Position numbers and translations under genes: made by a program | Part shown: positions 1-64,000 of the stretch, one piece after another | Layout of the letters: each line of letters starts with the position of its first letter | How positions within the stretch are numbered: position 1 is the stretch's first letter | Notes under the pieces: generated by a model | Seen by the model: only the letters and a program-made list of their open reading frames with translations | Database searches by the model: none | Told to the model about the DNA's origin: nothing | From: an uncultured Acholeplasmataceae bacterium | GTDB taxonomy: Bacteria; Bacillota_I; Bacilli_A; Acholeplasmatales; Acholeplasmataceae | Assembly: GCA_963539835.1 (NCBI GenBank) | Contig: CAUTMM010000003.1 | Coordinates: forward strand, 78,728-142,727 | Length of the DNA stretch: 64,000 nucleotides | Reading direction: 5' to 3'

Positions 1-188
1 AAGTCTGGGTTTTTGAAAAAAGGTAAAATAGAATCAAGAACATGTTTAACTAAAAACTCAGTTTTATCGACGATTCTAGTTAAATTAACTTTTTTATTTT
101 CTTCAATTAAAAGTGAGTAATACTTGTCAATTTTCAAAACTAGTTCATCAGTTAATTCAATGTTAAATTTTTTAAAAATGTCTTTCAT
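1..188 (-). CDS. rsmG: 16S rRNA m7G527 methyltransferase RsmG/GidB, 5' fragment (gene runs off the left edge)
   Basis: Absent from the ORF track because it is truncated. The reverse complement from ATG 188-186 reads [62 protein letters not shown]. The YY..L.E.N.K.NLT.I...KH..DS pattern and the position 2 nt after the mnmG stop match RsmG. Confidence 0.8.
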
Positions 189-190
189 AA

Positions 191-2065
191 TTATCTTTTC
201 ACTTTACTTTTTTGAATGTAGATAGAAAGGATTTGAATGTCGCTGGGGTTAACTCCAAGTATTCTTGATGCTTGGCCTAAAGTTTTTGGTCTGACTTTCT
301 CTAATTTTTCTCTACATTCAAAAGCCAAATTAGCAACTTGATGGTAATCAATATCTGCAGGAATTTTAAAATTTTCAAGGAACTTAAACTTCTCAGCAGT
401 CTTGATTTCCTTTAAGATATAGCCTTCGTATTTAATTTGTATCTCTGCAGCAAGAGTGACATCTTCTGGAAATTTTTCTTTTATATAATGGTTTAAAACC
501 TTTAAATTAACCTCTGGCCTTTTAAGTAAATTTGCTAATGAAATTGACTCATAAAGTGAGACATTGTATTTAGAAAGATGACTTAAAACCGTTTTAGTTG
601 GAGTGATTTTTGTATTCGTTAAAATATCTGTTAATCGCTTAACAAGCCCTTTTTTTAGTAAATATTTTTGATAAGTTTCGGTATCTATCAGACCACGATT
701 GTAAGCAATTTCAGATAGTCTAAAATCGGCGTTATCATCTCTTAAAAGTAGTCTGTATTCTGCACGAGACGTAAGCATTCTATAAGGTTCGTCTGCCCCC
801 TTGGTAACTATATCGTCAATCAATACGCCAGTGTAGGCCTCATTTCTTTTTAAAATAAGTGGTTCTATGTTGTCGATTTTAGCAGCAGCGTTTGTTCCTG
901 CAATTAAACCTTGACAAGCAGCTTCTTCATAGCCAGAAGTTCCGTTGATTTGACCTGCGGTAAATAGGTTTTTAAGCATTTTGGTTTCTAAAGACAAATA
1001 TAGTTGAAAAGGATTGATAGCGTCGTATTCAATTGCGTAGCCATATCTAATTATTTTGCCTGCCTCAAATCCAGGTAAACTCAAAACTAACTTTCTTTGA
1101 ACAAAACGAGGAAGTGATGTAGAAAGGCCTTGTAAGTAGGTTAAGTTATTTTTAATGCTTTCAGGTTCTACAAAAACTTGGTGAATATCTTTTTCTTTGA
1201 ATCTGACAATTTTGTCTTCTATTGAAGGACAATATCTAGGACCTCTACCTTCAATTACTCCTGAGTATAGAGGTGAATATTTTAAATTTGCTAAAATTGT
1301 CTCTTTAGTATTCATAGTGGTATGCAGGGTATGCAAATTTAAATTTGCCTTGTGTTTGGTTTTTGAGTAGTAAGAAAATCTAAGTTCTGGATTGTTCTCG
1401 TCTTGCTTCGCAAGTTCGGTAAAGTCAATTGAGTTTGAATCAATTCGCGGTGGAGTTCCAGTTTTTAGTCTCACAATTTCAAAACCTGCTTTTCTTAAAG
1501 ACTCAGAAATTCCAAAAGTTGTGCGTTTGCCGTCAGGTCCCGTTTGGTAAGTTTCACTGCCTATTAAAATTCTTGATGCTAAATAAGTACCAGTTGTCAA
1601 TACCACGGTTTTGGCAAAATACTTTGTATTACTTTCAGTAACAGCACCGATAACTGTTTGGTTTTCAATTAGCAACTCAGTTGCGTATTCGTGTAAAAAA
1701 ACTATGTTTTTTAGTTTTTTTAATTCCTTAAACATGTTTTTTGGATAAATTTCTTTGTCAATTTGCGCACGAAGTGCCCAAACACCAGGACCTTTAGATG
1801 AATTTAGCCTACGCATTTGAATGGTGGCACTATCTGCAACCTTGGCCATCAAACCACCAAGTGCATCAATTTCGCGCACTAAAACACCCTTCGCAGGTCC
1901 GCCGATTGAGGGGTTGCACGGAAGGGTGGCGATTTGAGATTTATCTCCTGTAATAAATAAAACTGACTTGCCTAAACGAGAAAGGGCAGCGGCGGCCTCA
2001 ATACCGGCGTGCCCTGCCCCAATTACGATTGAGTCAAATATGGGATTATTTAACTGCATTTTCAA
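191..2065 (-). CDS. mnmG: tRNA uridine 5-carboxymethylaminomethyl modification enzyme MnmG (GidA)
   Basis: 624 aa. N-terminal FAD fold [13 protein letters not shown], then [11 protein letters not shown] and the typical MnmG C-terminus. Full-length colinearity with the family. Confidence 0.97.
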
Positions 2066-3986
2066 TAAAATCCACTAAATCTGCTTTGGTGAATTTTAAT
2101 TTTTCGCGAATTTCAGTCTCAGATGAACTTAGGCCAAATTCATTAATTCCAAAAACGTGTGGTGTGTATTTATACCAAGAATAAGCAGAACCTGCTTCTA
2201 CTGCCACAATTTTAGAGTTGCCTAAAATCTCGGTTTGTTCGGCTTTTGTTAGTCGGTCAAACAAGAAGCAAGAAGGCATAGAAACTACACGCACACCTTG
2301 ACCTTTGGCCTCAAGAACTTTTGCGGCTTCAAGTGCTAAAGTAACTTCTGAACCTGTTGCAATTAAAGTAAGTGTGTGTTTATTTTCCTCTTTCTTAATA
2401 ACGTAGGCACCTTTTTGAATGTCTAGGGCTGAGTTTGGGTTTTCCACTACGTTTTGACGAGTTAAAACTAAAACAGAAGGAAAGTCATTTTCTGCAAGCA
2501 TTATCTTGTAAGCAGCCAAAGTTTCTTTAAAGTCGCATGGTCTAATAACGTTGACATTCGACATACATCTAAGTTGAGTTAAATGTTCAATTGGCTGATG
2601 GGTCGGTCCATCTTCGCCTAAAAATACAGAGTCGTGGGTAAAAATATACATCACTGGCAGTTTTTGTAGAGCAGACAGACGAATTGCTGGAAGCATGTAG
2701 TTTGAAAATACAAAAAATCCAGAGACAAAAGGTCTAAGTACACCAGTTTGTGCGATACCATTGGCAATTGCGGCCATAGCGTGTTCGCGAACTCCGAAGT
2801 TTAAGTTACGGCCAAGTCTGTTGGTGTGGTCAAAATCACCGTCTACCCCTTTTACGCAAGTTGACGAAGAAAGGTCTGCAGAGCCGCCAATTAGCGCCGG
2901 AACTTGGTGAGAAATATAGGCAAGGATATCGCCCGAAGACCTGCGAGTTGCTTGTTTTTCAGGGATATTTTTAAGCAACTCACTTAAATCAAAATCAAGT
3001 AAACTTTGTTTATTAAGTGGTTTTGATTTTAAGTAGGCTGAGTATTTTTCAAGTCCTCTTTTTAAGAAATTATCTTGAAAATGTGTGTAAACCAATGGGT
3101 CTACTTCAAAGGGTTTGTATTTGTAGTTAAGTTTTTCTGCAAGTAAATCGCGTTCAGCCACACCAAGTGGAGAACCGTGTACTTTGTTTGTAGCCTCTTT
3201 TGTCGCACCTTGCCCAATTGTGGTTTTCATTTCAATAACTGTTGGTAGTTCTGACTCTTTAGCCAAACGAATTGCTTCTAAAAACTCAGTCTTGTCATAA
3301 GGGTTGGCAACTAAAATATAGTTCCAGCCATCTGCTAAGAACTTTAATTTAAAATTAGTTTCACAAGTTAAAGAAGTAGGACCATCTAGTTGAATGTCAT
3401 TTGAGTCAAATAACAATATCAACTTATTTAATTTAAGTCTGCCGGCTAAGGAAATTGCTTCCATAGCCACACCTTCTTGCAAATCACCGTCTCCACATAA
3501 ACAGTATGTATAGTAATCGGTGTACAGAGAGCCGTTTACTTTGTTTAAATGAGCCTCAGCAATTGCTGAACCTACCGCCATTGCAACACCTTGTCCAAGC
3601 GGACCAGTGGTTGCCTCCACGCCAGGAGTTTCTCTAAACTCAGGGTGACCTGGTGTGTTTCCAGGTCTGCGGAAGTTCTTTAAGTTATCAATTGACAAAT
3701 CAAATCCTGCTAGATGCAAAAGTGAGTAAAGTAAAGCAGAGCCGTGTCCTGCAGATAAATAAAAGCGATCACGGTTCGGCCAAAGCGGGTCTTTTGGGTT
3801 TTGATTGATTGCATAGTTATAAAGATAGTAAAGAGGAGCAGCAGCACCTAAAACTATTCCAGGGTGACCTGAATTAACATTGTTAATAGTGTCAACCCCG
3901 AGCATTTTAAGTGTATCTATACAAAGTCTATCTAAATCTTTTTCGGTTTTCATTATTTTCTTTAGATTCTTTGGTTTTTGGTTCAT
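2046..3986 (-). CDS. tkt: Transketolase
   Basis: 646 aa. SGHPG motif, ThDP motif GDGDLQEGV...N, and EHAMAAIANG. The true start may be the MKTEKD Met at 3953. Overlaps the upstream ORF and mnmG by short stretches. Confidence 0.94.
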   Translation of the reverse strand: MNQKPKNLKKIMKTEKDLDRLCIDTLKMLGVDTINNVNSGHPGIVLGAAAPLYYLYNYAINQNPKDPLWPNRDRFYLSAGHGSALLYSLLHLAGFDLSIDNLKNFRRPGNTPGHPEFRETPGVEATTGPLGQGVAMAVGSAIAEAHLNKVNGSLYTDYYTYCLCGDGDLQEGVAMEAISLAGRLKLNKLILLFDSNDIQLDGPTSLTCETNFKLKFLADGWNYILVANPYDKTEFLEAIRLAKESELPTVIEMKTTIGQGATKEATNKVHGSPLGVAERDLLAEKLNYKYKPFEVDPLVYTHFQDNFLKRGLEKYSAYLKSKPLNKQSLLDFDLSELLKNIPEKQATRRSSGDILAYISHQVPALIGGSADLSSSTCVKGVDGDFDHTNRLGRNLNFGVREHAMAAIANGIAQTGVLRPFVSGFFVFSNYMLPAIRLSALQKLPVMYIFTHDSVFLGEDGPTHQPIEHLTQLRCMSNVNVIRPCDFKETLAAYKIMLAENDFPSVLVLTRQNVVENPNSALDIQKGAYVIKKEENKHTLTLIATGSEVTLALEAAKVLEAKGQGVRVVSMPSCFLFDRLTKAEQTEILGNSKIVAVEAGSAYSWYKYTPHVFGINEFGLSSSETEIREKLKFTKADLVDFIENAVK

Positions 3987-4593
3987 CTACTTGCGTAGGT
4001 TCAACTAAATTATCTGTTGAATGTAAAGCAACTTCTTGGTTTAACACAGTTTTTTTATATTCCTCAGTTTCTGCCTCTAAGACTTTAAAATTATCTTCTC
4101 CAACCAAGGCTAAAATGTTTGTAAAAAACTTATTGTGCAGTGCTGCCATTCTTTTAGTAATTTGGCGAGAAATTCCAAAAACTAGACCAAAAACTACAAT
4201 CAAAAGACCAATTAACACCCAAAATGACCAAGACTTAACTTGTGGGAACTTAGAAGAAAGTACCGCAATCGTGGTAGCTGCGGCAATAAAGCCGATTAGT
4301 ATTCCTAAAAATACCGGAATAAATACACGGTTTTTAATTGAGTTAATCCCATCTGCATAGGCTAGGTATTCACTGTTGACGTCTTGCTCGTAAAGTCTTT
4401 TAATTGAACCTGTTTCAAAATAAGCCTGGTCAATTAACAGTCTCGCGGTTTGAGGAGTAATGTCCCAAACTTTAAGTAGACCTTTTTTGTGCCAAATGGC
4501 TTTTTCGGCTTCTGTCATAAAGTAAATTTCTAAAGTTCTTTTGTCAATTTGTTGAGTGTAGGCAGGTACTCTGTCAGTTAAATTGAATTTCAT
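3928..4593 (-). CDS. Hypothetical membrane protein (two central TM helices, charged C-terminal tail)
   Basis: 221-aa ORF with a strong SD (GTAAGGAGGATTT before the ATG). Hydrophobic segments IPVFLGILIGFIAAATTIAVL and SFWVLIGLLIVVFGLVFGI. No family recognised. Confidence 0.6.
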   Translation of the reverse strand: MKFNLTDRVPAYTQQIDKRTLEIYFMTEAEKAIWHKKGLLKVWDITPQTARLLIDQAYFETGSIKRLYEQDVNSEYLAYADGINSIKNRVFIPVFLGILIGFIAAATTIAVLSSKFPQVKSWSFWVLIGLLIVVFGLVFGISRQITKRMAALHNKFFTNILALVGEDNFKVLEAETEEYKKTVLNQEVALHSTDNLVEPTQVDEPKTKESKENNENRKRFR

Positions 4594-4620
4594 AAATCCT
4601 CCTTACTAGGTTTTAAAAAA

Positions 4621-4731
4621 TGTTTCCTTTTAAAGACCATTGGCCACAGTGGCTATACCTTTATGGCTGCTTCAATCAAGACCTGACCCGTTCAGATAAG
4701 TCAATCGGCCAATGGCTTTTAAAAGGAAACA
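4621..4731 (-). ncRNA. ffs: Small (4.5S-type) signal recognition particle RNA
   Basis: The minus-strand RNA has a long terminal helix (UGUUUCCUUUUAAAAGCCAUUGGCC paired with GGCCAAUGGUCUUUAAAAGGAAACA). Its apical part contains GGGUCAGGUCUUGAUUGAAGCAGCCAUAAAGG, matching the conserved SRP domain IV (GGUCAGGUC...GAAGCAGCCA). It lies directly downstream of tadA, as scr does in Bacillus. Confidence 0.8.
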
Positions 4732-4747
4732 TCTAAAATCTTTGCCT

Positions 4748-5197
4748 TTACAGGCGTTTAAAGAATTTTTTTAGCAACTCAGCCGCCTCGTCAACTTTGA
4801 CAAAAGTTAATTTGGTATGTGCAGTGGGTTGTAGAAAAATCTCTTTTCTGATTTTTTGACTAAAAACAGTGGGGTCTTTGGCCAAAAAAATACATTCTTT
4901 TATTCTAGCAACAGCAATCGCTGCAGCGCAAAGTACACAAGGCTCTAAAGTTGATATCATCACGCAATCTTCAAGTTTCCAAGTTTTTAGGCATTTGGTG
5001 GCTTTCTTTAAAGCAGTAATTTCTGCGTGTCCAAAAATATCGTGTTTGTGTTCTTTGGTGTTATAACCAGTTGCAATAATTTCTCCATCTTTTAAGATGA
5101 GCGCACCAACTGGCACTTCTGCACAAGCCAGAGCCTTTTTGGCAAGTCTCAAGGCGTGGGCAAAATGTTTATTTCTATTTTCCTGGTTTTTGTTCAA
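4748..5197 (-). CDS. tadA: tRNA-specific adenosine deaminase TadA
   Basis: 149 aa. CDA-fold zinc motifs HAEITAL and PCVLCAAA. The start overlaps the rpmE 3' end and could lie slightly downstream. Confidence 0.9.
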
Positions 5198-5393
5198 TAT
5201 TGTAGCGTTTGTTGAACTTATCTACACGGCCTTGGGCTTGTACAAATTGTTGTGTTCCTGTGTAGAAAGCGTGGCATTGAGAACATGTATCTACCTTAAT
5301 TTCTTTGACAGTAGATTGAGTTTTGAACTTAGAACCACAAGTTGAACAAATAACTTCAACTTCACTAAATTGTGGGTGAATTGCTTTTTTCAT
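5175..5393 (-). CDS. rpmE: 50S ribosomal protein L31 (Zn-binding type A)
   Basis: 72 aa. MKKAIHPQF start, CSTCGS...[10 protein letters not shown] cysteine pairs, SD AAAGGAG upstream. Confidence 0.95.
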
Positions 5394-5435
5394 GTGTATA
5401 AACTCCTTTTTTGGTAGCAGTCTACCATTATTTTA

Positions 5436-5471
5436 ACACATCCGCCTTACTTTAAAGTAAGCCGGATGTGT
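5436..5471 (-). other. Strong 16-bp stem-loop between rpoC and rpmE (no U-tract on the gene strand)
   Basis: ACACATCCGCCTTACTT / AAGTAAGCCGGATGTGT is a near-perfect inverted repeat with one mismatch, 30 nt after the rpoC stop. On the minus-strand RNA it is not followed by a U-run, so it is not a canonical intrinsic terminator. It may be a processing, stability or attenuation element. Confidence 0.5.
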
Positions 5472-5500
5472 ATTTTTGCTATTTTATTTGGTTAATAGTT

Positions 5501-8500
5501 TTAAGCTTTTTTATCTTCAGAAACTTTAGTGTAGATAAACTCAGTTTCTTTTAAAATTCCGGTACCGGCCGGGATTAGTCCACCAATAATCACGTTTTCT
5601 TTTAGCCCTTTTAGTTGATCTGGACGTGAAGAAATTGCGGCGTCTGTCAGAATTCTGGTGGTTTCTTGGAAGGAAGCGGCTGACAAGAATGAGTCGTTTG
5701 AAAGTGATGCTCTAGTAATTCCAAGTAGTATTCTTTTACCAATTGCTGGACGTGTACCTTGTTCAAAAGCAGCGCGGTTGGCTTTCAAGAAGTCTGAGTT
5801 TGAAACAACTATACCTGGCAGTAGGTTAGTGTCACCTTCGTGGATAATCATAATGCGTTTCAGCATTTGTCTGATGATTATTTCTATATGTTTATCTTGA
5901 ATGTCTACACCTTGGGATTGATAAACTTTGCGGACTTCTGCCAAGATGTAGTTAGAAACAGTTAAAGTATCGGTTACGCGAAGCAGTTCTTTCGGATGAA
6001 TTGACCCAGGAGTAAGCGGAGTTCCGGGTTGCACTGAGTCTCCTACTTTTACTAAAATGTCGGCGTTTGACTCAATTGAGTAAGTGTGAGTTTTACCTTG
6101 TCGGTCTTCAATAACCACGCTTGGCTGGCCATATTGTGGACGGCTGATTTGGCTAACTTTTCCAAAATACTCAGAAATAACAGATTTTCCTTTTGGAGTT
6201 CTCGCCTCAAAAAGTTCTTGAATACGCGGCAAACCTTGAGTAATATCGGAAGCAGATGCCACACCACCGGTGTGGAAAGTACGCATCGTTAGCTGAGTAC
6301 CTGGCTCACCAATAGATTGCGCAGCGACAACTCCGACAGCCTCGCCAACTTCTACAATTGAGTTAGTTGCTAAGTTTAGGCCATAGCACTTCACACAAAG
6401 TCCGTCAATTGCCGAACAAGTTAAGTTAGTTCTGATTTTAAACTCCGTGTAGTTTTCAGCAATTTTTGCGGCAGCCTCTTGGGTGATCAGTTCGTTTTTG
6501 TCAACAATTAGTAGGTTATTTTTATCATACGCCTTTTGGGCAGCAAAACGACCATGCAGACGTTCTTCAAGACTGGATACTACTTTTTGGTCTTTGTCTA
6601 AAATGTCTTTGACAAACACACCGTTTTCAGTACCACAGTCTTCCAAAGTAATAATTACACCTTGTGCAACGTCAACTAGTCGGCGAGTTAAGTAACCAGA
6701 TTGTGCAGTTTTTAAGGCGGTGTCGGTTGAACCTTTGCGGGCCCCGTGGGTTGAGATAAAAAACTCAGAAACAGTTAGTCCTTCTTTAAATGATGATTTA
6801 ACTGGCACTTCGATTTGCTCACCCTTAGGGTTGTTTAAAATACCTCTCATACCGGCTAATTGCACAAAGTTTTGAATGTTACCGCGGGCTCCTGAATCAG
6901 ACATTACATAAATCGGGTTTTCACGGTTCAGTTCTTGCTCAAGACCATGAGAAATTTCGGTTTTGGTGTTTTCCCAAACGTTGATAATTTGGCGAGAACG
7001 ACCTTTGTCGGTCAACATACCCATGTTAAAGTAGTTAGTAATTTGCTCAATTTTAGCCTGAGATTCTTTTAAGATTGCGGCTTTGTTTGAATAAACCTTA
7101 ATATCATCGTAAGAAATTGTGACAGCAGAGACAGTTGAGTACTTAAAGCCAAGGTCTTTTAAGTCATCTAGCATCACAGAAGTTCTAGTTACGTCATAGT
7201 GTTTAAAGACAGTGTCAATAATTTTTCCTAAAAATGATTTTTTAAAAGGTTCAGGCAGTGGTTGGTCTTTGGTTTGCTCAAAATAAACTTTTGGGTCTTT
7301 TGTGCAGTCAAGTAAGTAAGATTGTGGCACCCCTTGGGTTAAGTTATACTCAGTTGGTTCATTTAAGTAAAAGAAACCTTCTGGCATAATTTCGTTAAAA
7401 ATTAATTTACCTAATGTGGTGATCAAGAGTTTGCCTTGAATGTCTGCAGTAAAACGACGATTCAAGATTTGTGGACGCACCAAAATTCTGGTGTGGTAAT
7501 CAATAATGCCGGCACTTTGTGCGTTTTTAGCCTCGTCAATTGAAGATATTAGCATACCTTCGTTTTTGTGTTTATGAGTTTTTGGATCAGACTCAACAAA
7601 GCGCTCTTCGGTGGTTAAAAAGTAGTTTCCCAACACCATGTCTTGAGAAGGAGTAACAACTGGTTTTCCGTCTTTCGGGTTTAAGATGTTGTTAGAAGCC
7701 AGCATCAAGAGTCTAGCCTCTGCTTGTGCTTCTGGTGAAAGCGGCAAGTGCACAGCCATTTGGTCTCCGTCAAAGTCGGCGTTGAAGGCAGTTGTTGCCA
7801 AAGGATGCAGACGAATGGCTTTACCGTCTATTAGTTTTGGCTCAAACGCTTGGATTGACAAGCGGTGCAAAGTAGGAGCACGGTTTAAAAGCACTGGGTG
7901 TTCACGCACAACTTCTTCAAGCACTTGCCAAACTTCTTTAGTGCGGTTGTCATACATTTCAACGGCTTTTTGGCGAGTTACTTCTAAGTTTTCTTGCAGG
8001 CGATTAATTACAAACGGTTTAAATAAAGTGATGGCCATTTCGCGCGGAATTCCGGCTTGATACATCTTTAAGTTTGGACCGACAATAATTACTGAACGAC
8101 CTGAGTAGTCGACGCGTTTACCAAGTAAGTTTTGACGGAAACGGCCTTGTTTACCACGAAGCAGGTCAGAAAGTGATTTAAGCGGACGGGCATTTGAAGC
8201 AAGTGCCTTTTTATTTCCACGTTTTGAGTTGTCAAAAAGAGAGTCAACGGCTTCTTGAATTAAACGTTTTTCGTTTTTAAGGATAAGTGAAGTTGTAAAC
8301 TGATCTAACTCTTTTTTTAACCTGTTATTGCGGTTAATTATTTTGCAGTAAAGGTCATTAAGGTCAGTAGTTGCAAAACGACCCCCATCTAGTTGCACCA
8401 TTGGGCGCAAATCTGGTGGAATTACTGGAATTACCGGCATAACTATCCACTCAGGGCGGTTGTCAGATGAGTAAAAGGCTTCCACGATTTCCAGACGTTT

Positions 8501-9607
8501 AATAATGTTTTGACGTTTTTGTTTAGTAGAAGTGCGGAATTTTTTTCGAAGTACACGGATTTCGTGATCCAAGTCAAGCGCTTTTAACAGGGTTTGAATG
8601 GCTTCTGCTCCTGTTTGTGCCTGAAAACGTCCATAGTACTCTTCGTTAATCGCGGCGTAGTCTTGTTCTGACAAAATTTGCTTGCGTTTTAGTGGAGTGT
8701 TGCCGGGATCTGTCACGATGTAGGCGGCGTAGTTGACAACTTCTTCTAAAGATTTGGCTTTAATTCCAAGCAAAATCGCTAGTCGTGATGGTGAGTTTTT
8801 GAAAAACCAAGTGTGGACAACTGGACTTTTTAGTTCAATGTGGCCCATTCTTTCGCGGCGAACTAGAGATTCAGTAATTTCAATTCCACATTTTTGACAA
8901 ATTTGGCCTTTATTGCCACTTTGTTTCTTGCCGCAAGCACATTGAAAGTCTTTAGTTGGCCCAAAAATTTTCTCGCAAAACAAGCCACCAACCTCTGGTT
9001 TGGCTGTGCGGTAGTTAATGGTTTCGTGAGACTTAACTTCACCGTAAGACCAAGTTCTAATTTCGTCAGGTGAGGCTAAACGAATTCGCATGTGGCGGTA
9101 TAGTTTAGAGCCAGTGATGTGTGTGTCGTCAACTGATTTTAAACGCTCAGCAACGTTAATTTCGGCAACCTTGGTTTGCGAAGAAACTAAGTCTAGTTTT
9201 TCGTCAAAATCAGCCTCAGTTAACGGAGTTTGACCGTAGAAGGCAAAAAGTTGGTTAGTTTCGGCTAAAAGAAAGTCGTCGTCTTTTAAAATTTGAAATA
9301 AGTTAGAGCGTGGTGCGGTTAAGATTGACTTAAGGTCAGTAAAACCACTTTCTTTGAAAAACTTAATAACTTCGGCTTCAGTAAAAAGTTGCTGGATTTT
9401 TTCGGGTAAATAGTTTTTAGTCAAAAGTGTTTTGATGTCTTTTAAAACATCTTCAGTGCACTCCGAAAAGATACTTTGGTATTGAGAAACTGAAAATAAG
9501 TTTAAATCACCCAAGGTGTGAACGGCGATATTTTTTAAGAACTCTTTAGTTTCTTCAGAAATGATTTTAATGTCTTTAATGCTTTGTTTTTCGTAGGCTT
9601 TTAGCAT
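5501..9607 (-). CDS. rpoC: DNA-directed RNA polymerase subunit beta-prime, with a 163-aa N-terminal extension
   Basis: 1368 aa. Canonical core from [17 protein letters not shown], a Zn finger CACGK...CQKCG, and NADFDGDQM. The ATG at 9607 lies 2 nt after the rpoB stop, with GGAGGT inside the rpoB 3' end. Confidence 0.98.
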
Positions 9608-9609
9608 TT

Positions 9610-12600
9610 TTAAATACCTCCATTACTGCGAGCAGGTTTTAAGTCAAGCAGTGATTTAACAGCGTCGTTTTCGCCAGTTTCTGAGTTGATTAACTCAACG
9701 TAAATACCAAGGGCTTGCAGTTCACGAGTTAACACGTGGAAAGATTCAGGCAGAGAAGGGCGTGGGATTAAATTGCCTTGAGTAATTGCAGAGTAGGCTT
9801 TGTTTCTGCCGACCTTGTCGTCTGACTTGATGGTCAGCATCTCTTGCAGAACATGGGCAGCGCCGTAGCCATATAGCGCCCAAACTTCCATCTCTCCTAG
9901 TTTTTGGCCACCGTTTTGAGCCTTTCCGCCCATAGGTTGCTGGGTAACTAAAGTATAAGGTCCAACGTTTCTAGCGTGTAGTTTATCGTCAACCATGTGC
10001 GACAACTTAATCATGTACATCACACCGACTGAAACTGGATTTCTAAAAGGTTCACCAGTTCTTCCGTCATACAGGGTCATTTTACCGTTTAGCGGTAAGT
10101 TTGCTTCTTTTAAGATGTCTACAAGATCGGCGTTTTCAACACCGTCGAAAACTGGAGTTGCGATTTTAATACCTAGTTTTTTGGCAGCATATCCCAAGTG
10201 CAGTTCTAAAATTTGACCAATGTTCATACGAGAAGGTACACCAAGTGGGTTAAGCATGATGTCAACAGGAGTTCCGTCGGCCATATATGGCATGTCTTCA
10301 CGTGGCACAACAATTGAAATAACACCTTTGTTTCCGTGGCGACCGGCCATTTTATCGCCTTCTCTGATTTTTCTTTTCTTAGCGATAAAGACCTTAATTT
10401 GTTCGTTTACAGAAGGAGGTAGCTGGTCTTTGTTTTTCTTTGAAAAATACTGGATTTTTTGAACAATTCCGCCACCACCGTGTGGAACTCTAAGTGAGGT
10501 GTCTCTGTATTCTTTAGATTTTTCGCCAATAATTTCTTGAATTAGTTTTTCAGCAGGAGAAGGTTCAGCACCACCTTTAGGGGTGATTTTACCAACTAAA
10601 ATGTCGCCTTCTTTAACTTCAGAACCAAGTAGAATTACACCCTTTTGGTCAAGTTTAGCCACTGCTTGGCGGTTGGCGTTTGGAACTTCGTTTGTAAACT
10701 CTTCTTTGCCGATGTTGTTGCGAAGGTCTCTGGTTTGAATTTGATATTCATCAATATGCACAGAAGTATAGACATCGTTTTTAACTAAGTCTTCAGAAAT
10801 TATGACAGCATCTTCAAAGTTATAGCCTTCCCAAGTCATGAAAGCAACTGTGACGTTGCGACCAAGTGCGAGTTCTGCGTTGTCTGTTGAAGGTCCGTCG
10901 GCAATAGTTTCGTTTAAGTCAACCCAGTCTCCAACGTTGACAATTGGTTTTTGCACGATTGAAGTGTTTTGGTTTGAACGTTCATAGTTAATTAACGTGT
11001 AGACATCGGTGTCGCTAAGTCCATATTTATAGATTTTAAGCGCTTGTTCTGCAGTCCAGTCTGAGTTTGGTGCAAACAGAATTTCGCCGTCGTATTTAAT
11101 GGTTTTGTCAGGGATTGGCAAGACGTCAATGCGTTTTGCGTCAACATACACTGCATATCCTGCGTTTTTAGCAACCACAGAAGTACCTGAGTTTTTAGCA
11201 GCACGATACTCAATTCCAGTACCAACTAACGGTGCCTCTGGTTTAATTACAGGGACAGCTTGGCGTTGCATGTTGGCGCCCATTAAACAACGAGAGGCCT
11301 CGTCGTGTTCAAGGAAAGGAATTGTCGCTGTTGCTACTGAGACAATTTGTTTTGAAGACACGTCCATATACTGAACGTCTTCGCGAGCAAAAATTCCGGT
11401 TTCTCCACGTAGTCTACCAGTAACAGTTGGCTCTTTAATAGTTCCGTCTGGATTTAACTCAGTAGCAGCAGAGGCAATTACTGCGTTGTACTCTTCGTCT
11501 GCAGTTAAATAAAGGTGGTGGTCCACTACTTTTGGCACGCACACGCCGTTTACTTGATTTGTGCGGTCCAGTTTAAAGTAAGGGGTTTGAATAAAACCAT
11601 ATTTATCGATTTTGGCGTAAGAAGACAGCGAAGAAATTAAACCGATAGACTGTCCTTCTGGAGTTTCAATTGGACAAATTCGACCGTAGTGAGAAGCGTG
11701 AACGTCTCGCACTTCAATACCTGCGCGGTCGCGAGAAATACCACCACTGCCAAGTGCCGATACACGACGTTTTTGAGTAAGTTCAGCAAGTGGGTTGGTT
11801 TGGTCCATAAATTGTGACAATTGAGATGACCCAAAAAATGCATTTAACACAGTAGTCAGAGGTTTGGTGTTCATAATTGCCGGAATTGTAATGTCTGTAA
11901 AAGACTTAACCGACATTTTGTCTTTAATGTTTTTCTCGGCTCTGGCCATACCAATTCTAAATTGGTTGGCAAGCAGTTCACCAATTAAACGTACACGACG
12001 GTTTCCAAGGTGGTCAATGTCGTCAATTTGACCGATGTTTTCATATAAGTTCAAAAAGTAAGAAATACCAGCGACGATGTCTGAAACCGTAACATAGGTT
12101 TTAGCCTCGCGACTGTCGTTTCCAATAACTCTAATTGCTTGGCTTTCACCTAAATCAGTTCTCTTAACAACGTCTAGGATTTCTGCGTAAACTGGTTGTC
12201 TTTGCGCTGGTTTTTCAAAAACATTGCCAGTTAAAAAGTAGTTTAAGACTTTTTCGTCCAGTCCATTTCTAAGTTCGCGAAGAGTTCTTAGAACTTGTTC
12301 GTCAATTTGAGTACCAGCGTCAAAAACAACTTCGCCAGTTTTGATGTTGTAAATTGGTTCTTTGGTTACCAACTGAACGTGGTCGCCCTCGCCAACATAC
12401 TCAGTTAACACAGCGGCTTTGTCAATGTTTTGAAGAGAATTGTCAGCAGAAATAACTTCTTTTCTAAATAAATGACGGTTTGCGTCAAGTAATTTCAAAG
12501 CCTCTTCATCAAGCAAAGTATTGGCAGCAAGCACAACTTTGCCTTTCGCGTCTTTTAAATCTGCGGCAAGATAAGTGTTTTTAACGCGACTAAGTACGTC

Positions 12601-13437
12601 TAGTTTTTGGTTAAACTTATAACGGCCAACTCCAAGTAAGTTGTAGCGGCGAATGTCAAATAGACGTTGGCGAATTAACTCTCGTGCGCCTGAAACTGGA
12701 ATAATTTCGCCTTGTCTTAAACGAGAAACAATTTCAACTACTGCGTCGTCTGAAGACTTAGTTGTGTCTTTCTCTAAAGTTTCTTTTAATTGTTCTGACT
12801 TAAATAGTTTGTCAATTTCCTTGTTTGAAGGTACACCTAGGGCTTTGATGAAAGTGGTTAGTGAGATTTTTTTAGAGCGATCTAATTTTGCCCAAAGTAG
12901 TTCTTTGTTGCCTTCTTCAAACTCAACCCAAGCACCACGGGTTGGAATCATTTGACCAGAGTAGATTACCTTGTTGATCTTTTTGTTGATGTCTTTAGTG
13001 AAATAAACTCCACTTGAACGCACAATTTGAGAAACCACCACGCGTTCAGCGCCGTTGATAATAAAAGTAGCAGTTGGAGTCATTGAAGGCATTTCTGTCA
13101 ACAAGACTTTTGCTTCTCTAAGTTCACCTGTGATACAGTTTTCTAACTTAACATCGGCCATCACTTGAGCTGAATAGGTGATGTCTCTAGTTTTAGACTC
13201 AGCGATGGTGTAATTAGGTTCTTGAACTTCAACGCTTTCAAAGTACAGTTTAATGTCACCATTGTTTCCTTCAATTGGTGAAAGTTCTTTTAGCAATTCA
13301 AGTAAGTCTGATTTGATAAATTTTTCAAAAGACTGTGTTTGAATTTCAATCAAGTCTGGCAAGTCAACATCATACATCATTTTTGAGTAATTACGACGTT
13401 CAGTTTTTTTGCCATATTTTATGTTTTTAAAACTCAT
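9610..13437 (-). CDS. rpoB: DNA-directed RNA polymerase subunit beta
   Basis: The core aligns from MSFKNIKYGKKTERRNYSKM...LPDLIEIQTQSF, residue-for-residue like the Bacillus RpoB N-terminus. GGAGGA lies just upstream of the ATG at 13437. The ORF-track start (13521) would run through the predicted promoter, so the start is trimmed to 13437 (1275 aa). Confidence 0.97.
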   Translation of the reverse strand: MSFKNIKYGKKTERRNYSKMMYDVDLPDLIEIQTQSFEKFIKSDLLELLKELSPIEGNNGDIKLYFESVEVQEPNYTIAESKTRDITYSAQVMADVKLENCITGELREAKVLLTEMPSMTPTATFIINGAERVVVSQIVRSSGVYFTKDINKKINKVIYSGQMIPTRGAWVEFEEGNKELLWAKLDRSKKISLTTFIKALGVPSNKEIDKLFKSEQLKETLEKDTTKSSDDAVVEIVSRLRQGEIIPVSGARELIRQRLFDIRRYNLLGVGRYKFNQKLDVLSRVKNTYLAADLKDAKGKVVLAANTLLDEEALKLLDANRHLFRKEVISADNSLQNIDKAAVLTEYVGEGDHVQLVTKEPIYNIKTGEVVFDAGTQIDEQVLRTLRELRNGLDEKVLNYFLTGNVFEKPAQRQPVYAEILDVVKRTDLGESQAIRVIGNDSREAKTYVTVSDIVAGISYFLNLYENIGQIDDIDHLGNRRVRLIGELLANQFRIGMARAEKNIKDKMSVKSFTDITIPAIMNTKPLTTVLNAFFGSSQLSQFMDQTNPLAELTQKRRVSALGSGGISRDRAGIEVRDVHASHYGRICPIETPEGQSIGLISSLSSYAKIDKYGFIQTPYFKLDRTNQVNGVCVPKVVDHHLYLTADEEYNAVIASAATELNPDGTIKEPTVTGRLRGETGIFAREDVQYMDVSSKQIVSVATATIPFLEHDEASRCLMGANMQRQAVPVIKPEAPLVGTGIEYRAAKNSGTSVVAKNAGYAVYVDAKRIDVLPIPDKTIKYDGEILFAPNSDWTAEQALKIYKYGLSDTDVYTLINYERSNQNTSIVQKPIVNVGDWVDLNETIADGPSTDNAELALGRNVTVAFMTWEGYNFEDAVIISEDLVKNDVYTSVHIDEYQIQTRDLRNNIGKEEFTNEVPNANRQAVAKLDQKGVILLGSEVKEGDILVGKITPKGGAEPSPAEKLIQEIIGEKSKEYRDTSLRVPHGGGGIVQKIQYFSKKNKDQLPPSVNEQIKVFIAKKRKIREGDKMAGRHGNKGVISIVVPREDMPYMADGTPVDIMLNPLGVPSRMNIGQILELHLGYAAKKLGIKIATPVFDGVENADLVDILKEANLPLNGKMTLYDGRTGEPFRNPVSVGVMYMIKLSHMVDDKLHARNVGPYTLVTQQPMGGKAQNGGQKLGEMEVWALYGYGAAHVLQEMLTIKSDDKVGRNKAYSAITQGNLIPRPSLPESFHVLTRELQALGIYVELINSETGENDAVKSLLDLKPARSNGGI

Positions 13438-13511
13438 TTTTCCTCCAGTTTCTGTGCGTATATAATATATAATATATAACTCGTTTTTTTGATTAGCGCA
13501 TATACGAAAAA

Positions 13512-13540
13512 ATGATACCACAAATTAAATTTTTTGCCAA
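13512..13540 (-). promoter_or_regulatory. Putative sigma-A promoter of rpoBC
   Basis: The minus strand reads TTGGCA, a 17-nt spacer, then TATCAT, with TG upstream (TGTGGTATCAT). It lies about 75 nt upstream of the rpoB ATG. Confidence 0.5.
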
Positions 13541-13571
13541 TTAAAAACTATTGTTTGATTTGCTTTTTTCA

Positions 13572-13606
13572 TAAAAAAATGACCTTATTTTAAAAAGCAA
13601 GGCCAT
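13572..13606 (-). terminator. Rho-independent terminator of nfo
   Basis: Minus-strand RNA reads AUGGCCUU-loop-AAGGUCAU followed by UUUUUUU. The single imperfect position is a G.U wobble on the minus strand but an A.C mismatch on the plus strand, which fits minus-strand use. Confidence 0.7.
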
Positions 13607-13641
13607 AATTTAATGATTTTTTAAGTTGTTTTTTTAAGTTT

Positions 13642-14496
13642 TTATTCAGACAACATTTGAATCTCTTTAAGGTAAATGTCTGGGTCTGCGTCAACCGGGG
13701 TTTCCAGAATTTTTGGAATATCTAGAAACTCAGGGTTTTGAACGATTGCTTTCAGCGGTTCAAGGCCTATTTTGCCTTTGCCAATGTTAGCATGGCGATC
13801 TTTGTGGGAAGACAGGCCATGTAGTGAATCGTTGATGTGAAATAAAAATAGTTTATCTAGACCTACTGTTTTTTTAAACTCAGCAAAGACTTCGACTTGA
13901 TGGTCTTTAATGTCGTAGCCTGCATCAAAAATATGGCAAGTGTCTATACACACCCCTAAGTCTGGGTCTGGATAAGTTTGAATAATTTCGGCGATTTCTG
14001 CAAAAGTAATACCAACCTCACTACCTTTGCCGGCCATTGTTTCCACGGCAATTTTAACGCCAAAGTTATTGTCGTGAACATATTTAATTAACAGACTTAC
14101 GGCTTTTGCAACTTGTTTTAAAGAAAGAGCGCGGTCTTGAGTTAAAGCAGAGCCTGGATGCAGCACAAACATGCCGGCTCCAAGTTCGTGTGAACGCTTT
14201 AGTTCGTTTGAAAAAAAATCAACAGACCTTTGCCATTTTGCGGGGTCTAGTGAAGCAAGATTTGCAATATACGGGGCGTGGACTACAAAGTTTTTCTTAG
14301 GAATTGACAAAGCAGTTAGCAATTCATTTCCTTCTTTGACAAAACAAAGGCTGGTATTGGTGCGAAAAGTGCTTTGTGGCGGTCCTGTGAAAATCATTAA
14401 GGCAGTAGCCTGGTTGTGTTTAACTTCTGCAACCGTGCCTTTTAGATAATCTGGTTTTTTAAACGAGTTGTGTGAACCTAGGTTAAAGTTTTTCAT
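13642..14496 (-). CDS. nfo: Endonuclease IV (AP endonuclease)
   Basis: 284 aa. HAPYIANLAS, VLHPGS, ETMAGKGSEVG, IDTCHIFDAGYD, FHINDS, DRHANIGKGKIG. Confidence 0.93.
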   Translation of the reverse strand: MKNFNLGSHNSFKKPDYLKGTVAEVKHNQATALMIFTGPPQSTFRTNTSLCFVKEGNELLTALSIPKKNFVVHAPYIANLASLDPAKWQRSVDFFSNELKRSHELGAGMFVLHPGSALTQDRALSLKQVAKAVSLLIKYVHDNNFGVKIAVETMAGKGSEVGITFAEIAEIIQTYPDPDLGVCIDTCHIFDAGYDIKDHQVEVFAEFKKTVGLDKLFLFHINDSLHGLSSHKDRHANIGKGKIGLEPLKAIVQNPEFLDIPKILETPVDADPDIYLKEIQMLSE

Positions 14497-14502
14497 AAAT
14501 TT

Positions 14503-15720
14503 TTACCTATTTCCTTTTTTAAACTGAGCGCGAAAGCTCTTAACTTTAGCAGCTTTCACGGCTTTTTCAATGGCTTTTTTGTTTTGTTTTTTGTAGTTTG
14601 GCTTAACTTTAGTCGGTTTTTTAACAGTCTTGACGGCAGCAATAATTAACTCGCTTTGTTTAGACTTAGGTTTTTTTAACTCAAAAACCTCGTTGTTTTT
14701 GACTTTAAGTTCAATAAAGGGTGAATTTTGTGGTTGGTAATTGTAAAGTCGTCTTTTATCTAAGTCAGTGTAAATTGTGTAGACCTCGCCAAAGCGGTTG
14801 AATCTTGCGGTTCTGCCTTGTCGGTGTTCAAAAATCGCTTTGGTTTTAGGAACATCTAAGTTAAAAATATGACTGAAGTTTAAGTCAATTCCGCGTGAAA
14901 ACAAGTCAGTTGCAACAACTACTGAATATTTTTCTTGAGTCAATTCTTTATAAATTCTTTGGCGTTCTTTTAAATCTAGGTTGCCAGAAATTAAAACTGT
15001 GTTTGGAAATTCTTTTACGATTTCTTGATAAACTTTTTTAAGTTCTGTCTTTTTTGAAACAAAAACCAGTGCTGTATATGGGTTTTTTGCCTTCAGCAAA
15101 GCAACTAAAGTTTTGATTTCTTCGCCAATTTCTGCTCTGGCTATATAGTGTTTTAAATTAAGGTGTGAGTTTGTTTCTTCAAGCATTAAGAAAGAGCCAA
15201 AAAAAGCCTTGATAAAAGGTTTCATAGACTTTTTAACAGTGGCAGAAACTAAAATAAAACGGCTTTTTTTAAAGTAAGCAAAAACTTGGTTAAGTTCTTC
15301 CATAAACTCTACTTCAAACATAAAATCAGCCTCGTCTGCGACTAAAAACTTAAACTCAGCTTGATTAAAAACGCCTGCTTTAATTAACTCAGTTGCTTTT
15401 TTAGGGGTTAATATAAAAATTTGTTTACCTGTCAAACTCGGTTTTTTAGCGTCCAAATAAACTTTTTTGGCAAATAAGCGCTCAAAAACCAAGGCAGTTT
15501 GCAGACAAAGTTCGGTAGTTGGACACAAAATCAAGGCTTTGTCTTCTGACTTTAAGCAAAGGTAGAGCGGAACTAAATACGCAAAAGTCTTGCCAATTCC
15601 TGTTTTCGCTGAAATTACGACATTGGTATTTTGCTTTAAAATTGTGTTTATTGACCTTTTTTGAAAAGCAGTAAACTCAGATATATTTAATTTTTTAAGA
15701 ATTTCTGTAAACTGTTCCAT
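14503..15720 (-). CDS. DEAD-box ATP-dependent RNA helicase with a Lys-rich C-terminal tail
   Basis: 405 aa. Q-motif FTAFQ, AKTGIGKTFAY, ADEAD, SAT, SRGID, HRQGRTAR. Confidence 0.9.
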   Translation of the reverse strand: MEQFTEILKKLNISEFTAFQKRSINTILKQNTNVVISAKTGIGKTFAYLVPLYLCLKSEDKALILCPTTELCLQTALVFERLFAKKVYLDAKKPSLTGKQIFILTPKKATELIKAGVFNQAEFKFLVADEADFMFEVEFMEELNQVFAYFKKSRFILVSATVKKSMKPFIKAFFGSFLMLEETNSHLNLKHYIARAEIGEEIKTLVALLKAKNPYTALVFVSKKTELKKVYQEIVKEFPNTVLISGNLDLKERQRIYKELTQEKYSVVVATDLFSRGIDLNFSHIFNLDVPKTKAIFEHRQGRTARFNRFGEVYTIYTDLDKRRLYNYQPQNSPFIELKVKNNEVFELKKPKSKQSELIIAAVKTVKKPTKVKPNYKKQNKKAIEKAVKAAKVKSFRAQFKKGNR

Positions 15721-15769
15721 CTCTTTAATTTTAACTTATTTTAAAAGCATTTTAAACTGATTTTAAAAA

Positions 15770-16870
15770 TCACTCTGACTTAAAAAAACCACTATTCAAG
15801 TCGTTTTTTGGCTTAATTTCTCTAAAGTTAGAAAGACCGACTCCAAATAGCCGAATTGGCACGTCAATTTCTAGTTTTTCTTTAATGAAGTCTTCAAGGG
15901 CGTTTTGAATGTCAAAAGCACTAGAAATATAGTAAGTTAAAGTTTTTGCGCGAGTATAGGTTTTGAAGTTAGTGGTTTTAAACTTAAAGTTAACAGTTTT
16001 AGCCTCCAGTCCAAAGTCCGCGAGTTGTTCGGCTAAATCTTGGTAAATTAGCTTGATTTTTGCAATGATTGCTTCAAGAGAATCTACTGCGTAGTTTAAA
16101 GTAACTTCTCTTGACATACTTTTGGGAACGCTGATTTGATATGGTTCAATAAAGTCTTTGGAGTGTCCAGAGACCGCTGCCATGATTTCTAAAAGATGTT
16201 GTGGGCGATAAAGTTCGGCTAACTTTCTTTGATTGTCTTTTGAAATAAAGTCAGAAAGTGTATAAATTCCAAGTTCTTGTAATGCCGTGGTTGTGGATTT
16301 GCCGAACCCGTATAGTTTGCCAAGTGGCATTTCACAGATTTTACTTTTAATCTCATCGCAGTAAAGTGTAGAGATACCCAAAGGTTTATCTAAGTCAGAA
16401 GCGATTTTGGCTAAATATAAAGTTTCTGAAATCCCAATTGAAACAGGCAGTTTATAGGTATCCATTAAATGTTTTTGAATTTGTTTTGCAAGTTCATGCG
16501 GCTCAATTTTATGAGTTTCTAAGTAATCTGTAAAGTCAACATAAGCCTCGTCAATTGAAGCAATTTGTATTTTATTGGTAAAAGTAAATAAATAGTCGAA
16601 AAATAAGTTAGAAAAACGTTTGTATAGTTTAAAGTCAGTCGGCACAATCACAATTTTTGGATACTTGCGTTTAGCCTCAACTATTGTCATTCCAGACTTT
16701 ATGTCATAGCGGCGAGCAGAATAAGAAGAGGTTGAAACTACTCCTTTGTTTAGGTGAGACTGATCTGAACCCACGACAAAAACAGTGTGTCTAAGATAAG
16801 GTTCTTTTATCATGTGACACGCTGCAAAAAACTGGTCTAAATCCAAATGAAAAATATAGGTTTTTTTCAT
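15770..16870 (-). CDS. dinB: DNA polymerase IV (Y-family translesion polymerase)
   Basis: 366 aa. HLDLDQFFAA, SIDEAYVD, and little-finger region colinearity. SD AAGGAG upstream. Confidence 0.92.
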   Translation of the reverse strand: MKKTYIFHLDLDQFFAACHMIKEPYLRHTVFVVGSDQSHLNKGVVSTSSYSARRYDIKSGMTIVEAKRKYPKIVIVPTDFKLYKRFSNLFFDYLFTFTNKIQIASIDEAYVDFTDYLETHKIEPHELAKQIQKHLMDTYKLPVSIGISETLYLAKIASDLDKPLGISTLYCDEIKSKICEMPLGKLYGFGKSTTTALQELGIYTLSDFISKDNQRKLAELYRPQHLLEIMAAVSGHSKDFIEPYQISVPKSMSREVTLNYAVDSLEAIIAKIKLIYQDLAEQLADFGLEAKTVNFKFKTTNFKTYTRAKTLTYYISSAFDIQNALEDFIKEKLEIDVPIRLFGVGLSNFREIKPKNDLNSGFFKSE

Positions 16871-16886
16871 TCTGCTCCTTTAAGTG

Positions 16887-16895
16887 TGGTAAAAT
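16887..16895 (+). promoter_or_regulatory. Extended -10 promoter element TGGTAAAAT
   Basis: TGgTAAAAT lies about 25 nt upstream of the small plus-strand ORF. The same nonamer is found upstream of tig and of the 63-aa/pepC unit. Confidence 0.45.
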
Positions 16896-16912
16896 AAAAA
16901 AGTAATTGCGAG

Positions 16913-17203
16913 GTGAATGCTGTGGCTGAAGATAAAAAAGTTGAAAATCTTGAAACAGAACTAACAAGTTCTTTAAAAAAAGAACTAAAAGAAGATAAAA
17001 AGAAAGAAAAGAAAGCCGATAAAGCCAGCAAGGCTCTTAAAGATAGAAAAGAAAAAAACCTAGAACCTGGAGTAATAATTTTAAAAAACCCAAGCAAAAC
17101 GCTAAAAGGAAAAATCATAATTTGGGTAATTCTGGGTGCGATGGCGCTTTCATTTGTGGCTGCTTTTATTTCAATTATCTTAAAAGCAAACGGGGTTATT
17201 TAA
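16913..17203 (+). CDS. Small Lys/Glu-rich protein with a single C-terminal TM helix (tail-anchored type)
   Basis: GTG start. A second in-frame GTG at 16922 has a better SD (GAGGTG, 6 nt spacing). The hydrophobic end is IIIWVILGAMALSFVAAFISIIL. It has its own promoter-like element and a downstream hairpin. The antisense 83-aa ORF is low-complexity and rejected. Confidence 0.5.
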   Translation: MNAVAEDKKVENLETELTSSLKKELKEDKKKEKKADKASKALKDRKEKNLEPGVIILKNPSKTLKGKIIIWVILGAMALSFVAAFISIILKANGVI

Positions 17204-17226
17204 ATTAATACAAATTAAGTCTTTTT

Positions 17227-17258
17227 TAAAAAAGGTTGATTTATTCGACCTTTTTTTA
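17227..17258. terminator. Bidirectional hairpin between convergent genes (small ORF / dxs)
   Basis: AAAAAAGGTTG-ATTTATT-CGACCTTTTTTT, flanked by an A-run and a T-run. Confidence 0.45.
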
Positions 17259-18953
17259 ATTTTCAATCGCTGCTTGGATGTCGGCTAAAGTTAATTTAAA
17301 GTCTTTAAGCAGTTCTGCTCTAGTTTTTTCTGAAACTAAACAATTGTCTAAGTTTAGCGAAATAACTTTTTTGTTTAAATTACGGCGATTTAAGAAATCT
17401 AAAACTAAACCGTAAAGCAGAGAACTTGCTTCTTCAACTATTACAATTTTTTGGTGTTTTTCAACTTGATTTAAAAAACCTACCTCGTCTTCTATCTGAG
17501 AAATCAGCCTAGCGTTGACTAGTGTGAAGTCTTGGTTTAAGTTTTGATAAATTTCTTTTAAAATTGGGCCGTAGCTTAAAACTAAAGTGTTTTTGCCTGT
17601 TTTTAGAGTTTGCCAAAACGGCTCTTTTTTAAACTTTATAGAAAAGGTTTCAGAATCTAGGTTTTGGTTAAGTGGCAGTTTTGGATAAGCAATGGCCTTC
17701 AGTCCAGGTAAATCAAAAGTAGAAGAAAGAAGTGTTGCGTAGTCTGAGTCCAGACCACAGGCAAAAACTTTGGTGTTTGGAAAACAACTAAGTAGTTTAG
17801 TAAAGTAAGTGCCTTGGTGAGTAGAGGGGTCGCGATTTGTTAAAAATGCTGAGTTTAAAAGTAGAGTTACATCTAAATTAACTCTAGCAATATCTGAAAG
17901 CAGGTAGTCAAGCGAACGCTGAATAAAAGTAGTGTAATACGGCAATATTACTTTCTTTTTATTTAAGGCTAAACTAGCCGCTAGCATTGCTGAGTTACCT
18001 TCTGCTATACCTGAGTCTATAAATCTATCAGGGTATTTTTCTTTAAAGTCTTTGGTGAAATTGCCAAGTTCCATACCACTTTCAATTAAATAAAATTCAC
18101 GCAGTTTAGCAAACTCACTAATAACTTTTCCCATGATGTAAGGGGTTTGAATTTGCGTTGAATTACTGTATGAATGATACTTACCGCTTACATCTGAAAC
18201 CGCTTCAACAAGCCCTTTTCCCTTAATTGTCTCAATTAAAAATACAACTGGTGCTTTTACCTTTAAGACAGATTTTAAAACGTCAATTAAAGCAATAACA
18301 TCATTGCCTTCTTTAAGGTAAAAAAACCGATAACCAAGGGCCTCAAAGTAAGCACGTGCTTTGGTGGGATCATTTAAAGTATGTCTAAACGCACCAACGT
18401 TTTCAACAATTGAGCATTTGTTGTTGTTAATAATAACGGTGCCAGGTAAGTTGCATCCACTTAAAGTATTTAGTCCTTCAAAGGCAATTCCTGCGTTTAG
18501 TGCACCGTCTCCAATCACTGCTATATTTTTATTTAATGGGTTTGTTAAGCAAAATCCCGCTAAAGCAGACAGAGATTGAGACGCGTGTCCCGCTTCAAAA
18601 AAATCATATTTAGATTCGCTGTATGCGGTGAACCCCGAGATTTTTCTTTCGCTAAAATTAAGAAAACCACTGCCGCGACCAGTTAAAATTTTGTAAGTGT
18701 ATGCTTGGTGTCCAATGTCAAAAAGCAGTTTGTCTTTATCTAAGTCAAGTAAGTAAACCAAGGCCACGGTTAGCTCAATAGTTGCTAAATTAGAACTTAG
18801 ATGTCCGCCTGACTTTAAGATGATTTCTTTAATAAACTCTCTAATTTCTGCGCAAAGTTTTGGCAGGTCTTGGACATTGATTTTTTTTAAATCAGCAGGT
18901 AAAAAGTCAAGTAAATTAAAATTACTGCTCATTTTCGATTGCTTTTTTAGCAA
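17256..18953 (-). CDS. dxs: 1-deoxy-D-xylulose-5-phosphate synthase-like protein (short, divergent)
   Basis: 565 aa. DIGHQAYTYKILTGR, GHASQSLSA, ThDP motif GDGALNAGIAFEGLN...NNN, and THQG. Several normally conserved motifs are substituted (see findings). Confidence 0.78.
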   Translation of the reverse strand: MLKKQSKMSSNFNLLDFLPADLKKINVQDLPKLCAEIREFIKEIILKSGGHLSSNLATIELTVALVYLLDLDKDKLLFDIGHQAYTYKILTGRGSGFLNFSERKISGFTAYSESKYDFFEAGHASQSLSALAGFCLTNPLNKNIAVIGDGALNAGIAFEGLNTLSGCNLPGTVIINNNKCSIVENVGAFRHTLNDPTKARAYFEALGYRFFYLKEGNDVIALIDVLKSVLKVKAPVVFLIETIKGKGLVEAVSDVSGKYHSYSNSTQIQTPYIMGKVISEFAKLREFYLIESGMELGNFTKDFKEKYPDRFIDSGIAEGNSAMLAASLALNKKKVILPYYTTFIQRSLDYLLSDIARVNLDVTLLLNSAFLTNRDPSTHQGTYFTKLLSCFPNTKVFACGLDSDYATLLSSTFDLPGLKAIAYPKLPLNQNLDSETFSIKFKKEPFWQTLKTGKNTLVLSYGPILKEIYQNLNQDFTLVNARLISQIEDEVGFLNQVEKHQKIVIVEEASSLLYGLVLDFLNRRNLNKKVISLNLDNCLVSEKTRAELLKDFKLTLADIQAAIEN

Positions 18954-19110
18954 CCTCTAAAATCGAGTCGGCTTTTTGAATTAAGTCTTTGGTTTGCTTA
19001 TAAAGTTCAATTGAAACCATGATGTCGTTTTCTTGATTTAACTTGTCAATGTTTTCCTTTATTTTTGCAAACAATGCTTTTAATTCTATGTTTTTTTCTG
19101 AATTGTTCAT
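18922..19110 (-). CDS. xseB: Exodeoxyribonuclease VII small subunit
   Basis: 62-aa helical protein immediately after xseA, with typical size and position. Confidence 0.85.
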   Translation of the reverse strand: MNNSEKNIELKALFAKIKENIDKLNQENDIMVSIELYKQTKDLIQKADSILEVAKKAIENEQ

Positions 19111-19113
19111 GTT

Positions 19114-20553
19114 TTACTCTCCTTTTATGTTGGTGACTACTACTTTTAAAGTACCGTCTTTTAATTTAATTTCAAGGCTGTCGTTGCTGTTAACTTCTTT
19201 CACGCTTCTAACCATTTGTTGGTTTTTAAACACCAGCGCATAGCCTTGGCTGAGTTTTTTATTTAAATCAAAATTATTTAGTTGTTCTTTAAAAAGTTTT
19301 AACTCAAACTCTTTGTTTTTAATAATTTCTGGGATATTTGGTAGTTTCAGTTTAAAGTCTGCTACTTGACTTTGTGCAACACTTAAAGTTTTGTGCATAT
19401 TTGGAAGTTTAGCGGTGAGTTTATCTAAATACTCTTTGTTTTTGTTGCATGTGTTGATAACTGAGTTTCTGCATCGCTGCAAAGCCAAAGCAAGTGTTGC
19501 TTGTTTTTTTGAATAAAGAGCGGCGAGTGTTGACTTTGCTTGGTTTTTAAGTAAAAGCAGATCTTGCTGAAGTTTGGTTAACTTACTCAGTGGAGACACT
19601 CGTTCTAAAGCCACTTCGTAGGTTCTTAGTTCTGCGTTTTCTTGATGTATTTTGTTTTTTAAATTAGTTAAAATTATTTGACTAAACTCAGCTAACTTAT
19701 TTTGAAAGTCAAGTGTTGTAATTTGCGTAATTATTGCAGCGGCGTCTGTCGGAGTAGATGCAGAAAGATCGGCAACGTAGTCAGAAATTGAGACATCTCT
19801 TTCGTGTCCGACTGCAGAAATTACCGGAATTTTAGAAAAATATATGGCATCTGCAACTTCTTTGGTGTCAAAAGCCTCAAGATCTTCTTTAGCCCCACCG
19901 CCGCGTCCAACAATTAAAACTTCTGCTTTGTATTCTAAGTTTGCGCGTTCTATCGCTTTTTTAATTTCGAGCGCCGCGTTTTCACCTTGTACTAAGGTAT
20001 TGTAAACAATAAAGTCAATTAAAGGAAAACGTTTATATGCGTTTTCTTTAATGTCTCTAAGTGCCGCACCTGTAGCCGAGGTTACAATCCCGACTACCGC
20101 AGGGTTTTGAGGAATTTTTCGTTTTCTTTCTTTTTCAAAATATCCAAGTGCTTTGAGTTCGCTAATTAGTTTTTCTTTTTCCCTTTTCTTTTTGCCCTCA
20201 CCGTAGTCATAAACCTGCCAAACTGTAGCAGTTATTGCACCACCTTTTTGGTAATAAGAAACAGTGATGTCAACAATCACCTGCATGCCAGTGTAGGGAA
20301 TGAAATCTAGTTTACTTGCAGTGCTTTGCCAAATTGCACATCTTAGTGCACTTTCTTTGCCAACTAAGTTAAAGTAAAGATGACTTTTTGGGTTTTTAGC
20401 CTCGTATTCTGAGTATGTTGCTTTAACTTCACCTAACACAAAAAAATGACTATAGCCAAAATTATGTTTAACTAAATCTGCGATATTTTGGCTAAAAAAG
20501 TCTACTTCAATAACATTTTTTTCTGTATTATTTTGAAATTCTGCTCCAGTCAT
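19114..20553 (-). CDS. xseA: Exodeoxyribonuclease VII large subunit
   Basis: 479 aa. N-terminal OB fold (GEVKATY...HLYFNL), catalytic GIVTSATGAALRDI, RGGG, VGHERD, and a long coiled-coil tail. Confidence 0.9.
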   Translation of the reverse strand: MTGAEFQNNTEKNVIEVDFFSQNIADLVKHNFGYSHFFVLGEVKATYSEYEAKNPKSHLYFNLVGKESALRCAIWQSTASKLDFIPYTGMQVIVDITVSYYQKGGAITATVWQVYDYGEGKKKREKEKLISELKALGYFEKERKRKIPQNPAVVGIVTSATGAALRDIKENAYKRFPLIDFIVYNTLVQGENAALEIKKAIERANLEYKAEVLIVGRGGGAKEDLEAFDTKEVADAIYFSKIPVISAVGHERDVSISDYVADLSASTPTDAAAIITQITTLDFQNKLAEFSQIILTNLKNKIHQENAELRTYEVALERVSPLSKLTKLQQDLLLLKNQAKSTLAALYSKKQATLALALQRCRNSVINTCNKNKEYLDKLTAKLPNMHKTLSVAQSQVADFKLKLPNIPEIIKNKEFELKLFKEQLNNFDLNKKLSQGYALVFKNQQMVRSVKEVNSNDSLEIKLKDGTLKVVVTNIKGE

Positions 20554-20936
20554 TTTAAATTAGCAACGATGTTTTGCAATAGCTTATTGGTAAACTTGTG
20601 TTGTTTTTCGTCATCTAAATCTGAAAACAACTTAGTAATTTCAACTGCCTCGTTGATGGCGACTGGCACAGGGGTTTTAAGTTCTTGAATTTCAAAAACA
20701 GAGTACTCAACAATCGCTTTATCTAAATTAGAAAGTCTGTCCAAACTATAGCCAATTAAAGCACTAGAAATTATTTCGTCAATTTCTTTTACCTTAGTTA
20801 AAAAAAGTAAAAAAATCTCTTTTTCTTCGTCTGTTAACACTAAATTATTTTCAAGTCCCAAGTTATAAAGATAGATAGATTTAATTAAATTTAGCCTGGT
20901 TTGTAGTTCTTTTTTCATTTTATTCTCCAAAGACAT
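20550..20936 (-). CDS. nusB: Transcription antitermination factor NusB
   Basis: 128-aa all-helical protein in the nusB-xseA arrangement. The stop and the next start overlap in ATGA. Confidence 0.85.
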   Translation of the reverse strand: MSLENKMKKELQTRLNLIKSIYLYNLGLENNLVLTDEEKEIFLLFLTKVKEIDEIISSALIGYSLDRLSNLDKAIVEYSVFEIQELKTPVPVAINEAVEITKLFSDLDDEKQHKFTNKLLQNIVANLK

Positions 20937-20947
20937 TTTAGCATAAT

Positions 20948-21859
20948 TTAGTGCCTTTTTAGCCTATCGTAAAGGTTTTTCACCTTAATAAATTTGTTGC
21001 TCAAGTGCGCCCGATTTATTTGTTTTTTAAAGGTAGAAATGTAAATCGACATAAGTTCAGAAAGTGAACTATATGGATGTTTTAATCTTAATTTCATGAC
21101 TCTTTCTAATTCGGGGTCAAGTTCGGTTTTTAAGTTTGCAAAAATAAAGTTAATTTGCTTAATTTGTTTAGCTGCGACTTCCGAAGTTTTTTTAATGTTA
21201 GCAGTTTCACAATTCACACGGCGGCGTAAAGCAGTTGCCACTTCTCGATCAATTTTACAGTTAGTGTAGCGTTCTGCGATTTTGTTTAGTTCTGAGTGAT
21301 TTAAAAAATCAACAATTTGGTCAAACGACTTAACGTATAGCAAAAAATGGTCCAAACGTTTGGAAATTCTGGCGTCTAAATTGTATTTAAGTAGGGTTTT
21401 TTGGACAAAAAAACAAGAATCTGTATTTTTGAATTTAAACTCCAGGTGATAGTTTGCAGAACTTGGCGAGTTAATTGAACCAAGTATTAAAAATAGAGTT
21501 TTGAAAAACAAAGGTTTTGATATCTCTTCGAGTGCTGTTTTAATTTCTGGTTCAATTTCCAAAAAATCAGGTTGCGAAAAAACTACCTTTTTAGAGCCAT
21601 AGTTAACAACTGCTTTAACTTTTAGTTCTTTAAAAGCAGAGTCGTATAGTTCAAGCAGTTCGTAAGGCATTTTAAACTCATAAAACTCGCTGTCTTGACT
21701 TACTGGTTTTTTTAAGTAAATAGCCAACCATAAAAACTGTTTTAACTCCGGTAAAGGTAGTTTTGAAATGCAGGCAAAAACTTCATGTTTGCAGTACTTA
21801 GAAAAAGAAACTCCAAGTTTTTTTAATTCATCTGCCAAAAGTTGGCTAGAATTAGCCAT
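20948..21859 (-). CDS. whiA: WhiA-family DNA-binding protein
   Basis: 303 aa. Degenerate LAGLIDADG-like repeats (LFLILGSINSPSSANYHLEF) and a C-terminal HTH (YSSLSELMSI). Confidence 0.9.
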   Translation of the reverse strand: MANSSQLLADELKKLGVSFSKYCKHEVFACISKLPLPELKQFLWLAIYLKKPVSQDSEFYEFKMPYELLELYDSAFKELKVKAVVNYGSKKVVFSQPDFLEIEPEIKTALEEISKPLFFKTLFLILGSINSPSSANYHLEFKFKNTDSCFFVQKTLLKYNLDARISKRLDHFLLYVKSFDQIVDFLNHSELNKIAERYTNCKIDREVATALRRRVNCETANIKKTSEVAAKQIKQINFIFANLKTELDPELERVMKLRLKHPYSSLSELMSIYISTFKKQINRAHLSNKFIKVKNLYDRLKRH

Positions 21860-22757
21860 GGTTTTTTAAATATTTGGCAATTGCAGAAACTGCAATACCA
21901 CCGTCAGCGGCGGCTGTAATTACTTGTCTAACTGCTTTTTTTCTAACGTCTCCTGCTACAAAAATACCAGGAATAGAAGTAGACAAGTCTTCATTTACTA
22001 AATAGTATCCCCATTCTTTTTGTAGTTCTGTGTCAAGCAGTGAAGACTCTGGAACTTGACCGATAAAAATAAAAATGCCATCTACGAAAACTGACAGATT
22101 TTGGTCAAAGACATCAAAGTTAATTCCTTTAAGTGTGTTGTTTTCATCTAAAATTTTTTTAATTTTTGCGTTATATATAACTTCAATGTTGGATTTTTTA
22201 AATAGTTCCACTTGCCCTTTTTTGTCAGCGGTTAAGTGTGGATCTTGAGTAATAACTGTAACTTTTTTGCAAATGTCTGCTAAAAAAGTAGCCTCGTCAA
22301 CAGCAGCGTTACCACCGCCTACAACAGCTACTTCTAAGTCTTTGTAAAAAAAGCCGTCGCAAGTTGCACAAAAAGAAATACCGTTGCCAAGGTATTTATC
22401 TTCATTTTCAACGTTTAGTGTTCTTGGTTTTTGGCCAGTTGCTAATAGCACAGTTTTAGTTTCATATGTATTTTGATTTGTTGAAACCTTAAAGCCATTT
22501 TCAATTTTTTCAATTTTTAAAACGTTTTCTGCAATTATTTTTGCACCTAAAGACTTAGCGTGTTCGTGCATAGACTTAGCCAAAGCACTACCCTCTATTT
22601 TGCTAAAACCTAGATAGTTTTCAATTTCTTTTGTGTTAATAATTGCACCACCTGGTACTTTTCGTTCAAACACCAAAGCGTCTAAGTTTTGTCTTGCTGC
22701 ATAAATTGCTGCGTTCAGGCCAGCAGGACCTGCGCCAATAATAATTAAATCTTTCAT
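21852..22757 (-). CDS. trxB: Thioredoxin-disulfide reductase
   Basis: 301 aa. GAGPAG, redox centre CATCDG, GGGNAAVDEA, GIFVAGD. Confidence 0.95.
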   Translation of the reverse strand: MKDLIIIGAGPAGLNAAIYAARQNLDALVFERKVPGGAIINTKEIENYLGFSKIEGSALAKSMHEHAKSLGAKIIAENVLKIEKIENGFKVSTNQNTYETKTVLLATGQKPRTLNVENEDKYLGNGISFCATCDGFFYKDLEVAVVGGGNAAVDEATFLADICKKVTVITQDPHLTADKKGQVELFKKSNIEVIYNAKIKKILDENNTLKGINFDVFDQNLSVFVDGIFIFIGQVPESSLLDTELQKEWGYYLVNEDLSTSIPGIFVAGDVRKKAVRQVITAAADGGIAVSAIAKYLKNHG

Positions 22758-22759
22758 AA

Positions 22760-24184
22760 TTAGTTAAATAAATCCTTTAAATCCTTTAAATCGTTAATCT
22801 TGTAAAGTGCGGTTGTAGAGCCGTTTTCAGAAGTTTCTGTGCTGTAGAAAACTGTCTTAATTTCAAGTTCATCTGCTAGTTTTAGCATTTCTTCGCTTTC
22901 TGAAATCACACACACTCTTTCTTTTCTCATCAGTTCGTTTGCGAGAAATGGGTTTTGCTTGTCTTGTAGATAAGCATTTTTAAATGAACAGTATAGGGCG
23001 CTTTCAGCTAGAGTTTGTTTTAAGTTAAGTTTAGAGAAAACAACTGTTTTAATTCCAAATAGATAGTTGTAAAGTTTAAACTTCAAAATAGCCTTATAAC
23101 CCAGTTTTAAAGCAAGATCTGCGTCTATTAAAAAGTAGGCAACAGACCCGACTTTCTCGCCTTTTTCGTTAACTATATAGCGACCTTTTTTACCAGGGTC
23201 AAGGTAAGTTTCGTAGTGATAAGGAGTGGCCTCTGTGTAGTATGGAATGTGTGTGAAGTAAAGATATTTAACACCAAAGTAAATCAAACCGCCAATTATA
23301 AATAGCACAGAGATTAACACATTTTGTTTAATCTTGCCAATCCATAGTGGATCTTGGCGAAAAGGTTCAATTAAAAAGCCACGAATTAAGCCATAGGCAA
23401 CGGTGTACAGTCCAAACATATCTCCAACTTTAAGTAGTTTAAAACGGCGAATTACTAGTAAAGAAATTAAAATAAATAAATTAGCTAAAGACTCATATAA
23501 GAATGTTGGATGCCAGTAGCCAATTTGAGTTGAATTGTTTCCGCTAAAGTACATTTGTTCGCGAATAAAACCTGGCAAGAAATTAAGACTTTGAGCCATT
23601 GTGCCGTGTGCCTCACGATTAATAAAATTGCCCCAACGACCAGCAATTTGGCCAATTAAGAAACCAATTGCCACAATATCTAAAATCAAAAGCATATTGA
23701 TTTTTCTAACCCAGCAGTAAATGGCTGCCGAAATCATGGCCACAATTATCGCACCATGAATCGCAAGTCCTCCGCTTCTGAAATCAAAAAATGAAGAAAG
23801 CGAAGCGTTTGGGTCAAACAGTAAGTAGTAAAGTCTAGAGCCCAAAATTGAAAGTGGGATAATTATTAAAACTCCGTCAGTGGCGTGAGATACCGAAATA
23901 TTTGATTTCTTTACTTCTTTTAGCGAAGTATAAACTGCAGCAAATATGCCAAAAGAAATAAAGACAGCATACCATCTAATGTCTTGTCCAAACACTGAAA
24001 AGGCTGTTTTACTGAAACCAATTGCTCGGTCTGGTGCACGAAAACCATTCGTAGCTAAAGCAAGTAGCGCGATAAAAATCAAGGTTAGTAGCGGAAACGT
24101 TAAAGTTTCCCAGTACTTATTGGTAAAGTTAAAAAACTTAGTTTCTCGGTATCTAGCTGTGAGTTTTTGTATTTTTCTAATCAT
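22760..24184 (-). CDS. lgt: Prolipoprotein diacylglyceryl transferase with N- and C-terminal extensions
   Basis: 474 aa. Lgt core IRWYAVFISFG ... GRWGNFINREAHG ... HPTFLYES. It also has an extra N-terminal TM of about 55 aa and a C-terminal soluble region of about 165 aa. Confidence 0.9.
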   Translation of the reverse strand: MIRKIQKLTARYRETKFFNFTNKYWETLTFPLLTLIFIALLALATNGFRAPDRAIGFSKTAFSVFGQDIRWYAVFISFGIFAAVYTSLKEVKKSNISVSHATDGVLIIIPLSILGSRLYYLLFDPNASLSSFFDFRSGGLAIHGAIIVAMISAAIYCWVRKINMLLILDIVAIGFLIGQIAGRWGNFINREAHGTMAQSLNFLPGFIREQMYFSGNNSTQIGYWHPTFLYESLANLFILISLLVIRRFKLLKVGDMFGLYTVAYGLIRGFLIEPFRQDPLWIGKIKQNVLISVLFIIGGLIYFGVKYLYFTHIPYYTEATPYHYETYLDPGKKGRYIVNEKGEKVGSVAYFLIDADLALKLGYKAILKFKLYNYLFGIKTVVFSKLNLKQTLAESALYCSFKNAYLQDKQNPFLANELMRKERVCVISESEEMLKLADELEIKTVFYSTETSENGSTTALYKINDLKDLKDLFN

Positions 24185-27003
24185 ATTTTTAATACCTTTC
24201 TTAAATATTTTCCAGTTAAAGAGTGTGGATTTTCACAAACATCTTGAACAGTACCTTTAGCAACAATTTCGCCGCCTTCATCACCACCATGCGGTCCAAG
24301 GTCAATTATCCAGTCGGCTTGTTTAATAACGTCTAAGTTATGTTCAATTACCACCATAGTGGTTCCCTTGTCAACGAGTTTATGCAGAACTTGACAAAGT
24401 TTTTTAACGTCTTCTTGATGAAGCCCAGTTGTCGGTTCGTCTAAGATAAAAATAGTTCCAGGTCTAATTTCTTTGTGTAGTTCAGAGGCCAACTTAACTC
24501 GTTGAGCCTCACCACCAGATAAGGTATCTGAGGCTTGGCCTAATTTAATGTAGCCAAGTCCAACTTCCTGCATCACGCTTAAGCGTTTATGGATTTGTGG
24601 GAAGTTTTTAAAAACAGAAACCGCTTCTTCCACTCGCATTTCAAGAACATCTGCGATGTTGAAGTCTTTGTATTTAACTTGCAGGGTTTCTGAATTGAAT
24701 CTAGTGCCATTACATAAACTACACTTAACGTAGACATCTGGTAGGAAGTGCATTGAGATTTTCTTAAGTCCATCACCCTTGCACTCCTCACAACGCCCAC
24801 CTTTGACGTTAAAAGAAAATCTACCTTTTTGATAACCTCGTTGTTTTGCTAAAGGAAGTTCTGCAAAAAGTCCCCGAATATAGTCAAACACACCAATGTA
24901 AGTAGCCGGATTAGAACGTGGAGTTCTGCCAATTGGGGCTTGTGAGATTTCAATAATTTTCTTTATCTTTGAAAAATCCTGTACCCATTCAACTTTTGGT
25001 TTGGTTTGTTTAGTGTCACCTAGTTTAATTTGCAGAGATTTTAGTAAGACATCTTGCACTAAACTAGACTTACCAGAGCCAGAGACACCAGTGACAACAG
25101 TTAAAACATTTAAATAAAATCTGGTGTCAATGTTTTTTAAGTTGTTTTCGTAGGCATTTCTGATTTCTATATAGTCAAAATCACTGATTGGTCGGTGTTT
25201 AGCCGGAGTTGGCACTTCTGTTTTGCCAGACAAATAGTAGCCCGTTAGTGATTTTGGTTTTTCAATAAAATCTTTTGGTGTACCTTCGGCAACTAACTCA
25301 CCACCAAAGTCTCCAGCTTTCGGGCCAATGTCAATAATCCAGTCAGCGGCTTCCATGGTCTCGCTGTCGTGTTCTACCACTACCAAAGTGTTGCCAAGGT
25401 CGCGCATTTTACAAAGAGTGTTGATTAACTTTGCGTTGTCAGCTTGATGTAGACCTATTGAAGGCTCGTCTAGTACATAAAGAACTCCTGAAAGTTTTGC
25501 CCCTATTTGTGTGGCAAGTCTAATTCTTTGCAGTTCACCACCAGACAAAGTAGCAGCTGAACGATTTAAATTAAGGTAGGAAAGTCCAACATCATTAAGG
25601 AAAGTCAGGCGGTCTTTAATTTCTTTTAAAATGCTTAAAGAAATGGCCTTTTCTTCTTCGGTTAAAGTTAAATTACTTAAAAACTCAAGTAGTTTTTTAA
25701 CCGATAAATCAGAAAGTTCAAAAATATTTAAACCGTTGATTTTAACCGAGAGAGCAGATTCGTTTAAGCGTTTACCTTCACATTGTTTACAAACAGATTC
25801 TTTGGCAAACTTGCCTAACCACTCGCGGAACCACTCAGCAGTTGTAGTGTCAAAACGTCTTTGATAGTGATTAACAACTCCTTCAAACTGCTCTATTTTT
25901 TTAGTTATACGTCCGCTTTTAGAAATTAAGTTAAACTCAATTAACTCAGGACTACCAAAATACAGTTTTTGTAGTTTTTCTTTATCTAGTAGTTTTAATG
26001 GAGTGTTTGTATCAATTTGAAAAAAGTTAGCAGCAATTTCAAAAACTTGCGACTGCAGGTTATCCTCGTTATTATTTTGAGCAGGAATAATTGCGCCTTC
26101 TTTAATTGAAAGTTCTAAGTCAAAAACGAGTTCAGGCTCAATTGTCATAATGCTACCTAAACCTTTGCAGTTAGGACAAGCACCTATCGGCACGTTAAAC
26201 GAAAATAAACGTGGTTCTATTTTAGGAATTTCAAAAATTTCGTCTTGGAAGTGATAGTGTTCAGAAAAAGGAGTAAGTTCATTTGTCTCTGTGTTTCTAA
26301 TATATATAACTTTAGCGTTTTCTTTAAATGCGGTTTCTATAGTTTCAAAAATTCTAGAAACTTTGTCATCTGAAACCGTGATAGTAGAAATTATGATATA
26401 GAGATAATCGTGATTAATTTCTACTTTTTCTTCGTCAATTCTAATAACCTGACCGTCAACCAAAACACGGTTATAACCTTTCTTTTGAATACGATTAAAA
26501 AAATCTAAATTATCTTCATTTGGCAGTTTAGTTTCCTTGATTAAAATTTGGATTTTAGTGCCCAGCAACCGCATTGCAAAAGCAGTGATTTCTTGAATAG
26601 TTTCTCTTACTAAAGGTTTGTTGTCTAAGGTAAAGGGTTTGCCAATTGACGCAAAAAGTAGTCTGATGTAGTCGTAAATCTCAGTTTGTGTACCAACTGT
26701 TGAGCGAGGGTTAAAAACAGAGCTTTTTTGGTCAATCGCAATACTTGGCGAAAGTCCTTCTATCTTGTCAACATTTGGTTTTTCAAAATTTCCAAGAAAC
26801 TGACGAGCATAAGAAGAAAGCGATTCAATGTATCTGCGTTGTCCTTCTTGATACAGGGTATCAAAAGCCAGTGTAGACTTGCCAGAACCAGAGACACCTG
26901 TTACTATTACTAACTTGTTTTTAGGAATAGAGACGTTAATATTTTTTAAGTTGTTTTCTTTAGCACCGTAGACGTTTATGTATTTAGTGATATCGCTTTT
27001 CAT
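24181..27003 (-). CDS. uvrA: Excinuclease ABC subunit A
   Basis: 940 aa. Two ABC modules ([10 protein letters not shown] twice, LSGGE twice) and zinc-finger cysteines. It ends in TGA, overlapping the lgt ATG. Confidence 0.98.
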
Positions 27004-28982
27004 TTCAATAGTTCCTCAAGGTCTTTTTCGTAAACTAATGTTGTGTTAAATTGTTTGGCTTTGCTTAACTTAGAACCTGCGTTTTCACCAACTATCAACA
27101 CATCTGTTTCTTTGCTAATAGAAGACACTAAATTAGCGCCTAGTTTGGCCAAAATGTCCTGTAGTTCTGCTCTTTTGTAGTTTTGAAGAGTACCAGTAAT
27201 TAACACTTTTTTACCACTAAAATAACTGTTTTGAACTCCGAGTTCTTCTTCCGTTAAAACAAAGCCGTTAGTTATTAGAAAATCAACTAATGCTTTGCCT
27301 TTTTGGCTGTTAAAATAACTTACTAAAGAACTCGCAATGCTTGGTCCAATTTCATTAATTTTGGCAATTTCCTCTTCAGTTGCCAAAAGCAGAGCATCTA
27401 AGTTTTTAAAGTGTTTTGTAATTAAACTTGCTACTTTTTTTCCAACATTTGGAATACCGAGTGCAAAAAGCAAAGTTCTAAAAGGTGCCTGTTTAGATGC
27501 TTCAATTTCTGTTAAAATTTTGTCAACAGAACGGTCTTTAAAGCCTTCTAAGGCGATTAACTGACTTCTAAAGTTGCGAAGAGCATAAATATCTTGGATG
27601 TTTTTTATAAAACCTTGGTTAAACAAAGTCTCAATAGTTTTTTCACCCAAATCCTGGATATTCATACAAGTCCTTGCACAAAAATGAATTAAACTATTGA
27701 TAACTCTAGAGTCGCATTCTAGGTTTTCGCAAACCCAAAATGCTTGTTTTTTAATAAGTTTACTACTGCAAGCAGGACAAACTTTAATCATTTCAAAAGG
27801 TTTAGCGGTTGTTGGTCTTTTTTCCTTAATTACTTCGGTAATTTCTGGGATGATTTCGGCTGCTTTATAGACTAAAACATAGTCACCAACTCTGATGTCT
27901 TTTTCTTTAACAAATGCTTCGTTGTGTAGTGTTGCTCTTTGCACATAAGTTCCAGAGACAAATACTCGGTCAAACTCAGCGACCGGAGTAACTGCACCTG
28001 TTCTGCCGACTTGGTAAACAATTTTGTTAATTTTAGTCTCTACTTTTTCGGGTTCAAATTTATAGGCAATAGCCCACCTAGGCGATTTTACAGTAAAACC
28101 TAAACTAGCCTGCACTTTAAAGTCATTGACTTTAAAAACAATTCCGTCGGTCGCATAGTCTAAGTTTTTTCTTAAGTTGTCGTAATAAATTACGCTATCT
28201 GTAAGTTCGTTTAGCGTCAGGGTTTTGTAATTAGGATTAACTTTAAATCCTAGTTTTTCAAGGTATAAAAGAGCCTCAATTTGGCTGTTAACATTATACT
28301 TTTCGGCGTCTACCAAAGTATAGATAAAAATGTCTAATCCGCGTTTTTTTACAATTTCTGTGTTAAGTTGACGAATAGTTCCAGCAGTAGCATTGCGAGG
28401 ATTTGCAAATAGATTTTCGCCTGTTTTAGCTCGTTCTTCATTGATTTTTTTAAATTGAGAATTTGGCATAAAAATCTCGCCACGCACAGTTAAGGTCACA
28501 GGTTCAGTTAGTTTAAGTGGCAGGGAATTAGTTTTAATTACGGTTTTAGTTACGTCTTCGCCAACTTGTCCATCACCGCGGGTAGAGGCTTTTTTGAAAT
28601 ATCCGTTTTCATAATCTAAGTTAATTGCCAGACCATCAATTTTTAGTTCAGAAACAAATTTAGTGTTGGGATATTTTTCGTTGATTTTAGCAAAAAAACC
28701 AAAAAGTTCGTCTTGCGAGTATACATTATTCAAAGACTTCATTGGCGCGGGATGCAAGACTTTATCAAAGCCTAAAAGAATTTCTCCACCTACTTTTAGA
28801 GTTGGAGAATCTGGCCTTTTAAGTTCAGGAAAGTTATGTTCAAGTTGTTCAAGTTCTTTGACTAGCATGTCATATTCAAAGTCAGAAATCAAAGGTTTAT
28901 CTAAGGTATAGTATTGTTTTGCAGCCTCATTAATCTGCTTAATTAAATTATCAATTCTGTCTTTTTTTGCCTTTAAATCCAT
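27000..28982 (-). CDS. ligA: NAD-dependent DNA ligase
   Basis: 660 aa. Adenylation site ELKIDGLA, a Zn finger CPACSS...C..C, HhH repeats, and a C-terminal BRCT domain. Confidence 0.97.
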   Translation of the reverse strand: MDLKAKKDRIDNLIKQINEAAKQYYTLDKPLISDFEYDMLVKELEQLEHNFPELKRPDSPTLKVGGEILLGFDKVLHPAPMKSLNNVYSQDELFGFFAKINEKYPNTKFVSELKIDGLAINLDYENGYFKKASTRGDGQVGEDVTKTVIKTNSLPLKLTEPVTLTVRGEIFMPNSQFKKINEERAKTGENLFANPRNATAGTIRQLNTEIVKKRGLDIFIYTLVDAEKYNVNSQIEALLYLEKLGFKVNPNYKTLTLNELTDSVIYYDNLRKNLDYATDGIVFKVNDFKVQASLGFTVKSPRWAIAYKFEPEKVETKINKIVYQVGRTGAVTPVAEFDRVFVSGTYVQRATLHNEAFVKEKDIRVGDYVLVYKAAEIIPEITEVIKEKRPTTAKPFEMIKVCPACSSKLIKKQAFWVCENLECDSRVINSLIHFCARTCMNIQDLGEKTIETLFNQGFIKNIQDIYALRNFRSQLIALEGFKDRSVDKILTEIEASKQAPFRTLLFALGIPNVGKKVASLITKHFKNLDALLLATEEEIAKINEIGPSIASSLVSYFNSQKGKALVDFLITNGFVLTEEELGVQNSYFSGKKVLITGTLQNYKRAELQDILAKLGANLVSSISKETDVLIVGENAGSKLSKAKQFNTTLVYEKDLEELLK

Positions 28983-28988
28983 ATGTAG

Positions 28989-28997
28989 ATTATAGCA
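28989..28997 (-). promoter_or_regulatory. Extended -10 element TGCTATAAT, 6 nt upstream of the ligA ATG (leaderless-type)
   Basis: The minus strand reads AATGCTATAATCTACATATG. There is no SD between the -10 element and the ATG. Confidence 0.45.
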
Positions 28998-29114
28998 TTT
29001 GAGCTAGATAAAAATACTTACAACGCTTTTGAGTGTTTAAATAAATTAGACAAACTAATGAATTTAAAAGAGAGTGCTTTAAATGCAAAAAATAATTAAA
29101 ATGATTACCTGTTT

Positions 29115-29122
29115 TGTATAAT
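29115..29122 (+). promoter_or_regulatory. Putative -10 element (TGTATAAT) for msrAB
   Basis: TATAAT at 29117-29122 lies about 45 nt upstream of the SD AAAGGAG. The -35 region is weak. Confidence 0.35.
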
Positions 29123-29167
29123 TTTTATGAGCAATTTTAAAATTTTAAGTTTTAAAAAGGAGTAAAA

Positions 29168-30109
29168 ATGCAAAGAAAAATTTATCTTGCCGGTGGTTGT
29201 TTTTGGGGAATACAAGCGTATTTTTCTAAACTAAAAGGACTAATTTCCGAAGTTGGTTATGCAAATGGTAATACTAAAGAAACCAACTACCAAAAAGTTG
29301 CTACCACCAATCACGCTGAAGTTATTAAAATAATTTACGATGACCTTTCAATTAGAACTGCCGAAATTATTGACAGATTTATGCAAATCATTGACCCTTT
29401 TTCTTTAAATCGGCAAGCCAACGATGTTGGCAGTCAGTATAGAACTGGAATATTTTTTGAAAAAGGTGATTTCTTTACTAAGAAAATCGCTGAACTTTTT
29501 AAAGGTTATATTGAAAAAATTTACGGAAAAAAATCGTGTGTTGTGATTGAAGAAATTAAAAATTATGTCAAAGCAGAAGAGTATCATCAAGACTACTTAA
29601 AGAAAAATCCAACTGGATACTGCCATATCAACCCAAACGTTGTTTTCAATTCGCTTAGCAATTTTAAAAGGTTAGGAATTAAAGAAATTGAGAAACTAAA
29701 CTTGGATAAACAAAGTTTAGGTATTATGTTAAACAAAGAAACTGAACTGCCACATTCAAGTGAGTTTAATTTAAACAACAAAAAAGGTATTTACATCGAC
29801 AAAATTTCAAAAGAGCCACTTTTCTTAAGTGAAGATAAATACGACGCTGGTTGTGGTTGGCCTAGTTTCACCAGACCAATTTTCCAAACTGCTCTTAGCT
29901 ATTTTAAAGATAACACACTAGCAGAAGAACGAATTGAAGTTACTTCAAAAATTCAAGACTCACACCTTGGTCACGTCTTTCCAGCACTAGCCGTAAAAAC
30001 AGAAACAGGTCTTAGATACTGCATCAACGGTTTTGCACTTGAGTTTATCGAGTTTGATAAATTAAAAGATACAGTATACGAAAAATACCAGTTTTATTTT
30101 ACAAAATAG
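29168..30109 (+). CDS. msrAB: Bifunctional peptide methionine sulfoxide reductase MsrA/MsrB
   Basis: 313 aa. The MsrA part has GGCFWG. The MsrB part has CGWPSF and RYCING. Confidence 0.95.
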   Translation: MQRKIYLAGGCFWGIQAYFSKLKGLISEVGYANGNTKETNYQKVATTNHAEVIKIIYDDLSIRTAEIIDRFMQIIDPFSLNRQANDVGSQYRTGIFFEKGDFFTKKIAELFKGYIEKIYGKKSCVVIEEIKNYVKAEEYHQDYLKKNPTGYCHINPNVVFNSLSNFKRLGIKEIEKLNLDKQSLGIMLNKETELPHSSEFNLNNKKGIYIDKISKEPLFLSEDKYDAGCGWPSFTRPIFQTALSYFKDNTLAEERIEVTSKIQDSHLGHVFPALAVKTETGLRYCINGFALEFIEFDKLKDTVYEKYQFYFTK

Positions 30110-30175
30110 CAGGGTAAGTCTTTAAGTGAAACTAACTTCTTTATTTTGGCAGACTAGGTAATTTTAATCTAGTTT

Positions 30176-30184
30176 TGTTATAAT
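30176..30184 (+). promoter_or_regulatory. Extended -10 element TGTTATAAT
   Basis: Located 27 nt upstream of the ATG at 30211. SD AAGAGGT lies in between. Confidence 0.5.
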
Positions 30185-30210
30185 TATTTTGCTTACAAAA
30201 AGAGGTCGCC

Positions 30211-30756
30211 ATGATAATTTTAATCGGAAAAAGTGCATCTGGAAAAACTGAAATTGCAAAAGAACTTATTAAATCACACAGTTTTAAAAAGGTTATTACG
30301 ACTACTACACGTAAGCAAAGAATTGGTGAAGAAGACAAAATTGACTACTATTTTATCTCAGAAAACGACTTTAAAGCCAAAATTCAGTCAAATCAATTTA
30401 TAGAATGCTCAAAATACGCAAACAATTACTACGGAATTACCAAGGATGCAATAATTTCAGACGGTGTCGTTATTTTAGACCCATCTGGTGTGAACGCCTT
30501 ACTTGATTTTTTAGATTTCAACGCATTTGTTTGTTTTGTTGAAACGCCTAAGTTTGTGCGCAAGCGTAGAATGAAAAAAAGAGGAGATGACAGCAAGTCA
30601 ATTCAAAGCCGTATTCAAAGCGATGACCTGATTTTCAATAAACTGTTTTTAAATCAGGTTAATTTAAGTTTAAAAAATTGCGGACTATTTTCAATTAAAA
30701 GTCTGACCAATAAACTAATTAAAAAATATAAAAATTGGCAAAGCAAAATTAAATAA
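30211..30756 (+). CDS. Guanylate kinase-family protein
   Basis: 181 aa. P-loop GKSASGKT and TTTTRKQRIGEEDKIDYYFIS...NNYYGI. Whether it is the housekeeping gmk cannot be decided from this window. Confidence 0.75.
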   Translation: MIILIGKSASGKTEIAKELIKSHSFKKVITTTTRKQRIGEEDKIDYYFISENDFKAKIQSNQFIECSKYANNYYGITKDAIISDGVVILDPSGVNALLDFLDFNAFVCFVETPKFVRKRRMKKRGDDSKSIQSRIQSDDLIFNKLFLNQVNLSLKNCGLFSIKSLTNKLIKKYKNWQSKIK

Positions 30757-30758
30757 AC

Positions 30759-30796
30759 AAAAAAAATGACCGTCAAATTATGATGGTCATTTTTCT
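30759..30796. terminator. Bidirectional rho-independent terminator
   Basis: A-run, then ATGACCGTC-loop-GATGGTCAT (9 bp including one G.U), then TTTTT. It sits between convergent genes. Confidence 0.6.
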
Positions 30797-30805
30797 AAAC
30801 AAGCC

Positions 30806-31280
30806 TTAGTGTTTTACTAACACTAAGCCCAACACTGCATTTACAAAATAGACGCCTGGCTGTCCGTCTTTAGTTATATAGTATGCTTTTGGCAAAAAAA
30901 TTTGGCTTACTTTTTGTGCCATTCCATCATATCCCTTCATTGTTGTTTTCATAAAGCAACATCTAGTCAGTTCTTGATTTATCGTATGGATTGAAATTAA
31001 ATTTAGATTGCGGTAAAGCGGAAGTTCACCGCGTTGCTTGCCAAAAACTGCATTTGCACAATCAGTTGCTGTTTTAATTAGTTTATTTTGACTAGCAGAA
31101 TTTTCAGCAATTACTTTTTCAGGTAAATCTTTAAATTGCATAACTACTTTGAACTCATAATTTTAAACCTTTGGTTGCGCTGGTTTACAAGATGTTAAAT
31201 GAAATATCAAAATAGAAGTTAAAGCAACAAAAATAGTAATTGCAGTTGTTAAAACAGTATTTAAGCTGTTTATATTTTCA
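30806..31280 (-). pseudogene. Decayed fourth member of the surface-protein family (N-terminal anchor remnant plus C-terminal 111-codon fragment)
   Basis: The 111-codon ORF (30806-31141; TTG only, no SD) aligns with the last ~110 aa of the 616-aa paralog. NKLIKTATDCANAVFGKQRGELPLYRNLNL matches FKLIKNPTDFALAVLGKETGPNLVYRGVNF, and the end VLGLVLVKH matches VYGLVAAKR. At 31162-31280 a different frame reads ...NTVLTTAITIFVALTSILIFHLTSCKPAQPKV*. That is a TM or lipobox-like leader whose ATG (31280) is one frame off, next to an A4 run. Stops occur in all three frames at the junction. Confidence 0.55.
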
Positions 31281-31331
31281 TATTATTTATTCTTGTTAGG
31301 CGATAATAAAGTATTTATTAAAATAGATTTT

Positions 31332-33143
31332 CTATCTTTTTGCAGCAACTAAACCATAAACTTTAGCCACGTCTGTAAAGCCATAGTCTCCAGTTTCTTC
31401 AATGTATCTGACTAAATTAAGATTAGTACTTTCCTGGGTTGCAGTCCACCAATATTGATTTGAGTCTATAAAAAACTGCGGCATCCAGTTTTCATGGTTA
31501 TAGTTTAGCGGTCTAAATTGAGAGAAATTAACACCTCTGTAAACTAAATTTGGTCCAGTTTCTTTGCCAAGTACAGCCAATGCAAAATCGGTTGGGTTTT
31601 TGATTAGTTTAAAACGATTTGCCGGACTATCTGCAGTTTTTTCAACACCGAACTCACCATCGTCTAACGTAACTGCAAACAGTTCTGCTTTCATGATTTC
31701 AGAAATCTCTTGAAGTAAACTTTTGAAGATAGAGTTTACAAATGTCGCAACCTCAGGTTTGTTGTCTTGATGAATACTAAACGGAGTAAAGTCCAAAATC
31801 TTTTTTGTAAAATATGTTCTTTTATCTGGAATTGGGTCAAACTCAACTTCTTCGAATTTAAAGTATTCTCCATTTAATTTCTCATATGCTTCGCCAGAAT
31901 CGGTGTAAACCACAGTTCTAGTAAACTGTGCGGTTAACACTCTACCAACTGAATTGAAAGTTGCAGGAGTTTGGAAAACAATTTCTTTTTGAATGTCACT
32001 TTGATTAAGTTGAACTTTAGTTTGTGGATATAAGTTTGCCCCGTCTACTATTATGTGTTTGTAGTAAACTGTAATTTTTAGGTTTTTGTCAACCTTTGTT
32101 TTAAAAAGTTCTGCTTTAGTAATTGGAGTTCCGTTTAACTCAATTTTAGAAACTTGAAAGTTTTTGTCTTCTTGTAAATCTATGTTTTTTATTTCTTCGT
32201 TGTGTCTGCGAGTTTGTGGACTAATTTTTTTAGTTGCGGCTTTTATATCAAATTCTAAATTATAAACTTTTCTTTTAACATCTATTGTTACGATGTTTTG
32301 TGCAGGATCTTGAGCCACGACTAAACTTTGTCTGCTAACTTTTGGTGTTTGATAAACGTTTTCATCTGGATTTTTAAAATTAACTTGATGAGTAGAGCCA
32401 ATTTTTGTGTTTACTTCATGTGTGTTGGTAATTATTTGGCCGTTTTCGTCTTCTGTATTAACAATATATTTAACCTTAGTGATAGACGATACAAAAATAG
32501 GTTTGGCTTTTGTATTTTTATTTAATGGTACACTAAAATCTACTTTGTTACCGTCTTCATCAATATAGTGAGAAACCACTTGTTCCACACCTGCTACAAC
32601 TTTTTTAACATTAAAAAGAAGTTCTTTTACAGTTTTACTTAAAGTGTGTGAATACTTAAGTTCATATATTTTAGCAAGGTCTGTATGAATTGTGTCTGGT
32701 TTGATTTCAGGATCTGCGAAATCAAAAGTAACAGTATATTTTTTTAACTCAAAATAAAACACTAATTCCTGACTTGATTTTGTTGTGTCTACTGTCAATT
32801 GTGTTTTAGAAAGTGCTGGGCTGAAATCTGCATTGTGATTTGAAAAATCTTGTTCTGCTTTCAGTACAGTCCAGACTTTTTTAACTTTATCTTGCTTTAA
32901 ACTTACGGTTTTGCCATGTTCATATGCACCAATTTTTTGGTAAACTGTTTTTTCGGAGCCTTGATTGCTTAATTTTTCAAAAACTAATTTAACTCCAACG
33001 ATGGTTTTGTTTTTATCATTGCCTGTTGTTTGGCTACTAGATTTATGAGTTGCTAGCACTGTTGTTAAAGTAATAATAAAAATTAACAAAAAAACGGTTG
33101 CGGCAATTATAGAATAAATTGTGATTTTTTTTCTTTTTGACAT
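31332..33143 (-). CDS. N-terminally anchored surface protein, paralog A (603 aa from the SD-supported start), with a DUF6273-like C-terminal domain
   Basis: GGAG SD before the ATG at 33143 (MSKRKKITIYSIIAATVFLLIFIITLTTVLA). Beta-rich modules are shared with the 762-aa and giant proteins. The C-terminal domain has YPQTKV...NGEYFKFEEVEF...PTDFALAVLG...YWWTATQ...VYGLVAAKR. Confidence 0.8.
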   Translation of the reverse strand: MSKRKKITIYSIIAATVFLLIFIITLTTVLATHKSSSQTTGNDKNKTIVGVKLVFEKLSNQGSEKTVYQKIGAYEHGKTVSLKQDKVKKVWTVLKAEQDFSNHNADFSPALSKTQLTVDTTKSSQELVFYFELKKYTVTFDFADPEIKPDTIHTDLAKIYELKYSHTLSKTVKELLFNVKKVVAGVEQVVSHYIDEDGNKVDFSVPLNKNTKAKPIFVSSITKVKYIVNTEDENGQIITNTHEVNTKIGSTHQVNFKNPDENVYQTPKVSRQSLVVAQDPAQNIVTIDVKRKVYNLEFDIKAATKKISPQTRRHNEEIKNIDLQEDKNFQVSKIELNGTPITKAELFKTKVDKNLKITVYYKHIIVDGANLYPQTKVQLNQSDIQKEIVFQTPATFNSVGRVLTAQFTRTVVYTDSGEAYEKLNGEYFKFEEVEFDPIPDKRTYFTKKILDFTPFSIHQDNKPEVATFVNSIFKSLLQEISEIMKAELFAVTLDDGEFGVEKTADSPANRFKLIKNPTDFALAVLGKETGPNLVYRGVNFSQFRPLNYNHENWMPQFFIDSNQYWWTATQESTNLNLVRYIEETGDYGFTDVAKVYGLVAAKR

Positions 33144-33191
33144 ATTTCTCCTTAATTTAAAGCGCTTTATTACGATATGCACAAATATTTT

Positions 33192-33220
33192 ACTATAAAC
33201 CTATTTTAATGAGTAATTAA
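33192..33220 (-). promoter_or_regulatory. Weak candidate promoter for paralog A
   Basis: The minus strand reads TTAATT, a 17-nt spacer, then TATAGT. It lies downstream of the paralog B terminator. Confidence 0.3.
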
Positions 33221-33261
33221 TAATTAGATTAAAATTACCGATGCTAACAAATTAGCCTTGA

Positions 33262-33297
33262 TTTCAAAAGAAAACCCCTTTCTAATATAGAAAGGGG
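33262..33297 (-). terminator. Rho-independent terminator of the membrane/CPBP/paralog B operon
   Basis: Minus-strand RNA reads CCCCUUUCU-AUAUU-AGAAAGGGG followed by UUUUCUUUU, 8 nt after the stop of the 762-aa gene. Confidence 0.7.
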
Positions 33298-33304
33298 CAA
33301 ATAT

Positions 33305-35593
33305 TTATTTTTTACCTACAACAACACCAAAAACATTATAAACTGGGAAATAAGACCAATCCATTTTGTTGTTAATATCTTTTCTATAGACAATATATGA
33401 TTTAGGATCGATGTCTCCATGCTGAGTTGCAAGCCACCAAGAACCAAGATTATCAGGTGCATAATACGGCATCCATCTATCGCTGTCGTAGTCTGAAGGT
33501 TTAAAACCGCTAATGTCGTTTGCACGCAAAGAAGCGTATCTAAAGACTTTAGGTTGCTTAATTTCCGACATTAAAATTTCGGTGGCATAGTCGGTAGATT
33601 CTTTTCTAAGTTTTTCAGGTTCATTTCTAGCAATGTCGTTTACTCCAAACATTTTATCGGATTTGTCAAAAGTCAAAGGGTACAAGTTAGTTGTTCCAAA
33701 AATTTTTGAAATGTTTTGAAATAGACCATTCAAGATTGAGTTTTCGTATTTAGAGTTTTCCTTAACATCTTTTTTATATATATTAAAAGGCGTGTAGTCA
33801 ATAATTTTTTTAGAATAAAACCCAGTGGCACCAGGAATTTGGACAAACTCAACTTCTTCTAACTTAAAGTATTTGCCGTTGAATTTTTCGTATTTATCTG
33901 CACTATTTTTTCTGTAGACATATGTTCGAGTAAAATCAAATTTATGAGTTTTGCTGTCTGATTTAAACTCAAAACTTTGTTGTTTTGTTTCTTCTCTCAA
34001 AATATCTGCTTGCGTTAAGTCTACTTTAGTTTGTGGATATAAATATTTTGGAACAGAAACAACAATTTCAATTCTAACTGGTTTGTAGACTATGTAGTTT
34101 TCAACTTCCACTTTGGTTTTTTCTACATTGCCGATATAAAATTTAAGAATTTTGTCTTTGTATAAACTGTTTGTATCTATTGCGCCAACTTTTGCACCAT
34201 AATACACACCTCTTGCAGGTGGTGCAACTAAAGAGTTTATAACAGTAAAAGAAACTGTAAAGTAGCGACGTTTTAAAGTAATGGTTACTGTGTTTTCAGT
34301 GTTGTCTGCAGATACTTTAAAGGTAGTTCTTGTAAACTCAGGGTCAAAATAAATTACTTTGTTGTAGGCAAAAGAAACGGTGTGAGTTTCACCTATTTTT
34401 TGCTCTTGTGTTTGATAAGAGACTTTGTAGTGTCCATGCTCATTTTGACTTTTAATAATGTAGGTGATTTTACGAGTTTGAATTTCAACTTGAGCATACA
34501 AGTTAAGTTCGTTTACTCCTGCTATGTGTTTTGCTTGAACAGGTCCTGAAACAGAATCTGCCCAACCAATAAAGGTATAGTCGGTTTTTGGCTTAACTGA
34601 CGGATATTCAACTGCTCTGGTCAGTTTAACTAACTTGGTTTTAGGACCAGTAATATCAATGCTGTCATTTCCAATAAAATTTACTTTAGTAGTTTTTAAT
34701 CTATAGTACTGTTTTAAAACAACTGGAGTTCCGGTTTTATTTAGTTTTGCTGACAATAAGTTGCCACTGTGTGCTGTGTCTTTTTCGTATTTAGTTTTGT
34801 CCAAAGCAGTGTATTCTGTGTATTGAACTGTTTTTAAAGCAGTGTCTTTTTTTACTTCTTTAATTTCTTCATATGTGTTGTCAAGAGCACTACTTTCACC
34901 TTGTTTTTCAAGTAGGTGCATTACTGTATATTCTACTTCTAAGGCGGTTTTAGTAAATACTGGTTTGATTTTTAAGTCTGTGTTGTATGCTTTTTCAAAG
35001 TCTAAGGTTTCGCCGTTTTCAAGTAAAAAATGAGAAAGTGTGAACTTATGGGTTTCGTTGTCTTGCATTTTAACTGCAAGCAATGCTGTTTTAATTTCTG
35101 CGGGTATTTTGCTTGTGTACTTTAAGTTAAGTGGTTGTTTTAAGATATCTGAAACTGTAGATTGGTCAATTCCGCTTTCTGTAAAATCAAAAGTTATGCG
35201 GTAAGTTTTGGCTTTAAAGTAAAGTAAAAAATATTGCTTTTCGGCGCTAGAGTGAACTTTTAAAGTTTGCGTTGACTTTACAGAATCTGGTTTATTTTCG
35301 TGATTTTCAGAAACTAAGTCTTTTAATTTAGCGGTAATTTCAGGGTGCGTAATTTCAAGTTCAGTGCCTACTTTAAAATCACCAAGTTTGATTTCTTTTT
35401 CAAAGTCAGGTGCACTGTCTAGAGTTTCGTAAACTGTCTTTAGGTAAACTGTACTTTTGGTTTGAACTTCTGGATTGATTTTATCTTTTATTTTACTTTT
35501 AAAATGTAGTGTAAAAGCAACAGAAAGCGCAAAGATAAAGGCAAGTAATAACGCAAGCAAACCAATTAAAATATATTTCTTTTTAATTTTCAT
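33305..35593 (-). CDS. N-terminally anchored surface protein, paralog B (762 aa), with a Listeria-Bacteroides-repeat-like module and a DUF6273-like C-terminal domain
   Basis: Signal/anchor MKIKKKYILIGLLALLLAFIFALSVAF. YTFIGW repeat motif. Colinear with giant-protein residues ~1466-1640 and ~1889-2453. The C-terminal domain has YPQTKV...NGKYFKLEEVEF...STDYATEIL...SWWLATQ...VFGVVVGKK. Confidence 0.85.
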   Translation of the reverse strand: MKIKKKYILIGLLALLLAFIFALSVAFTLHFKSKIKDKINPEVQTKSTVYLKTVYETLDSAPDFEKEIKLGDFKVGTELEITHPEITAKLKDLVSENHENKPDSVKSTQTLKVHSSAEKQYFLLYFKAKTYRITFDFTESGIDQSTVSDILKQPLNLKYTSKIPAEIKTALLAVKMQDNETHKFTLSHFLLENGETLDFEKAYNTDLKIKPVFTKTALEVEYTVMHLLEKQGESSALDNTYEEIKEVKKDTALKTVQYTEYTALDKTKYEKDTAHSGNLLSAKLNKTGTPVVLKQYYRLKTTKVNFIGNDSIDITGPKTKLVKLTRAVEYPSVKPKTDYTFIGWADSVSGPVQAKHIAGVNELNLYAQVEIQTRKITYIIKSQNEHGHYKVSYQTQEQKIGETHTVSFAYNKVIYFDPEFTRTTFKVSADNTENTVTITLKRRYFTVSFTVINSLVAPPARGVYYGAKVGAIDTNSLYKDKILKFYIGNVEKTKVEVENYIVYKPVRIEIVVSVPKYLYPQTKVDLTQADILREETKQQSFEFKSDSKTHKFDFTRTYVYRKNSADKYEKFNGKYFKLEEVEFVQIPGATGFYSKKIIDYTPFNIYKKDVKENSKYENSILNGLFQNISKIFGTTNLYPLTFDKSDKMFGVNDIARNEPEKLRKESTDYATEILMSEIKQPKVFRYASLRANDISGFKPSDYDSDRWMPYYAPDNLGSWWLATQHGDIDPKSYIVYRKDINNKMDWSYFPVYNVFGVVVGKK

Positions 35594-35604
35594 ATATCTC
35601 CTAA

Positions 35605-36150
35605 TTAAATTAAGTTATAGTGGCTCAAAACATATAAAAAGTCGTTAAAACTTTTTGAGTTTCTAATTACATCAATGTTTTTGTTTAGTTTAAATGTTTC
35701 TGTACTGTTTTGAGTTTTTAAAGTTAAGGTATTTCCTTCAAAAAAAACTTCACTAAAGTCGCTAGGTGAAATTAAATAAACAATGTTAAAGTCAGTAGAG
35801 TTTACCAACTTAAACTTAAGGTCTTTGGTGACTGCAAAAATGTAAGTTCCTGCAGTAACAGTTGAGTTTTTCACAACAAATGGGCTCTGAATTTCTACGT
35901 CAAAAACTTCACGTTCATGTTCTAAATAAATTTGGGTTTTATTGTTGTTTTTTTGCTCAATTGTATTAAAAGTTAAAGTTAAAATAATAGAAATTACAAA
36001 CAAAGCACCTGAAAGCGAAAGTAAAATAATATAGACTAACTTAACGCGAAAGTCTGCAATTAAAAAGAAAAAACCAACTAAAAATAAAATAAAGGCAACA
36101 ACAGTTAATACAAAATTAACAATTCTTTTGATCTGCATTATCTTAAGCAA
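35605..36150 (-). CDS. Small membrane protein (2 N-terminal TM helices plus a ~110-aa beta-rich domain)
   Basis: 181 aa. Overlaps the upstream gene by 8 nt. The topology resembles bacterial PH-domain (YdbS/YdbT-like) membrane proteins, but that is only a resemblance. Confidence 0.6.
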   Translation of the reverse strand: MLKIMQIKRIVNFVLTVVAFILFLVGFFFLIADFRVKLVYIILLSLSGALFVISIILTLTFNTIEQKNNNKTQIYLEHEREVFDVEIQSPFVVKNSTVTAGTYIFAVTKDLKFKLVNSTDFNIVYLISPSDFSEVFFEGNTLTLKTQNSTETFKLNKNIDVIRNSKSFNDFLYVLSHYNLI

Positions 36151-37810
36151 GGAACAGTGTTATGACTGCTATTGTATTGTGTAAAATATGCAGCACTGAA
36201 GTTACAACCACGTTTCTTTTTGAGTAAACATAGACTAAAGAAAATGCCAGGCCACCTACTAAATATGCAAAGATATTGTAAGCAAACAAAGTAAACGAAG
36301 ACTCATTGACTACGTGGATTGCACCAAACACCAAGGTAGAAATTAAAACCCCTGGCCAGTTGGTTTTAAATAGAGAAAAAATTGCTTTTCTGAAAACTAG
36401 TTCCTCAATAATTGGACCAAATATACAAACTGTGAATATCAAGAACCATTTAAACTCGCCTCGCATCGCCGTTTCTATGGTTTGCTGGTTAAGCGATTCT
36501 CTAGAAAGTGCGTATCCGTAAACACCATCAATACTTGCGCGCATAGATTGCACGACAAATCCACCAACTATTGAAACTCCGAAAGAGATACCAAGGCCAA
36601 ATAGTAAAACTAGCCAATTTTTATTTAAAGCCAGTGTGTCTTTCTTAATAAATACAAAGTTTAACCCAAAAATTAAAGCAAAGCCAACTGCCATGCCGAT
36701 AAAGTTAAATAAAGCAAACGCATTGACTTGAGAAGTTATATTTTCGGCAAAGTATACATCGTGTTTAAGCAGGGCTGTAGTTTCTAATTCAGACTCTGTT
36801 TTTTGTACAAAAAATGGTAGTTTTTGAATGTTTTGATCAACATACACGCGCTCATAGACATCTCTTCTGTCAGAACCCGCAAGCGGCACATTTGCCAGCA
36901 CCCTTGAGTAAAGTACAGGATATAGGTCCTTTTTAATTTTTGAAGTCAAACCAATTAGTCTGCTGGTTTTACTAATGTAAATATCTGGAAACTCAGCACT
37001 TGGTGCTTCTACTTTTTGATATCCTTCAATTTGACTGTTTTTTTGATACTTGCGCACAACTACTGTGTATTTATCTAATTTAACATCTTTGATGTTAGAA
37101 AAAGTGCTAATAATTTTTCGGTCTTGAGAATCTGCGTAAATTAGTTGTGGCAAGGTTATGCCAAAGCCTGCAGTTTCAGCAATATCAAAGAAAACTAAGC
37201 GGTTTAAGATTTTGTTTTCTTTTTTGGCTTGTTCAAAATTATTTAAAGCAGCATGTTGCTCAGGAGTTAGTGATTTAGTATTGTCTGACTTGATTTTAAG
37301 AATTTGGCTAATCTTTGCTTTTTCGGCCAGAGTTTGAATGTATAAGTTTTGAAGATCAACTAGGTTTGCGTAAACTACACTACTTTCTTTGCTTTGAAAA
37401 GTTGAGTATTCGCCAAAAGTTTTGGCAATCAAGTTGTGCTTCTTTTCAAGTTCTTTAACCTTATTAACATCGCTAATTTTATAAATTCCAATATTGGTTT
37501 TGTGTTGTTTAATTTGTCTAAAAAAACTCTCTTCTTTAGTGGTTACCTTAGAAAGGATGTTGTTTTTGCCTTTATTGGCTTTTTGAAACAACGACATCAT
37601 TGCACCAGTTAAAATAAACATCAAAAAGTAAAGTAAGAAAGTTAAAACAGCCCAAAGCACAGTTTTTTTAGTGACTTCGAAGCGTTGAGGTGCTTTGGTT
37701 TTTTTAACTGGTTCAAACTGTTTTTCGTAGTCTGGTCCAAATTGCTTTATAGGTTCTGCATCTGTTTTAGTCTCTTTTAATTCGTCTGGTTTTTTTTCAA
37801 TGATTTCCAT
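36143..37810 (-). CDS. CPBP-family (Abi/CAAX-type) intramembrane glutamic endopeptidase with a large N-terminal extracytoplasmic domain
   Basis: 555 aa. One N-terminal TM, then a ~300-aa domain of unrecognised family, then a polytopic C-terminal region. That region carries the three CPBP motifs IIEELVFR (EExxxR), FGAIH (FxxxH) and HILHN (HxxxN). Confidence 0.8.
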   Translation of the reverse strand: MEIIEKKPDELKETKTDAEPIKQFGPDYEKQFEPVKKTKAPQRFEVTKKTVLWAVLTFLLYFLMFILTGAMMSLFQKANKGKNNILSKVTTKEESFFRQIKQHKTNIGIYKISDVNKVKELEKKHNLIAKTFGEYSTFQSKESSVVYANLVDLQNLYIQTLAEKAKISQILKIKSDNTKSLTPEQHAALNNFEQAKKENKILNRLVFFDIAETAGFGITLPQLIYADSQDRKIISTFSNIKDVKLDKYTVVVRKYQKNSQIEGYQKVEAPSAEFPDIYISKTSRLIGLTSKIKKDLYPVLYSRVLANVPLAGSDRRDVYERVYVDQNIQKLPFFVQKTESELETTALLKHDVYFAENITSQVNAFALFNFIGMAVGFALIFGLNFVFIKKDTLALNKNWLVLLFGLGISFGVSIVGGFVVQSMRASIDGVYGYALSRESLNQQTIETAMRGEFKWFLIFTVCIFGPIIEELVFRKAIFSLFKTNWPGVLISTLVFGAIHVVNESSFTLFAYNIFAYLVGGLAFSLVYVYSKRNVVVTSVLHILHNTIAVITLFLA

Positions 37811-38397
37811 TATTGGCGCTCCTTGACTTTTGAGTTGTCAGATTCTTTTAGCTCTATTTCTTTGTTTTCTAGTTCTTCAGTTTCCACTCCTTTAATTTCG
37901 CTTTCGTTTAGATGGCTTTCCAAGTCATTCAAATCAACGCAGGTAGTTTGAATAACTTCGGGTTCAACTGAATCAGCTTCGTTCTCATGGGGTTTTGCTT
38001 GTTTATATGTATTCATTAGTTGTTTTTCTCTGACCTTCCACGTTGTAGTTAAACAAAAAGGAACAGCGATAGCGATAGAAGAAACGCCAACTACAATAAA
38101 TGCAATTGCCAAAATTAACGAAAAAGTCTTAGTTGGATCAAATAAATTGATGTAAAAAGGAATTAACATCAAAAATCCCGCAACAGAATACAAAATATCA
38201 TCCATATTTTTTTCAAACTTATAAAAATAAAGCCCAATAGTTGTAGCAATTAAGTTAACTCCAAATATAGACTTTGCGACTATGTAGCAAATTAAAAGGT
38301 TATAATTAGTTGGACTTTTAATAAAACTAAAGCCGATTGTAACTGCCAAAATTATTGATGTGATTAAAATATAATAACTTCTTTTTTCTTTAAACAT
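37810..38397 (-). CDS. Polytopic membrane protein (about 4 TM) with an acidic C-terminal tail
   Basis: 195 aa. Its stop overlaps the next ATG (TAATG at 37808-37812). No family recognised. Confidence 0.62.
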   Translation of the reverse strand: MFKEKRSYYILITSIILAVTIGFSFIKSPTNYNLLICYIVAKSIFGVNLIATTIGLYFYKFEKNMDDILYSVAGFLMLIPFYINLFDPTKTFSLILAIAFIVVGVSSIAIAVPFCLTTTWKVREKQLMNTYKQAKPHENEADSVEPEVIQTTCVDLNDLESHLNESEIKGVETEELENKEIELKESDNSKVKERQ

Positions 38398-38405
38398 ATC
38401 AACTA

Positions 38406-38411
38406 ATTATA
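38406..38411 (-). promoter_or_regulatory. -10 hexamer TATAAT, 8 nt upstream of the operon ATG (leaderless-type)
   Basis: The minus strand reads TTTAGTATAATTAGTTGATATG. There is no SD. Confidence 0.35.
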
Positions 38412-38429
38412 CTAAATAAACTTAGGCTT

Positions 38430-38438
38430 TGTTATAAT
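38430..38438 (+). promoter_or_regulatory. Extended -10 element TGTTATAAT for the ktrA-like operon
   Basis: Located about 50 nt upstream of the GTG at 38488 (SD TTGAGGT). Confidence 0.45.
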
Positions 38439-38487
38439 ATAGCCGTCTTTTTAATTTATTTTAAAGAAACAAATTGAGGTATTTATC

Positions 38488-39147
38488 GTGAAAAAAACTA
38501 TCTTAGTAGTAGGCCTTGATAATTTCGGGCAAACAATTTGCAAAGACTTATCTGAAAACGGACATATCGTAATTGCACTTGACCAAACTAGTGAAAAAAC
38601 TTTGAGAGTTGAGCCTTTTGTCGAACACGCTGCAACTGGTGTTTTGACAACCGCAGACATCTACAAAGACCTTGGACTTGGCCACGCTGACTGGGCTGTG
38701 GTTTCATTTCCAACACACTTTGACACTGCGATGATTATTGTAACTATCTTAAAAGATTTAGGAATGACAAATATTATTTGCCAGGTTACTAACGAATATC
38801 AAGAGCGAATTGCCAAAATGCTTGGAGCTTCGGTTACTATTTATCCAGATAACATCGCAAGTAAACAAACTGTTCGCAAAATCATTTGGCAGAATGTACT
38901 GGAACACTATGCACTAGACCAAAACTACGGAGTTTACGAAGTAATTGTTAATACCAACCGTTATGACGGAAAAACTCTAAGAGAACTGCAATTTCCAGAG
39001 ACTTATTCGGTAAACATTGTGCTAATTCGCAGAGCAGGTGTGACGAAAATGCCTTCTAAAAATGAAGTTTTAGAGAAAAATGACGTCGTAATTGTATTGT
39101 GCGAGCAAAACAAAATCAGTAAATTTCAAGAAATCTTAAATGACTAA
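38488..39147 (+). CDS. RCK-domain K+ transport regulatory subunit (KtrA/KtrC/TrkA-like)
   Basis: 219 aa. Rossmann motif VVGLDNFGQTICKDL...VIALD (RCK_N). The RCK_C part is colinear with Bacillus KtrA. No KtrB/TrkH membrane partner is adjacent. Confidence 0.85.
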   Translation: MKKTILVVGLDNFGQTICKDLSENGHIVIALDQTSEKTLRVEPFVEHAATGVLTTADIYKDLGLGHADWAVVSFPTHFDTAMIIVTILKDLGMTNIICQVTNEYQERIAKMLGASVTIYPDNIASKQTVRKIIWQNVLEHYALDQNYGVYEVIVNTNRYDGKTLRELQFPETYSVNIVLIRRAGVTKMPSKNEVLEKNDVVIVLCEQNKISKFQEILND

Positions 39148-40579
39148 ACTGCTTTTTGCAAGTCATAATTTAAACAAAGTTAAAGAAATTAAAGCATTTT
39201 TTTTAAACACTGAGTTTGAAATAATTTCTTTAACTGATTTAAATGACCAAACTAAAATCGAAGAATCCGGAAAAACTTTTCAAGAAAACGCGTTAATCAA
39301 AGCGCGTTATTTTTTCAATAAGTATCATTTGCCGACAATTGCCGACGACTCAGGTTTAGAAATAGTCGCATTAAACGGCTATCCTGGGGTTGAAACTAAA
39401 AGAAAAGAAGCAGAAATTTTTAAAAACCAAGGAAAACAGTTATTTGAAAAACTTAATGGTTTAAGTAAAAATGCCTCGTTTAAAGTGGTGCTTTGTCTTT
39501 ATTTTAACGGTGAGGCTAGGTACTTTGACGGTGAGATTAAAGGCGAGGTCAAACCGTACTCTGAGTTTGTCAAAAACACTTTTTTATATGACAACATTTT
39601 TTGGCCACGTGGCGCTAAGCGTGCTTTTTGTGAGTTTTCGGTAGACGAAAAAAATAAAATTTCGCACCGCGGGCAAGCAATTTCTAAGTTAATAAAATCA
39701 GTTAAGGGCAAGCCTTTTTTATTTGACCCTAAAAAAACTGCCTGCGCCTTTATTAAAGACACCTTTGGACTTGAACCTGAATATATAGACAGACTAAAAA
39801 AGGGCCGTCAAAACTTTGTTTTTAAGTTTCAGGTGTTTGGAAAAACTTACACTATTCGCATTCCTGGGTTTCCGCTTTATCCGTTTATTTCGTATACTGA
39901 CGAAGAAAAGATCCTAGAGATTGCCGAAAAAAACTCAATCTGCCCCGAAACTTTTTATCACAACCCAGATACTGGAATTAAGATCTCTAAATATATAGAG
40001 ACTACTTTAGAGTCTAAACCTGACTTAAAAGAAGTAGTTTTTAGGCTAAAAACACTTCACCAAATTAAAAAAGTAGAACCTTTTGACTATATTGCTCGGC
40101 TTGACGAAGCAATAAAAATGTCAAATTCTATTTCTGATAATTTAGATTTTCAAAAAGGATATCAGTTATTTAAAGCAGAACACAAAGAATTGTTTTCTAA
40201 ATTTTCGCCTTGTCAAATCCACGGTGATTTTCAGGCTGACAATATTTTGGTAGATAAATATTTTGCAAATCCTTTAATTTCTGATTTTGAGTTTACTAGA
40301 ACAGGATATCCAATTGAAGATATCACTAGTTTTTCAGGGCTTAGTTTAACTAAAATTAAAAAAGTTTTTGCACTTTATTTTGAAAAAGAACCGACAAAAA
40401 CAGAAATTAAGACTGTTTTATTCGCGCGTCTTTTTCAAATGCTTTTTTGGAATGCAGTGTCTAATTTTAAAAAAGATAGCAAAAACTCAGGTTTATTTAA
40501 TTTAAATTGGCAAGAAATTGAGACTTATTTAAATAACGAAGTTAAAAACACAATTGAGGCAATTGAGGACTTGAAATGA
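39140..40579 (+). CDS. Fusion protein: RdgB/HAM1-family non-canonical NTP pyrophosphatase (N) plus APH/choline-kinase-fold kinase-like domain (C)
   Basis: 479 aa. The N-terminal half has LLFASHNLNKVKE, ESGKTFQENALIKA, ADDSGLEIVALNGYPGV and EKNKISHRGQA. The C-terminal half has the catalytic-loop-like IHGDFQADNILVD and the metal-binding-like ISDFEF. Confidence 0.82.
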   Translation: MTKLLFASHNLNKVKEIKAFFLNTEFEIISLTDLNDQTKIEESGKTFQENALIKARYFFNKYHLPTIADDSGLEIVALNGYPGVETKRKEAEIFKNQGKQLFEKLNGLSKNASFKVVLCLYFNGEARYFDGEIKGEVKPYSEFVKNTFLYDNIFWPRGAKRAFCEFSVDEKNKISHRGQAISKLIKSVKGKPFLFDPKKTACAFIKDTFGLEPEYIDRLKKGRQNFVFKFQVFGKTYTIRIPGFPLYPFISYTDEEKILEIAEKNSICPETFYHNPDTGIKISKYIETTLESKPDLKEVVFRLKTLHQIKKVEPFDYIARLDEAIKMSNSISDNLDFQKGYQLFKAEHKELFSKFSPCQIHGDFQADNILVDKYFANPLISDFEFTRTGYPIEDITSFSGLSLTKIKKVFALYFEKEPTKTEIKTVLFARLFQMLFWNAVSNFKKDSKNSGLFNLNWQEIETYLNNEVKNTIEAIEDLK

Positions 40580-43578
40580 ATATAGAGAAATTATTGCTGC
40601 TTGAACGCACAGTAGACACAGTTTATATCATTAAGTCTTTTTTAGATAAAAACACAATTTCTTTGCAAGACTATCGTCGTGCGGTTTTTTTCATGCAAGA
40701 AATACTTTTAGAAAACCACAAACACAAAGAAGCAATTGAAGTTTCAAACTCCGTATGGCCAAAGTTCAAAGAAGCCGAAGAAAAAGAATATCTACTTTTT
40801 TTAACTAATTGGTTTTGGGCGTATTTAAGAAGTGGCAGCTCAGTAAATGCTCGCGAGATTTTTTTAAAAATTAAAGAAAAATACGGCTACAAAGTTGACT
40901 TTGATTTAGTTTATCTAGAGATAAATTTACTTAAACTAGAACAAAAGTTTGACTCAGATAAAGTTATTTCAGAGCTGAAAAAAACAGATTTGCCAGAAAA
41001 CTACGCTAGATACTATTTAAAAGAACTAGTTTCGTTTTTTGTCAGTCAAAACAAATTAGACTTAGCCTATGACTATTTAAATCAGGCAAATTCCAGATTT
41101 GATGAGCGTGACTTTGAACAAGAACTTAAATTGCTATTCGCCCTTGGTTGGGTTGACGAACTAAAACAAGTTTTAAAAGACTGCAATGGTATGGGCAAAT
41201 ATAAGGTAATTTCACAAGTTTACCACTATTGTATCGCTGTTAGCGAACAAAACAACCACCGCGCAGATATTATTCAGTCAGAATACGAAAAAGACATTTT
41301 AAAGTTAGCAGACAATGACTTAATTTTAATGTTTCTAGAGGCTCAACTTAAGTTTTTTAAAGCAAACTCACAACGTAACAACGAAGAAAAAACAGCGAAA
41401 CGCATCGCTAAGTTTCAGCAAAAGAAAGACAAAACAACTAAGTTAAACCTTGGGGAAGAACCAGTTATTTCACTTCAAGAAGATACTAAACCTAACTTTG
41501 AAGTAAAAGAAAAAGCCATAAAAGTTGAGGCCAGAGTTTATCAAAACTTTTTTGACGTCATGAGTTTTTACGCCAAAATTCCGCAAGATTTGAGTCTAAG
41601 AGAAACACTTAGAAGTCTTTTAATTAAAAGTGAGGCTTTAGTGCCAGCGGCTGATTTAGTAATTTTAAAAAATCAAACTTTATATAACTACAAAAAAGAA
41701 AGACTTTACAACAAAGATATTGAAGATATTCAGTTAGCTGATACCGCTTTTAGTAAACTAGTTCAAGTTAACTTTGACAAAATATACCAACAAGGCGATT
41801 TAACTGAGTTTAAAAACCCACTTACTGGCAGTCCATACTCCCCTGAATACCAGACGCTTTACTGTTTTTCTTTAAGCAAAAACTTAAAGTTTATCGTGCA
41901 AAGTCATAACTTTCAAGAAAGTGAATACACTTATTTTAAATTACTTTCAGCGCTTATTTTAGATGTTTTTGAAAAAGACAAAAACTTACTTAAACTAAAA
42001 CAAATTACTAACTTATTTACGACTTTAAAAGAAAACTCAACTCTGGCGTTTAAATACTACATAGACGAGCAAATTCATCTAAGCGTAGGAATGCGCGCGC
42101 TTTTAGACGGAGTTGAGACAACTACGCTAGACCAATACTGCACGCAAATTGTGGGTAGCGACAAAATTAGCTATAAAAAAGAGTTTTTAACTTGTAGTTT
42201 AAAACCAGGAAACTCACTAAAGCAAAAATACAGACTCAGAAAAAAACAAGTTGTGGAACTCGCAAGTTCTGTTGATTTATTTGGTAAAGTCGTGGTCTTT
42301 TCAGTAGTTTTAGACATAGACGAAGAACAAAGAACAATTAACACTTTGGCTGAAACTGCAAAGGTCAACAATATATATGGGCTGTATTCACACACAGAAC
42401 TTGAACGCGCTTTTCAAAGCAAGTTAATTGATAAGTTTTCCTTAATTTTAATTGAACTGAACTTCAATAACCGACATCTTTACTCACTTGAACTACAAGA
42501 AAAATATATTGCTGAGTTTCTAGATGTTTTAAAAGAGTTTTTTAACACTGACTTAATTTACTTCATTCAAGACAACAAGTTTGCTTTGTATGTGGATTTT
42601 AACGACATCAGAGCCTTGAGTAATGTGCTTAGTGAACTAAGTAAAAAAACACAAAACATCGGCAAACAAAACTGCTTAGAGTTAACCTTCTTATTTACAG
42701 CCTCTGCACTTAGATATCCAACTGCAACTTACAACAAAACTTTTAAAAAAATCTACAGATTTGCAGACCTTGCTTTAAACCTTGCTAAAACAAATGGAAA
42801 AGTCTTTCATATTTTTGAAAAAGAAGACCTGCACCAAGATATTTTTGAAGACGATGTTATCAAACTAATTTTAAACTATCCAGATAAGCTGAAGTTAATG
42901 CTTTTGCCAATAGTTGATGAAAACAAAAATGTTGTGCTTTACCAGGCTGGTTTTAGTCTAGACGGCTTTGACCTGGATTTTAAAGAAATTAAAGAAATTG
43001 CAAAAAAACACCGCAAGGCTGTAGAAATTGACTCAATTTTGTTTAAAGAAGTTGTAAATGCTTTAAATATAGCAACCGAAAAATTTGGCCAGATTTTTGA
43101 TGTTCTTTTACCACTGTCTAAAGAGTCTTTAATGTCTCTAGAGCTTAAAAAACAAATAAGTAAACTAAAATACAAATATCTAGCCCCACACATTTGCTTC
43201 TTATTTCCAAATGAAGAAGAACTACCCGGCGTTGTTGAAAACTTCAAGCAAAACCTTGAACAAAGTAAACATAAAGTGTTTACCAAAAATATCTCGGCGT
43301 ATTTAAGATACGGTTTTCAAGGAGTAGTTCAAAGATACACCGACGGCATTCGTTTTACTGAGTTTATCAAGATGTTTGCCCTTGAAACTAAAAAAACAAA
43401 CTCTTGTTTGATTGTCAAAGACTTAACTAAAAAAGATGAGTTTAACTCAATTAAAAAAATCAAAGACATTTGTTTTCAAGGTAAGTTATTCGCGCCAATT
43501 TCGGTTAGCGAAATATTTAGCAAAATGCAAGAAACTCAAGTCCAAAAGCCTGAGTTAGACAATGAAAACGAGATTTAA
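40576..43578 (+). CDS. 1000-aa multidomain protein: helical-repeat N-terminus, GAF/PAS-like middle, degenerate GGDEF and degenerate EAL domains
   Basis: ATGA overlap with the upstream stop. A PAS-to-GGDEF junction-like segment reads VVLDIDEEQRTINTLAETAKVNNIYGLYSHTELERAF. The GGDEF position reads IQDNKFALYV. ADLALNLAKTNGK stands in place of ADxALYxAKxxGR. The EAL part has LLPIV (for YQPIV), YQAGFSL (for EALLR) and a terminal FQGKLFAPIS (for QGYLFSxP). The CDS is secure; the domain calls are motif-level only. Confidence 0.8.
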   Translation: MNIEKLLLLERTVDTVYIIKSFLDKNTISLQDYRRAVFFMQEILLENHKHKEAIEVSNSVWPKFKEAEEKEYLLFLTNWFWAYLRSGSSVNAREIFLKIKEKYGYKVDFDLVYLEINLLKLEQKFDSDKVISELKKTDLPENYARYYLKELVSFFVSQNKLDLAYDYLNQANSRFDERDFEQELKLLFALGWVDELKQVLKDCNGMGKYKVISQVYHYCIAVSEQNNHRADIIQSEYEKDILKLADNDLILMFLEAQLKFFKANSQRNNEEKTAKRIAKFQQKKDKTTKLNLGEEPVISLQEDTKPNFEVKEKAIKVEARVYQNFFDVMSFYAKIPQDLSLRETLRSLLIKSEALVPAADLVILKNQTLYNYKKERLYNKDIEDIQLADTAFSKLVQVNFDKIYQQGDLTEFKNPLTGSPYSPEYQTLYCFSLSKNLKFIVQSHNFQESEYTYFKLLSALILDVFEKDKNLLKLKQITNLFTTLKENSTLAFKYYIDEQIHLSVGMRALLDGVETTTLDQYCTQIVGSDKISYKKEFLTCSLKPGNSLKQKYRLRKKQVVELASSVDLFGKVVVFSVVLDIDEEQRTINTLAETAKVNNIYGLYSHTELERAFQSKLIDKFSLILIELNFNNRHLYSLELQEKYIAEFLDVLKEFFNTDLIYFIQDNKFALYVDFNDIRALSNVLSELSKKTQNIGKQNCLELTFLFTASALRYPTATYNKTFKKIYRFADLALNLAKTNGKVFHIFEKEDLHQDIFEDDVIKLILNYPDKLKLMLLPIVDENKNVVLYQAGFSLDGFDLDFKEIKEIAKKHRKAVEIDSILFKEVVNALNIATEKFGQIFDVLLPLSKESLMSLELKKQISKLKYKYLAPHICFLFPNEEELPGVVENFKQNLEQSKHKVFTKNISAYLRYGFQGVVQRYTDGIRFTEFIKMFALETKKTNSCLIVKDLTKKDEFNSIKKIKDICFQGKLFAPISVSEIFSKMQETQVQKPELDNENEI

Positions 43579-43594
43579 AAATCTCGTTTTTTTA
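43568..43594 (+). terminator. Rho-independent terminator
   Basis: ACGAGATTT-AA-AAATCTCGT followed by TTTTTTT. The hairpin spans the stop codon of the 1000-aa gene. Confidence 0.75.
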
Positions 43595-43644
43595 TTTTAA
43601 AATCGCAAAAAATCCGTCTTTTTTTAGGTTTACTAGCCGTTTCG

Positions 43645-43653
43645 TGGTAAAAT
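43645..43653 (+). promoter_or_regulatory. Extended -10 element TGGTAAAAT
   Basis: Located 24 nt upstream of the ATG at 43677, with SD AAAGAGGT in between. Confidence 0.45.
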
Positions 43654-43676
43654 TAAAACCAAAGAGGTACTAATTT

Positions 43677-43868
43677 ATGGACAGAATAGAAGACAAAAAA
43701 CTAATTGGCCAAAAAGTCAAAGTAGAAAAAGAAAGAAGTTATGGAGTGGTTACTAGAATAGACTATGAACACGGTTTAATTTACGTGATTTTCGCTAGAA
43801 TGCGTGAAGAAAAATACCCTTATCCAGAGGCAATTGACCAAGGTATTTTGACTCCAGTTGGAAAATAA
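43677..43868 (+). CDS. Small hypothetical protein (63 aa)
   Basis: Good SD. It ends 2 nt before the pepC ATG. The composition is beta-rich and basic-acidic. No family recognised. Confidence 0.55.
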   Translation: MDRIEDKKLIGQKVKVEKERSYGVVTRIDYEHGLIYVIFARMREEKYPYPEAIDQGILTPVGK

Positions 43869-43870
43869 TT

Positions 43871-45175
43871 ATGGAAATTTCAAAAGAATTACTTCAAAAA
43901 TACAACAAAAGTTTCACAAAAAACAAACAACTTTGTGCAATTAAAAGAGCGCTTGTCCGTTCTAAATTAGCAGATGTTGTCTATGTTCAAGAAAACGAAC
44001 AACTTGTCAGCACTCATTTTTCGCACTCCATCCCTGCTTTAAACATCTCTAACCAAAAACAATCTGGACGTTGCTGGATGTTTTCAGGTTTAACCTTTTT
44101 AAGATATCAAATAGCAAAAAAAATAAAACTAGAAAGTTTTGAACTTTCTCAATCTTACCTGCAATACTATGATTTACTAGAAAAAGTAAATTACTTTTTT
44201 TCAGTAATTGACAAAAACTTAAGTCTAGACCCAGAAGATCGTCGCTTTATGTTTATAAACGAACCTTTAACTGGAGACGGTGGCTACTGGCAATACTTTG
44301 TTAACTTAGTTAAAAAATACGGAATTGTACCAAAATCTGTACAACCTGAAAACGCACAAACTTCAAATACACACCATATGCAAAGTTTAATTACTTTGAT
44401 TGTCAAAAAATACGCAGTCGACGCAAAAAGTAATTTCAAGGCAGGCAAAGTTGAGTTAAATAAAGAACTTAGAGAAAAAGCGTTTTTAGATGCTTTTAAA
44501 GTTATTTCTAGTTCAATGCCAGCGCCAATTGAAAAATTTGACTTTGAATACACCGATAAAGACAAAAAATACCACATTGACCGCAATTTAACCCCTCAAA
44601 TCTTCTTTGAAAAATACGTAGACATTAACTTAGATGACTACGTGACAGTCTCTTCAGACTGCTCACGTAACTTTGAATTTATGCAACCATATGAACTTGA
44701 ATACTGCACTAATATGGAAGGTGCACCTTTACAAGTTGAGTTTAACTTACCAAAACAAAGACTAATTGAACTAACTGTTGCGCAACTTAGAGACAACTTA
44801 CCTGTTTGGTTTGCCTGCGATGTTGGCAAAGAAAGCGACTCTAAACATTTTGCCAATGAAATGGTTGCTTGGAAAGAAATTTTTGGCCTAGATTTAGAGT
44901 ACTCAGAAAAAGACAGAATTGAAATGCAAGAACTAAAACTAACCCACGCTATGGTTTTCACTGGTTTTTCTGAAGTTAAAAAACAAGTTACTAAGTTTAA
45001 AGTAGAAAACTCATGGGGCACTGAACCAGGGTTTTCAGGAATTTATCCGATGTCTGTAAGTTGGTTTAAAAAATATGTTGGTGAAGTTATTATTGACAAA
45101 AAATACTTAACCGACGAAGAAAGACAAGCACTTTTAAAGAAACCAATCTTAAAACAATACTTTGAATTAAACTAA
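43871..45175 (+). CDS. pepC: Aminopeptidase C (bleomycin hydrolase-type C1 cysteine peptidase)
   Basis: 434 aa. Active-site QKQSGRCWMFSG, THAMVFTG, ENSWG. Confidence 0.92.
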   Translation: MEISKELLQKYNKSFTKNKQLCAIKRALVRSKLADVVYVQENEQLVSTHFSHSIPALNISNQKQSGRCWMFSGLTFLRYQIAKKIKLESFELSQSYLQYYDLLEKVNYFFSVIDKNLSLDPEDRRFMFINEPLTGDGGYWQYFVNLVKKYGIVPKSVQPENAQTSNTHHMQSLITLIVKKYAVDAKSNFKAGKVELNKELREKAFLDAFKVISSSMPAPIEKFDFEYTDKDKKYHIDRNLTPQIFFEKYVDINLDDYVTVSSDCSRNFEFMQPYELEYCTNMEGAPLQVEFNLPKQRLIELTVAQLRDNLPVWFACDVGKESDSKHFANEMVAWKEIFGLDLEYSEKDRIEMQELKLTHAMVFTGFSEVKKQVTKFKVENSWGTEPGFSGIYPMSVSWFKKYVGEVIIDKKYLTDEERQALLKKPILKQYFELN

Positions 45176-45186
45176 CCATGTAAATT

Positions 45187-45211
45187 AAAAGCCCCACATT
45201 GTGGGGCTTTT
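45187..45211. terminator. Bidirectional rho-independent terminator (pepC / rplS)
   Basis: AAAAGCCCCAC-ATT-GTGGGGCTTTT. Confidence 0.8.
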
Positions 45212-45235
45212 AAAATGTTTTTTAAGTTAAAAAAA

Positions 45236-45595
45236 CTATTTTCTAACTTCTTTAATACGTGCAGCCTTAGTTGAAAGATTACGGATGTAGTTAAGTTTAG
45301 CACGGCGTACTTTTCCGTGTCTGGTAACTTCAATTTTGACAATTAGTGGTGAGTGAATTGGGAAAGTTCTTTCAACTGCAACACCGTAAGAAATTTTTCT
45401 AACAGTAAAAGTTTCAGAAACTCCTCTACCTTGTCTCTTAATTACCAAACCTTCAAACAACTGGGTTCTGGTACGTTTTTCTTCCTTAATGGTAACGTGT
45501 ACTTTAACATTATCACCAGGTCCGAAACTAGGAACATCTTGCTTTAAGTAAGATTTTGTTAACTCAGCAAGCAATTGTTGACCTTTTAAACTCAT
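45236..45595 (-). CDS. rplS: 50S ribosomal protein L19
   Basis: 119 aa. [26 protein letters not shown]...R. SD AAGGAGGA upstream. Confidence 0.97.
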
Positions 45596-45678
45596 ATCGG
45601 GTCCTCCTTGTAAGATTTTTGAAAGAATGTGTTCATGCTATTTTAGATAAAATTTTTGAGTTGCAGCGGACCACATAC
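45596..45678 (-). promoter_or_regulatory. rplS 5' UTR (~83 nt) with possible sequestration of the SD and start codon
   Basis: The predicted 5' end GUAUGUGGUCC can pair with GGACCCGAUAU (5 bp + 2-nt internal loop + 4 bp). That target spans the 3' part of the SD and the AU of the AUG. This is reminiscent of the Firmicute L19 leader concept, but homology is not shown. Confidence 0.3.
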
Positions 45679-45684
45679 TTTTTA

Positions 45685-45713
45685 ATTGTATAAAATTTTT
45701 CTAAATATTTCAA
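45685..45713 (-). promoter_or_regulatory. Putative sigma-A promoter of rplS
   Basis: The minus strand reads TTGAAA, a 17-nt spacer, then TACAAT. Confidence 0.55.
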
Positions 45714-45852
45714 CTAATATAGCAATGAAAACTTTGCGTGTGGTTGTGGTTTTGTTGTCAAAATGAAATGTGGTTTTTGAAATTTGATTTGAAAAATCAT
45801 ATTAGGTTTTCGAGGTGTTCGCTAACAATTTTCTTTTATCGTGTTTATGGGC

Positions 45853-45858
45853 TATAAT
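45853..45858 (+). promoter_or_regulatory. -10 hexamer TATAAT for the 135-aa membrane protein gene
   Basis: Located 24 nt upstream of the ATG at 45882, followed by SD GAGAGGTG. Confidence 0.4.
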
Positions 45859-45881
45859 TTTTATGTGTTGAGAGGTGCTTA

Positions 45882-46289
45882 ATGCAAGAAATTAAACTAC
45901 AAAAACTTGAACGAAGTTTAAAACAAACTAAAACAGCATTTATTTTATCTATAGTATTGTTATGCTCACTTATTTTTATACCGTTTTTTGTTGTACTAGT
46001 ATTACCTTTTTTATTAACAAGTTTAATCGGCCTATATGTGTTTACAATGGTTATCTTTTTCTCAGGTATAACTGCTATTGGCATTACCTATTTAGTTTTT
46101 TACATAATTTCGCTAGTTAACGAGTTTGACATTGAAAAAGTTCACGATATTTTGTTGATTGTTGGTTTTTTTGTTACAATTGTTGGAATCGTTGGACTAT
46201 ATTTAAAAGCCAACTTCCTAAGAGACGAAATTACAAAATTAAAAATTCAACCAAAAGATATTGAAAACAAAGAAACAATTATTCTTTAA
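45882..46289 (+). CDS. Small polytopic membrane protein (3-4 TM)
   Basis: 135 aa. Hydrophobic segments FILSIVLLCSLIFIPFFVVLVLPFLL, VFTMVIFFSGITAIGITYLVFYII and LLIVGFFVTIVGIVGLYL. Confidence 0.6.
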   Translation: MQEIKLQKLERSLKQTKTAFILSIVLLCSLIFIPFFVVLVLPFLLTSLIGLYVFTMVIFFSGITAIGITYLVFYIISLVNEFDIEKVHDILLIVGFFVTIVGIVGLYLKANFLRDEITKLKIQPKDIENKETIIL

Positions 46290-46301
46290 TAAGTTGTTTT
46301 T

Positions 46302-46341
46302 TAAAAAAATAGAGTGCTTATTTAAGCACTCTATTTTTTTT
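46302..46341. terminator. Bidirectional rho-independent terminator overlapping the folC stop
   Basis: AAAAAAATAGAGTGCTT-ATTT-AAGCACTCTATTTTTTTT. Confidence 0.7.
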
Positions 46342-47535
46342 AAGTTCAGAAACTATATAGCCAACAAAATGGATAGAACCTGTAAAAATATAGGTTTTGT
46401 TTGATTTCATATTAAGTTCAGAAAGTGAATTTAAATATTCAATACCAGGGGTTTTGATTTCTTTAAATGAATAACTGCGAATATCTGGAAAATCTAAATA
46501 CTTAACTTCTATTTTTTCTTTTAAAAGAAGTTCAAAAATACCTGCGTAGTCTTTGGGTTTTAAAACAGAAAGCACAACAGACGGATTTTTTAGTTTTTTA
46601 ATTTCAGGAATGATTTTAGAAATTGCTGCTGGATTGTGAGCGCCATCTACTACAATATTTGACTTTAATTTAGTAAATCTAAAAGGGATTTTCGTTTTTT
46701 TCAAAGTTCTTTGGATTTTTTTAACAGAAATATCGGTGAAGTTTAGAAAATAAGTTAAAACCAAAGCCAAATTTTGTTTTAAAAAGTCTTCATTGAAATT
46801 AGTTTTAAAAATATGAGTTTTGTCGTATATGACTTGATTTACTTTACTGGTGTCAAACTTATTAAAATCAGTTAAAAAAACTGGTGAGTGGTTGGCTTCG
46901 CCAATTTGTTTAATTTCTTCAAAAAAAGTTGCATTATTTGTAAAAAACAACTGATGGTCTTTCAAAGTAGCGATTTTATCCTTAAATATATTTTCAAGGC
47001 TACCACCCAGCGTTTCTGTGTGGTCAAGTCCAATGTTAGTCAAAAAAGATGCTTTGTATCTAAAACAGTTTGTGACATCATTTTTCGCGCCAATTCCAGC
47101 CTCAATTACAAGACAATCGCATTTTTGGGCTTTAAAGTAAATCAAGGCCGTTAAAAAAGTTAATTCAAAAAAAGAATAGGCTTGAAAAAAACCGTCGTAA
47201 AGTAGACTAGTTAAAATAGGATATAGTTTTTTTGCGCTGATTTGTTTAGAGTTAACTTGGATGCGCTCACTAAAATCAATGTAGTGAGGTGAGGTAAAAA
47301 GACCGACTTTTTTATATTTACGCTCAAAAAGTTTAGCTAAAAAAATCGCTGTGCTGCCTTTGCCGTTAGTACCAACTATATGGACTTTAAAAGTGTTTTG
47401 AAAGTCTAGATTTAAATATTTTAAGGCTTTTTTGATTCTTGTAATATTTTCGTCTTTTGGATAACCAGTTCTAATGTAAAGGTGTTCAAGTAAAAGGTTT
47501 AATTTATCTTTCAAGTGCATTTTTAACTTTTTCAA
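46318..47535 (-). CDS. folC: Folylpolyglutamate synthase / dihydrofolate synthase (Mur ligase family)
   Basis: 405 aa. P-loop HIVGTNGKGST. valS-folC synteny as in Bacillus. Confidence 0.88.
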   Translation of the reverse strand: MKKLKMHLKDKLNLLLEHLYIRTGYPKDENITRIKKALKYLNLDFQNTFKVHIVGTNGKGSTAIFLAKLFERKYKKVGLFTSPHYIDFSERIQVNSKQISAKKLYPILTSLLYDGFFQAYSFFELTFLTALIYFKAQKCDCLVIEAGIGAKNDVTNCFRYKASFLTNIGLDHTETLGGSLENIFKDKIATLKDHQLFFTNNATFFEEIKQIGEANHSPVFLTDFNKFDTSKVNQVIYDKTHIFKTNFNEDFLKQNLALVLTYFLNFTDISVKKIQRTLKKTKIPFRFTKLKSNIVVDGAHNPAAISKIIPEIKKLKNPSVVLSVLKPKDYAGIFELLLKEKIEVKYLDFPDIRSYSFKEIKTPGIEYLNSLSELNMKSNKTYIFTGSIHFVGYIVSELKKNRVLK

Positions 47536-50020
47536 ACTCTTTTAAGTATTTTGCATACTTTTCTTTTTCTGAGTCAATTTTAGCAGCAGGAGCCTTGGCT
47601 AAAAACCCGGAATTATTTAAAATTGACTCAGACCTTTTGATTTCAGCCTCAAGGTATTTAAGTTGTTCTTTTAGTTGTTCTGGGTTTTGTTTTTCTGCGT
47701 GTACAAAAACCGAGAAATTAGCGTCAATTAACTCAGCAGAATCAACAGTGCAGGAGTCTGCCAAGTTTAGTTCAGCGAGTTTTAAAATTGAGCGAGTGTT
47801 TTCAAGGTTTTCAAATAGTATTGCTTTAGTTTTTGCGTTTTTAGCAACCAAAGTAACAGATAAGGCTTTAGTAATTTTGTTTTCTGCTATATATGAACGC
47901 AACATTAAAAGCACTTTTTTAAATATTTCAAAATCAGCAAAAACAGTCTTGTTGTCCTCTTTCTTAGCCTTTGGCCAACGAGCATTAATTAAAAGTTCTG
48001 AGTTGTACATTGAAAAAATGTTTTCGGTAACGAACGGAACTATAGGATGCAGCAGTTTAAGGATTTGGCTAAGCACATAGACCAAAATTTTGTTAGTGTT
48101 ATCTTTGAGTTCTTCACTTCTTTTTTGAACTTTTGCAATTTCTAGGTATTCAGATGAAAAGTCTTGCCAGATAAAGTTTTGCAGAACTTTAGCGGCTTCT
48201 TGAAACTCATATTTTTTAAATAAACGAGTGTATTTTAAAATAGTTTCATTTAGACTTGCCAAGATATAGTTATCCGCCAGAGTTTTGGCTAAAACTGTTT
48301 TTACTGGCTTTGTAAAGTCGTTTAAGATAAACCTAGAGATGTTCCAAAGTTTATTTAAATTATTCCAAGCAGACTCAATTTTGACGCGGTCATATCTAAT
48401 GTCAGTTCCAGGAGATGATGAAGTTACTAAGAAATATCTTAAACTGTCTGCGCCAAACTCTTTGATCACGTCAAATGGGTTAATCCCGTTATTGAGCGAT
48501 TTTGACATCTTTTGTCCGTCTGCTGCTCTGACAAGTCCATGAATTAAAACTTCTTTAAAAGGATCTATTTTGGCAATATCTAGACTTTGGAAAATCATTC
48601 TAGAAACCCAGAAAAATATGATGTCGTATCCAGTTACCAGCAGTTGAGTCGGAAAGAAACGCTCAAAATCACCTGGTTTTTGCGAAAGACAAGAAAGCGG
48701 CCAAAGAGATGAAGAAAACCAAGTGTCAAGAACATCTTCGTCTTGGCGCCAACCTGCTCCAGGTGACTCAATTTGTGCTTTAATTTCTGTGCCTTTATAC
48801 CAAACTGGTATACGATGTCCCCACCAAACTTGGCGAGAAATGCACCAGTCTAGTGTATCTGTCATCCAGTTGATAAAGATTTTTTTAAATCTAGCGGGAT
48901 AAAACTTAGTCTTAGAACTACGCGCTAGTTTTGAAAAATAATCCATTTTTAAAAACCATTGAAGCGAAAGTCTAGGTTCAACTACTGTATCTGTACGCTC
49001 AGAGTAGCCAACTGAGTTAAGATGTTCTTCGGCTTTAATAAACTGCCCTGTTTTGCTTAAATCCAAAAGTAAATTTTCACGGCAAACAAAACGGTCTTGA
49101 CCTTCGTATTTGCCAGCCATTTCATTTAAAGTTCCGTCTTCGTGCATACAAAGTGGTTTAGCTAGATTGTGTCTTTTGGCAACCTCAAAATCATTTGGGT
49201 CGTGAGCAGGAGTTACTTTTACAACCCCTGTTCCAAAATCTTTTTCCACGTATTCATCTGCAATTATCGGAATTTCTATATTTGTGGTTGGAACTAAAAC
49301 AGTCTTGCCAATTAGCGCGTTGTATCTTTCGTCTTTCGGATTAACCATTAATGCTTGGTCTGCAAAACAAGTCTCTGGGCGAGTAGTTGCAACCACCACT
49401 CCGTCAGTTTCACTTCCTTTAAATAAATACTTAATAAAGTAAAGTTTAGACTTACTTTCTTTATGCACGACTTCTATATTTGAAAGTGCGGTTTTTGCCT
49501 GAATGTCCCAGTTAATAATTTTGTAGTCTCGGTAAATTAGACCTCGTTCATAAAGTTCAATAAAACGTTTTGCGACGATTTCAGAATGTCCTTTGTCAAG
49601 GGTGAAAAGTTCACGAGAATAATCTAAAGACAACCCCATTTTTTGCCATTGACGGCGAATTGTGTCTTCGTGTTCAGTTTTCCAGTCCCAGGCTGCTTTT
49701 AAAAACTCAGTTCTGCCAATTTTAAAACGATTTGTGCCTTGTTCTTTTAACTTAGCGTCAACTTTCGCTTGAGTTGCAACTCCAGCGTGGTCAGTTCCAG
49801 GAAAATAAAGTGCGGCTTTGCCTTGCATCCTTTGAAAACGAATTACGGCGTCTTGAAGGGTGTTGTCATAAGCGTGTCCGATGTGCAGAATTCCGGTGAT
49901 ATTTGGTGGCGGAATTACAACAGTAAAACCTTTGCCTTTTTTGCTCGGCAAAAAAGCATTGGCTTTAAGCCAACGCTCATAAATTAAATTATCGTTTGCA
50001 AAACTATATTTTTTATCCAT
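47504..50020 (-). CDS. valS: Valine--tRNA ligase
   Basis: 838 aa. PPPNITGILHIGHA (HIGH motif), KMSKS, and a C-terminal coiled coil. Confidence 0.98.
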   Translation of the reverse strand: MDKKYSFANDNLIYERWLKANAFLPSKKGKGFTVVIPPPNITGILHIGHAYDNTLQDAVIRFQRMQGKAALYFPGTDHAGVATQAKVDAKLKEQGTNRFKIGRTEFLKAAWDWKTEHEDTIRRQWQKMGLSLDYSRELFTLDKGHSEIVAKRFIELYERGLIYRDYKIINWDIQAKTALSNIEVVHKESKSKLYFIKYLFKGSETDGVVVATTRPETCFADQALMVNPKDERYNALIGKTVLVPTTNIEIPIIADEYVEKDFGTGVVKVTPAHDPNDFEVAKRHNLAKPLCMHEDGTLNEMAGKYEGQDRFVCRENLLLDLSKTGQFIKAEEHLNSVGYSERTDTVVEPRLSLQWFLKMDYFSKLARSSKTKFYPARFKKIFINWMTDTLDWCISRQVWWGHRIPVWYKGTEIKAQIESPGAGWRQDEDVLDTWFSSSLWPLSCLSQKPGDFERFFPTQLLVTGYDIIFFWVSRMIFQSLDIAKIDPFKEVLIHGLVRAADGQKMSKSLNNGINPFDVIKEFGADSLRYFLVTSSSPGTDIRYDRVKIESAWNNLNKLWNISRFILNDFTKPVKTVLAKTLADNYILASLNETILKYTRLFKKYEFQEAAKVLQNFIWQDFSSEYLEIAKVQKRSEELKDNTNKILVYVLSQILKLLHPIVPFVTENIFSMYNSELLINARWPKAKKEDNKTVFADFEIFKKVLLMLRSYIAENKITKALSVTLVAKNAKTKAILFENLENTRSILKLAELNLADSCTVDSAELIDANFSVFVHAEKQNPEQLKEQLKYLEAEIKRSESILNNSGFLAKAPAAKIDSEKEKYAKYLKEFEKVKNALER

Positions 50021-50038
50021 TTTTATGTTGTTTTTAAA

Positions 50039-50917
50039 TTAACTTGCTTTTTTGACGTGATAGCAAATACCTGTAATGTTAGCACCTGAGTGCACACAGA
50101 TAGTTTTAGTTAAAAACGAGCGAACAGTTGTGATATCTGGACAATGCTCGCTTATTTTGTCTTCTAAATATTTAGCAAAGCGCTCATCTTCAATTGTTGC
50201 AATAGCCACAGTTTTTTCGTCAATCTCGCCTTTTTTGTAGTGTTCAAAAAAAACATTAAATACATTTTCCAAGGCTTTGATGTGTGTGCCTATTGACTTT
50301 CTTGGCAAAATATCGTTTTGCTCAGAGTGGAAAATTGGCTTGATTTGCAAAATAGAGCCAATTAGCGACTGCATGCCAGAAACACGGCCACTTCTTTTTA
50401 GGTAACTAAGGTCTTTTGAGATAAACTCAATAATCATGCCTTTTTTGTATTCGTTTAAGAAATTTAAAAATTCATCAATTGACTGAACTTGGTCTTTAAT
50501 TTCAACTGCTTTTTTAATCAGCATAGTTACACCTGAAGCAATTTGCCAGGTGTCTATAAAAAAAGTGCGGTTTTTATATTCAAGGGGTAAGTTCTTTAGG
50601 GCAACTTGAAAGTAGTTTAAAGAGGCTGAGTATCTTGAGCCAATGCCGAAGTAAACTAAATAGTTATCGTTTCCTTTTAGTTGACTTTCAATTAGACTCA
50701 GAAAAACCTCAGGGCTAGGGGCTGCGGTTTTTGGAACATCTTGAGTTTTAGTTTGATTGACTTTGGCAAAAAACTCAAGAGCATCGTTTTCGCCGTTATC
50801 CGGAAAAGTTTCTTCGTTGAAAGTAATTTGAAAAGGAAACTGAAAAATTTCTGCACTTTTTTTAAATTCAGGCGAAATATCTGGGGATGAATCGGTCATG
50901 ATAATAATTTTTTTCAT
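50039..50917 (-). CDS. DegV-family fatty-acid-binding protein
   Basis: 292 aa. MKKIIIMTDSSPDI start and DegV-typical length and colinearity. Confidence 0.85.
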   Translation of the reverse strand: MKKIIIMTDSSPDISPEFKKSAEIFQFPFQITFNEETFPDNGENDALEFFAKVNQTKTQDVPKTAAPSPEVFLSLIESQLKGNDNYLVYFGIGSRYSASLNYFQVALKNLPLEYKNRTFFIDTWQIASGVTMLIKKAVEIKDQVQSIDEFLNFLNEYKKGMIIEFISKDLSYLKRSGRVSGMQSLIGSILQIKPIFHSEQNDILPRKSIGTHIKALENVFNVFFEHYKKGEIDEKTVAIATIEDERFAKYLEDKISEHCPDITTVRSFLTKTICVHSGANITGICYHVKKAS

Positions 50918-51474
50918 GCTGTTTTCTCCTTAAAATAATTAGTTAAGTGTTCAATTAGTACTTGACTAGAAAAAGCAACTACGTTATTTACAAAAAATAA
51001 TTTAGAATCTGGAAACTGCTTTTGAAATTGGTTTTTTTTACTAAACACCTTAGACTTTTTTTCCTTGTCTACTTTAGTAAAGCAAATTAAAGGACAAATG
51101 CATTGACCTAGCAAATATTCATACATCTCTAAGTCTTTTTGAGTTGGACCTATATAAAAATCCATTAACATCAAAACTAAAGCATAGTCTCGTGTGCCAA
51201 TGTAAGTGCCAAGCAGACGAGTAAATTGCTCTTGGGTTTTAAAGTCAACTTTAGCAAACCCGTAGCCGGGTGTATCAACTAAATAAAACAAGTCTTTGTA
51301 TTTAAAGTAGTTAAGTGCAATGGTCTTGCCGGGTTTTTGAGAAACTTTCGCAATTTTGCTTTGAAAAAAGTTGTTAATAAAACTAGACTTACCCACATTG
51401 CTGCGCCCAAGCAACAAAACTTCTGGTAAGTCGGTTGGTTTAGTTTTTAAATCAAATACTGATTTTACAAACAT
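50914..51474 (-). CDS. engB: Ribosome biogenesis GTPase EngB/YsxC
   Basis: 186 aa. G1 GRSNVGKSS, G3 DTPGYG, G4 TKVDK. lon-ysxC synteny. Confidence 0.9.
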   Translation of the reverse strand: MFVKSVFDLKTKPTDLPEVLLLGRSNVGKSSFINNFFQSKIAKVSQKPGKTIALNYFKYKDLFYLVDTPGYGFAKVDFKTQEQFTRLLGTYIGTRDYALVLMLMDFYIGPTQKDLEMYEYLLGQCICPLICFTKVDKEKKSKVFSKKNQFQKQFPDSKLFFVNNVVAFSSQVLIEHLTNYFKEKTA

Positions 51475-51493
51475 TTAATTAAAATTACTTATT

Positions 51494-53827
51494 TTAAGCA
51501 GCTAGGGCTGCTTTTAAGACTTCTTTGATTTCAGACACAGGTGTAATTTCAAGGTCTTTAAGTACTTCTTCAGGAATATCTTGAACATCGCGAACATTGT
51601 CTTTTGGAATCAAGATTTGTTTTAAGCCTGAGCGGTGTGCAGAAATTGCTTTTTCTTTTAAGCCACCAATTGGCAAAATTTGGCCGGTTAAAGTAATTTC
51701 TCCGGTCATTCCAACTGTGTGTTTAACTGGTTTTTTTGTCAAAAGTGAAACAATTGCCGTGCACATCGTGATACCTGCACTTGGTCCGTCTTTTGGAACT
51801 GCACCTTCCGGTACGTGGATGTGAATGGTGTTTTTCACAAATATTTCGGGATCAATTCCAAACTCTTCTGCTTTAGATTTCACAAAAGAAAGCGCGGTAA
51901 TTGCAGACTCTTTCATGACGTCGCCTAATTTTCCAGTTAAAACAACGTCGCCTTTGCCGGCATAAGTGTTTGCCTCAATTTTTAAAGTATCGCCGCCGTA
52001 CGCGGTATAGGCAAGGCCAGTTACAACTCCGACTTGGTCTTTTTGGTCAGCAATATTGTGGAAAAATCTGAACTTACCAAGGTATTCCTCTAAGTTGCCT
52101 TCGTTGATTTCTAAAGATGTCAGTTCTTTGGCTAAGAGTTTTTTGACAAATTTGCGAGAAATGGTGCCGATTAGTCGGTTCAGTTCACGAATTCCGGCTT
52201 CACGAGTGTAGTGCTGAATTAGTTTATAAATACCTTCGTCTGTAAAAGTTAATTGACCTGGTTTAATTCCGGCTAGTTTTAAATTATCTGGAATTAAGTA
52301 TTCAGTGGCAATGTGGTATTTTTCAACTTCGGTGTAACTGCTTAACTGAATAATTTCCATTCTGTCCATTAAAGGTTCTGGAATGTTTTCCAAGTAATTG
52401 GCAGTTGTGATAAACATCACTTTAGACAAGTCAAATGGTTCTTCTAAAAAGTGGTCTTCAAAACGGAAGTTTTGTGAAGGGTCTAGAACTTCCAATAAAG
52501 CAGCCGCTGGATCTCCTCGGTGAGACTTGCCGATTTTGTCAATTTCATCTAGTAAGAAAAGCGGGTTTTTAGTGCCAGCTTTAACCATACCTTTTAAAAT
52601 TCGGCCAGGAAGTGCCCCAACGTATGTGCGGCGAAAACCAAGGATATCAGACTCATCATCTGCTCCACCTAAAGAGATTTTGGTAAAGTGTTTATTTAAA
52701 GCCTCAGCGATAGAAATTGCTAAAGAGGTTTTTCCAGTGCCAGGAGGTCCAACTAAACAAAGAATTGCTTGTGGAACTTTTTTAGTCTTAATTTGGACAG
52801 ACAAGTATTCAAGAATTTTGTCTTTAACTTGTTTTAGTCCATAGTGTTTTTTGTCAAGTGCGGTTTTGACTTTTTTAATGTCAGTGCAGTCTTTTGAAAA
52901 TTTATTCCAAGGAAGAGAGACTGCAAAATCTAGGTAGGTTTTAATAGAACCTGCTTCAGGAGAATAAGAAGATGCAGTTTGGTATTTCTTTAATTCGTTA
53001 AGCAAGTTAGTCTCAGTTTGCGCAGGCATTTTAGCAGCTAAAATTGCGGCTCTAATTTGCTCAATTTCATCAATCTTGCGAGCGCGATCTCCAAGTTCAT
53101 TTTGAATCGCTTTCATTTTTTCGCGCAAAAAGTACTCGCGTTGCGCTTCGTCTATCGATCTTTGTACTTCTTCTTGGATTTTTTTCTCCAAAGAATTAGT
53201 CATAGACAAATACTCAAAGTCAATTAACGCAGTTTTAAGCAAGTCTTCCATAGTATTTGCGTTTAGGTAGTTTAATCTTCGTGCAAACTCGCGAGTTAAA
53301 CTATTGCCAAGCAGATAAACCTCTTCGGCTGAATTAAACTCGACGTTGGAAAGTTCTTTTGAGTCACCAGGTGCTGATTTTAAAAACTCACGATTTTTTT
53401 CAACTAATAGTTTTTGCGAAACTAAGGCTTTTTCAGATAGGTTTTGACTATCTACATCTGCGTATTCAAAGGAACACGATGCAAATGGAGATTGACTAGA
53501 TGCAGGAAAGTAATTTATTAGTTTAATTCGTCTAGAGACATGGAATTTAACTTTATATGAACTTTCTGAGCCAGGCAGGTCATTTTTTATTTTAAATCCC
53601 ACTTTGGCAATTACCCCAAACTGTTCAAGGTCTTTTTGTTCTGGGTTTTCAATGTCTGGGTTTTTTTGAATTAACAAAATAATTTGTTTACCAGTTCCGC
53701 GTTCCGCGGCATCCAAGGCTTTTACAGAACTTGGTCTGCCAATGTCTAGACGAAGTGAAGTGGCAGGTAGTGGTACTGAGTTTCTAAGTGGAACAACAGG
53801 TAGTAAATTTTCTTGATTTAAATCCAT
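51494..53827 (-). CDS. lon: ATP-dependent Lon protease
   Basis: 777 aa. Walker A GPPGTGKTS, Walker B FLLDEIDK, and protease serine PKDGPSAG. Confidence 0.98.
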   Translation of the reverse strand: MDLNQENLLPVVPLRNSVPLPATSLRLDIGRPSSVKALDAAERGTGKQIILLIQKNPDIENPEQKDLEQFGVIAKVGFKIKNDLPGSESSYKVKFHVSRRIKLINYFPASSQSPFASCSFEYADVDSQNLSEKALVSQKLLVEKNREFLKSAPGDSKELSNVEFNSAEEVYLLGNSLTREFARRLNYLNANTMEDLLKTALIDFEYLSMTNSLEKKIQEEVQRSIDEAQREYFLREKMKAIQNELGDRARKIDEIEQIRAAILAAKMPAQTETNLLNELKKYQTASSYSPEAGSIKTYLDFAVSLPWNKFSKDCTDIKKVKTALDKKHYGLKQVKDKILEYLSVQIKTKKVPQAILCLVGPPGTGKTSLAISIAEALNKHFTKISLGGADDESDILGFRRTYVGALPGRILKGMVKAGTKNPLFLLDEIDKIGKSHRGDPAAALLEVLDPSQNFRFEDHFLEEPFDLSKVMFITTANYLENIPEPLMDRMEIIQLSSYTEVEKYHIATEYLIPDNLKLAGIKPGQLTFTDEGIYKLIQHYTREAGIRELNRLIGTISRKFVKKLLAKELTSLEINEGNLEEYLGKFRFFHNIADQKDQVGVVTGLAYTAYGGDTLKIEANTYAGKGDVVLTGKLGDVMKESAITALSFVKSKAEEFGIDPEIFVKNTIHIHVPEGAVPKDGPSAGITMCTAIVSLLTKKPVKHTVGMTGEITLTGQILPIGGLKEKAISAHRSGLKQILIPKDNVRDVQDIPEEVLKDLEITPVSEIKEVLKAALAA

Positions 53828-53829
53828 TT

Positions 53830-55116
53830 TTATACGAGTTTAGCGTTCTTAACAATAAAGTCATGTGCTTTTCCGACTTTTAAGTCTTTTGCTACATTTT
53901 CTTTGCTTAGTTGTTTTTTAACTTCTTCAACTGAAGTGTTGTATTGTTTAGCGATTTCTGCAAAATGAGCCTCTATTTCTGCATCTGATGCATCTAGTTT
54001 TTCAGCATTTGCGATGGCGTCTAATGTTAAGGCTTCATGAATTTGTTCATATGCTGCTTTTTTCTCTTCGGCAAGCGCTTCATCTGCTTTTTTGCCAGTC
54101 ATCTCTAAATATTGTGTGTAGTTTAAGCCATAAGCTTTCAGACTTTCTTCAATACGGCGACGATTACGGTTGGCTTGTGCTTCAATCATAGCATCAGGAA
54201 TTTCAATAACTGCATTGTTTGAAGCCTCTTCAAGGGCTTCTTTTTTGATGCGTTCGTTTTCTTGTTTTTCTTTTAGTTGAGTGATAACTGATTTCATGTG
54301 GGCTTTGTATTGCTCAACTGTCTCAATTTTGTCTTTTTTCAGATCTTTAACCCATTCGTCGGTTAAAGCAGGAAGTTCAGATACTTTAACTGAGTTAACA
54401 CGACATTTAAAAACAGCGGCTTTTCCTTTTAAGTCAGCGGCTTGGTAGTCTTCTGGAAAAGTTACATTAACATCTTTTTCATCACCTGCTTTTAGGCCAA
54501 TTAGTTGTTCTTCAAAGCCTGGGATAAATTGACCTGAGCCAATTTTTAAATCAAAATCAGTCCCTTTTCCGCCAGGGAAAGCCACATTGTCAATAAAGCC
54601 TTCGAAGTTGATATTAGCAGTATCTCCTTTTTCAACTGGTTTGTCTTTGGCAACTAGTTTTGCAGAACGGTTAAGTTCTTCAGTGATTTTATCGTCAACT
54701 TCTTTAGCGGAAACCTTAGTGTTTGGTTTTTTAATTTCAATACCTTTGTACAGGCCTAGTTTAACTTCGGGCTTTACTGGAATTGTTAAAATTACTTCAA
54801 ACTCTTCTTCGGCTAGTTTTGGTTCTTTTGGATTTAGTTCAACGTTTGTAGGTTCTGCAACTACTTCGTATTCTTTGGCGAAAAGCACATCTTCAAACTT
54901 AGCGTTGATAACGAAGTTTAAAGCGTCGTTGAAAAGTGAAGCCTTGCCGTATCTGTTTTCATAAATCGAGCGAGGTGCTTGACCTTTTCTAAAACCTTTG
55001 ATTTCTACTTTTTCTTTTACTAATTGATATGCGTAGTCAAGTCCACTTTCAAAGTCAGAAAGCGAGACTTTTGCTGTCACTTTTATTTGATTTTTTTTTA
55101 ATTTTTCTATTTTCAT
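53830..55116 (-). CDS. tig: Trigger factor
   Basis: The start is trimmed to MKIEKLKKNQIKVTAKV (GGAGGA upstream). The ORF-track extension would cover the promoter. FKBP-type PPIase core GFIPGFEEQLIGLKAGD. Confidence 0.93.
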   Translation of the reverse strand: MKIEKLKKNQIKVTAKVSLSDFESGLDYAYQLVKEKVEIKGFRKGQAPRSIYENRYGKASLFNDALNFVINAKFEDVLFAKEYEVVAEPTNVELNPKEPKLAEEEFEVILTIPVKPEVKLGLYKGIEIKKPNTKVSAKEVDDKITEELNRSAKLVAKDKPVEKGDTANINFEGFIDNVAFPGGKGTDFDLKIGSGQFIPGFEEQLIGLKAGDEKDVNVTFPEDYQAADLKGKAAVFKCRVNSVKVSELPALTDEWVKDLKKDKIETVEQYKAHMKSVITQLKEKQENERIKKEALEEASNNAVIEIPDAMIEAQANRNRRRIEESLKAYGLNYTQYLEMTGKKADEALAEEKKAAYEQIHEALTLDAIANAEKLDASDAEIEAHFAEIAKQYNTSVEEVKKQLSKENVAKDLKVGKAHDFIVKNAKLV

Positions 55117-55147
55117 ATATGTATAATTCCTCCGTGCATACTTAAAT

Positions 55148-55156
55148 ATTTTACCA
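55148..55156 (-). promoter_or_regulatory. Extended -10 element TGGTAAAAT for tig
   Basis: The minus strand reads TATGGTAAAATATTTAAGTATGCACGGAGGAATTATACATATATG. Confidence 0.45.
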
Positions 55157-55235
55157 TAATATAATATATACAAAGCAGAGCAAGTGCCTTTAAGGGTCTT
55201 GGCTTTAATTAACTACACAGGGAGACATTTTGTAA

Positions 55236-56033
55236 ATGATTAAAAAAATTTTTGTTTTTGACATTGATGGCACTCTATACTCCAAAAAACACGGACAAAT
55301 TTTGCCAAATACACGCAAACTACTTAAAGAGTTGAGTGAAGACAAAGAAACTCTCTGCGGAGTTGCAACAGGACGTGGAAAACCTAAAATCAAAGTTTTA
55401 AAACCAGTTTTAAAATATCTTGATTTTTTAGTACTTTCAAACGGACAATATATTGAGTTTCAAAAAAAAATAATTTCAAAACATTGTTTTTCCAACCGCG
55501 ATGTTGTTAAATTAAACGAAATTTGCGCAAGTAAACGAGTTAATCTAGGATTTACAACAAGTAAGTTTGCGTATTACGCAAATATGCATGACAGCGCTGA
55601 AAAAATGCGTGAAAAAGAATTTAAACTTGCAAATAACAAAAATATTTTAAGTAAAGAAATTTACTCACTTTGGTTGTCATCAAACTATCCTGAAGACCTA
55701 AGCTCAATTAAAAATGGTTTTAGTGGTTTAGACTTTTATTTTTGGAACAAACAAAAAGGACTAGACTGCACTTTAAAAGGTTTTTCTAAACAAAAAGGAA
55801 TTGAAATTTTAAAAAGTTATTTGACCAAAAATCAGTTAATTGAAAAAGATTGCAAAGTAATAGCTGTTGGAGATGGTGAAAACGATTCTGAGATGTTAAA
55901 ACATGCAGATGTGTCAGTATGCATGGAAAACTCAGATTGCGTTGAGTTAAAAGAGAATGCTGATTTAATTGCACCAACAGTAGATAGCGATTTACTTTAC
56001 TTTTTATTTAAGGAAAAGTTAATTGGCAATTAA
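55236..56033 (+). CDS. HAD-superfamily Cof-type (IIB) phosphatase
   Basis: 265 aa. Motif I FVFDIDGTL and motif IV GDGENDSEML. Confidence 0.85.
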   Translation: MIKKIFVFDIDGTLYSKKHGQILPNTRKLLKELSEDKETLCGVATGRGKPKIKVLKPVLKYLDFLVLSNGQYIEFQKKIISKHCFSNRDVVKLNEICASKRVNLGFTTSKFAYYANMHDSAEKMREKEFKLANNKNILSKEIYSLWLSSNYPEDLSSIKNGFSGLDFYFWNKQKGLDCTLKGFSKQKGIEILKSYLTKNQLIEKDCKVIAVGDGENDSEMLKHADVSVCMENSDCVELKENADLIAPTVDSDLLYFLFKEKLIGN

Positions 56034-56135
56034 ACAAAAAGTACCATTTACCTAACTTTATAGGAAAGTTAACTAAAAAATTTAAGAAAGCAACCTAAAG
56101 TTGTTTTGAGAAAAAAATTTTCAGTAAATAAAAAT

Positions 56136-56160
56136 AAGGGTGTGCGATATGCACACCCTT
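56136..56160. terminator. Bidirectional rho-independent terminator (HAD gene / giant surface protein gene)
   Basis: AAGGGTGTGC-GATAT-GCACACCCTT, flanked by A-rich and T-rich tracts. Confidence 0.75.
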
Positions 56161-56208
56161 ATTAAACTTTTTAATTTTTATTTTAGCGTTGGAAAATTAA
56201 ATAAAAGT

Positions 56209-59200
56209 TTAAGAATAAATGTATGGACGACAAGGCACAACCCCACCAATAAAGTTCATTGGGTAGTGAGTGTTACTAAAATATGTTGAGTTAGTGCGAT
56301 AAACACCTGTTATACCTTCAATATAGCCATTATAATTTTTATAAACTTCTGCGGTAAGATATGCATATGGTCGTTTACTTTGATCGTTGTATTGATTATC
56401 TTCAAAATACCAACTAGACAAATAATTAGTTAAACTAGCCGGAATTAGTTTAGCAAAATCAATACCACGATAAATTTGTGTAGTAGCCGCAGTCCAAGGT
56501 CCAAGAATTTCTTTTGCATAATCTGTAGGTTCTTTGACTAATTTGTTTATCTTACTTGGATTTACAGAATGGTAAAGAGCGTTATCTCCATGACTCCAGG
56601 TAGGTGGTGTAAGTTCTGCGATTCCCATAACCGCAGCAATATCTTTAAGCATCGCTTTGAAAATTGAGTTTTTAAATTCATATCCGGCGTAACCTCGGTT
56701 TGCAGATATAGTGTATGGCGAAAAGTCAATAATTTTTTCTGTCATTAAACTTTCTTTTGTAGCTAGTTTCTTCCAAACAACATCTTCAAATTTAAAGTAT
56801 TTGCCGTTATATTTCTCAAAACGATTGCCTTGCGTATCTTTTACAAATACACGGTTGAACTTAGCAACAAGGTCAAAGCCATCTGCGTTGAAGCGAAGTG
56901 TTCTTTCACTAACTTCTTCGGCTTCAAGACTACCTGGATTTTCTACTAAAGTTTGTGGGTACTGATATTTAACTTCTTCATACCAACCAAATTTCAAGGA
57001 GACTTCCGTGTTTTTTGTAACTAAATAGGTTTCAATGTAGGCTAAATTGTGTTTTGCGATTTTTTGACCGTCAATTCGGAAATCCAGGCGGTCAAAGCCA
57101 TAATATTCAACTTGACTTATTTCAATTTTGCCAATTGCAGCACCATGTTTAAGTCTGCGTTCATATAATTGGTATAGATCTTGCGGTGCACCTTCAACAT
57201 TGAAAGTTACTTTATAGACGTGTAGTTTTAAATAGATAGTAACAACATTGTGTTGGTCATCTTTGTGAACTGTGATAGTTGGATTTGAAAAAGTCATTTC
57301 GTATTTTTCAGGTTCAGGGTTTTCATATTTAGCGGCGTAAAAAGAACCAATTTTTGCTTTGTCTTTTTTAAATTTAGTTATCTCGTATTCACCGTCTAAC
57401 TTTTCCTTGCGAATTTCATAAGTAATATCTCTTTCTTTGGCTATGTAGACTGGATATAAGTAAATACTTTCCTTAGTAATAGGGGCAACAAATTTAGTTA
57501 AAGGTCCATCAATGTTAGCAGGATAATTAGACCAACCCGCAAAAGTCTCGGAATCAGTATCCGGAAGTTTGCGAGATAGGTTCACCAAGCGAGTCATTTT
57601 AACTTGCACGCCTTCTGGATATTGGTCGTTAATAGTTTTTTTGTAGTATACAGTGACAGACTTAAGTGAATAGTACTGATAAACTTTAACGGTGTTATCA
57701 CCTGGTGTTAAGTCAGCGGTTAGTTGATTTGCTTTAGTAGTATCTAAAAAGTAAAGGTCGTTGTTTAATTTAGGATATGCTTCGTATTTTGCACCCAATT
57801 CAACTAGTTGGTCTTTTTTAGTTTCAATAATTTCGTCGTACTTGTCGTTTAGATCAGCAGACTCACCTTGTTTTTCAAGGTAGTGTACGATTTGATAATT
57901 GACTTTGTGAATTTCAACTTCAAAGAAAGGCAAGAGGTCAACAGGTCCGGCAATTCTGTAGGTACTAAAATCTAAAGCAGTGGTTTCTAAATAAGCGCCA
58001 TTCATTTCTTTGCTGTCTTGCCAGTGTTTAAATTTATAAGTGCGACCATGGAAAACAATTGAAGGGTTAATTAACGGTTTAGGGATTTTTGCACCATACT
58101 TAAGCATTAGTTTAGTTGGCATATCGTTTATTTTTAGACCTTGGTTTGAAAAATAATAATAATTTATAAAATGTCTATCCCAAGTTACTTGAAAAACTTT
58201 GCGTATGTATCTTAACTTAAATACGGTAGAACCGTCTGGTGCAATATTTTGAGTCTGGCTATCTGACATTGTAAACCCGTGGTAGTACTTCCACATACCG
58301 TCTTTGCCGTCAACAGTTACCGAGGTGTTAGAAATTGCTCTTCTGGTAACTGTGCGAACTTCTTCAGCGATATCTCCTTCAATTCCTTCAAAAATGTGCT
58401 CAATTGTGTAAGTAGTGTAGTCTGGCGCAAATACTGCGTAGACTTTAGTAGTGTTTCTTGTGATGATAAAATCACCTGGTTTTCCTTTTGGAACAGATGC
58501 CCAACCGACAATCTTCCAGCCTTTTTTGACGTTAGTATTCGTATTAAATCTAAAGTAATTGCCAGCAGTTGCTTGAATAGACGGCCAGGTTGGATTCTCT
58601 ACTTTATCTAGGTCGTCGTCGTCAACGGTTGGAGTGATTTTAACGGTAACTTTTCTCTTTTTATATTTAGCCTCTAAGAATACGTTTTTGTTGTAAGCAA
58701 CTGTTGGGTCAAACTTGGTGCCTGAAACTAAAAAGCGATCAAACTCATAGTCAAAATATTGGTTTGTTGTAATTGGTTTGATTTGAGCAAGTTCATCTAA
58801 GAATCTCTTTGAAACGGTTTGTGAATATTTAACTGTCTCACCATTTTTAACATAGTCAGAAATAGAAGAAGAATCAGTTTCATTATAGGTATAAAACCTA
58901 ACTGTGTAGGTATTGGCCTTGTAGTAAGCAGTTAAAAACTTCTTGTCTTTTTCTTTCGTTACTATCAATTCAAATACAGTATTTTGACTCTTTGTGTAGT
59001 CGTTAATGTGGTTTGGATGCGGGTTGTTTCGCAGGTATTCACTGATAATTGAATCAAACCTTTTTAAATCAATCTTACCACCAATTGTAACGTCAATTGG
59101 ATACGGCAATTCTTTGACTTCATCTGGTGAGTTGTCTAGAGTTTCCCAAACTAAACGGACATAAACAGGGCGAGTGGCTTGATTTTCTTGCCACTTCGCT

Positions 59201-62200
59201 TTCAAAGTAAGGTCGCTGGTTACCACAGTTGGAGAATTGTCAGGGTCAAACGAAATACTTGAGTTGTCCAAAGAATTTACCCATCGTCTAAATTTATAAA
59301 TTATTTCTGCATTAGGGTCAATTTTAGTAGGGTGTTTAACATCTTTAATAATTTGTTGGTATTTATACTGAACTGAGGTGTGTGAGTTGCCGTTAACTTC
59401 ACCTCCATTATAGTCGTAAGTTACAGTAAAGATTTTTCTTGTGTAATTTAAAACAAAACTAGTTTGTCCGTTTGCCAGTATTTTTTTCTCTTCAGAAAAA
59501 GGAGCAAGTTCAAAACCTTCTTCTAGTCTAACCAGACGGTCAGCCTCAGTTACTTTAACAGTTGAGTTTACTACACCTATTTTGGTTTCTAGTTCTATTC
59601 TTTCAGGGATATTGTCAACACCAGGCAAGACGTGCTTGATAGTGTAGTTTACAGTAGTTTGTTTTTCTTCAAAGAAAGCAACTAAAGTAATATCTTTATT
59701 GACAGTAGTTGAACTAAAGTCAAAAGCAGAAATTTCTTTATATTCACCGTTCATGTCAGTTTTTAGCTGCCAATGTTTAAAGGTGTAAGTATAGCCTTCT
59801 TTAATCATGGTTGGTGCAAACTCAGGTCTGCGGACTTTACCTTGATACTTAATTGCTTGACTAGGTTCAAGAGACTCAGCAACATCACTAAAATAATTGC
59901 CGTTGTAGTTAACTTCAAAGTTAACTTTATACTGTTTACGGAAATATCTTAAGATAAAGTAAGTTGTGGTGTTAGCCTCAATAATTTTAGTTTGAGTTTG
60001 GTCAGCAATGTTAAAGCCTTCGTCGTAGCCAACTAAACGGTTGTCTCGGTTAACTGTGACTTTAGTTCCAACGTTTACTGTGACTTTAGGGTCTTCAATA
60101 GTCTTTGTCTTAACGTTGTCAACACCTTCAATGATGTGTTGAATGATGTAGCCTGCTGTGGTTACAGTTTCTTCAAAGAAGGCAACCAAGGTAATGTTTT
60201 TAGTGATTTTAGTGTTGAAGTTAAACTCACTTACAAAACGGTATGTATCGTTCATATCGTCTTTAAGTTGCCAGTGGATGAATTTGTAGTTAAAGCCTTG
60301 TTTTTGAATAGTTGGGTATTGAGCAGGTCTAATAGCTTTTCCTTCATACTCCACAGTTTGCGGACTTTGACTAGAAGCCTTGACGTCTTTAAAGTGATTG
60401 CCTTTAAAGTTAACTTCAAAAGAGACGGTAAACGTACGGCGACGATACACTAAGGTAAAGACAGTAGAACCGTCTGCTTTGATTGCCTGAGTTTGGTTTT
60501 GTTGATCAACTATAAAGCCTTCGTCATAACCAGGTAGACGATTTTCTCGGTTAATTGTAACTAAACTACCAATTTGCGCAGTTTTACTGTTATCAACAAT
60601 CTCTTGATTGCTGGTCTGACCAGTAATTCCGTTGATAATGTGTTTAATTGTATATTTAGCGTTAGCTGCACTTGACTCAAAATAAGCAACCAACGTTAAG
60701 TTTCTATTAACTTGAACATTGCCAAAATCAAAAGCAGAAACTTTAGCATAATTGCCATTCATTTCGTCTTTAAGTTGCCAGTGAATGAACTTAAAGGTGT
60801 AGCCAGGTTTAGTTAAAATAGGGTGGTTATTTGGTCTCTTAACTCTACCTTCAAAACCAATGATTTGATCTGGCTCCACAGACGAAGTGGCACCTGAGAA
60901 ATATGTGTTATTGTAGTTAACTTCAAAGTTAATACGGTAAGTTTTTCGTGTGTAGACTAAAGTAAATGAAGTAGAACCATCGGCTTCTATTTTCTTAGTT
61001 TGATTTTGTTGTTCCACATCAAAACCGTGGTCATAGTTGTCTTTACGGTTATTGCGGTTAACTGTGACTTGTGAGTTAATTTCTGCGTACTTAGTCTCAA
61101 TAATTTCTTTATCCGGAGAACCGTCAACTCCTTTGATAATGTGCTTAATTGTATATTTAGCACTAGATATGTCTTCTGCAAAAAAAGCAACCAAGTTTAG
61201 ACTTTGTGTAACTTGGTGGTCAGCAAAGTTAAACTCAGGCTGTTCTGTGTACTGCCCGTTCATAGCCAGTTCGTTTTGCCAATGTTTAAAGGTAAAAGTA
61301 CGACCAGGTTTTTCAATTGTTGGGTTAACAGCAGGTTTCTTAACCTTACCTTGATACTTAATTTTTTGGGTTTCTGGGTTTGGAGAAACACTTGCGTCTT
61401 TGACACGGTTGTTGTAGTTTACAGTAAAATTAACTTCAAAAGTTTTGCGTTCATATCTAAGTTCAAACACAGTAGAGCCATCTGCCTGAATAACTTTGCT
61501 TTGACTAGGTGTTTTGACAACAAAACCGGTATCAAACTCAGTTAAACGGTTGCTTTTAGAAATTGTGACGGTGTCGTTAGTTTGCGCCTTGCCATAAGTT
61601 TCTTTGACAACTTCGTCAATTTCATTTTCAATTCCTTCAAGGATATGTCTAACTGTATAAGTAGTTTCAGTTGGAGCAAACACAGCGTAAACTTCAGTTG
61701 TAGTTCTGCTTATTGTAATTTGTTGAACTGGTCCGCCTGGTAAAGTTGTCCAACCTAAGAACTTCCAACCTTTTTTAATGTTTGTGCCTAGTGGCAGATA
61801 GTTAAAATGTTGACCTGCAAATACTTTTTGAACAGGCCAAGTTTGACTGTTGACTTTGTCAACATCCGAGTCTGCTGCTTTTGGAGTTACTGAAACTAAA
61901 ACAGGTTTAGTTTTAAAGACAGGTTTCACAACTATATTTTTATTATATGGAGTGTTAACGTCTAGTTCCAAGCCAGTTGACTCATCTATTAGTTTTTCAA
62001 ACTCGTAGTCATTGTAGTCATCTGCTGGTTTTTGAACTTTTTTCATGGCTTCAATTAACTCAGCAGAAATTTTATTTGAATGTTTAAAGGTGTTAGTGCG
62101 TTTCAAAATATCTGCAACTGATTGATCTGCCAATCCTGTGCGGTTAAATTCAACATTGTAAGTTTTGGCTTTAAAGTAAAAAGTCAAGTATTGTTTTTCT

Positions 62201-64000
62201 AACTTATCTTCAACGTCTATTGCAGTTGTAGAGTTAGCTGAAAACACTTCGTCGTGATGGAAAGGATGTGGATGATTTGCTTTGAATTGAGACAAGGTTC
62301 TCTGAACATCTGAGTCGTCGCTTTTCAGTAGTTTGCCAACTGGTTTTTCTTTTTGAACTAAAGCCTCTTTAATTTCGTCTTGTATGCCGTCTAAGTTCTC
62401 CCAAATCATCTTTAGGTAAACTGGACGAGTGTTGACTTTCTCTTCCCATTTGGCTTTTAAAAGTAATGGTTTGGTAACTTTTACAGGGTAGTCAAAATCA
62501 AGTAAACTACCAGTTTCTTGATTTATCCAACCAACAAAACGATAAACTTTTTGTCCAGTTTGGTCTTTTTTAACAGGGTGGCTGATGTCTTTTAAAGTTT
62601 GCTCATATTGATACTCAACAGTCTTTTTGTTTTCACCATTTAATTCACCTGAATTGTAGTCGTAAACTACATTGAATTTACGACGCACATAGGTTAAGGT
62701 AAAAGTAGTTTGACCATTTGCCTGAATTTTTTTAGTTTCAGTTTGCTGAGGTAAATCAAAGCCGGCAGTTAAGTATTGTTGTAGACCGTTTGCTTCAGAA
62801 ACAGAGACCGTGCTGTCTACTTTGCCAGTTTTAACTTCTGTAACGGTTCTTTCTGCGATTTTTTCAACGCCAGGCAGAACATGGTTGATCGTGTAGTTAG
62901 CAGTAGCCACTTCTTCTTTAAAGTAAGCAACTAAAGTTGTGGCTTTTGTGATTTTGGTGTTAGCGAAATCAAATGGAGTCACTTCTTTATACTCGTTGTT
63001 CATCGCTGCCTTGTCTTGCCAGTGTACAAAGGTGTATGTGTAGCCTGGTTTCTTTAAAGCAGGCGCAAAATCTGGTTTTGCTACTTTTCCTTGAAATGCA
63101 ATGTCTTGTGTAGGTTGCGTGGTTTGAGTAACTCCCGAAAAATGAGAGTTGTTGAAGTTTACTTCAAAGTTTACTTTATAAATTTTTCTAATGTATTTTA
63201 AGACAAAAGTAGTAGAACCATCTGCTTCAATAGTTTTAGTTTGACTTTGCTTCTCTACATCAAATCCTTCATCATAACCGCTTAAACGACTTGAATTGTC
63301 AACAGTTACTTCACTACCTACAAGTGCTGATTTAGTTGAGTCTTTAATAATTTCGTCGTCTTGTCCATCAACTCCTTGAATTTCGTGTCTAATTGTATAG
63401 TTAGCAGTAGTTTTTTCTTCTTCAAAATAAGCAACTAAAGTTATATTGCTAGTGATTTTGGTGTTAGCAAAATCAAAAGCAGAAATTTTTTGGTAGCTGC
63501 CATACATGTAGTCCTTAAGTTGCCAGTGTACAAAGCGGTAGTTAAAACCAGGTTTAGTTAAAGTAGGCAATTGACTAGGAACTGTTGCCTTGCCTTCAAA
63601 TTGTACGGTTTCACTTGCTTGAACAGAAGGAGTGGCGTCTTGAAAGTGGCTGCCTTTGTAGTTAACTTCGTAAGTTACTGTGAATCTACGACGTTTATAT
63701 CTAAGGGTAAAAGTAGTTGAACCATCTGCTAAAATTGGCTTAGTTTGATTTTGTTGTTCAACTTCAAAACCAGCATCATATTGAGTTAAACGGTTTTCGC
63801 GGTTAACAGTAACAAGAGAACCGATTTGCCCTGATTTTGAGGAATCCGTGGTTGTTGAGTCAGCTTGACCAGATAGTCCTTCAAAAACGTGGTTAATGGT
63901 GTATTTAGCAGTTGTAACTTTCTGTTCAAAATAAGCAACTAATGTTAGGTTTTTAGTGATTTTGGTGTTAGTAAAATCAAATGCCTGGATTTTTTCGTAG
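56209..64000 (-). CDS. Giant repeat-containing surface protein (more than 2,596 aa; N-terminus lies beyond the right window edge), with a DUF6273-like C-terminal domain
   Basis: The ORF-track start at 63570 is a TTG inside a repeat. I translated 63571-63999 in the same frame and it stays open, reading ...ADGSTTFTLRYKRRRFTVTYEVNYKGSHFQDATPSVQASETVQFEGKATVPSQ-LPTLTKPGFNYRF. So the gene continues off-window. There is no LPXTG motif or C-terminal TM. Confidence 0.9.
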   Translation of the reverse strand, partial: YEKIQAFDFTNTKITKNLTLVAYFEQKVTTAKYTINHVFEGLSGQADSTTTDSSKSGQIGSLVTVNRENRLTQYDAGFEVEQQNQTKPILADGSTTFTLRYKRRRFTVTYEVNYKGSHFQDATPSVQASETVQFEGKATVPSQLPTLTKPGFNYRFVHWQLKDYMYGSYQKISAFDFANTKITSNITLVAYFEEEKTTANYTIRHEIQGVDGQDDEIIKDSTKSALVGSEVTVDNSSRLSGYDEGFDVEKQSQTKTIEADGSTTFVLKYIRKIYKVNFEVNFNNSHFSGVTQTTQPTQDIAFQGKVAKPDFAPALKKPGYTYTFVHWQDKAAMNNEYKEVTPFDFANTKITKATTLVAYFKEEVATANYTINHVLPGVEKIAERTVTEVKTGKVDSTVSVSEANGLQQYLTAGFDLPQQTETKKIQANGQTTFTLTYVRRKFNVVYDYNSGELNGENKKTVEYQYEQTLKDISHPVKKDQTGQKVYRFVGWINQETGSLLDFDYPVKVTKPLLLKAKWEEKVNTRPVYLKMIWENLDGIQDEIKEALVQKEKPVGKLLKSDDSDVQRTLSQFKANHPHPFHHDEVFSANSTTAIDVEDKLEKQYLTFYFKAKTYNVEFNRTGLADQSVADILKRTNTFKHSNKISAELIEAMKKVQKPADDYNDYEFEKLIDESTGLELDVNTPYNKNIVVKPVFKTKPVLVSVTPKAADSDVDKVNSQTWPVQKVFAGQHFNYLPLGTNIKKGWKFLGWTTLPGGPVQQITISRTTTEVYAVFAPTETTYTVRHILEGIENEIDEVVKETYGKAQTNDTVTISKSNRLTEFDTGFVVKTPSQSKVIQADGSTVFELRYERKTFEVNFTVNYNNRVKDASVSPNPETQKIKYQGKVKKPAVNPTIEKPGRTFTFKHWQNELAMNGQYTEQPEFNFADHQVTQSLNLVAFFAEDISSAKYTIKHIIKGVDGSPDKEIIETKYAEINSQVTVNRNNRKDNYDHGFDVEQQNQTKKIEADGSTSFTLVYTRKTYRINFEVNYNNTYFSGATSSVEPDQIIGFEGRVKRPNNHPILTKPGYTFKFIHWQLKDEMNGNYAKVSAFDFGNVQVNRNLTLVAYFESSAANAKYTIKHIINGITGQTSNQEIVDNSKTAQIGSLVTINRENRLPGYDEGFIVDQQNQTQAIKADGSTVFTLVYRRRTFTVSFEVNFKGNHFKDVKASSQSPQTVEYEGKAIRPAQYPTIQKQGFNYKFIHWQLKDDMNDTYRFVSEFNFNTKITKNITLVAFFEETVTTAGYIIQHIIEGVDNVKTKTIEDPKVTVNVGTKVTVNRDNRLVGYDEGFNIADQTQTKIIEANTTTYFILRYFRKQYKVNFEVNYNGNYFSDVAESLEPSQAIKYQGKVRRPEFAPTMIKEGYTYTFKHWQLKTDMNGEYKEISAFDFSSTTVNKDITLVAFFEEKQTTVNYTIKHVLPGVDNIPERIELETKIGVVNSTVKVTEADRLVRLEEGFELAPFSEEKKILANGQTSFVLNYTRKIFTVTYDYNGGEVNGNSHTSVQYKYQQIIKDVKHPTKIDPNAEIIYKFRRWVNSLDNSSISFDPDNSPTVVTSDLTLKAKWQENQATRPVYVRLVWETLDNSPDEVKELPYPIDVTIGGKIDLKRFDSIISEYLRNNPHPNHINDYTKSQNTVFELIVTKEKDKKFLTAYYKANTYTVRFYTYNETDSSSISDYVKNGETVKYSQTVSKRFLDELAQIKPITTNQYFDYEFDRFLVSGTKFDPTVAYNKNVFLEAKYKKRKVTVKITPTVDDDDLDKVENPTWPSIQATAGNYFRFNTNTNVKKGWKIVGWASVPKGKPGDFIITRNTTKVYAVFAPDYTTYTIEHIFEGIEGDIAEEVRTVTRRAISNTSVTVDGKDGMWKYYHGFTMSDSQTQNIAPDGSTVFKLRYIRKVFQVTWDRHFINYYYFSNQGLKINDMPTKLMLKYGAKIPKPLINPSIVFHGRTYKFKHWQDSKEMNGAYLETTALDFSTYRIAGPVDLLPFFEVEIHKVNYQIVHYLEKQGESADLNDKYDEIIETKKDQLVELGAKYEAYPKLNNDLYFLDTTKANQLTADLTPGDNTVKVYQYYSLKSVTVYYKKTINDQYPEGVQVKMTRLVNLSRKLPDTDSETFAGWSNYPANIDGPLTKFVAPITKESIYLYPVYIAKERDITYEIRKEKLDGEYEITKFKKDKAKIGSFYAAKYENPEPEKYEMTFSNPTITVHKDDQHNVVTIYLKLHVYKVTFNVEGAPQDLYQLYERRLKHGAAIGKIEISQVEYYGFDRLDFRIDGQKIAKHNLAYIETYLVTKNTEVSLKFGWYEEVKYQYPQTLVENPGSLEAEEVSERTLRFNADGFDLVAKFNRVFVKDTQGNRFEKYNGKYFKFEDVVWKKLATKESLMTEKIIDFSPYTISANRGYAGYEFKNSIFKAMLKDIAAVMGIAELTPPTWSHGDNALYHSVNPSKINKLVKEPTDYAKEILGPWTAATTQIYRGIDFAKLIPASLTNYLSSWYFEDNQYNDQSKRPYAYLTAEVYKNYNGYIEGITGVYRTNSTYFSNTHYPMNFIGGVVPCRPYIYS
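57403..64000 (-). repeat. Divergent in-frame tandem repeats, unit about 504 nt (167-169 aa), nested inside a ~3.25-kb internal duplication
   Basis: The [A/V]xYTIxH motif recurs at residues 56, 224, 637, 804, 971, 1139, 1307, 1720 and 1889 of the tracked ORF. It alternates with KPGYT[YF]xF[VI]HWQ motifs. DNA-level echoes are visible, e.g. gattttggtgttag[ct][ag]aaatcaaa at 62950, 63451 and 63958. Confidence 0.85.

Follow-up and report, generated by a model that had tools for sequence, protein, structure and literature searches.

A genus-specific gene cluster around an ancestral, predicted CPBP intramembrane protease in an uncultured Acholeplasmataceae bacterium

The four minus-strand genes described here, from an uncultured Acholeplasmataceae MAG, may well represent an operon peculiar to one genus and formed around an ancestral intramembrane glutamic protease of the CPBP (Rce1-like) type, predicted to be catalytically competent, a reading in which our confidence is moderate. 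The CPBP gene is old, and elsewhere it stands alone or beside unrelated neighbours. The large ectodomain of its product, the two small membrane-protein genes on either side of it and the promoterless adhesin gene that follows are changes that belong to one clade. In this clade the loop between the first transmembrane (TM) helix and the catalytic core has grown into an orphan ectodomain of ~290 aa, a new 4-TM gene has been inserted upstream of the CPBP gene and a new 2-TM gene downstream of it, and a tandem array of genes for N-anchored, repeat-stalk, ligand-binding surface proteins, now in decay, has come to have its first member, promoterless, behind the CPBP unit.

Results

Organization of the four-gene unit

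Within the window, by which we mean the whole 64,000-nucleotide stretch that was analysed, four ORFs follow one another on the minus strand and encode proteins of 195 aa (37810-38397), 555 aa (36143-37810), 181 aa (35605-36150; or 177 aa, 35605-36138) and 762 aa (33305-35593), as a sequence-only reading of this DNA had described. The same reading had placed a TAATG at the first junction (37808-37812, a 1-nt overlap) and an 11-nt gap at the third, and both are present, the latter with AGGAG ahead of 35593. For the second junction it had proposed an 8-nt overlap, but a 4-nt gap is more likely since the gene callers of relatives take the ATG at 36138; the 181-aa version starts from a TTG at 36150, and its exact sequence is missing from the protein collection, the relatives' gene calls being of 177 aa.

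The best sigma-70-like promoter match (38406-38435, minus strand; ATAACA-18-TATAAT, 10/12 consensus matches) lies 8 nt 5' of the 195-aa start, inside a 90-nt divergent intergenic region shared with a trkA-like gene (38488-39147, plus strand); it is a match to consensus only, in a region that overall does not rise above shuffle expectation. At the other end of the unit, the intrinsic terminator that had been proposed to follow the 762-aa gene is found at 33264-33298 on the minus strand (GCCCCTTTCT-loop-AGAAAGGGG plus a T-run), and its hairpin is kept, with stem variants, in most related genomes (L002, L013, L015, L019, L024, L025 and L026). No internal terminator was found within the four-gene unit, and the first adhesin gene (the 762-aa type) is without a promoter of its own in all clade members, the deepest one included. 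The four genes are thus bounded by a promoter-like site on one side and a terminator on the other, and they would be read as one transcript that starts in the promoter region (~38400-38465) and ends at the terminator (33298-33264). Purifying selection acts on all of them (dN/dS 0.08-0.27).

The packing had been taken to indicate translational coupling, and the junctions are indeed tight, but they are not distinctive: 15 of the window's 28 other same-strand junctions are of 11 nt or less, 10 of the 28 overlap, and the functionally unrelated run ligA-uvrA-lgt-trxB-whiA is among them. Tight spacing is the norm in this genome and is non-specific as evidence for a functional module.

A CPBP protein with intact motifs and an orphan ectodomain

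The assignment of the 555-aa protein to the CPBP family holds up in a profile search, where it matches PF02517 over residues 454-547 with 58.3 bits (cut-off 22.4; E 9.6e-16). Topology, AF2 and orthologues support the same identification and give the order of its parts as a charged N-terminal tail, TM1, the ectodomain and a polytopic C-terminal catalytic core, which is seen as hydropathy segments at 370-552 and as AF2 helices with pLDDT 70-85. The motif set of the family has been defined as EExxxR, FxxxH and Hxxx(N/D) (PMC12260438), and the three motifs that had been read from the sequence are all intact: EELVFR (E469-R474, 36389-36406), FGAIH (F495-H499, 36314-36328) and HILHN (H541-N545, 36176-36190), each on the minus strand. 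In an alignment of near and distant homologues (A1), E469, E470, R474, F495, H499, H541 and N545 are invariant. Since intact motifs separate active CPBPs such as MroQ from the non-catalytic SpdC, LnsB and SpbR (PMC12260438), their retention out to distant orthologues argues for retained catalysis, and the 555-aa protein is probably a catalytically competent protease, an activity predicted from its sequence.

The polytopic core with EExxxR, FxxxH and HxxxN is what this protein shares with the CPBP/Rce1-like family; compared with characterised members, it has in addition an N-terminal TM helix and the ectodomain. By score, the closest curated subfamily is MroQ of Staphylococcus aureus, but the match to the equivalog model (NF046050) gives 43.7 bits (cut-off 270), which places the protein outside MroQ, and, in contrast to MroQ, there is no agr-type peptide gene near the CPBP gene. 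MrtJ (NF033192, JDVT-CTERM) is likewise rejected, at 29 bits (cut-off 75), and none of the other Mrt models matched the protein at E<=0.1.

The ectodomain (residues ~76-365, 36716-37585 on the minus strand) occupies the ~290-300 aa between TM1 and the core. It had been described as a domain of ~300 aa that could not be placed in any family, which further searching bears out: Pfam and NCBIfam returned no family match, and a search of 1.84e9 representative proteins returned 2 matches only, both from its own clade. AF2 gives it a pLDDT below 50. Its dN/dS of 0.08-0.22 indicates that it is constrained, and hence a real domain. The same region is only ~150 aa long in distant CPBP orthologues and is absent in Izemoplasmatales.

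Neither of the two small membrane proteins belongs to a recognised family. The 195-aa protein (minus strand) has 4 predicted TM helices and an acidic C-terminal tail of 83 aa; against Pfam and NCBIfam it gave sub-threshold matches only, its homologues are confined to the clade loci, and its gene shows a dN/dS of 0.10-0.17. The 177-aa protein (minus strand) has 2 TM helices and a soluble domain of ~120 aa; no homologue was found outside the clade, and the dN/dS of its gene is 0.19-0.27.

A narrow family of N-anchored surface proteins

ORF, topology and AF2 all describe the 762-aa product (minus strand) as a type-II (N-in) membrane-anchored surface protein, in which a TM helix (residues 8-30) is followed by a beta-rich repeat stalk and a C-terminal domain at ~501-762 (33308-34093). 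The C-terminal domain is what defines the family, and it has no Pfam model. The AF2 model has a mean pLDDT of 71, with residues 680-760 below 50, and in Foldseek it matches YwfG, R. gnavus IbpA and InlB B-repeat, MUB and MucBP-type repeat proteins. Tandem beta-grasp-like repeats, as predicted from these fold matches, would be a feature shared with the adhesins of Firmicutes that are built on a repeat stalk (Flg_new/InlB B-repeat, MucBP/MUB, YwfG, IbpA), from which the family differs in having an N-terminal TM anchor in place of LPXTG/sortase and a family-specific C-terminal domain as its head. PF09479 (Flg_new) is matched by most of the larger family members and by neither the 762-aa protein nor its 616-aa neighbour. 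As sampled, the family is narrow, all 81 profile matches falling within it.

Cys, LPXTG and a C-terminal TM helix are all absent from the 762-aa protein, and Cys is also lacking in the 762-type orthologues, that is, in the CPBP-linked members. Across the family, 0/83 members have LPXTG, so that the earlier description of an N-terminally anchored, adhesin-like family without it stands, and 0/83 have a C-terminal TM helix; a C-terminal signal like those recognised by CPBP sorting enzymes is absent. Acholeplasmataceae are wall-less bacteria, and the host accordingly offers no wall-anchoring context, as had also been supposed. Comparison of paralogues around the TM anchor revealed no conserved motif.

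The label 'DUF6273-type', in contrast, is not borne out by profile searches. Neither the full-length 762-aa protein nor its C-terminal 262 aa matches anything in Pfam at E<=10, and so neither matches PF19789; of 10 diverse C-terminal domains from the family, one matched that model at E=3.3, which is noise, and a precomputed PF19789 annotation is present in none of about 100 family homologues.

Further members lie in the window. A tandem paralogue of 603 aa from an ATG (31332-33143, minus strand; 616 aa from a GTG at 33182), 32% identical to the 762-aa protein, stands past the terminator as a transcription unit of its own, with a 5' hairpin and a conserved TATAGT/TAAAAT box. The deepest clade member (L094) has no intact copy of this gene, and frameshifted remnants are all that is left there. 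Beyond it, a 111-aa remnant of a third member (30806-31141, minus strand) retains the C-terminal domain only and is 32% identical to the 616-aa paralogue over residues 517-615 of the latter. The tandem array downstream of the CPBP unit therefore shows gene birth and death. A giant paralogue, with an ORF of 2453 aa whose N-terminus is provisional (56209-63570, minus strand; Flg_new in 6 stretches, 62 bits), lies 18 kb away, unlinked to any CPBP gene.

One paralogue elsewhere, P0045 (locus L100), is the target of a diversity-generating retroelement (DGR): its C-terminal ~37 codons are diversified by an adjoining TR/RT cassette, and 17/17 VR/TR mismatches fall at TR adenines. This marks the C-terminal domain of the family as a variable ligand-binding head. 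No RT or TR was found in the window, and nothing marks the 762-aa protein itself as a retroelement target.

Conservation and gene neighbourhood

The full-length 555-aa type of CPBP protein is present in 15 species-level genomes that form one genus-like clade, at 72-94% identity. Wherever the contig permits, the block 195-CPBP-177-762 is kept in this clade, as are all flanking genes, the whole region being syntenic. Outside the clade, CPBP orthologues are of 363-409 aa and are 36-45% identical in the core only. They hold the same slot, divergent from trkA-rdgB, in distant Acholeplasmataceae, Mariniplasma and Izemoplasmatales, with a synteny of trkA/rdgB/APH/1000-aa in which the trkA-like and Ham1/APH genes serve as the anchor by which CPBP orthologues are identified in distant Mollicutes-like genomes. 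In a neighbourhood search of ±10 kb around each CPBP orthologue (tblastn and profile HMM), those outside the clade had no homologue of the 195-, 177-, 762- or 616-aa proteins; the gene downstream of them is either GH17-like, with a cytoplasmic product, or convergent and coding for an ankyrin-repeat protein. Conversely, no CPBP gene is near any of 7 other sampled family-member sites in 6 further loci, which include lspA-HAD (2 in tandem), pflB (2 in tandem), hrcA-dnaK, dhfr and the DGR island. The fixed linkage of CPBP and surface-protein genes that had been postulated thus stands inside one genus-like clade and, over the ±10 kb covered, fails outside it. Although dS between the deepest clade members is about 1 or above, conserved gene order over such a depth does not tell selection for linkage apart from too little time for rearrangement.

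Discussion

In the reading that we favour, the protease would most likely cleave within or beside the membrane-spanning segments of membrane proteins generally, the 195-aa and 177-aa proteins would be its most plausible lineage-specific partners or regulators, and the adhesin would most likely be cargo that a compact genome co-expresses, and not the substrate of a dedicated sorting system. Against this, it is in one and the same clade that the enlarged ectodomain, the two small membrane genes and the adhesin gene are new. Moreover, the 1-nt overlap, the 4-nt and 11-nt gaps and the lack of an internal terminator amount to physical integration, and a functional module would look alike.

The obvious competitor is the dedicated maturation, shedding or anchoring module that the sequence-only reading had put forward, in which the CPBP protein, through its clade-specific ectodomain, would recognise the surface-protein family and mature or shed the adhesins. 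The cut would fall in the N-terminal signal-anchor or juxtamembrane, with the 195-aa and 177-aa proteins as accessory subunits, and the relation would be many-to-one, like that of a sortase encoded beside one of its many substrates. In its favour are the intact catalytic motifs, the co-transcription suggested by junctions, promoter and terminator, the promoterless state of the first adhesin gene in every clade member, and the joint appearance in one lineage of the ectodomain, the two small membrane genes and, as sampled, the surface-protein family. Precedents exist in the myxosortase MrtX (PMC11980579) and in the effects of Abi-domain proteins on the display of staphylococcal surface proteins, as Frankel et al. 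are cited in PMC12260438. However, the linkage is absent outside one genus-like clade, the 7 other sampled family sites have no CPBP gene nearby, the surroundings of the TM anchor lack a motif conserved across paralogues, the C-terminal Cys/TM/basic sorting signal is missing, and tight spacing is non-specific in this genome. The sequence-only reading had itself taken a lack of any conserved neighbourhood between CPBP orthologues and such genes as grounds for refutation, and CPBP orthologues outside the clade have no family member within 10 kb; we regard dedicated processing of the adhesins by the CPBP protease as unsupported and, on balance, unlikely. Its most developed form, in which the orphan-ectodomain CPBP protein and two accessory subunits would constitute a sortase-independent maturation or shedding enzyme for N-anchored receptors, at least one of them retroelement-diversified, seems to us a little less likely still. 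Rather less probable than either is a non-proteolytic role, in which the CPBP protein would bind, position or regulate the single-TM surface protein or some other single-pass protein. CPBP-like proteins of Firmicutes do repeatedly partner N-anchored single-pass proteins (SagB-SpdC, SpbR-SpsB), and the 762-aa protein is itself single-pass and anchored N-in, but the known non-catalytic members are degenerate in their motifs, whereas here the motifs are intact and invariant to distant orthologues. Abi/CPBP proteins have historically been associated with bacteriocin immunity, and that association is the one point in favour of self-protection, which the earlier reading had also mentioned and under which the protein would guard against a co-encoded toxin or bacteriocin, or act in anti-phage defence. 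We consider it very improbable: inside the four-gene unit there is neither intergenic room nor a small ORF that could encode a bacteriocin or toxin, PADLOC matched none of its four proteins, and the CPBP gene belongs to the conserved core and has housekeeping genes for neighbours.

Comparison with known systems brings out likenesses on several sides. Among CPBP enzymes, myxosortase MrtX acts in the sorting of surface proteins (PMC11980579; also bioRxiv 10.1101/2023.06.07.544157 on the concept), and its substrates carry a tripartite C-terminal signal in which a TM helix and an Arg-rich tail accompany an invariant Cys motif (PMC11980579). As in MrtX systems, a CPBP-family protease is here found in a genome with a multi-paralogue family of surface proteins; unlike MrtX substrates, no member of that family has a C-terminal TM helix, and the CPBP-linked ones are Cys-free. 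That surface-protein-sorting enzymes exist within the CPBP family at all is an observation that sits uneasily with the reading we favour. In S. aureus, SpdC partners SagB, a complex of known structure (PDB 6u0o; bioRxiv 10.1101/2020.05.21.109470), and SpbR partners the signal peptidase SpsB (PMC12260438). Like SpdC-SagB, SpbR-SpsB and LnsB-LnsA, the locus pairs a CPBP-fold protein with an N-terminally anchored extracellular protein; it differs in that the motifs of SpdC, SpbR and LnsB are degenerate while all three are intact in the 555-aa protein, and in that operon linkage is not a feature of those pairs.

To our knowledge, the proteases that process adhesins in wall-less bacteria are largely unidentified. 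If the CPBP protease were to process the adhesin family, it would be a candidate enzyme for the maturation or shedding of surface proteins in such organisms, it would extend the "sortase-like" biology of CPBP proteins past the Cys-containing C-terminal signals of myxobacteria, and it would represent a new kind of CPBP sorting system in which no C-terminal sorting signal is needed. Since the organism is uncultured, direct tests call for heterologous systems. As the evidence stands, a single lineage is seen to have given an ancient stand-alone membrane protease gene new neighbours and its product an orphan ectodomain. The analysis also defines a new, narrowly distributed family of N-anchored, repeat-stalk surface proteins whose head can be a retroelement-diversified ligand-binding domain. 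As in DGR targets with C-type-lectin-like variable domains (the DUF6273 'tentaclins', Treponema TvpA and Mtd of a Bordetella phage), the C-terminal tip of P0045 is a bona fide DGR variable region; unlike the DUF6273 targets, the 762-aa family has no significant PF19789 match. DUF6273 is a C-type-lectin-like retroelement target (PMC10743442), and the variable tip of P0045 fits that fold class, the AF2 model of the 762-aa protein being of low confidence at its own tip.

A conserved four-gene unit

Four minus-strand open reading frames, running from 38397 to 33305 in the window and encoding proteins of 195, 555, 181 and 762 aa, lie where the sequence-only reading had placed them; all four show dN/dS values of 0.08-0.27 against two relatives (dS ~0.5-0.8 for the closer, 1.0-1.4 for the deeper), as expected under purifying selection, and they are real genes. 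The first junction is indeed a TAATG overlap (37808-37812), preceded by AAGGAG, and the third an 11-nt gap containing AGGAG. The second, described as an 8-nt overlap, is one only if the listed frame starts at the TTG at 36150: an ATG four codons further on is the start in the gene calls of every relative, which yields a 177-aa protein and a 4-nt gap, and the exact 181-aa sequence is missing from the protein collection that holds the other three proteins of the unit. The terminator proposed after the 762-aa gene was also recovered, as a G+C-rich hairpin with a T-run (33298-33264). Of nine related genomes examined, seven keep the hairpin, with some variation in its stem, and in those seven a conserved -10-like box for the next gene comes after it.

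Of the promoter-like hexamer pairs in the region, the best (ATAACA-18-TATAAT, 38435-38406) is found immediately 5' of the 195-aa gene, and the first surface gene of the tandem array sits behind the protease gene with no promoter of its own. The close packing of the genes supports co-transcription and says little about shared function in this genome: elsewhere in the window, 15 of 28 same-strand junctions are 11 nt or shorter and 10 overlap, among them those of the functionally unrelated genes of the ligA-uvrA-lgt-trxB-whiA run (named from Pfam tables).

The protease, its ectodomain and two small membrane proteins

The assignment of the 555-aa protein to the CPBP family is borne out by PF02517, for which it scores 58.3 bits (cut-off 22.4), and the three motifs pointed out earlier, EELVFR, FGAIH and HILHN, are present and invariant in near and distant homologues alike. 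In the staphylococcal literature the same three motifs divide the active MroQ from the non-catalytic SpdC, LnsB and SpbR (PMC12260438). The protein falls outside every curated subfamily (MroQ, 43.7 against a cut-off of 270; MrtJ, 29 against 75). LnsB-like lipoprotein N-acylation was considered as an ancestral role of the conserved CPBP protein and set aside, as NCBIfam gave no signal for such a role and the motifs, degenerate in LnsB, are intact here.

By hydropathy, the protein starts with a charged tail and continues with TM1, a ~295-aa loop and a polytopic core. The loop, or ectodomain, could be placed in no family by the sequence-only reading, and a search of 1.84 billion representative proteins found relatives only in its own clade. 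An AF2 model from an eight-sequence alignment had pLDDT below 50 throughout the ectodomain, a Foldseek search of the PDB with the CPBP protein model returned nothing below E=0.47, and a profile search of PDB sequences found no match. Over short range, constraint on the loop matches that on the core (dN/dS 0.081 versus 0.072).

The 195-aa protein is predicted to have four TM helices and an acidic tail, and the 177-aa protein two TM helices and a domain of ~120 aa; comparison of the 177-aa protein with PDB sequences gave only noise. Pfam and NCBIfam matches of the two proteins to TssN, 8xMP, STM3941, MAG1210 and SecDF were discarded as hydrophobic-segment noise, since every one lies on a TM segment and scores far short of its cut-off.

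Linkage within and beyond the clade

In a scan that represented each species by one genome, and which placed the host of the window among uncultured Acholeplasmataceae, the full-length 555-aa type was found in 15 species-level genomes (72-94% identity), and the order 195-CPBP-177-762 is kept in all 15 wherever the contig allows. The flanks, however, are kept equally well, with valS, folC, a C1 peptidase, a 1000-aa protein, Ham1/APH and trkA on one side and gmk, msrAB, ligA, uvrA, lgt, trxB and whiA on the other, so that at this depth the linkage is inseparable from general synteny. In L094, the deepest member, the arrangement is 167-565-177-772, the first junction has a 45-nt gap, and only frameshifted remains are left of the second paralogue.

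In the next relatives (Mariniplasma, other Acholeplasmataceae and Izemoplasmatales), the CPBP protein is 36-45% identical, over the core only; its gene occupies the same slot, divergent from trkA and/or rdgB(Ham1)-APH-1000 aa, and is therefore the orthologue. These orthologues are 363-409 aa long with a loop of ~150 aa, or 235-243 aa and loopless in Izemoplasmatales; their genes are either isolated or have, next downstream, a cytoplasmic GH17-like gene or a convergent ankyrin-repeat gene. The expectation that CPBP and surface genes would co-occur in related genomes did not hold there: outside the clade, tblastn and profile HMM searches found no homologue of the 195-, 177-, 762- or 616-aa proteins within 10 kb (the last being the tandem paralogue of the 762-aa protein). 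Conversely, no CPBP gene lies near the other members of the surface family that were sampled, at seven sites in six further loci, where they occur downstream of an lspA-HAD fusion (two in tandem), at pflB (two in tandem), upstream of hrcA-grpE-dnaK, at dhfr and in a retroelement island. Metagenome contigs scanned with the family domain added only two short loci. Functional coupling of protease and adhesin is not supported beyond one genus.

What might the protease do?

An ancestral, conserved CPBP gene with its catalytic motifs intact has gained, within this clade, the long orphan ectodomain, the upstream 4-TM gene and the downstream 2-TM gene, and the first gene of a duplicating and decaying surface array sits promoterless behind it. 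On the account we favour, to which we would give about an even chance, the four genes would form a single transcript, the protease would be active, the 195- and 177-aa proteins would be its likeliest lineage-specific partners, and the adhesin would be co-expressed rather than specifically processed. The earlier proposal, a dedicated module in which the protease serves the surface proteins, has in its favour that the novelties all appeared at once and form one physical block, and that sorting enzymes of the CPBP family, such as myxosortase, are known (PMC11980579). The substrates of such systems are defined, however, by a C-terminal Cys motif, a TM helix and a basic tail, a signal that the family here does not carry, and no motif is conserved beside the N-terminal anchor across paralogues; dedicated processing seems to us rather unlikely. 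Intact catalytic motifs likewise speak against the CPBP protein acting as a non-catalytic partner in the manner of SpdC or SpbR, which we disfavour, and a role in immunity or defence was tested and rejected, having found no support.

CPBP proteases, repeat-stalk adhesins and retroelement targets are all of known kinds. What is new in this uncultured organism is the architecture of TM1, orphan ectodomain and CPBP core, together with two orphan membrane proteins and a narrowly distributed surface family.

The surface family and its variable tip

The 762-aa protein has a single N-terminal TM helix with the N-terminus inside, and lacks Cys, a lipobox, LPXTG and a C-terminal TM helix. AF2 (mean pLDDT 71) models it as a string of beta-rich domains resembling repeat-stalk adhesins such as YwfG, R. 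gnavus IbpA, the InlB B-repeat, and MUB and MucBP-type proteins. More than 80 family proteins of 170-1770 aa were retrieved, sharing the N-terminal anchor, repeats that vary in number (PF09479 in larger members) and a C-terminal domain of ~250 aa that starts YPQTKV. The window holds three additional members: the tandem paralogue of 616 aa, a remnant of 111 aa and, 18 kb from the CPBP gene, an ORF of 2453 aa. Members of the array are duplicated and lost over time, with decayed copies of the C-terminal domain at its end, as the 111-aa ORF (30806-31141) in the window and as frameshifted remnants in L094 (12320-12830).

The DUF6273 label given to the 762-aa protein failed sequence tests on the full protein, its C-terminal domain and 10 diverse family domains, and a profile of the C-terminal domain found nothing among PDB sequences. 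A related locus nevertheless bears on the question. At L100 (10001-19218; ena:ERZ28633996, VALL22-1 scaffold_46), three genes come after that of the 1771-aa paralogue P0045: one of 376 aa, one for a helical, basic, Avd-like protein of 175 aa (16728-17255) and one for a 416-aa RVT_1 reverse transcriptase (17968-19218). The final 175 nt of the paralogue region (VR, 15166-15340) recur upstream of the reverse transcriptase gene (TR, 17290-17464) with 17 mismatches, every one at a TR adenine and in codon position 1 or 2. This pattern is the signature of a diversity-generating retroelement, here complete, with the 1771-aa paralogue as its target; neither reverse transcriptase nor template repeat is present in the window. 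VR spans the tip of the C-terminal domain ("WWLG...GVVVCIR"), and the family head is therefore a ligand-binding domain of the kind that such retroelements diversify. The fold class reported for DUF6273 is of this kind, C-type-lectin-like (PMC10743442), and the family head may be of the same functional and fold class, though no Pfam member.

The tip ends as GVVVC[IV][RK]-COOH in 63 of 83 retrieved members (P0024-P0106), with Cys one or two residues from the end and, in 34 of the 63, no other Cys. In all 16 retrieved CPBP-linked 762-type sequences (14 full-length orthologues and two fragments) the residue there is Gly, and Cys is absent altogether; the tail of the 762-aa protein is encoded at 33305-33340. 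A CaaX-like or other lipidation site was considered and set aside, with Gly, Ala or Pro found there in other paralogues and tail codons identical between VR and TR. A small buried residue or a retroelement sequence constraint is therefore the simpler reading; by the VR-TR identity in L100, the tail may be part of a homing signal rather than a modification site.

Other features of these loci

Upstream of the 616-aa paralogue, a box (TATAGT/TAAAAT) is conserved at 33183-33262 and in the homologous intergenic regions of L013-L026, followed, just 5' of that gene's AGGAG, by a conserved short hairpin (GCGCTTT...AAAGCGC-like) that may be a 5'-UTR element. In the stretch 56209-64000, the first codon of the 2453-aa ORF is a TTG within a repeat, and the ORF lacks an N-terminal TM anchor; its true start may be hidden by an upstream stop or frameshift, or be past the window edge. 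The fusion directly upstream of two tandem paralogues (L092:6478-7983, L093:8448-9968) joins signal peptidase II (Peptidase_A8) to a HAD hydrolase in 501-506 aa; the surface family itself has no lipobox.

Divergent from the CPBP gene, the order trkA, rdgB(Ham1), APH kinase and ~1000-aa protein (38488-43578) is conserved from the clade to Izemoplasmatales (loci L027-L033, L036, L056, L067 and L085). Within the clade, Ham1 and APH are fused in one 479-aa protein, and the relatives' intervening Metallophos_2 gene is missing. The 1000-aa protein (40576-43578) has no Pfam match on record and aligns end to end with a 999-aa GGDEF+EAL protein of Mariniplasma-like relatives (22% identity, E 6e-36); it may be a degenerate cyclic-di-GMP protein. 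In Mariniplasma-like genomes, 11-12 nt after the CPBP orthologue, lies a gene for a ~301-310-aa protein without TM helix or signal peptide (L007:7828-8760, L029:10436-11341, L030:10636-11541, L031:10439-11347), whose C-terminus scores 29.6 bits for Glyco_hydro_17 against a cut-off of 28.2; in those genomes the same protease thus has another conserved neighbour, this GH17-like gene.

Follow-up and report, generated by a model that had tools for sequence, protein, structure and literature searches.

A degenerate GGDEF-EAL protein encoded downstream of rdgB in a conserved operon of the Acholeplasmatales

What links an RCK-domain protein, a fusion of an RdgB-type pyrophosphatase to a small-molecule kinase, and a large sensor-like protein, when their genes follow one another on one strand with overlapping stop and start codons? 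The locus lies in a 64-kb window, i.e., the whole stretch of DNA that was analyzed, from an uncultured bacterium of the Acholeplasmatales type with low G+C content, in which UGA is read as stop. A first-pass annotation had proposed that the three products are all nucleotide-binding and constitute a candidate nucleotide-signal module. Here, we consider how far the operon, its distribution and the residues of its products bear this out.

Anatomy of the operon

The operon consists of three plus-strand ORFs, the first of which begins with GTG. The features of the locus are as follows:

36143-37810, minus strand: Rce1-like (CAAX protease family) membrane protein, divergent and upstream (Pfam PF02517, E 1e-15)
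38430-38438, plus strand: extended -10 promoter-like element TGTTATAAT, a perfect match to TGnTATAAT
38476-38480, plus strand: Shine-Dalgarno-like GAGGT, 8 nt before the GTG of gene 1
38488-39147, plus strand: gene 1, KtrC/KtrA-like RCK_N and RCK_C protein, 219 aa (Pfam TrkA_N/TrkA_C)
39140-39147, plus strand: gene 1/gene 2 junction, an 8-nt stop/start overlap (ATGACTAA) read A-ATG-ACT-AA
39140-40579, plus strand: gene 2, RdgB::kinase fusion, 479 aa
39140-39709, plus strand: N-terminal half of gene 2 (aa 1-190), RdgB/Ham1 non-canonical purine NTP pyrophosphatase domain (Pfam, PDB)
39725-40579, plus strand: C-terminal half of gene 2 (aa 196-479 and stop), homologue of LicA-type choline/ethanolamine kinases (APH fold)
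40576-40579, plus strand: gene 2/gene 3 junction, ATGA, the start of gene 3 overlapping the stop of gene 2
40576-43578, plus strand: gene 3, sensor-like, 1000 aa, of a ~1000-aa Acholeplasmatales family
40576-41445, plus strand: TPR-like helical repeat domain of gene 3 (aa 1-290), all-helical, pLDDT about 90
41530-41985, plus strand: tentative GAF-like alpha/beta domain (aa 319-470), from secondary structure and pLDDT
42043-42321, plus strand: tentative PAS-like domain (aa 490-582), from model topology and Foldseek
42322-42819, plus strand: GGDEF-like domain (aa 583-748), from profile, Pfam matches in members and residue mapping
42820-43545, plus strand: EAL-like TIM-barrel domain (aa 749-990), from profile, Pfam matches in members and Foldseek
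43564-43591, plus strand: intrinsic terminator-like hairpin of 12 bp with a T-run, enclosing the stop codon of gene 3
43677-43868, plus strand: 63-aa protein without a family match, with its own extended -10 TGGTAAAAT at 43645-43653

The sequence-level statements of the first-pass annotation on the three ORFs, their overlaps, the promoter-like element and the terminator all hold. No -35 box is recognizable upstream of gene 1, and a consensus promoter scan missed TGTTATAAT because it demands one. The -10 box is unchanged in a relative (L001) whose proteins are 70-96% identical; there, the 106 nt comprising the region upstream of gene 1 and its first codons are 94% identical, the GAGGT is kept, and the terminator retains its hairpin and T-run with a different stem sequence. 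Comparison of the two indicates purifying selection on all three genes (dN/dS 0.03, 0.22 and 0.09 for genes 1, 2 and 3, respectively). An RCK/rdgB overlap of the same type also occurs in L001, L008, L080 and L062, and a stop/start overlap is kept at this junction even in lineages only 35-42% identical. Genes 1-3 are supported as a single transcription unit with coupled junctions; the gene for the 63-aa protein probably forms a separate transcript with pepC.

An order-wide block around rdgB

All of the 58 species loci have rdgB ahead of gene 3, a YfcE-type (YfcE/YsnB) phosphoesterase is encoded in 55, and the kinase gene is found in 47 (46 by script, plus L049), separated from gene 3 by a median of 4 nt and by no more than 10 nt in 41/46. 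Downstream, where 67 loci were counted, the 63-aa protein, 73-75% identical across the order, is encoded 3' of gene 3 in 55. The operon of the window is a local form of an order-wide conserved block, (RCK)-rdgB-(yfcE/ysnB)-(licA-like kinase)-gene 3-(~350-aa unknown)-63-66-aa protein. The gene content of A. laidlawii is in line with this block. Most Acholeplasmatales have rdgB followed by the YfcE-type phosphoesterase gene, an order that resembles rph-rdgB-ysnB of Bacillus. In contrast, the lineage of the window has no phosphoesterase gene, and its rdgB and kinase genes are fused.

Of these 58 loci, 11 have gene 3 but no kinase gene and 56 have it but no RCK gene, and therefore neither is an obligatory partner. 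Hence, of the neighborhood envisaged at first pass, rdgB, the kinase gene and gene 3 are indeed syntenic, whereas the RCK gene accompanies them in two loci only, and the trio dissolves as a unit in favor of rdgB and yfcE/ysnB as the universal upstream partners of gene 3. Viewed from the RCK side, the subfamily to which gene 1 belongs appears dedicated to the rdgB operon, having been seen only at its head: this was its location in all seven lineages examined, and the three sampled members occupy the same operon position.

The operon is real and undescribed, which raises the question of whether its constituents are functionally tied at all. They could have been kept adjacent and co-transcribed on purely positional grounds, since long operons of mixed content are conserved in small genomes of the Mollicutes type; the parts would then be functionally unrelated, viz., a nucleotide-pool cleaning enzyme, a lipid/osmolyte kinase, a K+ transporter regulator acting on a distant KtrB/KtrD and an independent signaling relic. 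Indeed, rdgB and yfcE/ysnB are ordinary housekeeping neighbors in Firmicutes, the block sits in the housekeeping cmk-rpsA-der-gpsA-hbs region, and its gene order may reflect general collinearity, as even the divergent upstream Rce1-like gene (56/58 species loci) and an Ank gene (44/58) are conserved. Moreover, gene 3 is unaffected by the gain or loss of the kinase and RCK genes, and RdgB::kinase fusions without gene 3 are also found in spore-forming Firmicutes. However, the block is still present where gene 3 is only about 20% identical, while the flanks outside it vary between lineages; most species have closely spaced or overlapping junctions, with the RCK/rdgB overlap conserved; and the rdgB::kinase fusion, together with an RCK subfamily restricted to this operon, is hard to explain without a functional tie. 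We regard a purely positional association as somewhat unlikely.

Domains and ligand-binding residues of the three products

Gene 1 is an RCK_N/RCK_C protein, as first annotated: it matches TrkA_N (E 1e-15) and TrkA_C (E 8e-17), and its closest solved relative, aligned full-length, is B. subtilis KtrC (6i8v, E 1.3e-33). In the Ktr systems for K+ uptake, KtrA and KtrC supply the gating ring of RCK subunits, and their RCK_C domain is a receptor for c-di-AMP. In agreement with the earlier observation, no KtrB/TrkH channel subunit is seen within the 64-kb window. The lack of an adjacent KtrB is unremarkable for an RCK gene, as KtrD, the membrane partner of KtrC, is encoded elsewhere in the B. subtilis genome. 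The G-loop of gene 1 reads GLDNFG as against the expected GxGxxG: an Asp replaces the second Gly and the equivalent of KtrA Arg16 is lost. This Asp is invariant throughout the subfamily (GxDxFG), all ~26 clusters of which have G[LIM]DxFG. The subfamily is KtrC-derived and specific to the Acholeplasmatales. Most members retain the c-di-AMP signature DLD[ILV]R..VNI. When mapped onto 4xtt, five of the nine c-di-AMP contacts of S. aureus KtrA are clearly replaced in the RCK protein of the window, its clade having P for the conserved R169, Q for D167 and R for I164; the C-domain of this clade probably no longer binds c-di-AMP.

Gene 2 was correctly recognized as an NTP pyrophosphatase joined to a kinase fold, which can now be specified as LicA-type. 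Pfam Ham1p_like covers positions 1-185 of 186 (E 6.5e-45), PDB RdgB 4bnq is matched with E 5e-53, and the Ham1-domain residues are invariant across an alignment of RdgB::kinase fusions; the TIGR00042 score of 137.7 falls just below the cutoff of 145.35. The kinase half matches Pfam APH (E 4.6e-6), and the kinase profile recovers S. pneumoniae LicA (4r77; E 7.8e-37 and 2.6e-37), with much weaker similarity to CcrZ-type proteins (the A. laidlawii kinase matches NCBIfam CcrZ with E 1.8e-4; PDB 7s3l, E 3.7e-5). It carries the HGDxxxxN (Brenner) and DFE motifs with invariant H361, D363, N368, D382 and E384. The conserved motifs of gene 2 are those of an ITP/XTP pyrophosphatase in one half and of a LicA-type small-molecule kinase in the other.

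The gene 3 protein of the window, taken alone, matches no Pfam or NCBIfam model because its sequence divergence is so great; the GGDEF-EAL assignment, which fails at that level, is recovered from the family profile, its members and an AlphaFold model. The family (54 representatives at 50% clustering) was found in 71 species loci, with titles nearly all from Acholeplasma, Acholeplasmataceae, Mariniplasma, Peloplasma and Anaeroplasmataceae, and Pfam EAL and GGDEF are matched by 37/45 and 12/45 members, respectively. Its profile detects the GGDEF-EAL region of DosP (E 6.6e-16), the EAL enzyme Bd1971 (E 1.4e-11) and consensus TPR proteins (E 3.9e-11), and a GGDEF sub-profile detects the active cyclase 6zxm (E 2.7e-6). 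Foldseek searches with the model (pLDDT 86, from a 45-sequence alignment) recovered DosP (E 5e-19), PA0861 PAS-GGDEF-EAL (E 2e-18) and LapD (E 5e-14), with the PAS-GGDEF-EAL structures (PA0861, DosP) matched over more than 560 aligned columns; the EAL domain in isolation gave TM 0.77 and rmsd 3.0 Å. Family profiles and the modeled structure thus establish a GGDEF-EAL tandem fold for the C-terminal half. The GAF-like and PAS-like labels are tentative: the former contains the most conserved motif of the family, YKKERLY[DN]K (aa 372-380), and one member weakly matches Pfam GAF_2.

A catalytic-residue table for 111 family members corroborates the earlier claim that both catalytic sites are lost. 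The GGDEF-like domain has QDNKF in place of GGEEF, no I-site and no guanine-binding Asn/Asp, and E627 is the only metal-binding acidic residue at its usual position. Of eleven EAL motif positions mapped against DosP, just two (E881 and Q968) agree with it, and neither is the commonest family residue at its position. Gene 3 lacks the I-site RxxD, the EALxR arginine, the QP-motif Gln, the EGVE glutamate and the metal ligands, keeping only the QG motif; about 110 aligned members lack the residues that synthesis or cleavage of c-di-GMP would require. By per-domain conservation, the GGDEF-like and EAL-like domains are nonetheless the most strongly conserved of the protein and have invariant residues of their own (in the former, K620, N676-D677-x-R679 and R713-Y714-P715). 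The window protein departs from the family consensus at several substituted EAL positions, and therefore a family-specific pocket, if any, may be lost in its clade.

These residues bear directly on the (di)nucleotide-signal module, in which the RCK_C of gene 1 would receive c-di-AMP and gene 3 c-di-GMP or a related molecule, tying K+ homeostasis to nucleotide signaling or pool surveillance. That degenerate EAL or GGDEF domains can serve as c-di-GMP receptors is well established, e.g., for FimX and LapD (PMC7288161), both of whose structures the gene 3 model matches, and A. laidlawii encodes 14 GGDEF/EAL proteins (PMC2408644), so that c-di-GMP signaling exists in the order. The dedication of the RCK subfamily to the operon, the c-di-AMP signature in most of its members, and the presence of two nucleotide-acting enzymes, RdgB and the YfcE-type phosphoesterase, are also in keeping with such a module. 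Against it stand the replaced KtrA contacts, the altered G-loop with its lost arginine, the missing I-site, EAL and metal-ligand residues of gene 3, and the fact that gene 3 needs no gene 1. The notion that all three products bind nucleotides is thus left to their family names; dinucleotide binding by the trio looks unlikely from these substitutions, and the module, of which the operon itself survives, is in our estimate improbable. That gene 3 remains an enzyme of changed chemistry, e.g., hydrolyzing or transferring other nucleotides via K620, N676, D677, R679 and R713, is very improbable. In favor of it, the best-conserved domains of gene 3 have invariant polar residues not seen in canonical ones, its operon partners act on nucleotides, and the degenerate GGDEF domain of GdpP reportedly has weak ATPase activity; against it, gene 3 has no metal-binding acidic pair at the usual positions, apart from E627, and the family offers no precedent.

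A putative scaffold and its relation to known systems

The reading we prefer, with roughly even confidence, is that gene 3 encodes a sensor or scaffold that has lost catalysis and is expressed together with housekeeping enzymes from a conserved operon. As a cytoplasmic pseudoenzyme, it is proposed to bind partners through its TPR repeats and to receive a putative ligand through its GAF-like, PAS-like and GGDEF-like modules; translational coupling would fix its amount relative to the enzymes encoded upstream. The RCK protein, where present, might act as an accessory regulator, with an N-domain ligand other than canonically bound ATP/ADP. More speculatively, and going by family names, the physiological role that would fit best is control of the osmolyte and ion balance (choline, K+) of a cell without a wall.

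In length and two-domain architecture, gene 1 equals B. subtilis KtrC/KtrA and S. aureus KtrA, and like ktrC it does not adjoin a membrane subunit gene. It departs from KtrC in having GLDNFG for GLGRFG, from S. aureus KtrA in the c-di-AMP site, where its clade has replaced R169, D167 and I164, and from Ktr systems in always heading an rdgB operon. Gene 2 resembles RdgB/Ham1/ITPase enzymes in its end-to-end Ham1 match and conserved motif residues, and LicA in a profile match (E 2.6e-37) that spans nearly the whole kinase domain. No licB, licC or licD lies near the kinase gene of the window, and the LicA Trp that aligns (alignment A8) with the invariant V245 of this kinase family, presumably a residue lining the choline pocket, is Val here.

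Gene 3 shares the PAS-GGDEF-EAL tandem fold of LapD, FimX, DosP, PA0861/RbdA and MorA (Foldseek E 5e-19 to 5e-14) and, like LapD and FimX, is degenerate in both catalytic motifs. Unlike LapD, it has an N-terminus of TPR and GAF-like domains without a HAMP domain or transmembrane segment; unlike FimX, it has no REC domain and lacks the c-di-GMP contacts, viz., the EALxR arginine, the QP-motif Gln and the EGVE glutamate (PMC7288161). In contrast to the known receptors, it is confined to the Acholeplasmatales, where it is fixed downstream of rdgB.

Operon architecture and conservation across the Acholeplasmatales

The genes for the KtrC-like RCK protein, the RdgB::LicA-like kinase fusion and the 1000-aa GGDEF-EAL-like protein form a single plus-strand operon, with the following features:

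38430-38438, + strand: perfect extended -10 box TGTTATAAT, 50 nt 5' of the GAGG-preceded GTG start of the RCK gene
38488-39147, + strand: RCK gene (219 aa, GTG start)
39140-40579, + strand: RdgB::kinase fusion gene (479 aa)
40576-43578, + strand: GGDEF-EAL-like gene (1000 aa)
43564-43591, + strand: 12-bp hairpin followed by a T-run, with the stop codon of the GGDEF-EAL-like gene inside it

The reading frames overlap by 8 nt at the first junction (A-ATG-ACT-AA) and as ATGA at the second, and the positions, overlaps, -10 element and terminator that the first-pass annotation had reported are all borne out. The -10 box is absent from the consensus promoter scan because it has no good -35. In L001, the locus of a close relative with proteins 70-96% identical to those of the window, a 106-nt stretch spanning the upstream region and first codons of the RCK gene is 94% identical, with the -10 box unchanged, and the terminator retains its hairpin and T-run with a different stem sequence. 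Against L001, the dN/dS values are 0.03, 0.22 and 0.09 for the first, second and third genes, respectively, placing the strongest constraint on the RCK gene. The region has a G+C content of ~33%, and its long ORFs are intact with UGA as a stop codon. Scans of the window for tRNAs and for Rfam families, among them the riboswitches for c-di-AMP and c-di-GMP, gave no match.

The second protein had been described as an NTP pyrophosphatase fused to a kinase fold, and both assignments hold. Residues 1-186 match the Ham1/RdgB model PF01725 (model positions 1-185 of 186, 153.7 bits, E 6.5e-45) and RdgB structures (E 5e-53), with TIGR00042 slightly under its cutoff (137.7 against 145.35). In the fusion alignment, K13, E42, D69-D70 and S175-R177 are invariant and H176 is nearly so, residues which we take to be catalytic in the Ham1 domain. 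The C-terminal half on its own gives a weak APH match (PF01636, 27.0 bits against a cutoff of 23.2); its family profile, in turn, recovers the Streptococcus pneumoniae choline kinase LicA (4r77; E 7.8e-37 and 2.6e-37) over almost the full domain, and the Brenner motif HGDxxxxN and the DFE motif are invariant (H361, D363, N368, D382, E384). With these motifs kept, both halves carry the motif residues expected of active enzymes. When the choline aromatic box was examined in the kinase-family alignment (A8), one LicA Trp aligned with the invariant W242 and another with the invariant V245; no lic-pathway genes (LicB/C/D) are found in the operon. Two other affiliations were rejected: a defence system, suggested by a Ham1-like match to KomB (5e-22, compared with 5e-53 for the RdgB structures), with PADLOC returning no match for any of the operon genes; and a CcrZ-type cell-cycle kinase as closest relative, for which the A. 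laidlawii kinase gives a weak NCBIfam match, LicA scoring 30 orders of magnitude better.

A genome scan with a 10-sequence sub-alignment and two peptide patterns recovered 71 loci, a lower bound on the prevalence within the order, nearly all of them titled Acholeplasma, Acholeplasmataceae, Mariniplasma, Peloplasma or Anaeroplasmataceae and including A. laidlawii, A. granularum and A. oculi. Their ORFs were labelled by iterated HMMs, with upstream counts taken over the 58 species loci having at least 3 kb of upstream sequence and downstream counts over 67 loci. An rdgB gene lies upstream of the GGDEF-EAL-like gene on the same strand in 58/58. Between rdgB and the next gene, 55/58 have a YfcE/YsnB-type metallophosphoesterase, recognised in A. 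laidlawii from its matches to Pfam Metallophos_2 and TIGR00040. A separate LicA-like kinase stands directly 5' of the GGDEF-EAL-like gene in 46/58 by script (47/58 with L049, a locus added by eye), the gap having a median of 4 nt and being 10 nt or less in 41 of the 46. A divergent gene for an Rce1-like membrane protein of the CAAX protease family is found in 56/58. Downstream, a ~350-aa protein occurs in 60/67 loci and a 63-66-aa protein in 55/67. In the window's lineage and in two other deep branches (L007 and L008), the phosphoesterase is absent and rdgB is fused to the kinase.

The RCK gene, in contrast, is present in just 2/58 species loci. Synteny of the trio in relatives thus holds in part: it is complete for rdgB and the GGDEF-EAL-like gene and common for the kinase, but it rarely extends to the RCK gene. 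The conserved unit is rdgB...GGDEF-EAL-like gene, which the kinase joins often and the RCK gene seldom. Even so, the RCK subfamily is confined to this operon: in 3/3 sampled cases the gene sits between the Rce1-like gene and rdgB of the operon, as also in L008, in the loci L062 and L069 and in the window's clade, and the RCK/rdgB stop/start overlap is conserved in four of these lineages. Further, RdgB::LicA-like fusions 30-34% identical to that of the window occur in spore-forming Firmicutes (L003:8001-9446, L004:8001-9419 and L006:8001-9434), between spoIVA/hbs/ankyrin genes and rpsU-yqfD-phoH-ybeY, with neither an RCK gene nor a GGDEF-EAL-like gene. The rdgB-kinase link therefore reaches beyond the Acholeplasmatales. 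That the operon is purely positional would fit its housekeeping setting and the fact that the kinase and RCK genes can be dispensed with; yet the rdgB::kinase fusion, the closeness of the junctions and the restriction of the RCK subfamily to this operon all weigh against such an arrangement, which we consider rather unlikely, if still deserving of serious attention.

The surroundings of the operon show several further features. Eleven species have no detected kinase at the locus (L011, L012, L024, L025, L046, L050 and L075-L079, including Anaeroplasmataceae MAGs); there, the GGDEF-EAL-like gene comes directly after rdgB, usually with yfcE between. The upstream 7 kb of three other loci (L080-L082) is a conserved housekeeping stretch of cmk, an rpsA-like S1 protein gene, der, gpsA, hbs, an ankyrin-repeat protein gene and the Rce1-like gene on the minus strand, and the same gene order, with spoIVA inserted, is seen in the fusion-carrying spore-forming Firmicutes. 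Just past the terminator, a 63-aa ORF (43677-43868, + strand) is 73-75% identical across the Acholeplasmatales, compared with ~23% for its 1000-aa neighbour; it has its own extended -10 box (TGGTAAAAT, 43645-43653), conserved in L001, and no Pfam, NCBIfam or PADLOC match. The ~350-aa protein, which likewise has no Pfam or NCBIfam match and is absent from the window's lineage, is encoded between the GGDEF-EAL-like gene and the small ORF (e.g., L056:11017-12060 and L080:12524-13585), often overlapping the end of the large gene. The window's Rce1-like protein (36143-37810, - strand) bears a long N-terminal extension (555 aa versus ~400 aa in A. laidlawii), and a 195-aa membrane protein confined to the window's clade is encoded between it and the operon (37810-38397, - strand). 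Adjacent 616- and 762-aa ORFs (31332-35593, - strand), with no Pfam match bar one at chance level, are followed by one for a 181-aa membrane protein; L001 has a counterpart of each of the three, and the 762-aa protein starts with a hydrophobic segment. Finally, a 2453-aa ORF (56209-63570, - strand) with Listeria-Bacteroides repeat domains (PF09479) in four stretches probably encodes a giant surface protein.

A doubly degenerate GGDEF-EAL-like family

Taken alone, the window's 1000-aa protein has no Pfam or NCBIfam match except a chance one to DUF4951; phmmer against the PDB returns noise only, and NCBIfam has no model for it or for its A. laidlawii orthologue. A word-indexed homologue search found just three close relatives, and an exhaustive HMMER search from those four sequences recovered 54 representatives, nearly all ~1000 aa long and matched end to end. 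Among 45 aligned family members, Pfam detects EAL (PF00563) in 37 (best E 3e-17) and GGDEF (PF00990) in 12. Against the family profile, the DosP GGDEF-EAL tandem scores E 6.6e-16, Bd1971, an EAL enzyme, 1.4e-11 and consensus TPR proteins 3.9e-11, and a GGDEF-only sub-profile matches the active cyclase 6zxm (E 2.7e-6). AlphaFold reaches a pLDDT of 86 with the 45-sequence alignment, compared with 43 with four sequences, and the model runs from a helical repeat domain (1-290) through a disordered linker to GAF-like (319-470), PAS-like (490-582) and GGDEF-like (583-748) domains, ending in an EAL-like barrel (749-990). Foldseek relates this model to DosP (5e-19), a PAS-GGDEF-EAL fragment of PA0861 (2e-18) and LapD (5e-14), as well as MorA and PA0575; it also recovers many isolated EAL domains with TM scores up to 0.77, that of MorA at 0.77 with an rmsd of 3.0 Å. 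The reading of the C-terminal half as GGDEF-EAL, advanced in the first-pass annotation, is thus upheld by the family profiles, the Pfam matches of family members and the model, for the GGDEF-domain and EAL TIM-barrel folds alike, though not by any Pfam match on the window protein itself.

The loss of catalytic residues noted there for both domains is confirmed by a mapping over 111 family members. In the GGDEF-like domain, the GGEEF motif has become QDNKF (D-F-N-Q-L in the family), the metal-binding Asp is E627, the guanine-binding Asn/Asp are R633/H634, and the Arg of the RxxD I-site is absent, with N657 instead. In the EAL-like domain, the EAL Glu is Q790 in the window (Glu in 85/111 members), the EALxR Arg is S794 (family V/A), the Asn is P846 (Pro in 87/111), ExxE is P878/E881 (family K/M), DD is K904-N905 (family T-S), the Lys is V918 (family H), the EGVE Glu is K948 (family R), and the Gln position holds Q968 (family E). 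Neither the GGDEF active site and I-site nor the EAL catalytic and metal-binding set is therefore retained. The c-di-GMP contacts that can be mapped by shared motifs, via DosP rather than by direct alignment to FimX, are likewise replaced (the QP Gln, EALxR Arg and EGVE Glu), with just Q968-G969 kept. Nonetheless, the GGDEF-like and EAL-like domains are the best-conserved parts of the family and have invariant residues of their own (K620, N676-D677-x-R679, R713-Y714-P715-x-x-T718), next to which stands the motif YKKERLY[DN]K of the GAF-like domain, with K373, R376, Y378 and K380 among the family-invariant positions. This conservation pattern points to a maintained pseudoenzyme rather than a decaying gene.

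The RCK protein and candidate nucleotide ligands

The RCK_N and RCK_C domains ascribed to the first protein are supported by Pfam matches over cutoff (PF02254 TrkA_N, E 9.7e-16; PF02080 TrkA_C, E 7.8e-17) and by its best solved relative, Bacillus subtilis KtrC (6i8v, E 1.3e-33, aligned over 1-215). No TrkH/KtrB/KtrD-type membrane partner was matched among the window ORFs scanned. Profile searches delineate a discrete subfamily of ~26 clusters at 238-381 bits, set apart from ordinary Bacillaceae KtrC at ~225 bits or less. In place of the canonical GxGxxG loop (GLGRFG in Bacillaceae KtrC), the window protein has GLDNFG, and G[LIM]DxFG is found in 26/26 aligned subfamily members (the window protein and 25 database clusters). 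This Gly-to-Asp replacement is accompanied by loss of the equivalent of KtrA Arg16, which together with Glu125 sits at the ATP gamma-phosphates (PMC11078986). At the positions of the nine c-di-AMP contacts of Staphylococcus aureus KtrA listed in a review (I163, I164, D167, I168, R169, A170, N175, I176 and P191; PMC7288161), alignment to 4xtt places L, R, Q, F, P, E, N, I and K, so that the contact set is not preserved. Other members of the subfamily retain the c-di-AMP signature D-L-D-[ILV]-R...VNI; in the window's clade, with the contacts replaced, binding has probably been lost, even though this protein is the most tightly constrained of the three.

These observations bear on the original proposal that the operon encodes a dinucleotide-receptor module. 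There is ample precedent for degenerate EAL and GGDEF domains acting as receptors, most members of the RCK subfamily keep the c-di-AMP signature, and Acholeplasma has GGDEF/EAL proteins (PMC2408644); against this, the mappable contact residues are mostly gone in the window's clade, and we accordingly regard the proposal as doubtful. Literature searches on Acholeplasma with GGDEF or c-di-GMP yielded a census remark only. That the GGDEF-EAL-like protein has become an enzyme of a new kind seems highly improbable.

Functional reading and relation to known systems

The account that we favour, and to which we give about even credence, is that the GGDEF-EAL-like protein serves in the cytoplasm as a sensor or scaffold without catalytic activity, made in step with the upstream enzymes. 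The data show the operon, the folds, the loss of catalytic residues, the conservation peculiar to the family and the synteny counts, whereas every functional step is inferred: the TPR repeats may bind partners, the GAF-like, PAS-like and GGDEF-like modules may bind some ligand, and translational coupling would keep the output of the protein in step with the upstream enzymes. The RCK protein, with its non-canonical N-domain site, would then serve as an accessory regulator. As to physiological context, the guess that hangs together best, offered as speculation, ties the system to choline/K+ (osmotic) homeostasis in a cell without a wall. A bolder version, to our minds a long shot, posits that wall-less Firmicutes have a regulatory system not yet described, in which the TPR/GAF/PAS pseudo-GGDEF-EAL protein and, where present, the Asp-G-loop RCK protein respond to some ligand that is not c-di-GMP, c-di-AMP or ATP, with the signal coupled to ion/osmolyte homeostasis or nucleotide-pool quality control. 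Candidate ligands would be one of the non-canonical purine nucleotides on which RdgB acts or a phospho-metabolite from the LicA-like kinase.

The Acholeplasmatales, about whose environmental sensing little is known, are the free-living and gut-dwelling relatives of the mycoplasmas and phytoplasmas. The doubly degenerate family is large and order-wide, with divergent members that standard domain searches miss. Should a ligand or partner of the pseudoenzyme exist, the GGDEF/EAL world would gain a new type of output or input, and signalling in wall-less bacteria would become easier to approach; the same block is present in the cultivable A. laidlawii, where the orthologue lies within 873354-892356 of NZ_CP126461.2, so it is directly testable there.

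All parts of the operon belong to known superfamilies, so the system is not categorically new. Within these superfamilies, the doubly degenerate TPR-GAF-PAS-GGDEF-EAL family and its fixed place behind rdgB throughout the Acholeplasmatales appear to be undescribed in the literature searched, as do the GxDxFG subfamily of RCK proteins and the recurrent rdgB::licA-like fusion.

Follow-up and report, generated by a model that had tools for sequence, protein, structure and literature searches.

The open reading frame at the end of the window (the whole stretch of 64,000 nucleotides analysed here, from an uncultured member of the Acholeplasmataceae) is the final part of a genuine protein of 4,309 residues. 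On balance, the gene probably encodes a very long cell-surface fibril or adhesin, in which a membrane-anchored stalk carries a C-terminal head domain, termed C3, that binds a ligand. The protein is an unusual form of an already known type of bacterial adhesin and not a wholly new one. To our knowledge, the surface structures of uncultured wall-less bacteria outside the pathogenic mycoplasmas and phytoplasmas are little studied. Literature searches on Acholeplasma together with Listeria-Bacteroides repeats, on surface proteins of Acholeplasmataceae, and on InlB together with MucBP found nothing.

The giant gene and its orthologues

The frame lies on the minus strand, ends with a stop codon at 56209-56211 and comprises 2,596 codons without an internal stop in translation. 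As the sequence-only reading had proposed, it stays open to the window edge and the protein is longer than these 2,596 residues. The window protein is identical over its whole length to residues 1714-4309 of a database protein with 4,309 residues (P0112), and therefore the gene runs on for approximately 5.1 kb past the window edge, which gives a total size of 12.9 kb. The TTG at 63570, located inside a repeat and formerly tracked as the start, is internal to the gene and not its true start. Residues 1715-4309 of a second database protein (P0001, 4,310 residues) align with the window protein without gaps at 94.7% identity. Since the window protein matches these two full-length proteins, both of which span the junction, there is no stop codon or frameshift just past position 64000, a possibility that had been raised before. 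The gene is the largest in the window, as stated earlier, the runner-up being rpoC (1,368 residues). The features of the gene and its 3' end are as follows (residue numbers are those of the window protein).

56209..63999, minus strand: giant gene, C-terminal 2,596 codons and stop of 4,309; start codon approximately 5.1 kb past the window edge (match to P0112)
62437..63999, minus strand: repeat block I, residues 1-521, a B-module tail followed by three A-B units, the last with B' (HMM domain tables)
61663..62436, minus strand: spacer S1, residues 522-779, distinct from A and B (self-comparison; A/B signals only sub-threshold)
59182..61662, minus strand: repeat block II, residues 780-1606, five A-B units, the last with B' (HMM domain tables)
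58414..59181, minus strand: spacer S2, residues 1607-1862, second spacer copy, which sets the super-repeat of approximately 1,083 residues (self-comparison)
57913..58413, minus strand: last A-B unit, residues 1863-2029 (HMM domain tables)
56983..57912, minus strand: pre-terminal non-repeat region, residues 2030-2339 (self-comparison, HMMs)
56212..56982, minus strand: C3 head domain, residues 2340-2596, single-copy, remote homologue of DUF6273 (HMM, hhalign, model)
56212..56445, minus strand: C3 tail, residues 2519-2596, fastest-evolving part among orthologues (identity, dN/dS)
56133..56163, both strands: terminator-like hairpin with a stem of 13-14 bp, separating the giant gene from the convergent HAD-hydrolase gene

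Homologous loci were found in nine GTDB species-representative MAGs, all of uncultured Acholeplasmataceae, a lineage of wall-less Mollicutes. Six full-length orthologues have 4,309 to 4,312 residues, with at most five gap columns and 89.5-96.5% identity; variation in repeat number between isolates, which the sequence-only reading had suggested looking for, is not seen among them. One orthologue (L004) has an indel of a single residue. In a protein-guided codon alignment, dN/dS among orthologues was 0.09 for the stalk (2,027 codons), 0.13 for the C3 core and 0.35 for the C3 tail, with values between 0.09 and 0.15 outside the tail. The giant gene is under strong purifying selection and, because of the dN/dS of 0.09 over the stalk, is real beyond chance.

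The locus has a conserved position next to HAD, tig, lon, engB, degV and valS in five to six MAGs, and the gene that follows the giant gene, a convergent HAD hydrolase, is kept in all related MAGs. Three terminator-like sites were found against 0.2 expected. A phage tail fibre or prophage gene was rejected in view of this housekeeping synteny together with the N-terminal membrane helix described below.

Modules of the stalk

The full-length protein is laid out as 15 A-B units in three super-repeats split by spacers, plus extra modules. Small beta-rich modules make up approximately 3,700 of its residues and the stalk approximately 85% of the protein. With HMMs built from one unit, nine complete A modules (i-E 1e-25 to 1e-33) and nine complete B modules were detected in the window, as well as one further B module that is cut by the window edge and represents the tail of a tenth unit. 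The motifs written down in the sequence-only reading agree with the module consensus sequences computed here. Its two-module units of approximately 168 residues were recovered as nine complete copies, but they do not occupy the whole frame, the remainder consisting of the spacers (residues 522-779 and 1607-1862) and residues 2030-2339 and 2340-2596. Unmentioned there were the super-repeat with its period of approximately 1,083 residues, which includes two spacers of approximately 257 residues in the window, the non-repeat region of approximately 310 residues, and the 257 residues of C3.

The units are 30-62% identical at the protein level (chunked self-comparison), and no tandem repeats were found in the giant gene at the DNA level. 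The spacers S1 and S2 share 30-43% identity; a Pfam scan of S2 gave nothing above threshold except the adjoining B'. The pre-terminal region is conserved across the family and contains A-like and B-like sequence patterns, which are not significant. A description of the spacers, the pre-terminal region and the N2 region as diverged copies of A and B was dropped because HMMs of canonical units and single-segment hhalign comparisons give only sub-threshold signals; the iterated HMMs on which it was based had drifted onto the A and B modules.

The assignment of module B to the Listeria-Bacteroides-type repeats was borne out by Pfam, by the InlB B-repeat profile and by fold. Flg_new (PF09479, gathering score 27 bits) matches the whole window protein in four stretches with 62.7 bits (E 3.5e-17) and 22 of the 26 family units at E<=1 (best 9.7e-15), while an individual canonical unit of the window, at 23.5 bits, narrowly misses the cut-off. 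The B profile matches the sequence of the InlB B-repeat 2y5p with E 0.0011, and an AlphaFold model of the unit at residues 1115-1282 (pLDDT 96.2) gave a TM score of 0.71-0.74 (target-normalised; 0.73 for module B) and a probability of 1.0 against the same structure in Foldseek. By Pfam and predicted fold, module B is a Listeria-Bacteroides or InlB B-repeat (Flg_new), a repeat type with a beta-grasp-like fold (PMC8900821). Compared to Flg_new, the canonical B modules are enlarged by insertions (86-90 residues against 65 model positions), and the short variant B' is nearest to canonical Flg_new. InlB has a single B-repeat and a non-covalent attachment to the wall; the giant protein, in contrast, has at least 15 B-repeats, in strict alternation with the unrelated module A, and a membrane helix.

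Module A had been read as MucBP-like, which was not upheld. The MucBP model (PF06458) was found in none of 35 module scans; it matched neither the whole window protein at E<=0.1 nor the nine A modules at E<=10 nor the 26 units at E<=1. A search of the PDB with A-module profiles retrieved no MucBP-containing chain at E<=10, and the unit model fits the isolated MucBP domains 3q69 and 3nz3 poorly (TM 0.21-0.24, probability 0.13-0.20 in Foldseek). No Pfam family was assigned to module A, and its comparison with B by hhalign gave 0.4%. Mub-type repeats (L. reuteri MUB and the MubR of Lactococcus YwfG) are likewise two-subdomain units of approximately 170-185 residues in surface proteins, MubR being composed of two beta-grasp subdomains, B1 and B2 (PMC9815576). 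Only the whole modelled two-domain unit appears moderately similar to these two-domain repeats: Foldseek probabilities were 0.94 for YwfG (7yl6_B), 0.69 for 3i57 and 0.44 for 4mt5, with TM of approximately 0.3, rmsd of 8-19 Å and no match at E<=0.001. The A-B units differ from Mub repeats in lacking any MucBP sequence signal.

The C3 domain and its relation to DUF6273

C3 comprises 257 residues, and 53 of 59 homologues have one copy of it as their C-terminal domain; C3 is the likeliest functional domain of the giant protein. An exhaustive profile search among 1.84 billion proteins matched only 42 clusters. Aligned with six bona fide DUF6273 domains, C3 gave 97.4% (E 1.1e-11, 173 columns, hhalign). 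The C3 profile also reaches three proteins (P0095, P0101 and P0104), each above the Pfam threshold for DUF6273 (PF19789, gathering score 23.5 bits), and the matches fall inside each DUF6273 copy; P0095 is a sequence intermediate. The C3 of the window does not match the Pfam model at E<=10, and one of 19 family C3 domains matches it at E 0.054. Judged from these profile comparisons, C3 is a remote homologue of DUF6273.

DUF6273 resembles the C-type lectin fold and is a DGR-diversified domain of phage receptor-binding proteins (PMC10743442), with the variable region of the DGR targets mapping to the C-terminus of the domain (PMC11792537). Its function is experimentally unknown (PMC12415215). The C3 model is confident (pLDDT 80.8, pTM 0.86), and neither a C-type lectin nor another fold was matched with it in the PDB (best E 0.6, TM <=0.17), nor was any fold matched in BFVD. 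The lectin-like reading of C3 therefore rests on homology and on published models. DUF6273 domains are known from phage 'tentaclin' receptor-binding proteins, from other DGR targets and from the N-terminal part of the Thomasclavelia ramosa IgA protease; a variable C-terminal end and the co-occurrence with Flg_new/B-repeat domains are common to them and C3. C3 differs in an extra N-terminal beta-hairpin region (positions 1-49), which lies outside the alignment. Moreover, in contrast to the phage proteins, it is cellular and chromosomal and is located at the distal end of a protein of 4,309 residues, and no DGR was found in the window.

Against a dN/dS of 0.09 for the gene, the C3 tail evolves approximately four times faster. 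Its mean pairwise identity is 78%, compared to 90-96% elsewhere (90% in the C3 core), and Asn, Tyr, Ser and Thr are abundant in it. Across eight orthologues, the tail differs moderately and at scattered positions, without concentrated hypervariation. With dN/dS still below 1, the faster evolution of the tail could reflect relaxed constraint and not ligand-driven change. The only cysteine of the window part is residue 2590; a functional role for it was rejected, as four orthologues have Thr at this position and other members of the family have Ala.

C3 is also found, in whole or in part, in three smaller reading frames of the window, while in related genomes C3-family heads are located on other giant paralogues. 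A Pfam scan of the 616- and 762-residue paralogues gave no match.

33305..35593, minus strand: small paralogue of 762 residues with N-terminal hydrophobic helix, short stalk and C3 (C3 HMM i-E 1e-47)
31332..33182, minus strand: small paralogue of 616 residues with N-terminal hydrophobic helix, short stalk and C3 (C3 HMM i-E 2e-52)
30806..31141, minus strand: frame of 111 residues, which matches the C-terminal part of C3 only (C3 HMM)

Probable membrane anchoring and possible functions

According to the protein record of P0112, the full-length protein starts with a short positively charged stretch followed by a hydrophobic helix of approximately 23 residues, which the sequence-only reading had missed. 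In a scan with 19-residue windows, hydrophobic ones occurred solely between residues 5 and 37 of the full-length protein, and the 2,596 residues encoded in the window contained no such segment. The absence of a C-terminal anchor, noted earlier, was seen here as well: the protein ends with ...GGVVPCRPYIYS and, in contrast to sortase-dependent LPXTG adhesins, lacks the C-terminal combination of LPXTG motif, hydrophobic segment and charged tail. This absence is explained by the N-terminal membrane helix in a wall-less host. Mub proteins are LPXTG wall-anchored. Since no cysteine is present at the hydrophobic stretch (none in the N-terminal 80 residues of P0112), the protein also lacks the lipobox of bacterial lipoproteins. 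A gene for Lgt is encoded in the window, which indicates a lipoprotein pathway that the giant protein does not use. The giant protein is very probably extracellular, and the N-terminal helix probably anchors it in the membrane.

In the favoured adhesin reading, the helix would hold the protein in the membrane with the remainder outside the cell. By analogy to beta-grasp repeats elsewhere (the 'periscope' principle), the module array might form a fairly stiff stalk that would place C3 approximately 100-200 nm from the cell, if about 50 domains, each 3-4 nm long, are assumed. The ligand of C3 might then be a glycan or a protein, borne by a host, by a substrate or by another cell. Contact with the ligand could be made by the surface that the fast-evolving C3 tail forms, the same region being the diversified receptor-binding surface in phage DUF6273. 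The occurrence of one head family on short (616 and 762 residues) and giant stalks suggests that related heads may be shown at different distances from the membrane.

Tandem beta-grasp and Ig-like repeats have been described as projecting 'periscope' domains (PMC12415215). An anchor, a long rod of small tandem domains and a functional domain held off the cell form the logic that the giant protein shares with periscope proteins and other giant adhesins. Giant repetitive adhesins of Gram-positive bacteria include SasG, Rib and Ebh. Unlike in periscope proteins, the cell is wall-less and anchoring would be by an N-terminal helix, which would place the functional end at the C-terminus. Furthermore, the repeats are diverged and not tandemly repeated in the DNA, and orthologue length is fixed; length differs among paralogues and not among alleles. 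Diverged repeats of constant total length stand in contrast to the 'periscope' model with its variable lengths, and they could offer a way to examine whether reach is important.

A wall-less host might instead use such proteins as a protective coat or spacer, where a dense brush of fibrils replaces a wall or capsule against phages, predators or host defences and the head has no specific ligand. The stalk is the larger and most constrained part of the protein (dN/dS 0.09), and its strictly conserved length (4,309-4,312 residues) fits a function that depends on length itself. However, 53 of 59 homologues have kept the single-copy terminal domain, which short stalks carry as well; this suggests that the head matters in its own right, and the relatives of the head are receptor-binding domains. 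We regard a coat as unlikely, although coat and adhesin roles are not mutually exclusive.

The protein could also be secreted or shed and harbor an undetected enzymatic domain, like the IgA protease of Thomasclavelia ramosa, an enzyme from a related lineage with an N-terminal DUF6273, a peptidase and B-repeat-like domains, of which DUF6273 and the B-repeat-like beta-grasp domain are shared (PMC12415215). The hydrophobic N-terminus (...FIFA/HP) could be a cleaved signal peptide with a signal-peptidase site, by which the protein would be secreted and not anchored, and the N1 region of 225 residues and the spacers have no assigned family. Against this, the hydrophobic stretch is longer than typical cleaved signal peptides, and scans of the window protein and of the first 494 residues of P0001 detected no peptidase or other catalytic family, which makes a secreted enzyme improbable.

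Hypermutation of the C3 tail by a retroelement (DGR) elsewhere in the genome, producing a diversified surface receptor, was considered because DGRs recurrently target DUF6273, with the variation at its C-terminal end (PMC10743442, PMC11792537), and because the tail, with the composition given above, is the most variable segment among the orthologues. In the window, however, no template-repeat-like copy of the 3' end was found, the DNA of the C3 genes matching only in the conserved core, and no reverse transcriptase was encoded among the scanned open reading frames of >=100 residues. A terminator and a convergent housekeeping gene are located directly downstream, and the tail differences, moderate and scattered, have a dN/dS of 0.35. 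Diversification of this kind is very improbable. A contact-dependent toxin of the CDI, Rhs or MafB type, with the filament as carrier of a variable toxin domain at the C-terminus, is scarcely credible: a giant repetitive protein with a variable C-terminal end and a chance-level Ntox44 match in one of 19 C3 sequences (E 0.044) speak for it, but C3 is homologous to DUF6273 and to no toxin family, its core is 90% conserved among orthologues and not swapped like toxin tips, no pre-toxin motif or cleavage domain was found in the window protein, and what lies next to the giant gene is the convergent HAD hydrolase and not a candidate immunity gene.

Returning to the adhesin, the gene together with its paralogues must account for an appreciable portion of a small genome, and its function is therefore likely to be central to the life of the organism and most plausibly attachment. 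It is a 12.9-kb gene with position and length conserved across several related genomes under strong purifying selection. It ties DUF6273, known mainly as a hypervariable phage receptor-binding module and as the unexplained N-terminal domain of a gut IgA protease, to a cellular surface protein, which opens a further route to the function of this domain, and it adds module A, a repeat without a Pfam family. A more far-reaching version, which we consider doubtful, is that C3 represents a cellular branch of DUF6273 receptor-binding domains displayed on graded stalks (616, 762, approximately 2,300-3,900 and 4,309 residues), where each head recognizes a different ligand via its tail and diversification occurred by duplication and point substitution and not by a retroelement. 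If so, a biochemical function and an experimental structure could be assigned to DUF6273 for the first time, in a tractable family from outside phages, and stalk length would be a selected trait, fixed within three residues across approximately 10% divergence. The frame of 111 residues with part of C3 is probably a gene remnant.

The full-length protein and its modules

The minus-strand frame of the giant gene, closed by the stop codon at 56209-56211, comprises 2,596 stop-free codons up to base 63999 when translated and is open to the window edge, as the sequence-only reading had described. The TTG at 63570 was rejected as start codon, being merely the first start-like codon of a frame running off the window. 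The encoded protein is identical to residues 1714-4309 of P0112, a 4,309-aa database protein encoded on a 162,935-bp contig, and aligns with zero gaps to residues 1715-4309 of P0001, a relative of 4,310 aa (94.7% identity). Interruption of the frame by a stop or a frameshift shortly after 64000, which would have left the upstream part untranslated, is therefore excluded, and the giant protein is complete in nature and not truncated. The gene is by far the largest in the window, as had been noticed before, followed by rpoC (1,368 aa).

Comparison of the protein with itself in chunks and HMMs derived from one unit revealed nine complete copies each of module A (~74 aa) and module B (~86-90 aa), and the tail of one further B module was found by HMM at the window edge. 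The alternation of both modules with a period of ~168 aa is borne out, and the consensus sequences match the motifs derived earlier. The A-B units are 30-62% identical to one another; no DNA-level tandem repeat was found in the giant gene, and kinship between A and B was undetectable (hhalign 0.4%). Besides the two modules, the window part of the protein contains:

Residues 522-779 and 1607-1862: two copies of a ~257-aa spacer distinct from A and B, 30-43% identical to each other
Residues 2340-2596: C3, a unique domain

The two spacer copies define a super-repeat with a length of ~1,083 aa. In front of each spacer, the final B module takes a shortened form (B'), which is nearest to canonical Flg_new. 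Neither HMMs made from canonical units alone nor hhalign matched residues 2030-2339 significantly to A or B. In the full-length relative, 15 A-B units are arranged in three super-repeats; its N-terminal region measures ~495 aa, and its C-terminus is the same.

Module B, proposed earlier as a Listeria-Bacteroides repeat, was confirmed as such in both sequence and fold. Flg_new was the only Pfam family assigned to the whole protein (62.7 bits), for which an NCBIfam scan returned nothing. When diverse family units were scanned singly, Flg_new matched the B half in 22 out of 26, and the unit profile matched the InlB B-repeat sequence (2y5p) with an E-value of 0.0011. In the AlphaFold model of one A-B unit (pLDDT 96.2), the B half aligns with the isolated B-repeat (Foldseek; TM 0.71-0.74, probability 1.0), which has a beta-grasp-like fold (PMC8900821).

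The MucBP-like label of module A, in contrast, did not hold: it failed every test. MucBP was absent from the nine modules (E<=10) and from the 26 units (E<=1), two A-only profiles matched no MucBP chain in the PDB, and the isolated MucBP structures 3q69 and 3nz3 align poorly with the unit model (TM 0.21-0.24, probability 0.13-0.20). No Pfam family was found for module A. The whole two-domain unit was matched to two-subdomain Mub repeats (probability 0.94 for YwfG, 0.69 for 3i57 and 0.44 for 4mt5), all of these being moderate structural matches with a TM of about 0.3. According to PMC9815576, the first MubR subdomain of YwfG is a ubiquitin-like beta-grasp, and the two subdomains correspond to B1 and B2 in the Mub repeats of L. 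reuteri. It is plausible that the A-B unit works like a Mub-type repeat.

The C-terminal domain C3 and related genes

C3 is present in single copy at the extreme end of 53 of the 59 homologues, with the invariant motifs YPQ, R, YEKYNG-Y-K-E, IID, TDYA and G-V. The domain is rare, since an exhaustive search of 1.84 billion representative proteins with the C3 profile yielded only 42 clusters at E <= 0.001. Pfam gave no match for C3 of the window and a marginal match to DUF6273 in only one of 19 family members. Three proteins (P0095, P0101 and P0104) are among the weakest matches to the C3 profile, yet lie above Pfam's DUF6273 threshold, and every DUF6273 copy in them contains a C3-model match; P0095 reads as a sequence intermediate leading from C3 to DUF6273. 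When the C3 profile was aligned with that of six bona fide DUF6273 domains, the probability was 97.4% (E 1.1e-11, 173 columns). This score and the matches inside DUF6273 copies show C3 to be a divergent DUF6273 relative outside the reach of the Pfam model.

The AlphaFold model of C3 is confident (pLDDT 80.8, pTM 0.86) but resembles no structure in the PDB (best E 0.6, TM <= 0.17) and none of the viral models. This accords with the constructs solved in two IgA-protease studies (PMC12415215 and another), all of which are without the DUF6273 domain. The function of DUF6273 is stated as unknown (PMC12415215), and its variable region is located at the C-terminus of the domain (PMC11792537).

C3 is not confined to one gene. 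A 175-kb contig carries three family members (4,310, 3,523 and 2,315 aa), and in a 95%-identical relative (locus L001) a second giant paralogue (>=2,725 aa), made up of 10 A modules, 10 B modules and a single C3, is located directly upstream of the orthologue on the same strand:

L001 2-8179: upstream paralogue
L001 8180-8317: intergenic stretch between both genes with a hairpin, AACACCTAGG...CCTAGGTGTT, and an AGGAGG ribosome-binding site

In the window, the C3 model matched three further ORFs, none of which was matched by Pfam:

33305-35593, minus strand: 762-aa protein with N-terminal hydrophobic helix, short stalk and C3
31332-33182, minus strand: 616-aa protein with N-terminal hydrophobic helix, short stalk and C3
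30806-31141, minus strand: 111-aa ORF, a probable remnant with part of C3

One head family thus sits on stalks that differ greatly in length. Two proteins are encoded immediately upstream of the small C3 genes (35605-37810, minus strand): one of 181 aa has two hydrophobic segments, and one of 555 aa carries an Rce1-like/CPBP intramembrane protease domain (E 1e-15) at its C-terminus; a functional link of both to the C3 family is possible. Further along, a 479-aa ORF (39140-40579, plus strand) combines Ham1-type (non-canonical NTP pyrophosphatase) and phosphotransferase (APH) domains in an unusual fusion. A 1,000-aa ORF without Pfam family at E<=0.001 (40576-43578, plus strand) follows a TrkA-like gene and this fusion gene.

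Chromosomal context and conservation

A search with the last 569 aa found close relatives in nine GTDB species-representative MAGs, all designated 'uncultured Acholeplasmataceae bacterium', a lineage of wall-less Mollicutes with standard genetic code. Downstream of the giant gene lies one feature:

56133-56163: strong hairpin terminator

It is followed by a convergent HAD hydrolase gene and then by tig, lon, engB, degV and valS. Five or six related MAGs show this order, including the giant gene, and the neighbours are 92-98% identical there; the giant gene is therefore a stable chromosomal resident; a mobile or phage gene is ruled out by the housekeeping synteny.

The six full-length orthologues are 4,309-4,312 aa long (<=5 gap columns, 89.5-96.5% identity), and the variation in repeat number suggested earlier as a check does not occur at this depth. 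Where cluster members are shorter, they are fragments from contig ends or, in locus L007 of a related MAG, due to an apparent frameshift. The L007 orthologue consists of two overlapping ORFs (3-6713 and 6695-11710) with a frameshift or assembly error near 6700, and this split accounts for the 1,605-aa cluster member P0109.

Table. dN/dS by region, from a protein-guided codon alignment of the orthologues
Stalk (2,027 codons): 0.09
Pre-terminal region: 0.15
C3 core: 0.13
C3 tail (last 78 residues): 0.35

The C3 tail is the least conserved segment, with 78% mean pairwise identity compared to 90-96% elsewhere. It contains the only cysteine among the 2,596 residues (residue 2590, 56227-56229), six residues before the C-terminus (GGVVPCRPYIYS). 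In most family members the sequence ends with ...GVVVCIR, with Thr or Ala replacing Cys in some; as four orthologues have Thr at this position, the cysteine is not essential.

Probable anchoring and proposed function

The full-length protein starts with MTKKQKSFLITSILLTTLIAIFLFTLFIFAHPK..., the sole hydrophobic segment among 4,309 residues, which explains the missing C-terminal anchor noticed before. Most likely, the protein is held by this N-terminal signal-anchor with the remainder outside the cell, although the segment may instead be a cleaved signal peptide. A lipobox cysteine was not found at this N-terminus.

The best-supported reading of the giant protein is a membrane-anchored fibril, in which the N-terminal helix would serve as membrane anchor, about 50 small beta-rich domains would form the stalk, and the distal head would bind a ligand, the C-terminal tail of C3 being the putative evolving contact surface. 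Stalks of this kind are known from beta-grasp and Ig-like 'periscope' repeats (PMC12415215), and the C3 head is related to phage receptor-binding domains. By arithmetic, the fibril might extend roughly 100-200 nm. The integrity of the gene, its architecture, the identity of the modules, the homology of the head, the pattern of selection, the host and the synteny are demonstrated; topology, extension and binding are inferred from them. A protective brush is less well supported. The same grade applies to a target of a diversity-generating retroelement (DGR). Since DUF6273 is among the classic targets of DGRs, the machinery was sought: the window contains no second copy of the 3' end of the giant gene, no reverse transcriptase was detected among the 38 window ORFs scanned, DNA similarity among C3 genes is restricted to the conserved core, and tail differences between orthologues are moderate and scattered. 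A DGR may lie elsewhere in the genome, but nothing in the window points to one. A contact-dependent toxin and a secreted enzyme are likewise less well supported than the fibril.

Taken as a whole, the sequence-only reading was right about a giant surface protein that carries Listeria-Bacteroides repeats and lacks a C-terminal anchor, and wrong about MucBP; the most informative parts, namely the N-terminal anchor, the super-repeat, the DUF6273-like head and the paralogues, were missing from it. A prolipoprotein diacylglyceryl transferase (Lgt) homologue of 474 aa is also encoded in the window (22760-24184, minus strand); its Pfam domain covers only residues 60-303 and is followed by a C-terminal extension of ~170 aa.
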